Positions 1-64,000 of a stretch of DNA of 64,000 nt are shown piece after piece. The notes beneath the pieces were generated by a model. It did no database searches. It worked only from the letters and a program-made list of their open reading frames with translations, and was not told the DNA's origin. A program made the position numbers and the translations under genes. How positions within the stretch are numbered: the stretch's first letter is position 1; the number at the start of each line of letters is the position of its first letter. Source of the DNA: Kudoa neothunni (taxonomy: Eukaryota > Animalia > Cnidaria); contig OZ199839.1 in assembly GCA_964304625.1 (NCBI GenBank), positions 10,325,287 to 10,389,286 on the forward strand, given 5' to 3'.

Positions 1-30
1 TTGATATGACCTATTTATATATCAAAATAT

Positions 31-1138
31 TTATTCGTTATCACTGTCCTTCTTATTATATAGGTTTATTTTTTCCATCATTTTAGTTAATTGGTCAGAT
101 GGATTCCAGCACGTGCGACTGACGTCTCTCAATAAACATTTAATATATAGCAGAGCAATTGTTGTTTCATCTTCCGATACGAACCGTTTTCTAACTTGGT
201 TTTTATTCATTAAAAAAAATAATCTACCAGCAGATCCAGGCGTACGAGACAAAGCAAGTAAAGACAGCATTAATTTTGACAGTAGTCGATACTTAAATAT
301 TACTCCTCTTCTTTCATTTTTGAACGCATATCAATATTCCTTCGGATCTTTTCAATGAAATGACCGTTATTTTACAGTCTATGTTATATCTATTCACTGT
401 CCGAGTTTAAATGCTCATCTTCAACAATAATATTTGGAAATCTCATTGAGAGGGGTGTAATGGAATGGGGTTTTACTTCATTGACATTTGCAGGATGGTT
501 GCTTCAAATAACCGTATCGACATAAATTTTGCTATGCTTATAAACCTTTGAAATATCTGTTTCGTCAGTAATAAATGGACATCTATAATTTTGGTTAGAA
601 AGTAAACAATATCTTGAGTACTTATTCTAGTAGTATTTTCATTCCAAACTGTTTCTACTTTTGATTCTCAATAAAATTTATCCGGATGAATATAATTTTA
701 AAGGGAATTTAAAATTTAAACTCCAGGTGTTATTTTTTGATCAGACTTCTCAAAAGATAATTACATGTCATTTTGTAATTTAATTTCGAATTTATTGAAT
801 ATGGGTAAGAAAAAGTTAAATGTACAGTACGTTCTATTAATGAGTTTAAATAAAGGTGAAAATATTTTATGAATAACTTGCTCAAGAGACAGCCATCTTA
901 TGCGGCAGAGATACTATATGATCTGATGCTCGGAGCCGAACAATTATTGTAATCCTTTATATTTATTTTGACGTTTTGAGCTGTTTGAGGGATATGAGCG
1001 GATATTTTACGCCGTCTTCGAACACTTTATCTCATTATGTGGCATGCACTTATAATAATTCTGTCTTACAATTCTTTGATCACAAAACGTACCAATACCT
1101 TTATTTGAGGCGAAAACGTACCAACTCTAGCAACCCTA
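31..1138 (-). mobile_element. Internally deleted, decayed hAT transposon remnant
   Basis: The minus strand begins with a hAT-type terminus TAGGGTTGCTAG at 1138 and two subterminal TTGGTACGTTTT repeats. Broken frames encode SNSSKRQNKYKGLQ*LFG...YLCRIRWLSLEQVI (hAT (T/I)RWLS motif). ORF 31..270 (LSLLALSRTPGSAGRLF...ETTIALLYIK) resembles a degenerate hAT dimerisation domain. Confidence 0.7.
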
Positions 1139-3303
1139 GGTAAACTTTCAAATCGGATAACTGAATCGCATAAAAATTAACGATTATAAATCTAAAATAT
1201 TTGCCCCAAAGCAAAGTTATTTTTTAATTGGTTTATGGAAGAAAAACGCTGTTTTGGTGTTTTAGATTGTGAAAATGGTGTATTCTCGAGAAATTTTTCA
1301 CCCTTCTAAACCGATCCGCGGTCCGCACATCGTCCACCACTGCCTTAAACTAATGTTTTTATATTGTATTCATTATTATAACTTATATATAGTAGAGTTT
1401 TCGGTAAAAATATACAACAAACGTTGAATAATCAAAAATAAAGTATGTAACTAACTAATAATTTTTCCCCACCCAACATACGCATTCATCTAACTCCTTT
1501 TAAATGAAATTTCGGTATCCGAAAGAAAAATGCCAGGTCCCAACATTTTCGGGACAAACGTAGAACTTAAATTATAATTATTTCGCTTTATACTGGCTTT
1601 AAGATAATTTTAAAAATTTCCTAAGAAGTTATATACTTGGAAAACTTACAAAAAGTGAAAAAATAATATTAATTTTAAGATAAGAACGTGCATAATGGAG
1701 ATTGCATGTGGTTTCGATTTCGCACGAAGCTGATTTTTTGAGGAAATTTTAAGCTTATTCCTGAATTTTACTACGTAGATGAATGGATATAATTAAGATA
1801 GAAAACAGTGAGGCCATAGACCACCAACGAATGCAATAGTTGTGGAAATAAAAGCTTCATCGTTATCGCGAATAACATCCAACCCGAAATTCTTTTGGTT
1901 ACCGATTATTACCACAAGGTATGGGTTTAAAGTGAATTTTAATCCAAAAAACATATTAGGTTTGCAATATTCATTAGGCCTGTCAATACAATATCGGGTA
2001 ATGGTAAAGTATGCGGCACTTAAAAAAAGTTCTTTTGCGCTCGACTTTTCACGATTCTTGATAATAAAATAAAAGAATACGGAGAGAAAAAATTAGGCTC
2101 AAAATAATAACTTAAAATTTTGAGAATTTTTCATCAGATTGCGGTCGGATGTCGGATACACATGTTATCTCCATCTTTTTCAACAAACATTGAATTGAGC
2201 TCTAATTTGTTTTAATAATCATCCATAAACTGGTTCTACTTCATTTTTATACCATGTAAACACAAATTTTACATTATCAAATTTAGTTATACAAGTTTAA
2301 GCATGAATAGTTTAAAAGCGAAAAGACAACCACGTGCTCACTAAATATATTTTCTTAATAATTAATCAACATTATAATTTAGATCAGCGTTTAATTTCAA
2401 CAGGGAAATAACTTAAGATAGATTATAATAAGTCATCACTGTAGGTTGAATTATTACATGTGTGTTTAGTATAGCATTCGATAAACTTAAAAATGTAGTT
2501 ATAAAAAAACTTACAAAACAGTAAAAAATATAGTTTCAAATTTTTTGTTCAATGTTTTTACACATACGTTAAGATAAAAAAAATGAATATAATCATTTTT
2601 AAAAATTAAGTCCCTGAATTGTACTAATAAAAACTGAATAATTCCTAAATTTCTAACATAAAATTTAATAAAAAAATTATAAACTAAAAAAAAACTTACT
2701 ACATCACTATCTATATTCAAAGGTTCACAAAAGTATTTTATTAAAATGAAAGATGAGGTGTTTTTGTGAAATTTGCGAAAAGTTTATTTTTAAAGTTAGT
2801 TTATATAAAATTGTTTATATATCAATAGTAAAAAATTTAAATTGTAATAATAAGTAATTTTTGAATTAATAACTAAGAAAGAAACAAAATAATTCAATGT
2901 TTGTGTAAAATACATACAGACATATGTTCGGATATAGTACGAACCTATATAAGAACTACCTGTTTAACATAGGTTTTAAAAGCAAAATTTATAATTAACC
3001 TATAAATCTTTATTCTAAATATCGCATTGATTTATATGCTACATTGTATATGTCGTACGGTGATGGGTGCAAATTTTATCTGGAAATATGGTTAAATAAT
3101 TCTTCCAGTTTCCGGATAATCGGACATTTATCGACACATAATATCAATAAAATCCAAGTAAAATTTTAAATCTCTTCCGGATAATTAATAAAGGTTCCAC
3201 TGTCCAAAAATTATTAATTATATTATAAGTGAAATTTAAAAAAAAAGGAATGAGAAACAACCAAATAAAAATATAATATATCAGTACAATATAACAATAA
3301 TTA

Positions 3304-5168
3304 TTAATCATGTTTATATCCAGAGAATATATCCGCATCATTATCCAACGAATTAATTTTGAATTCGTTAGCAACCTTTCAATGTATTACAAAATAACAT
3401 TTCAACAAGGAATTACTTGTTGAAAGACAGTTACTAATTCCGTGGCAAACTCAGGATTAGCAGCAGCATTGAAGAAGTAATTACCAAAAAAGGGTTCTTT
3501 AATATTGCCTAAAATTGTTTTATTGTTGGGAATTGGACCGAGTTTTTGTATTCCCATGGATTTTATATCGATAAAAGAGTTCATCCAGCTTAAACAAAAA
3601 ATTAATGAACGATTAATAATCAAATAAAATTACTCAATTTTTGAATAACAATCGAGAAACCCGATAAACAAATCAGAAATATTTTTATCTTTATGCTCAC
3701 TAAATCCAAAATAATAAGAGACTAACAGATCAAGATTTTATACATTGTGTAAGAAGGAAAACAGTCAGTTGTGAAATGGAGAATATTTTTCACGTTGCAT
3801 TCGTTAGGAAATTCGTTGATAATATTTGGTAGAATCTGTATTTGATTCAAATAGAAGACTACCAACAACAGTAAAGCTTCATCAGAAAAAAGTTGTTGAT
3901 ATTTTGAGAGTCTGGGATAGGTTTTCACCCATAATTTGGTAAATGTGAGCAACAGTCGAACCCTACTGTCGAGGAACATATTCAATTCTGCCCAATGTGT
4001 TAATAGAAATCTTTGCTGAGATCCAACATATAGAATAACGTTTAAATTGTGATAATTTTGATTGTAGATAGTAAATATTTGAGGGTTTTTGTTGTGTTGA
4101 GTGAAAGTGTAGCCGTTTGACCTGAACAGTTGTTTCAGATGGTCGATTTCGGTAATTATTTGTGATTTCGTTACTGAATCCATCTATGCAAATGTGGGAA
4201 TTACAAAAAAGTCACCTTTGCATAATTAAACACTTTTTTTATATTTTGCATAGAAGTGAGTGTACACACCTCCCCACTTAGATCAAAACCAGAAGCACAA
4301 CCACCAGTGGCGTATAGTTTTCCATCTATTATCAAATGGAATACATCAATCACTTAAAGATGGCACTGAAACAATAACAACCTGGATATATTTCTTTGTA
4401 TTGATTTTCGAGTTTGCGAATGAATTGTGAGAACATTGCCCGTTCAAACGAAGATTTTTTTCTTCTGTTAATAATTTCGAGTATAAAAAGGGATCTTTTA
4501 TCATTTAGACCGAGTAAAGGAAGTTCTTGATCCTTTTGATCGGTGCAACTGCTGAAGTGAACGGACTCTACCACATCTTTCTTCCAAATTTTCATTTTCT
4601 CGCTAACAACATCGGTGGCATTTTTCGATGTGGTTTTTTGAAGAAGACCACACTGCTCATCAGCAGTTTCAGTAGTTTTTCCAACTGTTGGAGTGATAAC
4701 TACGGTCTCTGGAACACAGTCTTTTCTTCGTGAATATTTTGGAGTTGATCTTGGCTTTATGTCAAGTGGAGATAGATGGGATGAAACATTCCGTGCTTTT
4801 TCTCTTTTTTGAATTTCATCTATTAGTTGATAAGATTGAATAACATCATTGGAAGTCTCAAATGACTGTCTTGTTGTTGAAGTTGGTTGGTTCATGGTCT
4901 CTTAATCGATTTATCGCAAAAAAAACAATTAAATTAAATTACGCTTCGAGTATGAAGGACTTTCAACAAATTCGTCCTTGAAACACAAAATAATTATCGA
5001 AAATAAGAATTAATTTACATTTTTAAGTCCTGTCTTTTTTAAAATAGTCTCCCAAATTGAATAGTGTTTGGAAGAAAGATTAAGAAGCCGTTTTTGTGTT
5101 AGGTTAAAAGAACGATTTAGGAAAACATGGAAATTAAGGGGAGAAGATTGGTAAGTCTTAAACCACAT
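3304..5168 (-). CDS. Cid1/TUTase/mitochondrial poly(A) polymerase-family nucleotidyltransferase-fold protein, multi-exon, probably catalytically inactive
   Basis: Spliced model from ATG 5168 (MWFKTYQSSPLNFHVFLNRSFNLTQKRLLNLSSKH, acid-free and presequence-like) through short GT-AG introns to TAA 3304. Contains LDSRVRLLLTFTKLW...FSDEALLLLVVFYLNQ..ILP (family D.RVR.L...IK.W / SSY.L.LMVIF.LQ..LP pattern). The PAP-associated region NISDLFIGFLDCY...IKEPF..NAA is also present. Confidence 0.75.
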
Positions 5169-5877
5169 TTAAATTTTTCCACGTTCACGCTCGTTAAAAC
5201 TCGAGATGGTCGACCCGACACACTAACATAAACTACGTGCGGTTTCTATCTGCATTTTAACTTATATTAGAACGGTAGTGGAATTATTCCAACACATTAT
5301 TTCCGATCTATGAATTTTAATTCCATAGTTTTATTTTTACGAATGTTCGGTCATTGTGACCTCAATATAAGCTTAACAAATTATAAATGAATTATTTAAT
5401 TTTCTGAATGAACTAAGTTCTGGAAATAAATATTTGAAATTCAGTCAACATGTGAATTTTTGTGAAAAATATCACATTTAAGTCACATTTTGATAGAATT
5501 AGTATTTTATCATTTTTTCTAAATTTCGGCTGGCACTGCCAGGACCATGCAAAGTCATTCGTGACCCCATTTTTTGTGAATGTTTGTTTTTACCTACTTA
5601 AACTTTTCATTTTAAATAATCTTAGATTAACGTGTATTGCTTAGAAATACAAAATTCAGATAAATTATAGTGTTCTACGGTTCAAACATTTTGTTTAATG
5701 TTACGTAGCATTGATATATGTTATTTAAAAACTATTTGCTACTGTTGAATCTTTGAATCAAGTGTATTTAATTTGTAAGATAAGAAAAATGATCATTCCA
5801 ATGTATATTTTCACGACCAAACTGAGGAATATTGTAATTTGAAACTATTCTTGTTATGTGTTATAAACTGTTATAAA

Positions 5878-6429
5878 CAGGCTGCCGGGGTTTGAGTTTT
5901 TCCCTAAGATCTTGGGGTTTTTGAGGTCACCTTGGGTTCTTGATTTTTTTTCATTTTTCTTTAAAATCTTGGGTTTTTATTGAAAACCTATAAACATTGA
6001 ATAATAACACAAATTTTATTGTGTGCGACATTAATATTTATATTTTTAATAACGTACCCTACTCAGATTATTTTGTGCAGGGTTTCAACATTTACGATAT
6101 TGAACGACAGCACAATTGTTCAGTTTAAATTGTCACATATTATTAGAAAATTTAACGTTATTTCAAAATATATGCTGAACTATGAATGAATGAATGAATG
6201 AATTAATTAATTAATTAATTCATTGTGAGCATATTGATCTATACTAGACATTAAGTTAGAATGAGTGCTCGCGCCAATAAATTGCAATAATACGACGATA
6301 CATTTAAATTTAATATCTTTAGACGTATTTGAAGACTCGGAAGATGATTAAAAATTTTAATAGATATGATTATATTTTTTTGTTGTACAATTGACTAGGG
6401 TTTTTTCTAAAATCCCGCCGGCCGCCCTA
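5878..6429. mobile_element. Putative non-autonomous hAT-type MITE
   Basis: Imperfect inverted termini CAGGCTGCCGGGG (5878) and CCGGCCGCCCTA (6429), with repeated GGG(G)TTTTT subterminal motifs. No coding capacity and no clean TSD. Confidence 0.35.
6183..6220. repeat. Compound microsatellite (TGAA)n(TTAA)n
   Basis: Read directly: tgaatgaatgaatgaatgaattaattaattaattaatt. Confidence 0.85.
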
Positions 6430-8266
6430 ATGCAAATAGACACTAACGAATAATACCATGAACTCATTTAATCGGATTATTAAGATTAACTATTCTAATG
6501 CTTATCGTTTTTCTCCAAGATCCATTGATAGAATTTATTTTAATTTTCACATTCAAATTTTAAAAAATAACCATACAAAAAACTGGGGTTATTTTCATTC
6601 TACATTTTTCTTAATGGTATATCATTTATTTGATAGAAAACCAAATATTTCATTAGTTATTTAAATGAAAATTCTAGATTTTACGAGAGAATTAAAATCG
6701 ATAGGATGTGTAACACACTTCAAGTTCGTTAAGGTGTGAAATGACATTTAAAAAATAAGATTATAATTTCAATGTTTATTTATTCCAAAAATTTTGCATT
6801 ATAAGATTCCTTTATTTCATTAAAGTGAAAATTGAGTTTTTAAATTAAATAATATATTTATTAAGTAATTAATAAAAAAATAATCATAGTGATGCAATAT
6901 AAACCATTAGGAATGAGAGAGTTCATAGGAACAGATACGAACAAAATTTATTCTTAAAATTAAATAGAATTTTTGATAATCAATTTTTTATTATATTTTC
7001 AAACAGTTGGTTGACTCAAAAAGTAATTGTTAAAAACTAAAATAATCGCGCGCAGCATTTTCGTATTCGATACTTTTTGAACACATCTTAACAAAATCAA
7101 CTTTGTGATGCGATTCAAGAAACTTTCTTCAACAGTTGTTTATCATCTGATTTGTATTTAAAGTGAAATTTTTTATTGGCTACTTTTGGGAATTTTCATA
7201 TGCCGACATCACGCGCATGTGAGAACGCAAATAATAATGTTTTTATTATTAAATCGCGTTAATTCAATAAAATTAAAACTATTTCTAACGAAAAATTTAA
7301 AAGTAAATAATATCTAAAAAAAACTAATAGATTGTAGTTAGATTAAAAAATAACTAATAGAATATTTTCCAGCGTGGGCATTATGGATTTACAGCAATGG
7401 ATAGGTCATACGTAATCCCCTCGAGGGACGGGGGAAATGTTATGTATTACCGGTCTCGGCCGGATAATACGTATTACATACATTATCGCGCAAACTATTA
7501 AAATAATAAATTAACTATAGCTTAATAATAATTACCGAAAAAACAATTATTTTTTAAAAAATACGATTTAATTTTAATAAACATCCGAAATAGGGGACAG
7601 ATATTAATTCCCACATCTGAGTCGTGATGTTTAAAATAGTTGTCGAACACTTCAAAATGAAATGAGACCGCCTTTGAAAGGTTCAACCTTTTATTAATAA
7701 AATCATCTTCCGTATCTGAATCTTTGGGGAAGGACTGTCATTGCGCCATTGTTTACTACCACGAATTATGGTGGATACCACTATAAACCACACCTAACTA
7801 TATATATTTATAGCATGAGCCAGTGTTTATCCTTCATTTTTAAATAAATAACAGCCACATTGATGGTAACTGTATAAACTTATTAATTGTTTAAATTGGG
7901 CAGAGAAAAAAAAGAGAACGCTTAATTTAATCACGCGGCTAATGCATAAGGGTACGTACGATCGATCCTCACGTGACTTTTTATTTTTCGTTTATTCATA
8001 GTGACTGTGCTTAAAAATTATTTAATGCATGTGATTCTAACGTAATATAATTTTTTAAATCATATTAAATACGTGCGAACCTATTAATATGTAAAATAAG
8101 TAATGTACGTACGAGTGGTGCTACATACTACCGGTCCATTATTGTGGATGGTGCGACGACGAGCGCCTACGCAGGGGGTAGTGGCGCATATGTGAAATGT
8201 CGCAGCAGTTTTCTGATTCTCAAAACAAATCACTAAATTCCAACAAAAAATCCACCAAAAACATAC

Positions 8267-10342
8267 ATGCAACTAGTATTTTTGGGACTTGATGGAAATA
8301 ATGTTGAGAAAGTTTCTAACGAAAACATTGATTCCAATTACTCTTATTATGGTCACCAGGCAGAATCTATTAAACTTCCTCAACCAATTACCGGATCAGT
8401 TGGACCAACCAATAAGATCGATGTCTGTGTTGCATCCCATTCAATTCACTCGTCCTAGTGGAGGTAGTGATATTGGTTGTGGCAGTGGCGACACTCAACA
8501 AGTCAAACAGAAAAAGAAAGCCATCAAGAGAAAACAAGTAGACGCCTGTACTCAGAGAAGAATAACGATTCCAAAAATAAAACTAACAACTCATCTGACG
8601 ACAATTTGAATATGTTGTTGTCATTAGATGTTTCGTTGCCTGTGCTGGCAGACGATAAACTTCGAAAACAGTTGAAAAAAGTTATAAAGAAAAAAGCAAA
8701 TGATTTGATCAAAAAAGGAAATCTAGCTGAAGCTTCATCTCTGTTGAAAAAGTTGGACGAAATCGAGATATTTGAAAAAGAAAGCAAAAATAAAACTGCC
8801 GTAAAGGTCACCACGCCTGTCACTGAAACTACCACCAGTATCAGTACCACTACCGTAGCATCGAATTCTTCCAAGAAGCGTCTTCAATATTGGTATGGGT
8901 TTTGTAGCTCGAAAAAACCCGACCCAGTCAATGTACAATGTTTAATATGGCTGTATTAATGTGACGATTATTGTTTATTCTAGCAAAATATGGTTGATAA
9001 TCACAAATCTCGATTTATCCCTTTCAGACTACAATCAGATTCGTATTTAGGAAAATTGGATGTGTCTTATGAGAATTTTGATGTTGATAATTTTGAGTGT
9101 GCTCTTAAATCGAATAATTCTACAAATATCTCTTTTAATATTTGGTCGACGTTGACAAACGATGCCAAGAAATACCGAACATATAATCTAAAAAGTGTAC
9201 TAGCACAACCTCATTACATGGTTCATTTCCAATGGAAACCTTTGACCAGTGAAAATGTGATGAGTTTTAAACTCTTCCAACTATTTGACAATATTCGACC
9301 ACCGTATTTTGGTACATTGTCCAACGAACAAAAAGCTATCACTATACCAACGAACAATCCTTTTTATACTCATAATGTTTGTTTTTTCGTTTGGCCTTGA
9401 ATCATTTCCATAAATTACATTTAGCATATCAACTACAATGTTGACAGTGATGCGGAGTGGTACGAAGAGGAACCTGGTGAGGATCTTAGCAAAGTAAAAA
9501 CTACAGAATTAATGTATTATTCTATCTAATTGGTAAATTATCTAGAGCGATGGTGATGAAGAGTTGGAACACACAGTCGTAGAGGAAGATGATCTTGAAG
9601 GTTTCCTAGTTCCTCATGGCTATTTGTCTGATGACGAGAGAGATTCACGTAAAACAGAAAAAGCCAACGTATGTTGATAACGCATTTTGCGTTGCACTTT
9701 TCTACACTTTGTTTCAATCTAGAAAACGAATCCCAACCAAACAGAGGATCGCCAAAATAATGCTAACAACAACAAAAACAATAGTGAGCCCAAAAGAAAA
9801 GTCGTGTCCGCTTCAAGACCAGTCATTTTCGGTATTACCTACCTTGAAGATGGCACTCAAGCTGCGGAAAATTTCGCTTACTTTATTAAAGCTGAAAATA
9901 TTGGTGGTGCCATTTTGAAATATTCGCCTGCCACACTAAAAAATCTAAAAAATTCTCTTGCACCTCATTCGAATGAAGCAGGATCCATTGCAAAAATGTA
10001 CAAGCCCCAAAATAAATCCACTAATTCTCAATTGCAATCGCAATCGCAAGTATCAAAGAAGAAATTAATCGATCCTTTTGAAAGTATTTGTAGTATATTG
10101 TTGTTTGTTGGAAATTAATTATTGTTGTTGAAGTTGATAAGCATATCTGTGAATTTTTTGTCAAGTTTCATCGAGTGAGAAATTTGAACACGTTTACCAA
10201 CGATTTTCATCAACATTGGACCGATTGCTTTCCCGACGAGCCAAGATTGTCAAAAAAACTTATTCAAGATAGACTTAAGATTCTCACTATCAAATCCAAC
10301 ACTGTGTACACACTTAAAGACCCTCTATTATTCCAACCTTAG
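8267..10342 (+). CDS. CHAF1A: Chromatin assembly factor 1 subunit A (p150/Cac1), multi-exon
   Basis: Diagnostic motifs across exons: KLFQLFDNIRPPYFGT...NPF...INYNVDSDAEWYEEEPGEDLS|SDGDEE...EEDDLEGFLVPHGYLSDDE. A C-terminal winged-helix-like exon (LSKKLIQDRLKIL) ends at TAG 10342. The 5' exon structure is uncertain. Confidence 0.92.
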
Positions 10343-10744
10343 TATAATCCACGCATTTCCAATCAGTGTAGTGATGTGTACTATTTTTTACGTTTTCAAT
10401 ATGCGGTGTTTGTATTATGCTTGCTTCTGCAATCAAATATGTTAAATTTTGATTAAATTCTTCAATAATAATCGCGTGATGTCGATATATTTTTACGCGT
10501 TTTAATGTCTCACGAATCTTCTGTTTCCGGCAATACAATTTATAATGATGTGTGATGGGAACTGCTTTGGAATGTTTGGTTTTGAATAGAATAGGGGATA
10601 CGTAGTTTAAGTTGATGGAGATGTTGATGTATTAGAAATTTTTTCAAACGTCATTTATAATGAGTAAAATTTAAAAAGTCAGAAAATACGTAAATAACAA
10701 TATTTACATATTTTCTCAGTTCTTATAGGTTTATTATTCCATCG

Positions 10745-11010
10745 CTTGAAGGTGAAATGCACTCTGCTATCTTTAATCCGTGCGAAACGATCAATAATTT
10801 TCTTTTTAGTTTCCGGATGGTTGTTTAGGAGATTTTTCTTCATTGAAAATGGCGTAGGTGAATTTGACCGTTAGAGTTCATAGTGTCCCTTAGATAAGTA
10901 AGTTTTCGTTCGCTCAAATGTGGAAAAGCAGAATTCTGCTTCGGATGTAGTCATGGAAACAGTCAAGAGAAATTTCTTTCAGCTTCATAATTTCATTAGG
11001 AAAATCATAT
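10745..11010 (-). mobile_element. hAT transposase C-terminal (dimerisation domain) fragment
   Basis: Frameshifted minus-strand translation LTVSMTTSEAEFCFSTFERTKTYL..DTM...KKIIDRFARIKDSRVHF matches the hAT pattern LT.PMTTAEAER.FS.L.R.KT.LR.TM...VID.FA..K.RR. Confidence 0.75.
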
Positions 11011-14000
11011 AAAATGATAATTAAAATCTGATTACAGATATGTGCTCAGCTAATTTTTACCTAAAAGGATTTTATTTTTATACGAAAATTTCTATGATGA
11101 ATATGTACACTTTGCAACCGCTCATTTTCCACTTAAATATTATTTTATACCAATTTTGTTTATATTCTATTTTAGAATTTAAGTATTATTTTTATTTCTA
11201 ATGTCAGAAAATGTTTGCTTCGATACAAATAAAATGATATTCACGCTACACTTTTGATAAATGCGCGCTGACGAGACAGACTATGATTGACTGCTTCTGG
11301 TATTGACACAGAATGTTTCAACTTGAGTTGAATCAAATTTTACCGCTACTGGTATCTTTATCGGTATAAAGTAATGTAATTATTCAATATTGAATTTTAA
11401 AAGTTTTATAAGTTAGGCTTTGAGCGCGATATGCTAAAAAACAATATTATCGAGTAAACAACAACGAAATATCTTATTTTAAGAATTATATTGTCCATAT
11501 ATTCGAATTTTTCATTTTATTTTGTCTTCTTTTTCGCTTCTTTGGAAGCTCGATATCAGTAACTCTACTTAGTTTCGGCCTCCCTATGGCTTTTATTTTA
11601 GAAGAGAGAGGAAAATCTAAACCAAGATAATATGTGTTAATTGTTAATATTCTACTTTTGATTTTTTCAGGTATTGATTGCTCGGATTGCATTGAATTAC
11701 ATTGAAAAATTGTATCTAATTTTGTTAATTTGAGAAATTACGGAATACGATACGATTTATTTCATCTGTTGTAAATTCTGGTTCATCGGTTAATAAGAGA
11801 AATTACGATTAATGCCATATCGATTAATTTACTCGACAGCCCAATTTTAGAGTCAACGTAACTAACTATGTTTACCGAATCTTTATTGTTTCAATCATAA
11901 TTCACTAAAGTACTCATTGTTTGTGTACTAAATTTCACCTACTTAATTTTATCCCAGTAGCCGGCTTTTTTATCGTTATTTTTAATAATACTATCTATCT
12001 ATTTAAAAGCATCTATACACATGTCGTAGAAGTTACCGCAAAATTCAGCTGACGCAGCTGCTAATTTATTTGTGTATGTTGAATATAATTTGAGTCATTA
12101 AGAGAAACTTTTAATCGAATACTTTGTTTTAATTGTTACGATCGGCTTTTCCGATTTCACGTATTATTTGCAATTGTAAATGTACTTCAAAATTCAGAAA
12201 CATATCGTCGAGTCCATCGAACGAACATTTCGACTACATTAAACGCTCATTTCTGGAAAGTACGTACACATGGGAGGTTGGATGATAGATATTGGGGATA
12301 ATTACGTGTTGATATTTGAATTATATGAATAATCCTTTGAACTTTTAAGTTTTTCCAATTGTGACAAAGTTATATTTGCCACAAACAGAGAAAGAAATTT
12401 ATTATTGCCACTGTATGTTTCATTTAACATTGAATGAGATTTTAAAAGATTTTAAACAATTCTTTTTTCTCTCAATTGTAATGGATTTTAAAATATGAAA
12501 AAACTAGCGCAAAAGCCTCGCTTCGTGAAGGCTTCCTTGCCCAACCAAGTAGGCTAACACCTGACGCAGACTAAAGCCGTTTCGATTTTGAAGTAAATAT
12601 TGATAATGCCCAGTTTTGCCTAGTACAATGTGATGGAAAATATTAACTTTTAATTTTATTATTGAATGGAGAAATTTTATGGAAGGGTCTATCTAATTAG
12701 CACTTTAAATACTTTAAACATTGTAAATTTTATTTTTCTATTTTTATCTATTCATTTTAAAGCTTGTCATTATTTTTGCAATGTGTTAATTTAGATAAAC
12801 TAAATTATGCTCGCACTTTCCATTCAAATATAAATATAACTAGAGGTGTGGAGAGAAATTAATGAGTAATTTTAAGTTTATTTTACAAATTAGTGACAAA
12901 AACTATGATGACCTTAATTTTAAGAGCAATTTAATTAACGATTAAAGTTCAGTTGTTTATGAAACAAAATCATTAAGTAACTTAATAGGACTTTCAGTTA
13001 TTTTCAAAATCTTACGATAAAAATTAATCCTTCTAGTTATAAAATTTATTATTAGTCTACAAACGACAAAAAGAAGAAAATCGTCCTAATATGCGTCAGA
13101 AATATAAATATTAATTGTTACTCCTTTTTTCGCAATTTAATAATGATGCCAGTGATATTTTGAAAAGCTGTGAGTGGTAACTTACGTATTCACTATTCAA
13201 ACATAATTTCCTGATTTTTAAATAAATGTAACTTTTTTTTACAAAAATACCTACTGGTTCAAAAGTATATAAATTTAATTAACAAAATAAGATTAAATCT
13301 AAACTGTAAAGGTGTTTTGTAGTTGAAAAATTACAGCAATGCTCAAACATCAACTGGTTTTCTCGAAGGAGTGCACCTTTTTAAAATAACGTACTGTTTG
13401 AGTGCCCTAAAAAAATTTCTTCGTATTGAACTATTCGTAGATTAACGAAAACTTTGTGAAAATATCGGTTAGATCGAATAGACCAATAATTTCTTATTAA
13501 CTTACATGGCACGTATTGAGAGGGGATTGTATTTTGTGTAAAAGTAATCGTGAATATAAATTCTTAAACTACGTATAGAAAGCGATGTCGCGTATTTTCA
13601 TGCAGCTTTCATATCAAAATGAATTAATGTGAGCCTAAAGAAAACAGTATATTGATTTGAATATTAATCTTATGGTTTTGGGATAGGGAATAATTAGGTA
13701 ACTATGAACTTAAACATTATTTAAAAAATTGTCTCATCAAATATAGAAACTTATCGAATTAGTTATGTCAGCCGATTTGCAAGAAAGTTTAGGAAAACCA
13801 AATAATGAGTAAGTACTTATCGAAAAGACGAATATAGTTTCAATCTCAATCGACATATTTGATAAAAAGAAATATTCACATCTCAGAAATTCCAGTGGAG
13901 TATAATTTTCATTTAAGAAGTTAACATACAGGTATAATTATTTGAAAACTCTACTCATTTCTTACATAGTTTTTAGGATACGTATAGAGACTCAAATTAT

Positions 14001-17000
14001 GTGTTTTATTTAAAATGATCATAATCTACTTTGCTTAACTATATTCATAACGCTCGAAAAGAGAAAACACATACCAAATAACATGTTTATGCTTCATAAT
14101 TTAAGGGAAATGCGACGACTCTTGTAAATGTGACGTTAATAGTTCTACTTGTCTTAAAAGTACTCCGAACAGGCATATGTAAAATTTTTAGAACATTCTA
14201 AATCATAATTAGGAGACTTTCTATATAATGAGTAAAAATTCATTTTAATTGTCTATGAACCAGAAGTAAACAAATATCAATATTATGCAGATGCTTTTTA
14301 ATCTGCTATTTGTGAAGTCAATCAGAAAATTCCTTACTCCGGACTGTGTTATTGACTATATTTATACTTCTAAGTAAATTATCGATTTTTATTAATGGTT
14401 TCATCTATTCAAATACAAACTTACAGCTATATTTAAAGAAAGTTTCTCCGTGGCATATGCGTACTGCTGCAAACTGACACACACACTGGCAAACAAGAAC
14501 TTTATTATGTATACAGATATAGAAGATATAGATGCTACAAGCGTGTACCTCGAGGTTCATTTTTTTACATTTTTCTTCAAATACCATGATTATGAACAAC
14601 TACCCTAGTCTTTGTGCAGTAATAGTAATGTAATATCTAAGGTTTTCCGTCTTCTTCGATTTTATTTTGTTTAAGTTGTTAAGAAATATAGCTGAATTCG
14701 AAATTTGCCTGAAAATATAAAACTTAGATTATTTTTACAAAATGTCAGCTTTTAATTTTTTTATATCGAGCCAAAAATTTCTAAAGATTTTTGTACTATC
14801 AGCTAATTTTTTATTTAGTTCCTGAAATAATTCGATGTGAATATAGGTGTTTATTTAGTTAAATACTCGCACGCCCTTGTTCTACCTTTTCCCCAATATA
14901 AAACTCAAAATGATGGAATATTTACAATTCATAATCATTTCATTTATAATCTTTTTTAGAAAAAACTAAAGCAGAAACTGGGGTTCTTGATTCGTTCGGC
15001 TACGTTGGAATTAGAAAATTCGTTGTTAACACCGCTTTTTAATTTACACTGTTTTTAACTTTTGGGATATTAAATAATTTTTTCAATAATTATTACTAAA
15101 AGAATTTAAAACAATATTTATATTTTAATTCCTCTCTCTAAAACATTCTGATTTTGATCACCAACAAAATATTTAATGAGTATTAACATATCTGTGGCAT
15201 GACATCAGCGAATGTTGGAATAAAAAGGCAAGATACATCATCATTATTATTTATGAGATAATTCGCTTTTAATATAAATGAGAGATTTCATTCTAAAATT
15301 ATTAAAACGAAGATTTATGTTTTTCATTTATCTAAATTTCGATTACTATAGCACATCTCTAGATATCACTTTCTATAATATCTAAATTAATATTAATTCT
15401 GGAGAAAATATTACTTTTTACTCTCTAAAATATTATTTTAAAATTTTAAATATTCTTCGATGTTCTTATGTTTATATTTTAAGCAGTATAATCCAAAGCA
15501 TCATTTATTGAGATTCCAATTTATTAAAGTGCGTGGTCACTATCTAAAAGGTTTCTTCTCTGGATAATAATTCCTTATTTAAAAATCTATATCCGAATCA
15601 TGTGAAAGGGTTTCAAAAATTTTAGAACCATGCGTGTTTGCTGGAATTGTTTCAATCAATTTCTCAAGATAAAACTATTCAAAAACCAGATGTTCCATTC
15701 GCATCTTAGAGAATACTAGAATTATGTTTATTGAAGGGGTCTCTTGAAAACGTTAATAGTCCCTTAAATGATTATTACGGATCAAATACAATTAATAATT
15801 ATATTGCCTTAATTTGTAATCATTTTAGATAAAAATGTAGTTATTATAGGCATCCTGTAATACTCAAAAGATACCATAATGATTTACCAAATATTGCCAT
15901 CACAAAAATTAAAATCAAATTTTTATTTCTATATTATAAAGAACAAAACTTTTTATTCTTAAAAATATTTTACTACTTAGTATATAACAAATTCTTACAA
16001 CTCCAATCGGTTCCATTGTACCTGATTGAGCAGAAGGAATTTTTAACTATAATAATATTTAAAGTTCGATATTCCAACATTTTTTCAGTTTTTTAGATCA
16101 TTGTAGAGTAAATAACCAGTTTCCGTGTTCATATGACCAGAGGTGTACGTGAGTTAAGCATTTAAAAATTTTACGATAAGTTGTTAGCTACCATTCAGAT
16201 GTATTTGTAACAAAATTTAATATATAATTTTAAAAGATTAATTATTCAACAACAAAAAACATTAAAAAATCCGCAATAAATATATTTTTCAGGTTATGCA
16301 TAAGTAAAAAAATTTAATTATATTCATTTCTTTGTTTTTTCATTTAATATTTATTGATTCATATTTTTAGTATACAATAAAAAGTATTCTGTTGTTTTAA
16401 GGGCGTCCACTCTTATACATCCGCCATGCCTGGCAATTATGGGGAAATGAGCTGTGGAACGTTAATAACACTTAATACTAATATAAATGGCGAATAGTGT
16501 ACTTTGGTCGGATTAGCGATAATTCTTGGCATAGTGGTTTCAGCTGATGTATTTCAAAAGATAAAGAGAAGATTCACTTGATAAAAGAAATTGAATTGAA
16601 TGATTTCGGCGAAATAAATATTTTGGTTTCGGTGAGAGAAAACATGAAAATGAATATGATAGAAAATTATTGTTCATTTATTATTTATTGTTTTAAAACC
16701 GAGTACCGTTGTTTTTAGACAAAAATAATGAACTTAGAAATAGGTAATTTTAGAATACACGATAGAAAATTGTCGAAAAGAATTATCTAAAAATTATGAT
16801 AGTCAATTAGTTATACTTTCACAACTTACGATATTTTTTAAGAGTTCAATTGGAAATAATAATTGACCAATATTCAGTAACTGGTTTGGCTATAAAAAAT
16901 TTATCCATGATATCTATATAAATTACAGAATTAATATTTAAAATTGATAAGGATCAGATTAAGTTTTTTAATTTTTATACAAATAGCATTACACATAGGC

Positions 17001-17263
17001 ATCTTATAAAAATGACATTAAAAAATAACATTCTTATTTTCTTAAGAAAGTATAATATTATAAAACTAACTTAAATATATTTAGATGCATGATTTCTTTA
17101 TGTTATTTTTAAATTTATTCTTCTGGCTGTACTTACTAAACGGCGCGATTTTTATATGGATTTACAAAAAAATTCGATCAACAAATTAATAATGATTCTT
17201 TTATAGAAATAAATATTTCTGTTCATTTTGTAACTAATTATGGCTTTTATATTCCATTAAAAA

Positions 17264-18727
17264 TTAACAGTTAGTGGTTTCATCATTCTCAGCATTTTTG
17301 CCTTCATTATATACTTCTCCACATATTGCTTGGCATTGCGCACTTGTTTTAAAGTTGTTCGAATTTCCATCATATCCTTTGTAACAAAATGATTTACATT
17401 TTTTTTCACTTGAATTATAATAATATCTTTTTGTTTTATAAGTCCCATCACTCCCTTCACCTCCTTTTCCTAATGTGCATGTTTCTTCGATTTTTATTTC
17501 TTTCTTGTAACCCCCTAAATTTTAAAAAAAATTTGATTTTACTCAATAAAGGTTATAAGTAATATTTTAAAAATTTTCATATTTTAGAGAATTATAACGA
17601 GTTCGTACCTGCGCCGCAATAACTATGGCACATTTCCATGGTGGGAAAACTATTCTTCGTATTATCGAAATCAGAGTCTGAAATAGGGCCAGTTTCCATT
17701 CGTTTACAAACGTCAGTGGTAGAATCATAATAATACCTGAATATAATATTTTCAGAACCTTCACTGACAGTTTTAGCCGTTTGTGAAGGATTGCTGTCAC
17801 AAGCAGCAACCCTCTTATTTTCTTTTTTTACGGTACCATTGTTAGCAGTACTATTTGGATATGCTAACAAGATAAAAATCTTAGAATAAAATATTTAGCA
17901 TACGAAAGCATTTTTTGATGCATTCAGCAAACGATCTAAATATTCCTCTTGTATTAGAATCTATTGAAGCAGCAGCAAAAGCACACTTATTGTTGTTGGT
18001 ATCCGCAATAATGGCAGTGCTTGGATCTTTATCTTTAACATCGGGTCTTAATGTGCAGTCCAAAATGTTTGGAACCGTATATTTCTCTTTGTCCACAAGA
18101 TTACTTAGTTTGGAGTCATCAGCATTTGTGAGCCCACCATTTTTTTTATCTAATTAAAAGATAAATAAGTAACTATTAGAATTCGAATTAGTGATGCTTA
18201 CTTAAACAATAAAGATAGCACTCAGTGTCACTTTCGTATCTATTAAAACTTCCACCACAGCCATTATAGTTGAAAGGTTCGCATCTTGCAGTTGTTGGAT
18301 TAAAGTGGTATTTTTCCACTGTTTTGGAATTTTTAACGCAATGTCCAGGATGCTTTGGTTTTTTACATCCTTGAAGTTTTTCTCTTTTGGTCAACTTACC
18401 TTGGGAGAATCTTAATATAGAAAATTTTAATGCATGCCATACCGTGCATTTCGCAAAGTCCTTTAGACGCAAAATTGTTATAATTCCCCTTGATACCTCG
18501 ATATTCTAGAGGTTTGCATTTAGCGTCATTGATGTCAATAAACCAACGATCAATGACATTATTCATGCTTTTTTCAACACCTATAGGCCAATCCCCTTCA
18601 TCTCTCTCGTAGGATGGTAAAATTGGATCTAATGAGTAGATAGACTGATTACTGTAATTTGGCAATTACCGGCTAGACAATATGATAACGATATAATATA
18701 TATTATTTTATAAAGTGAGGATCTCAT
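17264..18727 (-). CDS. Secreted five-domain BPTI/Kunitz protein (6 exons)
   Basis: Signal-peptide exon MRSSLYKIIYIISLSYCLA, then five exons joined by phase-1 GT-AG introns, each with one Kunitz-like unit. Domain 2 is canonical (C..PKHPGHC...YHFNPTTARCEPFNYNGCGGSFNRY....C...C). Stop TAA at 17264. Confidence 0.9.
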
Positions 18728-21652
18728 TGTTTTATCTAATGCCTAAGAAAATTCGGAACGAGCAATAATAATCATAAGATGTATGAATCATTAATAATTT
18801 TCAATATATGAATACGATTAGGATTAAATAAATCAGTTTTATCGAAGGTGTGTATAATTACATTAAGTATTTAACAACAATTAATATATCTAAAGTAACG
18901 TCCTATGTTTGTTTTTATAACATTAATCTTATATTTTTTGCAATGATAACATCCAATAAAGGCTGAAATACCGAATATTTAAAATTTCAAAAGATGTTCC
19001 ATTGTATCATATATATTAATTTTAATTTAAATACACGGAATATTGAAAAATCGTTAAAAAGTTAAATAATTAGATGTCATAATTATCTTTACATTCTCTG
19101 TAATTGATGATTTTAGTTAGGTATGTCTATGATGTCCCGTAAAATTTTTTCTAATGAATATATAAAGAACTAACGCGAAAGCCCCGCCACGCAAACTAAA
19201 GTCTTGAGTAGGCCAAGGTCATTTGAAGTTCAAAGTAAATTCAGAGTATTTAGATAAATAGTAAAAAGATTACCCAATTAACCGGTGATGTATTTAACTC
19301 ATTGGATGCATGAACCTTATTTAATATTTTTAAAAACGAATAAATACTACTGAGCGTTTGAATTTCATATTAATGCCTGGATACATAACCTAATATTAGC
19401 TTCCTCATTCGAACTATTTCGATTACTAAATTTCTTTCCAATAATTTTAAAGTAAAATAAACACTATGATACATTTAAAATTAACTTTTTATAACTTTAA
19501 CGAAATGACCTATATGTTAGCATAAATCCTGAAATCATACCACTCATAGCACGTGAAAATATTTTTAGTCATTTTGCAGGATGCAAACCTTTTATAATTG
19601 TTATGTATTTTTCTGTGTTAAAATAAAATTTTATCTTTCCATATGTGTGCTCAAATGGAGCGATACTTCTCTCTATCAAAAATGAAAAATGCGTACACAC
19701 TGACACACGCGGATTACCGGTTTGTTTTATATAGTAGATTGGAGAAAAAATCCTCAAGAGTCGAGAATTTTGTAATAACAGTTTTGAGCTTTCCATTCAT
19801 TGCCTCTAGTCGATTGTTGGTGGCGATATTGAAATAATTTTTGGCTTAACTCAAACCAATAACCCATTCTTTAGCTATGGGGTCCCTGCAGCCAATGAAT
19901 GCGAGCGTTCATCAAATATTAATTTTAGCGATAAAGAATTCTCAGCTGAAAATTCCTAGATTATTCAAGAAGAAGTCATTATGCCTACATCAGAACACTT
20001 TGACGAGCTTACTCCTTTGATTGTTGAATCTGCTAATTTTGAAACTGAAAATGAACGAGTGGTAGAATTTATTTAACATCAAACAAATTGAAATAAATTG
20101 ATCAAGAGATAATCAACGACTTAAATAAATATTGGATTGTAACTAATTTAATTGATAACATTTTATTAATAAGTAATCTTTATTTATTGTTTACCTCTGC
20201 AGGTTCTTCCCTCTGGAAGACAAATCGCAGTTATTCTGCTATCCTTTTGCCTACCAGTTGATTTTATGTTTCTTAAAATTATTAGATCTAGATATGAATA
20301 ATGAATACCATTTATTTTTTAAATAACTTTATTTTTATAACGACCGGACATTAATTTCTCAGGAGTGTTGTCAATTCGGAATGCGTTGAATCGTCGGCTT
20401 ATCATTTCTTAATAAAATAAGTAAATAAAAGAATTGTATAAAATAATTTACGGATATTAAGCTCAAGAATTCTGTCTGACTCATATGAAAACATGATGTT
20501 AAATATAATTAGTCTAAAATCAAATATCCATTCCACATTTCACGATCAGGATTAATGCAAATGGATGCGTTGAATAAATTTTCTTTATCAAAAATGTATC
20601 TCATTCTAATATATTTATCTTATGTGAATGGAAGATTATTCATTTAGATTATAAATTTATTCAATTTTGCTTTAGCATGTTCCTTAATAAAACATTCTGA
20701 AATTTTGAACGTATCTAAGAATATTTCGTAAGAATCAACCCAGACCTCAGCTGATGTTGTCGCTAATTTAGTTAAGTTCACGATAATTACCGTGCTCCGC
20801 ATTATTCAGTTTCTACAATGAAATAAAATAAATTTAGACATTGGTTATGTAATTATTCTGAAATAAATTTTTAATCGCTATTAATCTTATCGGAGCGAAA
20901 TTAATACAACGATGATATATTTAATACTGTACGCAATGTATATTTCATGTTAACACTTGAAGTAAACGCAAAATATAACCTTGTGTTGTTTGGTAATAGT
21001 TTAATCACATAAGGAATAATAATTTAAATGACCTATACGACTTCAAATCTAATTTTAACCAACGTGTTGCAACGAAAATACTTGAAACATGAAAGCGCCG
21101 AGGATTCACGTAAATGATGCATGATTGCGTTATGCAGTATTACAGTTTTTTTTCACTAAAATAACTGGTATCTGATTAAAAATAAAACAAAAATATTTAT
21201 CCTAATTAATTTTATTTGGAAATAGTAGTAAAATAACAAAACATGATAGTAATCCATAAATTATGTTATAAAAATATTAGCGTAAAAATGGGATATTATG
21301 TCGATAAACAATATTTTAATACAATTGCGGATTCAAAAAAGAATATATAAACAAATGAGGGAGATATTCGTTACCGTGAGAATAGCCAGCCCTTTTTATT
21401 ACTTCTCCCCCCGCCTGCGCAGCTTAATTAAAAGCATCCGAAAAATACGAAAAAAATAAGAGTTAAAATAAATTAAAGAAAGGGGATTAAATCAACAACA
21501 ACAACAATTAATAATTAATAATAATAATAATAATAAATTGCATGAGACAAAAAAAACAAATCGAAATAAAAACAATAATATTAATTTAAGATAAAAGAAT
21601 CTATAATACAAAACTATACCAACCTGTTGCTACATCGTTAGGTGTAAGAAAA

Positions 21653-23808
21653 TTAGAAAAAATGTTTGAATCGTGGATTCTTTTTTCTGCCAATCTTTGG
21701 CATATTCGGCAAATTATGATATTTTTCCAAGTTGAGCGCAATAAAAATATGGATATTATTGATAAAAGAAGTATTCATATCATAGACAGAAATATCCATA
21801 TTAATTTTGGAGGAATTTACATCGGCATGGCATACAGTTAAATCTCCAGCATCTTGTTCATCGATGATAAAATCGGATGATGTGTTGAACAGGTATTTAG
21901 TGGACGGGATCTCATTAATAACAATCTAAGACAACACACATAGATTAGAATTGGTATGCAATGAGATAAATGTCGGTTTTTAAAAATTATCAATAAAAAA
22001 CAATCCACACGTAGACGAATAGTTGTTAATCGATTTTTAATGTATTAAAGCTCACTTTTTTTAAGATAAAATCAGATTTTGTTTTTTTGTGTAGAGAAGA
22101 CCCTTTTGGGTGGATTACAGATGTGGATGTTTGACTGGAGGGCTCATGTGATAAAGTTTTGTCGAAACCAATAGAAGTGAACCTCAACAAACGTGAAACA
22201 CTGTTATTCCCTGTCAGTAAATATTTGTTGTAGGCTGGATTCGTGTTTGGATGTGAACGTGTGGCACAAAGGTTGGACTTGAAAACAAATTGATTTTCAT
22301 CCGCGAAAGCCACCTCCGAATCATCTAGTTTAGCGATCGAAGCAGAAATTGAAACTCTAGCGGTACACTCAGTTGAATTATCAACAACGTGTGGTGAATC
22401 GTCGTTATTAGATAGGTCGCAATTTTCTGATGTAAGGTTGGCTTGAATGTAGTTGTCTGTGACACAATCATTTTCAACAGTGTCACTTAGATCAAGTTTT
22501 GCAAAACTATCCGATATTTCGTTATAGTTTATTGCAGATTCATCACTGAGATTTGAGCAGAGAGCGATTTTGCCATTAATAGGCGTTGAGAAATTGGTAA
22601 TTTTTGTTTTTGAATCATGTGAGGAATCGCTTTCGAGATGTGAATGCTCAAAACTGGCACTATATCGTGAACCTCCCCCCTCCACTAGTTGTGGTGGTGG
22701 TGGTGGTGTTTATGATAGACGAATCCACGTTAGAAACAGTACAGATGTAATTCATCTGAAAAACGATGCTAAAAATTTTGTCTACCAACACACGGCCATC
22801 TCCAATGCATAAATCATGTTTTTTGGAATCTTCCAGGTAATTCTGAAAAACCAACGATGATATATCTCTAATTTGTAATGCATCTTTGTTTTGTAGTTCA
22901 AAACTGAGTTGATTAGTGGATATAAGGAGATCGTTATAGTTTTCATTTAAATGCACTATGAATTTTTGCAATTTTGTGATGTACGAGAGAATAGCATGTA
23001 TACACTTGAAGAAGAACAATTTTTGCCGAAAATACAGCATACCCGAGTTGGAAGAGGATTTATAGCGTTTTATTGTCCCCGCGCATGTGTTATACACGGT
23101 GCGCAATTTGCGAAGCGCCTCATTTTTTATCAACTCTTGATCGGCAGCCTTTTTAGTCCAATAATCTAATTTCTCGTTGGCCTCATTCAATTGATGAAGA
23201 CTGTTAACGCATGACTCCATATCTCTGTCATCAGCGTGGTTGTTGTTGTCGATTAGATCCTTTTCTAGGCGGTTGCAAATAGTTCTGCATTGCTCTAACG
23301 CAAATGTCGACGCATCGTACTCCATCACATGAATGTAACATGAATCAGCCTCCTTTAAACATACACACAAATTACACCATTTCAAACTCACAACAACAAC
23401 AAAAATCATACGATTTTCAATGCAAGTAGACATTTTAAATAGTTACGAGTTTTTTCTATTGATCTTCGATGTTTAATGTAATAATCACCAAGAAGTATCT
23501 CAATCCTGGAAATCATAGAATTCAACTGATTTCTTATATACTAAAAAAAGGTTAATTGTGGTTGTTGGTTCGAACGACAAACTGTCAAATTGGTGGTTGC
23601 ATTATTTAATTTATCCGAGGAATCATTTAACAATTCCAAATTTTCCTAATCACAAAAAAAATCTCACTCCACATCCGTCTACAAACAACAATTTTACTTT
23701 TATTCGTGGATCCAAATCCTCTTGTGAACTGTCGTGGTCGGTTTCATTTTTTAGATGACTGTTTTTATTAGAATCTTTGATACTGGTAGGATTTTCACTG
23801 TCGGACAT
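21653..23808 (-). CDS. SH3BP5/SH3BP5L (Sab/Parcas) family Rab11 GEF-like coiled-coil protein
   Basis: The spliced N-terminus DLDPRIK|ENLELLNDSSDKLNNATTNLT|YIRNQLNSMISRIEILL....KHRRSIEKTRNY aligns in register with SH3BP5 VDPRIQGELEKLNQSTDDIN...IGKAVEDSKPY; a later YFRQK matches PYFELK. A Ser/Asp-rich tail follows a one-base frameshift in a G6 run near 22675. The 3' end is uncertain. Confidence 0.75.
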
Positions 23809-24814
23809 GGCCAAATGTTACATTAAAGTGCATGTACCCTGACCCTCTGCGTGCGCCTGTTACTAATCCAGTGTTAGGATACTTTATTAACATATTCACA
23901 GTGAATTATTCACAAATTTTGAACACTCTTTGAATTGTTCTCACTCAAAAATATCATAACAACATCAATAGAACAATTTCTGTGATAAATAGTGAATTAG
24001 CATTATGCCCTAGGTGCACGCAGTTAGTAATTAATCGAAATCAGCCCACAAATATTTTTCATCATACCCATACATGATAATAACGGTGTCATCGTGCAAA
24101 ATCAGCTTAAAATATGTGATTAATGATTAACGTTGTGACAAAAGGGATTTTGATTAAAAAAAACGATTCAAATATTATTAAGTAAATAACCAATTTTTGG
24201 GACATATTTTTTTGCTAAATAATCAACTGACTGTTTATGAATAAAATTTGATCCTATCATACATATCGTAAATTTCAATTGTTTGATGGATTAACTTATG
24301 CCTGATATCATTTTAGATAGACCTTCAATGCAATATCCATGAGTATTTGAATGCTAATTTTTAATCAGCCGAAAAGGTACATTGAGAGTATTTTTCATGA
24401 TCGATTAAAACCCATTATTCTCAAGTTTAAATTATACAATTATTTTATATTTTCCTACGGACAAAATCGGAACATTGTTATAATTAAAGGATTAAATATT
24501 TTTATAATGTTAATTCAATCCGATTGTATCAATTTAAATAACGCAAATTCGTCGTATTTTAACGTCAATATTGACTTATATTTTAAATAAGATTTTCATC
24601 GACATCTATCCATTTTGTAAACACTTTTTATTTTGTGAGGCGCCAATTCTTGTGAAAAATAATTGATGAGTTTGTGGGAGTGGTGATGTCTGTTGAATTT
24701 ATTGGAAGCATAATTGCCTAAACTTTTCGAAAAAATTTATTATATAGAAGGAATGCTAAAAATTATAAATTTTAATTTAAAAACAAGTTTCTATGTTCCA
24801 ATCCGTCATACTTT

Positions 24815-26847
24815 GTTTTGTTCACTACTATGAATAACAGACTCCAAAGGTAAAAAAAATAAATTTTATTAATAATTAACTAGTTTTCTACATGGAAATA
24901 ATAAAAACAATTCCTTGCTTTAACAATGCAACAAATTGCCAAATATTTTACACATGCGAAATGTGTGCTTCTTTTACACACATACACGGAACTTGTTTTT
25001 TGATTCATTAATCTTACAGTAACGACCAACATTGTCAAATCTAATGGAATCTGACAGAACATTATTTTTTGGAAATAAATGACATCATAACCCTCACACA
25101 CATCCAGACTTGGTCGACCTCGCTTTGGTATTACTACCCGCTTTATAATAGATGAGTGATCCGCTTATGAATTCTGTCAATCATAACAAGTCTGTCATGT
25201 AAAACTTTAAAGAATTATGTTCTAATCTATACAGTGCCTTCAGCATATCTGATAGATCGACGACTCCCATGTTTTTGTTGTATTCAGAACAATATTAGGA
25301 CACTCAACGTTAATCATTCGTTTGAGGCGTTTATCAAATCTCCTTACACAGAGACTGGGCTCCAAATAAAAATGCGTTGAAGTCAATGTAACTATTGAGA
25401 TAACACAATACCTTGGTGAAGATCTTGCGCTCTTTCGTACGCTCCGCGACCATTTTTTATTCTATTTCTTCGAGTTATACCAACTGAATAAATATTTCGG
25501 GTTTTTTGAAATACGTGTAGTGGGATGGAAGTAGTGTAGTTGCCAAAAGAAAGGAAATAGGTCTTTAAAGTTGGAGGAGTTTCCGTTAGTTCAACAACAA
25601 AACTTTCTGAGATTAGACCACAGCTTTGCGCTATCGTAAGTCTTTTTCCATCATATATGCGAAAGTCATACAAGATGCCACTAACACTGCATGTAGCAAA
25701 AACTTTGAAAGTTTCTTAGGGAGTATTGATTTGCTTTACATTTTCCTTTAAAAGGAATCATTTGCTCGTCAATTGAATCTCGTACTTCTGGGGGTTATTT
25801 TTAAGCATGCCATCCTGAGATGGTCAAGAATAGCTCTTATTTTCGCGAAACGATCAAAAGTGGGTGAGGTTTGGTCTGTTATAAGAGTTTCGTCACTACT
25901 AAAATGTAAAAATTTGTGAATTTGCTGGAAACAAATTCTGGAGAAAGTATTCGAAACAGAGGGATAATCCAGGGATTTACTCCAATAACAGCGGTAACGA
26001 GGCATCCTAACGATACCCACCAAAATAAGAATGCCGATAAAATTTTGAATTTTTTCTATATGTGTTCGGAAAGTCGATCCAAATTGATTGGAATAAATAT
26101 TTGATTGTGATACTATTAGTTCCATTAGTTCATTGCCAAAGAAGAAATTAAAGTAGTCTATTGGCTCATGTAAACTGTCAAGTTCTTCAAAATTTTCATC
26201 CATGGTTACATTTTCAGGTAGCTTAGTTCGGGGCCCTTCTTTAGTTCATTTGACATCTGTTTCCTCTTACAAAGCAACCGACTCATCCGACGAGCTAGTA
26301 GAGGATTCCTCAAAATTTTCGGTTTCTATTGGATCAAATCCATCATAAGAATACACACCAGGATCTTAAATATCAACGTCTGAAAGAACTATAACTTCTG
26401 CTTGTGTTTTTCCACCGTTTGTCTTTGTTGTTCTGAAATCGTGATCTATTATAATCCGCTATTTTAGTTCCGTTGGAGTCAGTTATTCGTCATAATGAAC
26501 ATATGTTTTTAAAGCTGTGTGCATTTTATTACTTATTCTATCAATGTGAATATTTGAAAAAATAAATTAACAGTAAATATCTATAATATATTTTTTATGA
26601 TTTATAAAATATATTTTACTTTACAAACAGAACAAGATCGCAATTTTTTAGCTCGGATTTAGTAAAAAGTATCGTTCAACAAAATTTTGTTCTTTCTTAA
26701 ATATGATTAAAATTAAAAATATTGGCAATCATAATATTAAAATATTCAGTTTAATTTATTTTGGTTTTCTATATAAGTATATTTAGTACGTGGTGGCCAA
26801 AATAATGGTTTGTTCACTTCAGTGAACAATGGGATCGAAAGGGTTAA
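24815..26847 (-). mobile_element. Decayed piggyBac element (PGBD3-like transposase pseudogene)
   Basis: Terminus TTAA|CCCTTTCGATCCCATTGTTCACTGAAGTGAAC at 26847. Broken ORFs encode PIDYFNFFF..ELMELIV.QSNIY, YWS, DRFAKIR, DEQMIPFKGK, GILYDFRIYDG, FGNYTTS (second catalytic D mutated), YNKNMGVVDLSDM and a Cys-rich C-terminus ending RNCFYYFH. The other end is degenerate. Confidence 0.92.
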
Positions 26848-28386
26848 TCATTTGGCACCCTTGGAGATCAACCACCCCAAATAGATTGTAATGTGGGGAC
26901 TACTTTAAAGTATTTACATAGTAATAAGATTCAATTCTTTTCGGTCTCTTAAATTACTAGCGTCAAAGTATACTGGAGAGGTAAAACTAAAGATTTTCTA
27001 ATTAATTTATTGATAAATCGTTATTAAATTATTTGAAAATTAGTACATTTAGGTACAAATGTTGTGTAATTTTTTTGAGAGTAAGGAAAAATTAAGCAAT
27101 AAAAAAATTTTATTTTTTTGTTTGCAAGAGAAAACTCCTGTCGCAAATTGTTAGGTTATGAAGTTCGAGCTGGTTAGGCCTTCTTCATGTTCGCCATGAC
27201 ACGGTTGGCAACCTTTTTGAGTGACGGGCCGAGCAGACATACCATAACTCTGATGCGGGTCGTATTGAAATTAATCTATTAAAATTTTAAATTATTCTTA
27301 AGTAAGTCAATTAATGTATAAAATTACGTCGAATCCAAAGTATTATATTCAAATTAATTTCACTTGCAATATAATAATAAACTTGTGTTAAACTGATGAA
27401 TGAACGATTTATTTGACCTAGTCGAATAACATGAGGTTTATCTATATGCCTTTTTACAAATATTTTATGCTTTTGTTGAAATAATTTTAACGTTATTTTA
27501 GCGGTCTTATTTATTCCGGTTTTCATGTTTAATAGAAATGAATTTTAGTCGGCTAAAATGTTTCCATAGACAACATAAACATTTGGAAAAACGATCCACA
27601 TAAAAAATTAAAAAGTATTTAGTTATTTTAGTTATTAAGAAAAAATTTTATGCCGACCTCTGCGCTATAGGCATCACAACGTCATATTAAGACTACCTAC
27701 GTTTATGCGGTACTAAGGGATTTTAATCTATTAAACATCCTCGTTTTGGAGCATCGCCACCAGGGATATGAAAAAATTAATTTTAATTTCAGATTTTTAA
27801 AATCAATAATTGCAATTATTAGAAAACTATTTGTGATAATCCAACATCACCGGAGATCATTTATATCTCGGCATAAAAATTTACTATTAGTTATTTCGGT
27901 CGCAAATTAAAGTAACCAGAAATTTATCATATTTTTAAACATTATTATAATTCATAAGTTAGAAAATTTAATTTGTGGGTATAACGTCTAAATAATTATA
28001 TTTGAAATATCATAGGGAATGTTCAATACTTTATTAACAAAAATTATCTCTATTGAAACCGTCTAAAATTTGAATCACGTTTTGCAACGTATATCTTGAT
28101 GTTTCTTGAAACCACATAATCAGGTGTAAATTGAAAAAAAATTAAAAAAGTTTTTTTATGTCTATCATTTTATGTTTATTTTTTAGATAAATAATACATT
28201 ATGACAAAAAAGATAGCATACATTAAATACAACAACAGAACGATAATATAGAGAGGAGTTAACGATAGATTGTAAATTTAATAAAAAAACTTTCTATAGA
28301 ATTTTATTTCCACATAATCTTTTATTCGTTTTTTGAAATACTTGCGTTTCTAGATTTATAGGGTAACCATCTTGGCGGTGGTCGTC

Positions 28387-28830
28387 TTAAGTAGAGCCAG
28401 CATAGCTGAATAACCTCCCAATCATATCAGAGGATGACAGAATAAATATTGTGTTCATATAATGAGGAATTTTAATTGTTATTCCAATTTTCTTTTTTGA
28501 TCCATTGAAAGAAAAATAATCGGATTCAATGAGAGTCCAAATCTCTTTTCTTGAAATGTATTCGGACAATTTTAGATTGAACACGGCATGTTTCTCTCCG
28601 GAAGTTAATTCGTCAACATTATCATCTAGAATTTTGATAGAGCCGTTTTCAATATTCTTTGAAAGTATAACGTTTGTATTTTTACACAGAATTATATACA
28701 ACATTGGATATTCTTCAATAATTTCGCTGAACAAATATCTTGCGCCTGTTATAAAAATATCACCTTTTTGAGGAACCGAAGTTATCGAATGGAACTTTTT
28801 TAAATAGCGACATCTCAGAAATTTATACAA
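28387..28830 (-). CDS. Hypothetical protein (intronless ORF, possibly a pseudogene fragment of a lineage-specific family)
   Basis: 147-codon open frame with globular composition in AT-rich DNA. Coding-like sequence continues upstream in another frame. No family recognised. Confidence 0.4.
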   Translation of the reverse strand: MYKFLRCRYLKKFHSITSVPQKGDIFITGARYLFSEIIEEYPMLYIILCKNTNVILSKNIENGSIKILDDNVDELTSGEKHAVFNLKLSEYISRKEIWTLIESDYFSFNGSKKKIGITIKIPHYMNTIFILSSSDMIGRLFSYAGST

Positions 28831-29149
28831 ATAACCTCGGTGTTATAAAATAATTCATCATATTTTATCATAGATAAAAGCGAGTTCAACTAAATAACAC
28901 TTTATCTTTTCGCATCTGCCAACAATTTCGACTCTACAGGAACATCTGGTATCATTTTTCGAAACCATCCTCATATAAGAAAATATCAAGAATGAAACAG
29001 AAGTTCCGATTCAGATTATATTTTATTCGATTTTTTTTCGTAAAAAGTCATAATTACAATCAATTTCAGTTAATTGCACCCACTACAGTCAATTATTGAA
29101 TTCATAAAGTCAGCTGCAATCAATTTATTTTTCCACAGTTAATTTTTGA

Positions 29150-29416
29150 AGACCCCTGGTCGGCTCTACAGAAACCCCCTATTGGGTTTTATTTCGTTCC
29201 TGTAAGTAACCCTGCTTTTATGAGCGCATGAGTTCTACCCTTCCAACAGAATCCCGTTACAGCTGCAAGAAAGACCACGACAAGTCGTAGATCCCTGCGA
29301 TTATTTCAGCCTTCCTACTCAATTTGGATTAGTTGTAAGGGATGCCTGGACTAGGCCTCGAACTTACAACCTCATGGTATGCGAGCCATATCCAACACCA
29401 TTATACCATAATTTCC
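29150..29416 (-). mobile_element. tRNA-derived SINE-like element
   Basis: The minus strand carries a Pol III A box TGGTATAATGG (29408-29398) and B box AGTTCGAGGCC (29364-29354) at tRNA-like spacing. A ~200-bp GC-richer body follows. No intact acceptor stem. Confidence 0.55.
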
Positions 29417-29788
29417 AGGCTTATGGTTAAGAAGCGCTGCGTTAGAAGGTCACTGTTTTTTAATCGTTACATGGTTCAAATGATTCGTAATTAAAGATTT
29501 TTAGAATTAAATTTACTCTACTGATTATAAATTCGTATAAATCTTATTTCCTGCTCAACTATTTTATATATGTTTAGAAAATGGCGCGTGCAAATAAAAT
29601 TTGATAAATGAGTGAAAATTTTGATCGTAAAAATATTAAATAAAATAATATTATGTTAACAAACTCAAAGTTGTGGCATTATTCGACCATTAAAAATTGA
29701 AATGTCAACCGCTGAACACAAGGGTGGATATGTATGAAGGAGTTGACGGAGAGATAGGTGAACTCAAATGAATGAATAAGAGGATAAG

Positions 29789-32509
29789 TTATAGCCTTGG
29801 AGATGATGGATGAGGCAAATTGAATTGATTGTTGTAAAGCCGTGTCAGATAAATACTTAGGCCGATGGTAAGAGCAGTGGCAACGAATCCAATGCACAAA
29901 GTCACATACTAAACGACGTTATAATGAAACTTTAGATTCAATAACAACCTTATCAATGGACGACGATATTAAGTAGAGTCTGAAAATGAAAGGGTCATGT
30001 CTATGTACGAATTGAAAATGGAAATGTCTAGTTGAAATTATACTCGCTGGCGGTCCACAATGGAAAGGGATGAGGGTCACTAAGGCCGACAGTGGTACTG
30101 ATATCGTAGACGCTAGCATCAAAAACGCAGCCGTTTGTGGTAGCAAAACTGTAGTAATTTGGCTATAATTTGAAATTAGTTTGCTGCACAAAAATTTCGC
30201 AATATACTAAATTGAATGATGCTTCAGCGGTACAATTGACAGGTTTATTAGTGACTACTTTCACAGTACCAAGGAAATATGCTAACAATCGTTTATAGAT
30301 TAGATGGTTATCATTTTGGGGATTTCTAATGAGAGGGGGCTTTATCTATAAAATAGCGCCAAAATCGATACACGCGTCTCAAACTTCACTCACTATTGAT
30401 ATCGGATTTGTACACCTCTTGAAACAAAGTGCATTTGATATTGTTAATAATGCATGAAAATAATTGTTTAACCTTGTTGACAATTTATTTCTACTCATAT
30501 ATAAAAGTGAACATACCACCAACTCGGAAGGGGCAGTAAGAGATGAAATGTCAGAGGAAGGTACTCCAGCAAGTTCAAGCACAGCTTTTGCCATTCCGAT
30601 AGACAACTTTTCCAATTTCTATACGGAAAAAATTAGACATGATTGGTCAATCACATATAATGTGATACTTCTATCAATTTATTGTTGTCTACAACATTTC
30701 CTGACTTAGTGAAAGCAACGTTGATATATTTGTCATTATCAAGATGACTAAGATAACGTCTAAATGAAATCACTGTATTAATTTCTAGGTTAAACATGAA
30801 CGAACTGGTTTTGGAACTCATTGTCAAAGTCTGTCAAAACAATCCCTTTGATATTGGAATTAAGTTTATGGAAAGCAACTAATGAAGATGGAGGCAATTC
30901 ACGTTTAGAGTTTGAACTCGTTGACGCTGATTGGACCGTCAAACCTTCTGCAGTTAATGTTTTCTTGATTTTTTCCTAAAAATATTGATATTTCACGAAT
31001 GTCCAATAAAATATTCACTATCAAAGTCGCATCTGTATTTTGGCTAGAATGAAGATATAGTGTTTTTTGGTCGTTTTGAATAAATGCCAGCTGATTAAAA
31101 TCAATAAAAGTGTTGATGTTGTTGAGTGTGAGAGCAGTTAGATTTTCATTTTTTGGAAATCGTTGATTTTTCAAAAAGCTTGCCAAAGTCTTGCTGCCAG
31201 TGAAATCGAATGTTTCCTTAAAATCCAATAAGACTCAATAAACACAGAAATAATTCAAATACCTTGTTATTGAGAAAGATAATCACATTTTTATTCATCT
31301 TTGATATGATACTCTTAAAATGATGATCAATCAAAAAATAGAAACAATACAACACATTGGAGTACATTTTCTCGTTTCCAATGACCCAAAATATGAGCTA
31401 CAGAAAGTAATGAGATGAGACCGCTAAGAGAACTTTCTGCATTCAAATCTTTTGTATAGAACAGTGAGCGTCCGTCCAACTATGGTTGGAAATTAAACCA
31501 ATAACAAAAGTGCCATATACAATTGCAGATAGCACAATAACTTCGTTAGTTCCTTTAAAATCTTTCATGTAATCACCCACACTAGCCCAATAACTTAATC
31601 CGTACAACTGGCTACAAAAATAATCAGTAATAAAAGGATTTTCATTTCTGCTCAAGCAGACTCTTGATGATTGATTTCTTGAGTACATGAAACTGCTCAT
31701 GTGTACCCCGCACTTCGTATAAGTTTCCGATGCTGTAGTTTTCACCTTAGAGAGACACTAATCGGGAATGTTTATTAGAGTGTATCACACGAATGGTGTA
31801 TACATTGTTGATTTTGCTAATTTCATCAGGATTATCCACAAGGAAGATAGGATAATTGAAAACTCGATATAGGAGTCTGTTACCCTTTACAAACAAAAAA
31901 TAATAACTCATTCAACTATCAAACAATTAGCAATACAGTGGGATTCCAAAGTTTTCCGGAGCATGGTTTGTCTGAAGGTGATTCATTAGGGCAAGCACTC
32001 GCGGGGGAGAAATTAACGTGTCCCACATTTGGGTTCGATTTCACAATTATTCCTTGTAATTTGGTAGACTTTTCCAAAGTTTCTATTTCCGGCCTAGTTT
32101 TTGGTTGAAAACGCGACCAGCAATCCAGAAAATACCTTCCAAACATTTGATCACTCAAATAAGCAATAATTGGTTCAGTAGGGGGATTTTTAGATAATTC
32201 TTTCAAATCGCCGGGATTAGTGATTGGCCATAGTCTTCCATTATTGCCATTCCTTGACGCTAATAAAAATTAAAAAGTTAAATAACTAGTTTGATTCGCT
32301 ATTTAATGAATGTATACATGAGCATCCTACACCCCCATTCAGCCCAGAATAATACACACACGGATAAAAATCATCAATATTTTGATAGATATCATCTTTC
32401 AATGTGCATCTCAGGGGAGAAACTATTCAATTTCATCAATACAATTTAATTACAAATCTATTGGATACTGCAAAAAAAGAAAAATCAATACTAAACAACT
32501 AATTATCAT
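29789..32509 (-). CDS. NCSTN: Nicastrin (gamma-secretase subunit), multi-exon
   Basis: Signal peptide, then DIYQNIDDFYPCV......VGCS, FSPASACPN, LWNP, NVIIFLNNKETFDFTGS (equivalent to GETFDYIGS), ELPPSSL, PLWTAS, FRLYLISS. A single TM YVTLCIGFVATALTIGLSIYL and a short tail end at TAA 29789. Confidence 0.93.
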
Positions 32510-32798
32510 TTAATCGGTTAGTCTCGACTTGGACCGATTCACGTACATTAGTATGGAGATCGGTTTGTATTCGTTGGTTCAATAAGTTAGTGAATTTGTT
32601 TGGATTCTAAAATTCTATGGATATTATTTTTAACTGAAAACAATAGATGCTTATTTTACTCGGTTCTTTTAACGACCATATCCAAATAATCCTTATTTTC
32701 TTATCCTGAGGGAAATTTGTTTATCAACTTTTTTTAACTATAACTAATTTAACACATTAAAAATTTTTTTTTCTGTTTCATAAAATAAAAAAAGTAAC

Positions 32799-33311
32799 AT
32801 GAGAGTCGTATGGATAGTTTTGTTGTTAGTGACTTTAAGTACATCAAACAGAAATATTTTTTATCAATTATTCACATTATATTCTAGAGTCATATGATAT
32901 GAAAAAAAATCCAACCCCCCACTTAAATTACTACCATTCTGTTCATTCAAGTATGGTAAAAATATAATTTGATTTTAATGTGATTTTATGCTAGAGGTTG
33001 TACCCACTTCAAATGGACAAACAAGGAGCTACCAAACAAAACCTTCTGATATGAACGAATTTTCCGATGTCCGTACAGATTTGTATAACGCTCCAAACAC
33101 TTATAAATATGGCGTGGATACTTATTATAACAATTATCATCGAGACGTAATACTTTTATCTCTCCCACACATAATTTAATGGGCGTAGCGGCGAAACGAT
33201 ATCTCAAGACCTAAAGTTATAGCCAATTTAAAAGAATTATTTTTACGCGGTAAATTGATATATTTTATCTATGTTGTAATCTGAATTTTAGCGGTTAACA
33301 ACGATTATTAA
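32799..33311 (+). CDS. Small secreted orphan protein (~115 aa, 5 exons)
   Basis: Four consecutive short GT-AG introns keep one frame: MRVVWIVLLLVTLKSYDMKKNPTPHLNYYHSVHSKVVPTSNGQTRSYQTKPSDMNEFSDVRTDLYNAPNTYKYGVDTYYNNYHRDRRNDISRPKVIANLKELFLRAVNNDY*. The hydrophobic N-terminus looks like a signal peptide. Confidence 0.7.
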
Positions 33312-35081
33312 TGGTAGAGATTTGGTTTTAGTGAGTTTAGTGTGATTTTGTTAAATTAATTATAATAAGTGTGAGTTGTTCTCAGGTCGGAATGGCGTAT
33401 AATTTATATTCTGTATTTAATTAATAGAAAGGGATAATCATAATTGTTGATGTATGCATCATGAATGAAAAATTGAGGCCTTGTCATTTATAATATTAAG
33501 CATTCCTCTTCTTTATTGGTTTTCAAGGTAAACCAACGAAGCAACTTATTAGGTTGCAGTGGGAATCGCAAAATTATTAACATCTACCCCTCGTCCCTTA
33601 TCTTTCTATGGTAATGTGGGAGTTTAGTCCACTAAACATCCTCGTTTCTGTTATATACCATACCAAAATAATAACCCATATTAAATATAAGGCAGTGTCT
33701 ATTGGACCTTACAAATTCGGTTTATTATATGTTTGGATTATTTATTATCCAAAATGTGTATTTTTAGATTTAAATGAACGCTTATAAATTTAATTAAGTC
33801 TCATATTGATAAAACTTTGATTTTACTTTCTTATAAAACTAAATTATATATTTTTCACTGGGTGGCATAATTATAAATCATTGTATACAGTAAGATGTTT
33901 CTACATTAACACCAATAATAATAATAACAATGGAGTTGTTACATCACAAAATATCCGATTTTAGTAAAAGAAAACATGTGAATTTAATTCATAACGTGCC
34001 TGTGTGGAATGAATACAGAAGGGAATATCACAAGCCATAATAATCTCATTTTTAAAAATAATTTATTTAACATAAGAGTTCCATTTAACAGTTTTGAAGA
34101 ACTAAAATTGAAAATTGATGAATCCGCATAAAAAAGTCCATAACTATAAATAAGATTATTTTATTAGTGAATTTATTACATCCTAAACTTATCACGAGTT
34201 TATTATACCAACAATTTCTTGTTCGATTATATGTAGAGCTAGCAGATATTCTGATAATATAAGTTATAAAAATTAAAATTAATCTATCAGTAAATTGGAT
34301 CATTTATTATGATAAATTACAAGAATAATAACGTTTTATTTCTCTTAAGTTAAGTCGGTTAACACGTTCCTACGGACCAACATCCTCCATTTTTAATATA
34401 TAAATATAAAATATACTATGGTAATTTTTTAAGGGATTGTAACTTAAAATAGATTGCTTCAACGACAGTAAACCGATTTGTACGGGCCAATAGATACTGT
34501 CTAAATATAATTGTACGAATGACACACACGGCGTTCATTGTTCGGTTTAGTAGGTTTACGCGAAGTGGATGTTCTATTATTTGGCGCAAATTAAAACACT
34601 AATGGCTTCCAGGGAAACCAACACCCTAAACCCTATCCATAAATCCATTAGGGTTCTGCCTTTACAGAGATTTCAAGGCTGTAAGCGCATCGCCGACGAT
34701 TCAAGCGTCTAATTCACCCTCCTCTGCTGGATCAAACTATAACTGTCGGCGATATTACACTTGAAGTGCAATAGCACTCTAAAAACAAGCTCCCATTACG
34801 GGATAGAAACATACTTGTACAGTAAACTGTAGACTGATTTTCTATTCGAACCGAAATAATATGAGACGTATAAAAATTCTGGAATTTAAAGTTAGCTATC
34901 CAATTGTAACATGCTCTATTTGGTTTTTCATAAATGTATAAATGGAGGAGTAATAGATATGAAAGTAAGAAGAGAAGAGTTCATTGTATTTTGACTAAGA
35001 GTAGAATGACATTATGCTTAAAAATTCACACCAAAATAATCATAACGAGTGTCTATTAGCGTATCCAGTTTGTAGTTTCAA

Positions 35082-38000
35082 TTAGAAGGTGACAATTTGA
35101 TGATTGATTATGTCTGTTATTACGATTTTTCCACAAGATAACACTGAGATATCTTCGGGGCTTTTGAAAAGATTGTTGGGAGTGGTTGTGGAAGAAGGAA
35201 ATTCAGCTATGACCATGCCATCACTACATTAAATCAAAATTATTGAGATAGAGTTGGAAGTGTTTACCTATTGCAGACAAGAACACGACAATTTCCAGAA
35301 TCAGACACCACCAAATTTCCCATCAGATCGAAATCTATACCTTTCGGTGTGGATAATGTGTCAATGGAGGTGTTGCCAAGATGAGATATGGTGGAAATAG
35401 GATTAGAACCTTGGCGTGGATCAAAAACCAGAATGAGATTGTTTTTGGAGTCGGTAGCGTACACTTGATTCCTAAACGAGTCGTATGCGGTGTAAACAGG
35501 GTAAAATCGAAGTTTGTCATAGTTTGTATCTAAAAAAAGTAAATTAATATAAGAATATAACTAATCCACAATTACATAAGTTATCTATGTGGATTCCTTC
35601 TGTGTTTATCAATTGGATTCTAGCGTTATCTCTATCACAAACAAAGAATTTATTTCCAGAGTTGTTGAAACAAATGCCCATTGGAGAACGAAAGTTTCCA
35701 GCAGTGTATCCTTCTTTGCCAAAACAAGCTTTGGGTTTTAATATAAAAGTTTCCCGCGCTGAATTAGTAGATATAATTTCTTTATGGAAGAGTTGGATGC
35801 GATGGTTGGTTAGTTCACTGACCACAATGAGATCCCCATCGTTGTTTAAAGCAATACCAGATGGACATGAAAAATGCCCGACTTTCTGACCATGCGATCC
35901 AAACACTCCAAGTTGTTCTCCTCGTTTTCCCAACACCTAATTCATTCAAAAATTTTCCAGTACCGAAAAATTTAGGGAATAAAACACTTCTACCTGTAGT
36001 CGATGGTTGTAACTGTCACACACAAATATTTCATGATTATTGTTGGAGGTGACACCCAAAGGGGACTTGAATTCTTTGGATTTGGTTCCATAGGCTCCAA
36101 TTTTAAAAGGTTGAATTGATTTTTGCGACTCATAGTCCCTTTTTTGCGAATGCATTCACATAGAATGGGCTTCCTTTGATAGCGCTATCTCCGATGGAAA
36201 CTTCAATGGCGTGCTTTCCAGTCACTTTTGGCACGTAACTCACCAAATAGCTTCCATCATCTATTAGAATAAAATATGGGGTTGTATATTAAAGATTGAA
36301 AAAAGTAGATTATATATATTCAATTCCTTATAAATATGACATTTGAGTAAAATTCAGAAAAAGTTATATTTTTTATAAATTAAAAGAATAGATTTTAATA
36401 AAAAAATATAAAAAAAACAATTTTACTCACCGTGAAAAATATGTAATTAATTACATCTCAGTTATTCTTAGTTCAAACAAACAATCAGTAATCTACGAAA
36501 AGTTCATTAACGATTCTCAAAGAAATTATAATTCTGAATACGCGTCTGTATATAAATTTAAACAAATATTAAAAGAAGTGACTATTTCGTTAAATTATAA
36601 TGTACAGTAGATGTTAAAAAATAAAATTTATAAATCAATTATAAATAGGAGTTTCTGGGATTTAAAATGGTTACTGGGCGTGAGCAGGTGCAATTAAGAA
36701 TTAAAAATATCTGTTGTAACTGCCAATATTAAATACTAGATTTGAATTAAAAAAATACAGTTATAATCCTTTAAATTTAAAAAAAAATAAAAATTAAGTT
36801 AAATTCTTAAATATGAAAAAAATTAATAATAAATTATCTTAAAAATATTTAATTTATGTTGGGAAAATATTTCATCGAAAAGTATTAAAAATGTTAACGA
36901 TTATTCAAATAGTAAAATTGAAAATTACGATGATTCTTAACTGACACATTTGTATCGAGTATATGGTTGCTGGAAGAAGTGATATTTATTTGTAGATTCT
37001 TATTCACAGCAATATTATTTCCAAACCTATCCATTGTGACAACTCGAAAACACTGAGGTTCATTGACAATGGCATTTTTGATGCCATCACCAGAAGCAAA
37101 TGATAATTCAGCATAGGTTGAGAATATTTCAACGGAACCGATAATATTAGAGCCAATATTATCGGAAATCTAGAATAAATGTGTTCAACTTGGATTGTAG
37201 ACAGTAGTCCATCAACAAACATACGGGATTAATATTTTTTTTGAAAATAATGCTATCATCTTCTTCAGGTTCGATCTTTAAGGCTTGAAATTCGGAACAC
37301 AAATTTTTCAGATGAAACTTAAGGTTTAGTATCTTTACAGCATCGTCACGAGATAGGTGTTTGTGAGAGACCGATTCGAGGAAAACCATTTTTCCTAGTT
37401 CCATCTCAAGCGCATCTTTCTGAACGTCTAATTTTTTTAGTTTTAGGCGAATTCCTTTGTTGAGATAGTCTTTTATTTCATCCCCCATCATGCTGATTTC
37501 TTTGATTCTTTCCTAAGTTGGTCAAACAAAGTTAAGAGATTATTCGCAACAACATCGCTAGTATACTTGTACACTTTGATTTATTCTACTTACAATATCC
37601 TCTTCGCATTGTTTAAGGTTTTCAATGGTGGTTTCGATGTTGTGGACAGCATCTCTGATAAGAATTTGATTATTCTTATTGTTCTCAAGAAGTTCTATAA
37701 ACAGTTTCCTCTGTTGTCTATAAATATCGCAGATGTCAAATATCTTGTGTTCTCGATGCCCAACTATCTCACAAACTCTACACATCAACTCCTCGCAGTC
37801 ATTACAAAAGTATTTCAATAGGTTTTTGTTGTGTAGTCTAAATTTTAATCATTTGTCATAAACAACTGATATGAATACACATATTCATACTTGCAGTATT
37901 TGTATTTTAACTCTTCGTTAGGTAATACACTTACGTTGGCTTCATTTTCCACGTCCAACGGAGGTGATTCTGTAGTTGGTAAAACAACTGAATTTCTTAT

Positions 38001-38297
38001 GAGATCACACAACTTTTCGAGCTGAAAATTTCTAGGAATACCCTTTAGAAAATTATCTGGACCACCCTCACCAATTATTGTAATTTTTGAACATATTGGA
38101 CAAGTCAAATATTTCCCAAAGTCAACATCCCCATAAGATCGAGTTGTCAACATATTCATTATGCATCCTGAACAGAAGCTATGACTGCAATTTAAGTGTT
38201 TAGGATTTTCCATCACTCCCAGACATATGCCGCATGTGAGAACCTCAACAAGATTCTCAAATATAGAAATATACTCTTCCGGGGTAGCTCCCTGCAT
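35082..38297 (-). CDS. TRIM-NHL E3 ligase (TRIM2/TRIM3-like): RING, one B-box, coiled coil, filamin repeat, six NHL repeats
   Basis: RING CGIC...LNCSHSFCSGC...CPIC; B-box YFCNDCEELMCRVC...HREH; coiled-coil exons; filamin ASGDGI...DDGSYLVSYVP...G...I.V.....IKGSPF. Six NHL units (e.g. EFKSPLGV...IFVCDSYNHRLQV, NFRSPMGI...VCDRDNARIQL) end at TAA 35082. Confidence 0.92.
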
Positions 38298-39589
38298 TCT
38301 TGTCAAACAACAGTACAACCGTGTGTTGGATTAGCCCCTTTAGACAATGGAAATTTGTTTACGTGAAGTCTGTTCAATTGAATAATAACATTTCTATTAA
38401 CACATCTTATACAAATCCATAGCAGGTAATTATTTATGTTTCACACCTACTAAAAAAATGATCACAACTAATCCTGTCTCTTCGCAACATCAATTTAAAA
38501 AAATTGTGTTTTTCAATCGGTTAAAAATTATTAACAGAAATATAATAATAAATTGTAATTTAATTGTTCCACTCAATTTATTTGTTTCTCGATAAGAGTA
38601 TATTATATAAATTCGTTGCAATATTTAGAAAGTTCGTAAAAATTAAGTTATACCTTCATTCTCTCCATAATACAACTTATTTCCACGACTATTTTGACTA
38701 AAAAAATGGTCTAAACTATAAAAAGAAATAAAATATTTAAATCCAAGGATTTGTGGCGTAAAGTTTAACCGTCGAATACCTGGAGGTTGCCTTGCCATTG
38801 TGTCCAATCAGTGCTTATTATATCAATAACTTTTACAAAATACTTTCTTCCCTTGGTGTATTTTATAGAATATTTGTGATTTTAAAAGTATTTAAATAGC
38901 CGAGTTTTATGTTTAATATTTTCGCTTTAAATCAAAAAAGAACAAAAGTTACACGAATACCTGATCATGCTCTCCGTGGTCACCTAATAAATAATAACGT
39001 TAAGATAGTCAAAATATATAAAAAACTTTTCTACAGTAAGATAAACATTACAAATGTATTTTGAAGCAAGGCATTTTTTAAAATTATTTTTTTTCTAGAA
39101 CAACTTGACTCTGTGAACTAATTTAATCTTACATGGGAATAATTCATATTATAATAATTTCGTTAGATTACATTCCAACAAAAAGAAGTAAGTTAAATGT
39201 AGTAGTTTAAAGTTTAAATAAGACCATCTTATCATAACTTAAAAATTTAAAATCTTAAAATCCTTAGACTATATACATTTAACGTATTTCTGTCAATAGG
39301 GGAGGAGATTTCCTAATAAAATCATGGATTTTGAGAATAAAACAAAACCTCAACTGTTAAAATAATAATAATAACAATAAGTAAATGTTAACAAATAATA
39401 AAACAGTTGACCTCTAATTTTTCACGCTATTCAAAGTATATACAAGCATAATTATTATTGTTCTTCGCACTTTTGCGAATAAACGCCACAAAAACGCATC
39501 ATTGATTTATTTTTATTAAATGTATTATATTTTAATATGTAAAAAATAACGTAAATAATTATTTTCTCAACCTTGAATGCAATAATTTT

Positions 39590-40606
39590 GGCTAAATTAC
39601 AGTATACGGGAATTTAGGGCGGAATGTCATCTTATAAGAGAATATTCACATTTGAGGATATTGACAGCACCACAATGCTTGATTATGGCTATTTTCGAGA
39701 TGACCTCGAATACACTATCAAGGTTTTGCAAAACGTGGGTCTTTTGCATACTTTTCGTAAATGTGTGTGCGGAGAGAGTATGTACATATTGGCAAGGAAG
39801 GATGTCAACGATGGATACCAATTCAGGTGTAGCGTGTGTAATAAAAGATGTTCTATCCGAAAAGGGACAATATTTGAACTATCGAAGCTGCCTTTGTGGA
39901 CAATTTTTATTGGAATGGTTTCTATCATCCAAATATGACGTATGAAACTCTACGTCAACATTTAAATATATCCTCAAATTCAACGATATTGGAGCTGAAA
40001 TCTGTTATTAGAGACTTAATGACTCTAAAATTAGATGATGAGCCCATTAAAATTGGAGGCGAGGGAAAAATCGTCCAAATCGATGAAACAGCCATCTCAA
40101 AAAAGAAAATATGATGTTGGGAGGATTTTAAAAAATCAACAGTATTGGATGGTAGGTGGGATCGACGAGGACGGAGACTGCTTCCTGAAAGTTACCAAGA
40201 TTCGGAACAGAGAAGTTCTCGAAAATATTATAACAGAAAATGTGGAGGCGGGCTCGACCACTTGGACAGACGGTTGGCGCGGATACAACACTTTGGAAGA
40301 TTTAGGATTTATTCATGGGGTTGTGATCCATAAGCGGCGATTCGTTTCTCCTGGAGGGATTCATACAACCCGTATAGAATCTACTTGGGGAGCATTCAAA
40401 CGAAAATACAGGAACGCCACTAATAAGAATCCAGAAAATCTAGATGGTAACATATCTGACTTCTTGTTTAGAAGAAAATATTTTAAAAAAGAATTAAGCA
40501 CCCTCTTTAAATATATATGATTATATTTTCACATTAAAATATTTCCGATTTTTCCCGAGAGCGCCAATATTTTCTACGAAGATTTCCCGTATACTGTAAT
40601 TTAGCT
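39590..40606 (+). mobile_element. Merlin (IS1595/ISXO2-like) DNA transposon, complete ends, 1017 bp
   Basis: TIRs GGCTAAATTACAGTATACGGGAA (39590) and TTCCCGTATACTGTAATTTAGCT (40606), with a perfect 8-bp TSD ATAATTTT on both sides. Transposase 39624..40520 lies in three frames, with a Zn ribbon (CVCG...CSVC) and DDE motifs VQIDET, WTDGWRGY, HT.RIESTW. Confidence 0.96.
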
Positions 40607-41046
40607 ATAATTTTTATTATTTTAATACATTTTGCGTGTGGTCACATTGGCCACCTCCAGGAATTCGTGTAATTTTTTCCTTTAGATGTTGGAGGTTTAA
40701 TCATGAAATCATCGAAGTTTATCCATGAGAACCGAATCTCTCGATTTTTTGTCACAAAACTAACAAAATTAGATCAATTTGTGTTAATATTAAATAATAA
40801 TGCTAGAAAACATTTAAAAAATAATAGCTAAAATTCGTGCACACAACGAACATCAAAAAGGGCATTCCCCTTGCATCTTTAAAAGTTTGGCGCGCAAGCA
40901 CGGAAAAAAGCACAAAGAAACAATATCAACAAAAAAACTTATATCATAAAAAAATCATTTATTTTCATTCATGCCAAATCAAAACAGCTCTAAACAAGAA
41001 AATTAATTTTACAAGTAAGAAGATTAAATCTAGGATTAATATATCA

Positions 41047-41724
41047 CTATTTAAAAAAATTGCAAATATTCCTCTTTTTCCGAAGTGGTTGTTTATTTTT
41101 GGTATCGGAATCGCAACTGTTACTATTAGCGCCAGTTGGTTGAGCTGCGCCGAAGAATCTATCTTTCAATTTCTCCAATTGTTTCTTTTTGGCGGAAGAA
41201 ACATCAAACAGCTTGCTCGGACAAAGAGTCTTGATGAAAACAAACTTCAATCTTTCCGCTGTTGGCAACTCGGAGGCGTTCGAGGTTAAATCAAGGTTTG
41301 GATTTTCAATTTGAAATTTTGATAAATCCATATTGTTCAACAATAGATCAATATAATTGTTGTAATAGTGATTGCGGAAAATAATCACATTCAATGGAGT
41401 GTTCTCTCGTTTAATTTTGCTGAGGTACAACCATTTTTTTAGACATGTCAATCACAATTTCACTCAATGGATCAATTTCTTTCTTATTCTTGGCTTGATT
41501 TTCCGCCAATTTTGAAGCTTTAGGTAATCTGCGACTTCCATCCACATTGAATCCCATCGCTTTCATCGCCAATGACAATTTGTTATATCTACTGGGATAA
41601 GGAACTGGATCGGAATCAGAAGACTCATCATTAGCCGACCCTTTGTACCCTCTCGGGTAATCAAATTCTTTCAATAGTGTCGTTGGCGTCCGTTTTGGGC
41701 GCGGGCATACAATTTCCCATGTCT
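41047..41724 (-). CDS. Hypothetical protein with a C-terminal PCNA-interacting (PIP-like) motif
   Basis: Two adjacent ORFs (41411..41674 and 41047..41451) can be joined by a ~28-nt GT-AG intron. The product ends KQPLRKKRNICNFFK*. The start is not resolved. Confidence 0.5.
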
Positions 41725-43029
41725 ATTGTAAGATCGGATTTCGGGTCTTGTCGTCAATCATATTTTTCCTGTGTACTGTAGACCTTTAGGGGTATTATTA
41801 AATTTTAATGCGAGCCATGTTGTCGTATGGCACAATTATTATTATATTACACATAATATTATTTTGTTGTTGATAGACGATTAATTTTTGTTAGCAAAGC
41901 CACACGTGAAATGACCGTAAAAATGAACACTGTCTAATCAAAATTTTTGTTATATTTAAAATTAAATAACTATACACATTAGAAAATGGTTCTTATAATG
42001 CGATTATAATAATCTACATCCACCTGATGTAGATGTAGGAGAAATTTATTTAAATGAATAAAAAAGTTTATTTTTACTTTGTATATAAAAATTGGGTGTA
42101 TTTCAACCCTATTCGGCCTGTAAAAACATTTTTTAAACGTAAAAGATTAGTTATTTTATTTTGGCTTCATGCAATATTATTCATGATAGAGATATTTAGA
42201 AAAATATAAAAGAATTCATAGTGACTAAAAAATTGAGTTTAAATTGATCCATAATAATAAATATGATATATTTATTCGTGATTAAGTTAATTTTTATGAA
42301 TAATAATCCATCGAGATAGATTCTATTTAAAGCCTTTTTATGAAAGTTATTAGATTAATTATTTATATATTTTTTAATTAATAATCACTCTAATGTCGAA
42401 TTAAGGTAGCGATATATCAAATAACGCTCTATAATTGTTTGTAATAAAAGTAATTTCAACTGAAAAAATTTATGATACTAAAAATAGTTATATTGCTGTA
42501 ATTAAGCGAAAAAAATAATTAAAAACATATTATGACTTTGAAGAAATTTTCAATATCCTACATAACTTAAGAACGAGCTTTAATAATGATTTATTCTATT
42601 TATTTTGTTGGTTGAAATTAATAAAAAATATATTTATCATTTTAGTTGACATTTTTTCTTGTAATTTATATTTCTCCATTGTGAAATACAGAAACAAGTG
42701 TTTATGATGCATTATATGCAATATAACTATTAGAATCTTTGTGTATCGTCTGGGATTCCGTAATTTTAATTCGGTGAAATATAAATTGATTGAGTATAAG
42801 TATTTAGCAAATAATTGTTCTACTGCAAATTTATTAAAATTAACAATAGGACCTATCAATAATTATTAAAAATAGTCAGAAATAATGACTATTAATATTT
42901 GTATTGAGCATATAATTGTAGTTAAAGCACCGTGTGTTTATTAATTATTGATATCGACATGTATGTGCTACGAATTATTTGTATAGAAGCGTTAAATGTA
43001 TGTCCCGGCAGTTTTGCAAGTATGGATAC

Positions 43030-43127
43030 TGTCATAATCCGAGAATCACGATCCCTCACAATAAAGAGGGAAGTCGTTCCTGGGTGGGCGACCCGGTGGA
43101 GACCGACGCGGGGGCCCACGCTACACA
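43030..43127 (+). mobile_element. Possible very short solo LTR
   Basis: 98-bp GC-rich island starting TGT and ending ACA, with an internal AATAAA. Flanked by GATAC/GATAT (5-bp TSD with one mismatch). Confidence 0.3.
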
Positions 43128-43639
43128 GATATACATAGACACGACTAAACTGGGAGGAATACCATCACTACCTTTAGTCTATTTTATTCCAGTTCTCTTT
43201 CTTTTGCGCGGCCTTAATCCCAAACTATAACAGATACCAAAATATTTAAACGACTTAGGCTTCCTCAAAATAAAATCCTTAATGTAATCATACTAACTAT
43301 TAGATATGCAAATAAATTAAAAAAAAGTTCGTAAATACGTAAGGGGATGTAGCATTTAAAAATGTAAATATATATCTAAGCAATGCACATTTTATAATGT
43401 TTTTATTTTACTTTTGAAGAAATTAAAACAACATGAGTTTTTCAAACACTGCTTTCTATGAAAACTCAGAGTAACTGCATTCGAGGCTATATTTACTATT
43501 TCCGAAACAGTCCATTAATTTCTACAGAACAACGCCTAGTTGGGCCTATGTTTGATCATCATCTATTAATTTTTTATGAAACCTAGTAGAATAAATTAGA
43601 TATTTATTTCATTTAGGTATCTTCGAAATCTTTAGTGCC

Positions 43640-43883
43640 GAAATTGATGCGCTGATTTCGTCACATTGGTCCGACACAATAAGTTCATCTTGGTCTTGTA
43701 CTTGCATTTTAAGCTACTGGAGAGAGTTAGATTTTGTTGTTTGTACTTATAAATGTCTTTAAATAATATCGCGTTAGTTTCGTAATAATTGATGGGGATT
43801 AACACCGATTTAAAAAGGGGGTCCCAAATGGACCCCCACCGGCACACGCGTAATTTTTTCGCACCCAATACGGAGAGGGTTAA
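43640..43883 (-). mobile_element. piggyBac terminal fragment
   Basis: TTAA|CCCTCTCCG terminus at 43883 with a subterminal palindrome GGGGTC...GACCCC. A short acidic peptide remnant (MQVQDQDELIVSDQCDEIS) follows. Confidence 0.5.
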
Positions 43884-44329
43884 AGGAAAGTATAAAAACG
43901 CCACAAACCAAACCCTTCACAATTATATTATCGATTAAATGTTCCAAAGAAGGTGTTATCGTAAAGGACTATCAACTGAATTTAAATATATACTAGTTCC
44001 TGGCGATAAAAATTGATTTCTCGCCATATTAACAGGTGTTTCATTTTTCCCCCATTGGATATTGGATGCAGGCCAGTGTAATTTACTCAGAAAAGTTTGT
44101 CTATCAATAGTTAACTATTTGTTATATGTATTCATAAAATTAAAGATTTAATAATAGAGATATTTATTTGTTATTCTCATCGGATGAAATAACCAGTCCG
44201 CACATGAATATATGGAGACACGGAGCACATGGAGATTAAACAGATCCGTTTGAAATAGCACACACTGACTTATTTTAGTATAAGTAAAGTTGTGGGAAAA
44301 ATTGGAGTAAGTTAACCATAATTTTATAT

Positions 44330-46390
44330 ATAATAAAATATATAATTAGTTGGTAAATAATTGAAACTAGCTGACAGTTTTTGTGGTGGTATATCGTGAG
44401 GATTGCATGTTTGTTGTTTGGTTTCTCTGTGAGCTTCTACCCAATGACGACACCAGCTCACTACGCAATTTTTTTGTTTGCGAATACCAGTATTAAAAAT
44501 ATGAGCAGCCCTTGTGACGAATTAATCACAATGAATATGATGGAGAAAATATTTCGGTATTCGTTATCAGTGATGGTATATTGAAGTAACAAAGGAAGGC
44601 CAAGTATCACCGATAAAATAAGCACTCGTTTGCATGTGTTTGTAACTTTTGATCTTTTCTTCATTTGTATATCTTCTGAATTTCTGAGTTTAAACATGAC
44701 GCACATTGTGATAATCGTGTTGATTCCCAATACTATTCCTCCCGGAATGTTAAGGGTGTAAAGTTTCACCCAACCGTATGGAATACAACTATAGCAAATG
44801 TTATGATCAAACAAGATCAGCGACCGATCGTATTACTTGTTGTTATGAGTGTAGTTGTGTTGTGAGAAATAAACACAGAATCCCACCACAATTGCTGGTA
44901 TTGCTAAATCAAACGCATGTAAACAATCAAAACTAAACAATATAATTCCAAAACAACTACTTACACCATCCACACAGAAACATTGATTGGAAATGAATCA
45001 GTTCACGACTGTAAAACACCAAGACAAGTTTTGTGTACATAATTATTGATACAAAAAGTATCCATAAATAATGGCACAGAATGCCGTAATGAGTAATGGA
45101 TGACATTACCAAACATGTGTAATAGTGATTTTTGGAGTAATTACCCATCACATAAGATAGCTGTAGAATGAGCAATGCAACGCAAAAGTTAATTTGTGAT
45201 CTGAGTGCGAGATTGCACTTATTCCTCCTAAAAACCAATACGATAGTCAAACAATCATCTTCGAGTGATTTGAGGCATAAATAAAATTACTCTAACGAGC
45301 GCATAAATGTTATCACGCATAAAAATAGTGAAAATATTGAGACAGAGACCAACACAAGCGATATCTCTCGTTCGTGATATGAGTTAGACTGTTGGTTGTC
45401 ATCTGTGGATATATCGAAGAGCATCGCGTAGCTAGTGGTATGGTTGCAGCTACAAGTGACATTATATGAGAGGCTGACTTTCTTTATAGTTAAGGGACAC
45501 AATATCTTGTTTCCCAAACGTAGCCATTTGCCTAGAAATTAGAACAGTAAATCAGACGGTTGAAAATAAAAATAACGAAAAGTACGGTTCAGAGTGTAAC
45601 ACTTAATGGAATTGATTTGGTAAGGTTCAGCCTTCACCAATTGACTGTAGGTGATATTCATATGCTTGGTGTGATTGTTTTGTATTTTCAGCACCAAGAT
45701 GTTTCCAACAAATGTTTTATTGTTGGTTGTTTCTCGTTTCTGACTGTTGGTGACGGCTAACATTATTTTCTCGAGGTCATTGTTGTTGGTGTTGGGTAGG
45801 GGTGGGTCGGCTATGTCTGTTAGATTGATGAAAAGATTAAGTTTTGAATTTTCTAATTTTGCAGCGTTGAGTTTTTTTTGTTGATCACCATTTGTTAGTC
45901 CTGAATTCAGGATTTTGGGGCTGGCGGAATAAGGATTAACGGCATTCATTTCGTAATAAAGAGTATTGGTTGATTTGGACAACTCAAACTTTTTTATATT
46001 GATATGTTCCTTTTTGATTTCGTTTTCGACATCCAACTTTAGCAACACTTCATCTAATATATTTATTTTTTGGAGATATTTCCTTGATAGCAATAAAATT
46101 AATAAAAAATTAAAATTATGAACAATATATTAATAAAGATACCGTTTTTGATCCGATCTCATTACTTTGGTAGTATTTTTTACGTCGCCGTTTGTTTGGG
46201 GCTGGGTTTCATCGACAATGCTGCCAGACTCACTTTTCAGCCACGAATCAATAAACACTTCTGCATTCTGTACAGGGATAGTCACATGTACAAATAGTAA
46301 TAAAAATTAATAACTTTATTTAATGTGTCCAGTATTTCTGAATCTATGCTTGATGTTGGATTCACTAGAATATCATTCCAATCAATATCT
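44330..46390 (-). CDS. Adhesion GPCR: GAIN/GPS domain and secretin-like 7TM exons
   Basis: GPS C.......W.....C..........VTCSCNHTTSYAMLF; TM1 ISLVLVSVSIFSLFLCVITF; TM2 QINFCVALLILQLSYV; TM3 HYGILCHYLWILFVSIIMYTKLVLVF; TM7 FIVINSSQGLLIFL (NS.QG motif). The stop position is uncertain. Confidence 0.93.
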
Positions 46391-46459
46391 AAAAAATATG
46401 GATTGTTAATGCATTTTTATATATTGAAGCAACTCCAAGCGAAATTGCGACCCTACCAA

Positions 46460-49400
46460 GTTTTATTCTAATGGGGGATTTGTCAATCAAACATGTTGAT
46501 TTGTATTTCAAGGAATATTTTTAAGCTTTTTCACTTTACCAACCAAAAGCGTACACTTTTTCTCCACACAACTAATATCCGCTATTCTTTTTTCAATGGA
46601 AAGTTTTCTACTTTATCATTCATTTTAATCAACTCCCACTCCATATCCAAGTTGCTGTAGTTGCTTTCGAGAATAAAGTCTAAATATAACTCTCCATCAA
46701 GGTATCTTGCTTGAAGAGCAAAATCAGTTGGAACTATTAAATGATTACATTTTAAAATGGATTTTATTTATCTTTTCAAACAAAGTATACCTTTTTTAAT
46801 TTGATAAACTTTGCTGCTACTACGTAGAGATTCAGAGTCGATCTCTAAGGCATGATTTTTAGAGTGATCATAGTTGTCGATTTGAAAATTGCAATGAAGA
46901 CCATCACAATCCACATAAATATTCTCCGTGATCCAATCTTCACCAAACGATAAATTCATATTATCATCTAACCGTTTGAAAGTAATTGTCAGGCCTATAG
47001 ATTCCAGAGGTTCTCGCAAAGTTATATATATTTTTAAAGCTTGATCACTAATTTCGTGACTTATGTTGTAGGTGGTTCGCTCTATAGGTTTATTTATTTA
47101 AAAATAAAACTCCATACGAACAACTAATTTTATTACTTGTAGAAGGTATCATATAATTTGTTGGGTTTATAACCACCTCAGAATTCCATTCAAAGATGTA
47201 CGACTTTAATCCATTTATTTCCCCAATTTCAATATTGCATATTCTGCTGTTACATTCGACAAAGTTCCCTAAATTTCGATCTGTACACGGTGATGTTGGA
47301 TATTTTTTCTTTCAACATCCACTCAATATCCATTTTAGGATGTGCTATAGTTGTTAATGTTATCTTTATTGCCAGATTTTTATTGTTGACGCTGTGATTT
47401 ATATTGTAATTGGTTTGATCTAATCAATAATTTTATTATTTTTTATTTATTGCCGTATTTTTATTCTAGCTATTGAATACGTATAATACATAAATCAATT
47501 TTATACGTAAAATAAGATGAACTATGTCAAATTGCGAGTGGGAAATTAATTAGAAAAAAATATTCATTTCGAGTAATTGTAAATTTCTAATTGATTAAAC
47601 ATAAAACATATATTTTAATTATTCATTACGCTTTTTTTTTCAGCACCGTCAAAGTTAGGCTCAGATTAATTTTATGACTTTATAATTATTAATAAATTAT
47701 AAAACACCATTTTAAATGAGTTTACCGAAACATTAGAAAATATGATGCCAACAAAATTTCTAAAACTATAGCGGAAATCTTGAGCGAGGTAATCGCATCC
47801 AAACAAATAATGTTATCTGACTATTGGCATAGTTAATGTGTAGTAAAATTAAAGATAAATATATCTTTAATTTTGACACAGATTTAGACTATATTATATT
47901 TTTATACATTGTATTTCACCTTGAAAAAATTAAACTATTCATTATAGATAATTTCTGCCATATAATTTGGTTACATCAGCATTTGTATAATTTACGTATC
48001 TTTTATCAAATAATGACGATCACGTGATTTCAATGATTTTTTATTCATAAATATTAAATTCTACAGTGCTTTTTATTTTCATATCATCGTACCATACTTT
48101 TCCACCAAAATTTAAATTTCGTTTATTCATAAAAATTAACAGATCTATAAAATTAACACCCCAAAATGAAGTTTAATCCTAAGAAATGATATTATGGAAA
48201 ATAATCCCAAATATTTTGTTTTTGCTAGCATTTATAACGAAAACGTGTGAGGTATGAAGGTAATTATAAATATTACTCGTTTAGGATGGAACTCGTATAT
48301 TTATTTTTTAATTTAAATATTAGAATAGAGTAGCGATATAATTCACGTTTTTAATATCGAAAATATGAACAAGAACATCAAATCGAATTTTATATTTTAT
48401 TTGAGAATCTTTAAACTCAATTATATTAAAATACCATTAAGAAAGTAAATTGAATAATTCGATTTAATCGGACTGATTATATTTTTCCATTGACATTTAA
48501 TAATTTTTTACTTCTAAATTTTTTACCATCAAATTATCAAATTTATGTTCATTTAAAAAAAATGATTATTGTGTATTTTTAATATTTTTAAAAATTTTTG
48601 GTCGTGTCAACTCAGATTAAAAAATTAACTGCGCGTGCGCATGTCGCATGTGTTATTGTTTTTGCTATTTGTCCAAATAAGAATAATCTTTAGCTAGTGC
48701 GTGTAATAAAAAATACCCCGAACAATGGTGATATCTGACACCCCTTGAAATAACGGGCTACGAAATTGCAGCAAATGGTCAACTGTCTTATCATAATCAT
48801 TTAGCAGGAGAGAGCATACTAAATTTGAACAATTTAACACTGTTTCAATTTCTATTGGCTCTGAGTCGTCATAGATTTTGTATTCTTTTTGTAGCGAATA
48901 GACGAGAGGTAATGATGTGTATTGGGCGTCGAGGGTAAACTTGAAACCAACTGCATTCTCAGTTGAAATTTTGTAATCTCTGCTGATTCGGTAGTTTACT
49001 TTTGCTAACAGTATATGAGATAACAATTTACAAATCACATAGGTTGAATGAGCGGTTTAGGGGTGACTGGAATTAATCCGAGGCGCGTGTCGTGCTTAGT
49101 AAACGACATGGTCACAACTCGCCCATAACTTTGTTTCTAACATGAATATAATAGCCAATTATTAATTCAATATTATTTTTTAAATTATATTAAGTTGCTA
49201 AATATTATTTATTTGGTCATGTTTTCTCAAATTTATATTCGAATTAATTACGTAAAATGGGGTTGACTTCAGTCTAAAATAAAAATGGAAATAAAAGTTC
49301 AAAATTAATAGGAGTTTACAATAACCTATCTATTGTATATTAAAATTAGATATTCCAATGATTTGAATAATTAAAATTGAATTTTATTTGTTAAATTAAT

Positions 49401-52400
49401 TAACGTAGGAATATGAATTAGAGAGTACATTTTGATTAAAGTGTTTGTGATATTTAAAAAAAACGCAGATCTAACAATATTTTATTGCTCTATTTTTTGA
49501 TATAAATGTTTAATATGATATTATTAAAATCGAATTTTAAAAATAGTTTTACTAATTAGAAAATAAAAAATTTAAATTTGTAGAATAAGAATCTTGCAAA
49601 TATTAGATTCAATTAATATATTAAAAAATACATTTAATGACATTAATTATTTTTTATCATTTTAATAGACCTTCAATAGATCAAAAATAAAAGTCTAGAT
49701 TAATTTTTATAACACTAAAACAGAGAATTATTAATAGACTTCTTCTGTTCAGATTTAATGTTGATTCAATAATTTGAACACGCTCTTACACATAGAACAA
49801 CGATAGGGGGTAAAGATATAACAATTTATGATATATCTTTAAATATACCGACCTAAAATAATCCAAGCTGATTTTAATCTAGGTCTATTAAAATGCATAA
49901 CAATCCAACAATGATGGTTTTCATAAGATGATAACACAAAAAAAGTCAATTTAAATTATTAAGAGATTGCAATGTTTATTCGCTGGGAAACGCTATATTT
50001 GTTGATGGTATCTGTGTGCGTAGTTGTCCACTCCAACTGAATACGTCGACATGCTGTTGGTGTTTATTGACCACAAATGTGCATTCGGATGAATGGCATT
50101 CATTATCCATATCATCCTTGTAACTATGAGGCTCCGAGCTTGTCTCGCTACCACATAAAAACAATTTCCATTTTGAAATTGTTTATGCTTGTGTGTTTTG
50201 GCAAAAGTGAACAGTGAAGCTAATTGAGTTTATTTTGATGAGAAATGGGTCACGTACCATTTTTTATCAACTAAAAAGGAGGTCAATTATAATAGAAAAA
50301 ACTCCATAAAAAGCTACTTTTGGGTATCCTTAAGGGTTCCTGTTTCCAACAACAAATTCCGAGAATATATTCAACACATAATCATGGAAAAGGGGTCGTT
50401 AATTTGGGATTATAAATTCGCAATTCCTGCTCATACAGCTTATTTCTTTTGATTTTTTATTTATGTGATAGTTTGAGTGGAGTCTTGTCCAAATTCCCAT
50501 TCTGATCGAAATTTTTTTTATATGCGATCTTCAATCTAAGTCTAACAATAAGCGTATTTTGATTGATTTCGGTAAGCGGCTTCATAATTGGGATAACTCT
50601 AAGTTAAGGAAATTTAATAGATACCGCGTTTTATGACCAACTACTTAAATGATATTGCTAATGGTTCCGAGTTTCTTAGTATTGGGAGAGAATTCCAATA
50701 GAAACAAATTAAATCTTTGTTTTTATCCACTCCTTCAATTTTCGAAATTGCAAATTTTTCCTTTGCACACGCATTTTTTGTGGCTGGTTAGATTGTTTGA
50801 GAATAAATTTAGTGTTTGGTTTCCACCAGGAACCACTCAGTCAATGTCATATCGTAGTAGTAGGCTACTGGAAAGAGGCAAAAGATGAGGATAAGGTTTA
50901 CCATAGGCCATATTTTTGTTTCAATGTGAAATCAGATTTTACTAAAAAGATATATAAATAAAGTTCACATTTACGTTAGTAATCAGTGACTATTTTGCCC
51001 GGGATATTTAAATTTTTCAAATGATTTTTACTCGTGAGATATCTACATAAAATTAACTGTAATTTTCCATTTTCATTTATCGATAATCCCTCAAAAAGTT
51101 TTTACACGGAAGACTTCAAACGATCATATAGATATAGATAGATATTCCCAATTTATAATGGCATTATTACATTAATTTTATATATAAAATAAGCAATACG
51201 TAATCCTGTGAAAATATGTATATTATAAGGATTTTCATTATGTCAAATTTCGTACATTTATTGTGATAAATTTTTTACTTATTTTATTGTTTTCTAATAT
51301 TAAATAAAATTTATAATGTTAATGGCTTAATCATACAATATTTTCACAAATTTATTTACTTTAAATAAATAAATAAATAAATAAATAATAACTAGAGTTT
51401 AATAAAAATCTTGTATTTCCTAGTTATTTTATTTGTATACCTTTTACTTTTATTGAATGTACATTCACAGTTATATGAGCAATAAGGTGTTCTTGCATCT
51501 AAAATAAAACTGGGAAAATCCTCTTAATACTCATTATAAGTGAACGTCAGACCCATTTTTATAGAATTATCAGCTAACAAAAATTACATTTCAATCTCAT
51601 CATTTTAATTAATCAAAATTTATTTGTATAGCGATTAATTATTCAACAAATTAATTAAGAAATTTAAGAGAATTAAGCTAATAAAAAAAACCAAATTTAG
51701 ATCCTTCAATTTTTTTTAAATTAAAAAAAAGGGCACTTCAACTAAAAACTAAAATGTATTTTAGATCAATATTTTTTTTTCAAATAATCTTAAGACTTGA
51801 ACGGGTCAAACAACAATGAAATTTTCTTATATATGATGCTATAAGTTACCTATTTAACCTTTTCCGCGCTCTGTGCAAAAATCTTACGCGTAAACCGAAC
51901 CATCATGGTATACGACAGATATTCCACGAAAAGTCTATCCTAATACGTCCAAAAGAATTCAATTAACAAATAAATTAAAGAAACTTAAATAAAAATGTCT
52001 AATTTAGTTTAGATGGAAACATTTCTAATTCTCTTAGTACGTAAACCAGAATTATTGTCTAGGAAATGAACTTCAACTATGTGACAAAAAAAAGTAATTC
52101 ATTGGCATGAATTTTCTCTAAATCAACGCTTTCATGCTTTGATTTAGGAAAAGAATTGACAACTACTGATGAATCAGGAAGGTGAACATTAATGTTCGCC
52201 TAAATTCTTATTATTAGTTTCGAGATATGGACTCAATCTGTATCCAAAAATAGAAATTAGTAGTAAGTAACTCCTATTCGGCTTGTGGATATCACCAAAG
52301 GAAAAAGTTGTTGACATCCATTATTGTGCTAAATTTTTCTTTATTTTACTAAAGATAAGTATCTGAAAACTTCAAGAAGAAGAAATCCGCGCTAAACTCC

Positions 52401-55400
52401 AACGAATTATCACAGCGTTAATATGTCGGATTAGTATAACGTTAACGGACTAATTTAAGTGAACATTTAACTAATTTTATTGATGTTTAACCTTATTTAT
52501 ATCCAAAGTAATTTAATTATTTCAATAATACACGTATTGAAAATTTATTGAGCGAATATATGAAATACTTGTACATAATTTAAAAAATGACTATATTATA
52601 TGACCTGGGAATTTTCAATTTTCCATTTTAGAAATTAAAATTATTTTATCTATAAAAATAGATTGTTTATTTTTCAAATAATATAAGAAATTTCTGCCAA
52701 CGATACAAAACGGGGGTTTTACGAGAAAATGGCTATTTTGAGTTAATATGGGAAAACCCTACTCAGGCTATAAATGGTTAATATGTTAATGTCTCAGCGG
52801 TTTTTAGAGTTTTGTTCTTAATTAACGAAACTATCCATTTATGATAGTCAAAGCTAATCATAATAGATTTAATCTCCCTAAACATGGCAAATAGTCACTT
52901 TCTGAAGTACATACCGCGTTCTATTCTAACCGGATCGAGTTCAATTTGTTCGGAGTCCACTGTAAACAATCCGTCATAAAGTGGAACATGATTTTGTAGT
53001 TGGAAATCGCAAAAATTTGCTTCACACAAACAACTTAGAATCACCCCTTAATTTGTGTTGTGTGGGATGATCTAAATATTTCAAATTCCATCGAAAGTAA
53101 ATTTCTTTGTAAGGGAGCTCGAGATTGAATCTAAAAATAATCGTGCTCGTCTGTATTTGGTAAGTTGCATTGGATTTGCTTTGAACTACATTGAAATTTA
53201 ATTTTTTACAACATACCTAGACGTAGAGTACCTTGTGGAATATGATAGGTGGTGAAAGGCTGAAGAAGTTGCGGTGATTCCCACACCAAATTTTGATTTT
53301 TTAATCGATCCATATTTTTAAGAATCAACACACAAACTCTTTCAATGCACTCTATCCATTGAGAATTGACACCGTGTACTGCAGATTCCCCATCAATGCC
53401 ACTGGCATTTGGTGAAGTTTCTTCAATACGGTTATCTTCAACTATTAATCTCCATTTTATATAAATTTGTTCGTATGATTCGGGTTAGCTCAAAAAGAAT
53501 ATTTGTACTATCATCTTCACATGTGTGTTGTATGTTATACACACTTTTAACTAAATAAATGTAAAGTGAAACAAAATAATGGCTTGAAAATAGAGAATAG
53601 AAAAATTACCATTATGAATGATGGTGGTTGTGTTTTTGTGTAAATTATTTGAGCCTATTTCCAGATAATAGCTGTGGAATTTACTTATTTCTTTGATTGT
53701 AAAAGTATCGCAACGATAATTCGAACAATCTAGAGTAGTGTGTGAGGATACTACTTTGTTAATATTGTCAAGCTCAGGATAATTTCCATTCAAAGGTAGC
53801 TTAGTTGAATCCAATCCATACACTGAATAACGCACTGTCAAGTGCGATATATCCTCAAATAGCATTAGGTTGATTTCTATTGATTTTTTGTTTATTCTTG
53901 TAACCTTCACAGCAAAGAGTTGTTCCCCTACAATGGTGAAAATCGTTATTCAACTTGAAATCAACGAAAAATGATGCATCAACCTCTTTGTATAACCAGT
54001 GGGGTACGAGAAACTATCAAAGGAGAGCTATAATAAAGGAACCAACTATTAAGAAGGGGCGTAGAATTTATATCAAATTTTATATCACATATTTCGTTGT
54101 TGCATTCAAGCAACTGTCCTCCTGCTGATACAAAAGATTTGTTGGTTAGAGATAGCGACGAGTAAAGTTGCCATTTTAGATCCATATTTGTTCTCAATCC
54201 GTGAACGATAAAAACCACGGTAATAAGGTTCTTTGAAACACTATAGCCGATATCGTAAGCTAGTTTTTCTATTTATAACTTTATAACAACCATTCGATTC
54301 AATAAATAAAATCACCATATGATACCAATACACTGTGGTTGTTTGGAAGTAGGTTTGGGCTGTTGACCTCAACAATATATTTTCTTTTCATTGACCCCAT
54401 AGTGACAGAATAATTACAGACTTTATCCAGACAATTTATTGTAGTTTTCAACTTTGCGCGACATATAAGCTTTTGTGACAGTTACTCGGCTAATAGTGAG
54501 ATTCACTGAAAGCGTTGGAATCTCCCTCTCAAGCACTATCCTTATATTGATATTCGGTTCGCGATATAATGCAGTAATAGAAAATCTTGATTCCACTAAA
54601 TTTTTTAAAATTAAATCAATATAGATTTCTAGCAAAAATATGAGACAGATATGTTGAGATGATGGTGAATAGGCATTATTAATTTGATATTAGTCTTCAT
54701 GACATGTTAAATGATATTTTATATACAGAGATTCAACAAGTTCTGCCTATCAAAATCTATTGTCATTTTAACATTAAATCTAAAGTTCATACAAGTTTAT
54801 ACTAAAATATTATACTGACACGAAAAATTATACATCGTGATGTATGGGACGAGCGCCACTTTTTAATATATGGTTATAACTACATAATTTTATATAATTT
54901 TAGTTTTATAGGATTTAATTGATCTAATATCACTTTTATGTAACAATATTTTTTTTATTCTAAATTATATATGAAATCCTGACGGAATTATCTAGCGCAA
55001 CGAATTGTTTGTCATTTATACAAAATTACGACTTGAGTTTATTTTTTTAGAAATCACGTGACGTTGTTAACAAGTTAGAATATTAAGAAATAGCCTAGGC
55101 GTTGTATTTAAAACAATAAAAAATCACGTTACAAAGATAGAAAATTTAGTCTAATTTCTACTACGAAGGAAAAATATGTTATGGCGCTATCATAATTTTA
55201 TCGAAATGAATCAATAACCATAAAGTGTTATATGTTTTCTCTAGCTGATTAAAAATTTGATAACTGGATAGAAGATATGAGAGTCATTATTTTGGAATTT
55301 TCTGGGAAGATATATTTAAGGTCTGTGGTGTTTTTAGATACATTGGATGAATCGAATTAAACTCTCTAGTGATTAATCACGTGGCATTAATAATTGATTT

Positions 55401-58400
55401 TGTAATAATGAAAAAATATTCCTGGGGATTATTAATAAAAACATTTGTAATATTTTTGTTAAATATTGAGTTATTATTAACCCTCCCCCACGTAAGGGAT
55501 GAATTATGCACTCCAATTTTTGTATTTTTAAGAATTCCCCCTTTTAAGCATTAAATCTCTGCCTTATATTTAGTGAAATCTCTCAATATAATTCATTGTT
55601 TTATTTAAAAAATTTAAAATATTCAGTTAGAAAGAAATTGACTTAATATAACTCATTAAAACGAAGCAGACTATCTTCAGCTTGAAATATCATTAATAAC
55701 GATACTCAATGATTATTATACGATGCAAAATCAGTGTTCACATTAAGAAGATACAATAGAATTAAAATAAAATGTTTAAGAACTTTGAGAAACCATATTT
55801 TTATTTTTCCCGGACAGAGTCTGATGGACAATGAGATTATTTTGGGATTAATTTAAGATACACACAATTGGGAGCTTTGCCATTTGGATTTTGGGGGGAA
55901 CGTATATTTTTTGGACAAAAATTTTTCATTCTTTAATTTTTGACATTTATACGTAAGGAAATGATATTACAAAATAGTTCGGATGATGTTATTGCGAATT
56001 TAAATAAAAATGGAGGATATGTTGGGGAGTAACCTAGAATTTGGGACATGGCTAGTGTGATAAATGCTCTAATAATGGTTTTTTTTCGAATATTTGGGCA
56101 ATTTTCATACGAGGCAAAAAGTCGAATGGAATGATATATTAGAGAAGATATCAACTACTAAATCGGGGTGTTTCCAGTGAGAATGTATTCAAAAATCAAG
56201 AAAAAGGACGAATTTTCTCAATCATGCTAATAATAAGATTGGTTTCTATGGGGGACTTCGGAAAATATTACATCATTTTATGATTCTAGGCGAGGATTGG
56301 AAACTGACAATTTTTTCACCCCCCCTATCCCATCCAATGGCATTATTCTTGTTACAGAAGAATATTACGTTAATGACAATCTTTATAGAAACAACAGCTA
56401 CATACCTGGAATTTTCCAGGATATGACTAATCGCCAAAATTTATATTCTATGAGAACGTAACGCTAGCTAGTGTCATATGTTCAAAAGAAAAGTCGTATT
56501 ATTTTTCTTTTATAATCGGATTTCCATGATAGTGCGATCGAACAATCAAAAAAAAATAACTCTGAAATCATTATCAATTATAATCAAACCAAAGGAGGTT
56601 TGGTGGCGCAAAAGTACAGCTGTGCTTTTATAATAAGAAGATGGCTCTTCAGCATGTTTATGGATCTTATCGATGTTCCAGCGTTCAATGCTTATATAAT
56701 ACGGATATCGAAATTCCCAAACTTGCGATCAAGTAATCGAAATTGGTGGAAATGTTTTTCTTCGCAAACTTGTAGCGTAATTCATCAAACCGAATGTTTT
56801 GAGTCATCGAAGTTAAGGAATAACCATTATTCTCATATAAAAATTAGATTCATATTATTTAACAAATACATCAGGGATGTCAAACATTTATTTCTGGTGG
56901 AATAATTTTGAACCTGATACAGTCAAGATACACTCACTGTTCAAGGAATATTTACAAAAAGACCAGAATTTCCCCCTAAAATTCAAAAACCCTGCATTAC
57001 GTTCTCAATGAATTAAATAAAGAATTTGGAATGCCCCAATTGCAACTTGAAATCAAACTTATGTACATAAAATAATTTAAGCTCAATATATTTATTTGAT
57101 TTACGGACTACTTTGGGGGTAGACATTCAACGTATATATGATATCCATTCTATGGAGAATATGACGAAATCTACAAAGCGAATAAATTATACTTTACTCC
57201 AAATTATGGTAATTAATATATATATAAATTTTTTAATTGCCATATATATTCGCGGGTCATTTTATTTTATGTTAAAAACTCAATTTAACTAATAAAGCAA
57301 TAATCAACAATAACGTAATATGTTGTGAGAGGAAATAATGCAAATAATTCAAAAATAATTTATTACTATCGTTCAGTTAAGTGTATTTATACACACATAA
57401 TTGATTTCATTCTGCCTTCATTATGTCTCAATAATGAATATTTTTTCTTATCCAATTATTTAATTTAAAATTATATTTAAAAGATGATTGCCGGATTGAA
57501 AAAGAAATCCTTTCCAAATTAATCTCAATATTCATCTACAACCGCTGGTTGAGTTTGCTAGTGGTGCGATAGAGTCGCGAAAAAAAACATTGAAACTGAA
57601 TCCTCTAAGAATTTGTTCAGAGTTTTATTTTGTTGTAAAATGTTCACATGACGAATATATAGCCGATTCGTCGTTTCTTTCGTGAATCATGATTATCAGA
57701 TAAATTCGTGTTTCTTACTATATTGCTAAATTATTTTTATTCTTTTGTGGTTTTTGTGTATATTAATATAATTGTCAACCATATGAAATAATTTGTTTTG
57801 TCACATAAGTGCAATAAAATGAAAATTCTCTGGGGAGTAAAATGCATCCCCTTTATCACCCGTATTAGTTTTTTGAGCTCCGTCTTCCGAGGGTTAAGTA
57901 ACAATTTCGAAAAAATATAATTTACGAGTAATCGCGCGCTTGCGCACAATTTAATTTTTACGGATGTGATGCAGCGATTTTTCTCCTCCAAAATTTTGAG
58001 TTGGATAATAAATCTTTGTATTTTTTATACTTGAAAAATTATTGATTTTAAATAAAAACGTAAGAATTAGTTTAAACTCATTTACTTCAAAACACGCTTA
58101 CATCAATTAGGATAATCTTTTATTTGTATTATTTCGTAAATAAATAAAAATATGAACTCATATATTTTTGAGTTAGAAAGAAAATGTTAATTTCTAGTTT
58201 TTAAATTTTTTGTATAGAATAAATGACAGGTAACTGTGTACTACCGTATTATTTGTAATGTTTTAGTTCCTAGAGGTCATAAATTTCGTTATAATATTAT
58301 AATATTAAGTGTTAAATAGGAAAAAACCGATACAAATATAAGAAAATATTTTTTCACTAAAATAATTAGGATTTGATATTGAATCATTATTATACTTAAT

Positions 58401-61400
58401 TAATCATAACAGGATTATAACTAGACTAGTTAACTTTGTATCAAATATTAAAAAACCAATTTAATTAATTATTTATTTATTATAATAAATTAAAATAAGG
58501 TATGTTCCACAGAAGCGCTCACCTGAACATTTAAATCGAAAAGGGAAAATTATACGCAACTGCATCTAAAATAAACATACCCGGTGTAACCAAAATTTCG
58601 TTAAACTTTCCAGGAATGAATGTCGAACTTAAATCAAGGAGGTATCGAGTATCCGTAACAATCACAGGTATTTCCAGTTGACACATTAAATCCATACATG
58701 TAGCTTGATTTTGGCCTGATGTTAAAAGCTGCGTTCTAGTGTTGCCTTGATATATACTCCAATCAACTAGATATCTCTTTAAAGCTCCACCTGTGGTTTT
58801 ATATTTTATGGATAAGCTATGGGATTTTTGCGTTTGTGTCGTAACAATTGTATTAGTTTCTATCACAAAATAATTTGAAAACAAAAATATATATAAAAAT
58901 ACCTGGATATATAATCACTGATATTTTGTCATCAAGTTGGGGAGAAGAAATTGAGAGATGGTATGTTTCGCCTGTTGGCAATTGATCCATTTTAATCTCA
59001 AATGAACCAGAATCCATACACACGTTGTATTTATTATTTGTTGGAGGCGAAAGAAGTTTAGGTATACGATGTGTGGGTTGACTGTAGTACAGCGCTTCGA
59101 TCCAAAGTGATTTTATGTGGTATTTTGGCTTCAAATAAAGAAAAAGTTTCCCTCCTTGCCATTTATGCGTAGATGTGTAGGTCATTTTTTCTATTAATAC
59201 ACAACAGAATGTGAGCTTTAAAATCATGTATCAATATGAATTATATGTGTACTTTGAGTGAATGTGATTGATTTTTTGTGTTTTAACCAGTAGGAGTAGA
59301 AATGAATTCGATACAATTGGTTTGGATAGAGGTTGACCAAATGAAGTTCACACGTTTTTTTGAAGCAATTTATAGTTTCTACTATGATAACACTCTGAAT
59401 ATCGCCTTGACCTACCACGTTTAGTCTGTATTTGACTAGGACATTAACTTGTTCTCTCAAATACTCCAGATAAATGGTTGCAGTTGTGTCGGTTTTAAAA
59501 TCGTAAAGTAATTTATTTGGGAGATCAACTACAAAGTAATTATGTATTTCACAATCACAAATTACACTACCATTTATGTATATGTGGTCTTGATTATTGT
59601 CAAAAAGCTGGCTTGAATAGAGATTTATCGAATAATCTTCACCTGGATCCATATTTTCCACAGACAAACTACAAGTTTGAAAACCTCGACAAAATATTTG
59701 AGTTGGTTTCTCAAGTTCGTAAATTATATTGTTGGTTGCTCCTGAAGTGATGGAAAAGTTTTCCAACTCGATCGTATTAATATTTTCTTTCGGGTGAAAG
59801 TTTATTACAGAGAGCTTTTGGTTCGTAATGCCGGAAATCGTAACATAATAATCTTTCGCAACTAAAGATTAACAAGTGTAAGTAATTCTTCAAAACATTG
59901 GAATCAAATATTTCGCAAATAAAATTTAATTATTCTTTAGATGTAAAAATTGCGCACAAACTAACAGAATTACCTAGATCACCAAAATTTTTCTATCTAA
60001 TTAGTAATATGTGGTAATAATCGTGTTTATATTAGAAATATTAAATTCATTCTGTATGCGCTTTTATTTATTAAACAAAATATTATAAATTGTAGGATGG
60101 AATTCCGAATTATATATAAAATAAAATTGCGACAATATTTAAAAAAAATTAACAATAATTATTAAATAAAATTCCACGGTTTTTTATTACTGCCGTAATG
60201 CACGATTCCAATTATCTAACAAGATTTTTGAATTATCAGTATAATGATAGATGCAGTCAGTAAAGTTTGTACATCTCTCAACACAAATGTTTGGATCTCG
60301 TTTCTTTTTAAAGACTTAAAAATGCTAAAAATCTTCTGGTTTAATAAAAATAATAGAAATCTTATTAAAAATATTTTTATATGCTGTTATATTAATTATT
60401 TTCCAGTTTTTATCTAAACTTTTAAAGTAAGTATTTCATTCCATCAAAATAAATATATACCAAAATTAGTGTATTTTAACTAAAATGGTAGGTAGAATTT
60501 AGTTTCTTAATTGTTCTTATTTATAACGAATCTAATCTAGGTCACAACATTTTCATTTTTAAATTTATTGATTTATATTTTGTATATTTGAAATTATACA
60601 AATCTTTATAATTTATATTTGTATATTATATACATATTATATCATTATAAACTAGAATTTTTAATGATGAAGTTTATACTTTTTATTCAGAATAATAATA
60701 ATAAAGAATATATTGAAAAAAACAAACTTGTTAAACTTTATTTCAAGGGCGAAATACATAGCCATCTAGCAACTTTTCATTAAAATTATTCTATAGCAGT
60801 TATAGATGTGTAATTTACGGTTGTTAAATTTGAGTGTGGCTCATAATATTTCAGTAATTTTTAAATGCGCATTCTAAAAATCTAGCATAAGTTTTATTCT
60901 TTCGTCAAAATGTGAAATTTTCTAAAATCTGATATTAACAAAATATAGATTAAAATTAACTACTAAGAAGCGTGCATAACACCATTTAATTGCAAAAAAT
61001 ACCTGGCGTTATGATCACAGTAGCATAGTATGTATCCTTTAAGAAAAATTTTAACGTTTGGGGAGTGGTTGTGTCTAAATCTGGTAATTCCATCACCATA
61101 TTATGATCGGCGATATTTTCGGTGAATATTTGTTCCTCATCATCGGCATTATCAGTGGAGTGTTTTATGACAAGCTGCCTCATTTCTGAATTGGTATAGA
61201 AACTATTATCTATCATTATACTCAGAACATTGTTATTATCAATTCCGTAATCCGTCACTCTGATGTAATGTTCAACTACAGAAATATTATAGGAATTATA
61301 CGGTGATTTCATGCGCTAGACAAAAATAAATGTTACTTTTAATAGTATTACGACCGTTCACCGGGAAAACATTGGATGAGATAGACATATACAGGGGCTT

Positions 61401-64000
61401 ACTCTCATACTCGACATCATCCAGAGTCAATACACATAAACGATCAACACAGCGGACAACGTTTTCGAATATTAGCTTATCATTGTTAGCAATATGCGAA
61501 AACATATCCAACAGAGTGATTCTCATTTGGACAAAAGATAAATCTCTATCAAGATGGAACATGAACCTAGCTTGAGATCCCTTCCTCAACTCATATGATA
61601 GATAATAATGTCCAATAGCTAATGAAAATTAATCCAAAATAATATTAGTATTAGTTTTCTCATTGGTCGCATATTACCTTTGGAAATGGAAATAAGTTGA
61701 GAGCGAGAGTTGAGCGAAACTTTAATTTGGCCGAGTTGACCGATTCCTGTGTTCACTCCCAAAGGCAATAACATGTGACAACTGTGCTGTACACAGGTGA
61801 AGTTCGTGCTATCAATATTTGCATAGTTTCCAACAAGCTGATCGTTGACCCAATTCAGATTTGTAATTTCGAAATTTGGTGCAACTTTATCGTTTGGAAT
61901 GAGATTATTGTTCCATGTTAGCCACATCTGTTTATCTCTCACTAACAAATCCAAGTCGTAAATATGTTCCACAAACTCAGCTAAAGAGAATTTTATATGG
62001 ATTAAATTCTAGAAAAAGAAATTATTTTACTGTCGCAAATATACTGATTATTCAGTCCATTTTGACTGCTGACAATAAAGTTGGTAGGAGTTAGTATTTG
62101 AGAGACACTCAACCTAGGACATTCGAGGTTGTTTGAGCAAATATAGCCGCCCCCATGGTAACAGTTATTGTTGATTAGATTACTACCAACATCAACATTG
62201 TTTCTAGTGGAATAACTGCAATAGAGCTTATTGTGTTGGATAGTGATTGAATAAATCTGGTTGGTTTGTAGAGCAACTAGTTGGACATAAGGAGGGCTAA
62301 ATTCGAATCCTTCTAAATATATGTCCAAGTTAGTAAACACATCAACTAGCAATTAATTGAATACTGGAGGGGATAGAGAACAATTTTAAAATTGGTCTGC
62401 CGAAATCTCTGCTTTCATTCAGAATGACATAGAAACTGAAGTCATTGTAGTATTTCAGTTGAACTTCCACATTGACGCACAATGGGATACTTTTGAAACT
62501 AACATAGCATTCGCAATTTTTATTCGCAAAATTTCTTTCTCCAATCGAATGAAAAATATAGTCACAAAATTTGGAATGATTTTTTGAATAAGGCACTCTG
62601 ACTTTATACTTATTAACTCCGATAGTTTCTAAAGTGATATAATCCGTGTTGATTTCTAAAATTAAAATATGTTATTTAACACAATAACTTCTACTATGCC
62701 AACATCAATAAGTAATACCATCTGAGTAAAATTCGCAATGCCAATGTTGGAAATTTTTTCGACCACAAACAAGAAAAGTTTCAAGCGTTTCACTTACCCA
62801 AGTAAGCGAGCCTATAGGTGCACTTGGATTCGACTTTAAAATACCATTGAATACAGGAGTTATTATATGAGATGTTATATTGTTGGTACTGATTCCCTTA
62901 AGTATGACTATTCTGTCCAATGATCGACCATTCTTAAAAAATATATCTATCTTTTTATCTCTTATTGTCTTTTTCATTTCAACTCGATAAAATATCTTTA
63001 ATTAGAATATAACAACAGAAAATTCAGTAATTTTGTTCAAGTTACTTTGGAATCGAGGGTCAGTGGCTTTATCAATCGTATGGTATTGTTATTTGGACAT
63101 TTCAGTACTAATTTAAAAACCAAGTCCCTTAAAACTAAAATTTTTAGACCGGCGTCTTTATCAATCATAATTCTATTGGTTTGCTGATCTATTTGGATCC
63201 ATTGAGAGCTTTTTTTATCCAAGTAAGTATTTGGTAAGGCGTAGACCATCTTATTACAATATGTGAATATACGATTGTTGACTTTGTGTTTAAAAGTAAT
63301 AGTATCGTCGGCCAGTGAGATTTCAAAGTCGTTTTTATTGTAGCCTAGGTGTAGAAATTAATGAGACCAATTTATTTATCACTCTATTCTTACCAATAAC
63401 TTGCTTATAAATATAATCGTATCCAACCAGTTGTACTGACAAAACAAGATGGCGGTAATTCGCAAATTTAGCAGCAAACGATAAGGTTCTTATATAGAAA
63501 TTTAGACAGGATACAATTGGTGGGCATTCACCAAAATTCCTGCACCCATATAAAAATTCTGAGCGGCTGCCCATCGTAAAACCTTCAAGTTTGAAGTAAC
63601 ATCTGAATCTTGATAAATGATTGAACGTGGTTGCAGTGATAACTATATCATTCCCTTGCCATGAGTGATTCCAATACACTGGCTCATTAGCTAGTCAATT
63701 TATTAAATAACGCCATATATCAATAATAACCAAAATCACCTCTTATTAATCTCACATTTTCCATTATATTATTGTATTTGACAGTGATATTGTATTTGTT
63801 TTTTGCGGCAATCTTGAAAATGGATCTATTGCAACTCGTGTTTTCTTCGCACAATCCCCCACTTGAGGTAGTGCACTGTGAAGTCCGTGTCGTTTGGGGA
63901 TTATTTATTTCATCGTGATCAAGAGATTGTATGTAATAGGAACAAGAAGCCTCAGTCAGATGTGAAAATCGATGTTTGATCTCAATTTCTTCATTATTTG
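46460..64000 (-). CDS. Array of ~25 divergent FN3-like modules (about one per exon); probable ectodomain of the adhesion GPCR, 5' end outside the window
   Basis: Clusters of ~290-330-nt exons with mostly phase-1 junctions at about 61.0-64.0, 58.6-59.9, 52.9-54.6, 50.0-50.9, 48.7-49.0 and 46.5-47.4 kb. They share the pattern W/Y.L...C-x4-C-x-h-x-I..L....Y.L.I.S..L.....I..G; some have the FN3 tyrosine corner (NLYPNQLY, NMDPGEDY, QLPTGETY). Same strand as, and directly upstream of, the GAIN exons. Several exons carry frameshifts. Confidence 0.75.
51362..51390. repeat. (AAAT)n microsatellite
   Basis: Read directly: taaataaataaataaataaataaataata. Confidence 0.8.
55477..57897 (+). mobile_element. 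Decayed piggyBac element (PGBD4-like) between two exon clusters of the GPCR locus
   Basis: TTAA|CCCTC at 55477 and GAGGG|TTAA at 57897, with related subterminal AGGGATG.ATT..ACTCC motifs in inverted orientation. Transposase remnants TDNFFT (~56305) and IIINYNQTKGG..KYSC....RRW....F..LIDV.AFNAYII. Confidence 0.85.

What the first reader, a model, noticed from the sequence alone, without database searches (positions are those of the whole stretch)
44330..64000. Giant adhesion GPCR with an ectodomain of ~25 highly diverged CxxxxC FN3-like modules
Seen: a clear GAIN/GPS + 7TM unit lies downstream of at least ~25 same-strand ~100-aa modules. Most modules are one phase-1 exon, share a CxxxxC hairpin and a Y.L.I.S..L....I..G ending, and are otherwise very dissimilar. 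The array continues past the window end. Known: adhesion GPCR ectodomains typically use EGF, cadherin, LRR, Ig, Calx-beta, TSP or lectin repeats; I do not recognise a subfamily with a long array of this module. Inference: a lineage-specific receptor of >2,500 aa built by exon duplication and rapid divergence, a candidate host-sensing or attachment mechanoreceptor in an otherwise compact genome.
Basis: partly seen in the sequence, partly recalled or inferred. Interest (0 to 1): 0.8.

Follow-up and report, generated by a model that had tools for sequence, protein, structure and literature searches.

The report
Giant FN3-array adhesion GPCR, fish parasite
This is a real gene for a very large surface receptor (an adhesion-type GPCR of about 3,800 residues, with a stalk of about 33 small fibronectin-like domains) in a fish-muscle parasite, one of 15 related genes in an otherwise shrunken genome, and a new variant of a known receptor class.

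Summary
Observation largely confirmed. A minus-strand 41-exon model (about 3,790 aa, 22.5 kb) runs: signal peptide, about 33 one-exon modules (25 in the window), GAIN/GPS, 7TM. It starts 2.9 kb past the window end. Assembly statistics match Kudoa neothunni (inferred). One module folds as an FN3-like sandwich. 16 of the 25 in-window modules carry CxxxxC; modules 2-14 mostly do not, and their fold is untested. Frame breaks covered by DNA run X2 (probably a short-read library of the assembled sample) disappear, so they are assembly errors; three broken modules (49990-50941) are unresolved. The genome holds 15 such genes: 15 head modules pair one-to-one with 15 GAIN-7TM tails, and all 91 module hits lie upstream of a tail. 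A contig from another organism shows modules joined to GAIN-7TM. No RNA evidence. FN3 is already a known adhesion-GPCR ectodomain; I found no paper on this array or family. This scan had already found other members of the family elsewhere in this genome. Host sensing is plausible but untested.

The parts
44367..44788 (-). Last exon: ECL2 cysteine, TM5-TM7, helix 8 and short C-tail
   Evidence: Pfam 7tm_2 E 1e-6; the assembly's early stop disappears with run X2's letters (1-base difference at 44469)
44837..44903 (-). TM4 exon
   Evidence: splice sites and GWxIP motif read from sequence
44965..45227 (-). TM2-TM3 exon
   Evidence: Pfam 7tm_2 E 1.4e-5
45291..45533 (-). GPS, tethered-agonist-like stretch (HT/TSYAMLF) and TM1
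   Evidence: PF01825 E 2.6e-4; run X2 differs by one base at 45493 and 45531, giving the WxxxxC GPS start seen in paralogs
45586..46388 (-). GAIN domain exon (45586-46082) and two short linker exons (46143-46267, 46315-46388)
   Evidence: profile A2 finds 15 loci; homolog model matches solved GAIN domains
46447..47419 (-). Modules M31-M33, next to GAIN
   Evidence: M32 model pLDDT 88, FN3-like; M31 and M33 open with X2's letters
48717..49004 (-). Module M30
   Evidence: intact phase-1 exon
49990..50941 (-). Modules M27-M29, broken in the assembly (1-3 frame changes each, one stop in M28); error or decay unresolved
52911..54628 (-). Modules M22-M26 (M22, M25, M26 each with one frame change, not read-tested)
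54629..58580 (-). Longest intron (3.95 kb); no TM exon found, one weak signal-peptide-like candidate at 57243
58581..59861 (-). Modules M18-M21
   Evidence: intact phase-1 exons; weak Pfam fn3 E 0.0017
61003..64000 (-). Modules M9-M17; M9 crosses the window end. M1-M8 and the signal-peptide exon lie beyond, at G000:C2:10389359-10392196

Best explanation
One gene encodes a roughly 3,800-aa adhesion GPCR of a myxozoan fish parasite (genome statistics match Kudoa neothunni). SHOWN: signal-peptide exon, about 33 tandem one-exon modules, GAIN/GPS and 7TM in one strand and compatible phases; FN3-like predicted fold of the CxxxxC module; a 15-member family with the same head-array-tail layout; G-alpha genes in the genome. 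INFERRED: the modules form a semi-rigid disulfide-stabilised stalk of roughly 100 nm (about 3.5 nm per FN3 domain, own knowledge). The stalk holds a positionally conserved head (modules 1 and 5) beyond the surface coat, where it binds a partner on host tissue or on a neighbouring parasite cell. Load on the stalk exposes the TSYAMLF tethered agonist in the GAIN domain and switches on the 7TM and a G protein. Symmetric phase-1 exons let paralogs gain and lose modules, which changes reach.
For: Head module M1 has exactly 15 matches in the genome, each on the same strand 11-39 kb upstream of one of 15 GAIN-7TM tails. All 91 module-profile hits fall upstream of those tails. M5 has a counterpart downstream of M1 in 13 of 14 paralogs. 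Contig L024 from another organism (19.5% GC) has five modules, GAIN, GPS and 7TM joined by short introns. Read-tested frame breaks are assembly errors. FN3 domains fill the top structural matches, Z up to 8.6; GAIN domains are the top 4 and top 7 hits. 23 of 25 intact modules have an even cysteine count. At least 3 G-alpha loci.
Against: No RNA reads (0 laid in X5, X6), so splicing across five 1-4 kb introns and expression are unproven. M27-M29 are broken and untested. The cleavage site is H-T/T, not the usual H-L/T, so self-cleavage is uncertain. Fold Z-scores are modest (8-9) and the GAIN model is of a homolog with pLDDT 60. The fold of modules 2-14 was not predicted; profile comparison with the CxxxxC set was blank. 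No ligand, stage or location is known.
Confidence: 0.72

Rival explanations
1. Same single receptor, but mainly a structural adhesin or shed surface coat: the variable ectodomain is held by GAIN, released as a decoy or used for adhesion, with little signalling.
For: Very divergent modules; M2 and M9 have no detectable counterpart in any paralog; non-canonical GPS; no Pfam GAIN match.
Against: Seven helices, class-B motifs, ECL2 cysteine and tethered-agonist-like sequence are conserved across paralogs and two outside homologs; G-alpha genes are present.
Confidence: 0.13
2. This copy is a decaying pseudogene, or is expressed only with the broken modules M27-M29 skipped.
For: M27-M29 carry several frame changes and a stop, about three times the local indel-error rate seen; M22, M25, M26 also change frame.
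Against: All 7 coding indels covered by X2 are absent from its contigs, and 5 more occur in introns, so this assembly region is indel-prone; paralogs show the same homopolymer breaks; the paper reports about 7x coverage. Skipping symmetric exons keeps the frame, so skipping would not kill the gene.
Confidence: 0.09
3. Two or more neighbouring genes: a secreted or single-pass module protein upstream and a shorter adhesion GPCR downstream, split at a long intron.
Against: One-to-one pairing of 15 heads with 15 tails; every long-intron junction is phase 1 on both sides; no terminal or TM exon found in the long introns.
Confidence: 0.06

Closest known systems
Adhesion GPCRs (class B2) in general; best named 7TM hit Clytia hemisphaerica ADGRG6-like XP_066910546.1
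   Same: Ectodomain + GAIN/GPS + 7tm_2; tethered-agonist-like stretch close to the TxFAVLM consensus (PMC12716839); FN3 is listed among adhesion-GPCR ectodomains there and in sponge receptors (PMC4302439).
   Different: About 33 tandem FN3-like modules that Pfam does not recognise; none of the listed outside hits matches the module profile; the Clytia protein is 918 aa with an Eph-like N-terminus (a lead only). The family is its own clade in a TM5-7 tree (SH-aLRT 98); no ADGR subfamily could be assigned.
ADGRV1/VLGR1 and CELSR/Flamingo (from own knowledge)
   Same: Giant adhesion GPCRs with long repeat stalks that bridge cells and bear load.
   Different: They use Calx-beta or cadherin/EGF/LamG repeats and are conserved low-copy genes; none of those Pfam families matches here.
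Polycystin-1 / REJ proteins (from own knowledge)
   Same: Tandem beta-sandwich stalk with FN3-like domains directly before a GAIN domain.
   Different: Polycystins continue into PLAT and channel-type helices; here GPS is followed by a 7tm_2 domain ending after TM7.
Cytokine-receptor, LAR and fibronectin FN3 domains
   Same: Seven-strand sandwich, Z 7.3-8.6, rmsd about 2.5-3.4.
   Different: Only 1-17% identity; the CxxxxC pair joins the fourth and fifth strands; shared fold shows no shared ligand.

Membership tests
Adhesion GPCR | 7tm_2 (secretin-like) seven-helix domain | tested here: met
   two exons over the Pfam cut-off; seven hydrophobic segments with class-B motifs
Adhesion GPCR | GPS motif just before TM1 | tested here: met
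   21.9 bits on the assembly frame, cut-off 22.5; paralogs 25.9 and 28.1; full motif with X2's letters
Adhesion GPCR | GAIN fold upstream of GPS | tested here: met
   model of homolog L024 (37% identical to this exon, pLDDT 60): top hits are GAIN domains of ADGRG1, CELSR1, ADGRG3, GPR110, BAI2/3; no Pfam GAIN match
Adhesion GPCR | Signal peptide and extracellular adhesion-type modules in the same polypeptide | tested here: inconclusive
   genomic and comparative support strong; no transcript
Adhesion GPCR | Self-cleavage at GPS and tethered-agonist signalling | not testable with these tools
   site reads H-T/T then SYAMLF; needs a cell assay
Fibronectin type III domain | Seven-strand FN3 sandwich (CxxxxC-type modules) | tested here: met
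   M32 model, pLDDT 88, seven strands; FN3 dominates matches
Fibronectin type III domain | Pfam fn3 match at the curated cut-off | tested here: not met
   best 19 bits against 25: FN3-like by fold, not Pfam members
Fibronectin type III domain | Same fold in modules 2-14 | not tested
A named ADGR subfamily (A-G, L, V) | 7TM groups with that subfamily and shares its ectodomain | tested here: inconclusive
   125-column quick tree gives a separate clade with unresolved neighbours, mostly unnamed rows
Polycystin-1 family | PLAT domain and 11-TM channel-type region after GPS | tested here: not met
   7tm_2 follows GPS and the frame ends after helix 8

The most novel reading that the evidence does not exclude
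The 15 genes form a parasite host-recognition repertoire: fixed head and signalling tail, with a middle that diversifies under host immune pressure and by exon gain, loss or skipping, acting as long-reach force sensors that tell the parasite it has reached its target tissue.
Probability: 0.15. Interest if true: 0.8.

Novelty: new variant of a known kind. Interest (0 to 1): 0.52.

Why it matters
Myxozoans have lost most animal genes (5,316 predicted proteins in this assembly, PMC12239612), yet this genome keeps 15 genes of 11-39 kb for giant surface receptors. Homology-guided annotation would probably miss their ectodomains. How Kudoa finds and settles in fish muscle is open; these are concrete, testable candidates for surface sensing and possible antigens for diagnostics. 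They also show an adhesion-GPCR stalk built almost wholly from diverged FN3-like domains.

Tried and rejected
Pfam 7tm_2 family search of the own genome rang nowhere (uninformative, exons too short). Word searches with the TM5-7 exon and the module alignment found nothing. PDB sequence searches with module and GAIN profiles were blank. A pooled profile of modules 2-14 found only its own members, so they are not one homogeneous family; single-module searches were more informative. Sphaerospora molnari was considered as source and rejected (40 contigs). RNA runs X5 and X6 gave no reads; X1 gave only short chance matches. No paper found on myxozoan adhesion GPCRs or on the run behind L024. The spliced protein was joined only in local scripts for length and frame checks; all searches were exon by exon, by reference.

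Full report
Source. The window is G000:C2:10325287-10389286 of a 40.26-Mb genome in 4 contigs, contig 2 being 12.04 Mb, about 30% GC. These figures match the Kudoa neothunni assembly in PMC12239612: 40.2 Mb, N50 12.0 Mb, three chromosomes plus a mitochondrial genome, GC 30.41%, median intron 49 nt, about 7x coverage, annotation without RNA. The identification is an inference from these statistics. Sphaerospora molnari has a similar size but 40 contigs.

Observation. On the minus strand, two exons match Pfam 7tm_2 over the cut-off and one matches GPS. Upstream lie a GAIN exon, two linker exons and a chain of 85-105-aa exons. A splice-aware parse without any module model recovered a run of phase-1 junctions, and hand curation gave 41 exons and about 3,790 codons: a 24-aa signal-peptide exon starting 2.9 kb beyond the window, 33 modules (25 inside the window), GAIN, GPS-TM1 and three further 7TM exons. 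The next recognisable gene upstream starts about 5 kb further on. Sixteen in-window modules have an exact CxxxxC; these share a median 20% identity and no DNA repeat. Modules 2-14 mostly lack the hairpin, but nearly all intact modules have two or four cysteines, as expected of extracellular domains.

Frame breaks. Contigs of DNA run X2 (depth 7-9, colinear across introns; probably from the sample that was assembled, so a check of the consensus and not a second individual) differ by single bases at 44469, 45493, 45531, 46451, 46517, 46586 and 47267, and at five intron positions. With those letters M31, M33, the GPS exon and the C-tail are open and match the paralogs. So these are assembly errors. 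M22, M25 and M26 (one frame change each) were not covered. M27-M29 are real module copies with 1-3 frame changes and one stop (M29 weak) and remain unresolved. The two RNA runs laid no reads, which is no test.

One gene or several. The TM2-3 exon finds 15 loci and the GAIN profile the same 15. All 91 hits of the module profile lie on the same strand within 28 kb upstream of one of them (assigned by hand: 12, 11, 8, 3, 12, 2, 11, 3, 1, 3, 7, 4, 6, 4, 4). Module 1 has exactly 15 matches, one 11-39 kb upstream of each tail. Module 5 has a 30-36% identical counterpart downstream of module 1 in 13 of 14 paralogs, whereas modules 2 and 9 have none detectable. This head-to-tail pairing is the best evidence for single genes. 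A scan of the five long introns found no TM exon and one weak signal-like candidate. Searches were exon by exon; the joined model was not searched. Paralog upstream DNA could not be fetched.

Outside relatives. A TM5-7 profile against 1.84 billion representatives gave only two close hits, then generic adhesion GPCRs from E 6e-13. One is a metagenome contig 71% identical to a paralog. The other, L024 (19.5% GC, organism unknown, presumably another myxozoan), carries five modules, GAIN, GPS and 7TM on 3.4 kb with short introns. The best named hit is a Clytia receptor without these modules. In a quick 125-column tree the 13 family rows form one clade (SH-aLRT 98) with unresolved neighbours. The module profile itself was searched only by word index, so absence outside myxozoans is not established.

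Folds. Module 32 is predicted with pLDDT 88 as seven strands. FN3 domains dominate both structure searches (Z up to 8.6, rmsd 2.5-3.4), while Pfam fn3 stays below cut-off. The GAIN-GPS region of L024 (pLDDT 60) has solved GAIN domains as top hits. The fold of modules 2-14 is untested; three of them (M5, M9) or their neighbour M17 score weakly with the CxxxxC profile.

Mechanism. The shown anatomy is that of an adhesion GPCR, and the genome has at least three G-alpha loci. The sequence after the GPS, TSYAMLF, is near the tethered-agonist consensus TxFAVLM (PMC12716839). I infer a long stalk that presents a conserved head to a partner on host tissue or another parasite cell and passes force to the GAIN domain. 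Cleavage is uncertain (H-T/T). Whether the partner is host or self cannot be told here. Rivals: non-signalling adhesin or shed coat, decaying copy, split genes.

Novelty. FN3 domains are known in adhesion GPCRs of sponges, filastereans and choanoflagellates or animals, and giant repeat stalks are known (ADGRV1, CELSR; own knowledge). What I found undescribed, in the papers searchable here, is a stalk of about 33 diverged FN3-like modules and a 15-gene expansion in a reduced parasite genome. This scan had already noted other members of the family and the 5' end of this gene; those notes agree and are not independent support. Verdict: new variant of a known kind, interest 0.52.

Noticed in passing
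window 39618-40517 (+): ISXO2/IS1595-like (Merlin-type) transposase, Pfam PF12762 E 1.2e-14, split over two frames.
   Followed up: partly
window 25395-26245 (-): piggyBac-like transposase remnant, PF13843 E 8e-21.
   Followed up: partly
window 56181-56902 (+): Short ORFs in the longest intron that resemble a piggyBac C-terminus from memory; no Pfam match.
   Followed up: partly
window 17595-18505 (-): Two Kunitz/BPTI domain exons; a candidate secreted protease inhibitor.
   Followed up: partly
window 35267-38330 (-): RING, B-box-like, coiled-coil and NHL exons: a TRIM-NHL type gene.
   Followed up: partly
G000:C2:10465812-10534194 (+): Three tandem paralogs with near-identical GAIN-7TM halves but head-to-tail spans of 14, 21 and 19 kb.
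   Followed up: partly
G000:C1:16020731 and 16026427 (-): Module 5 occurs twice, 5.7 kb apart, in one paralog: a recent internal block duplication.
   Followed up: no
window 44450-49900: Twelve single-base indels against run X2 in about 5 kb, far more than the published QV 48.5 implies; apparent pseudogenes in this assembly need read checks.
   Followed up: yes
L024:434-740: One module in the other organism lacks both cysteines yet matches the profile, like M17 and M20 here.
   Followed up: no
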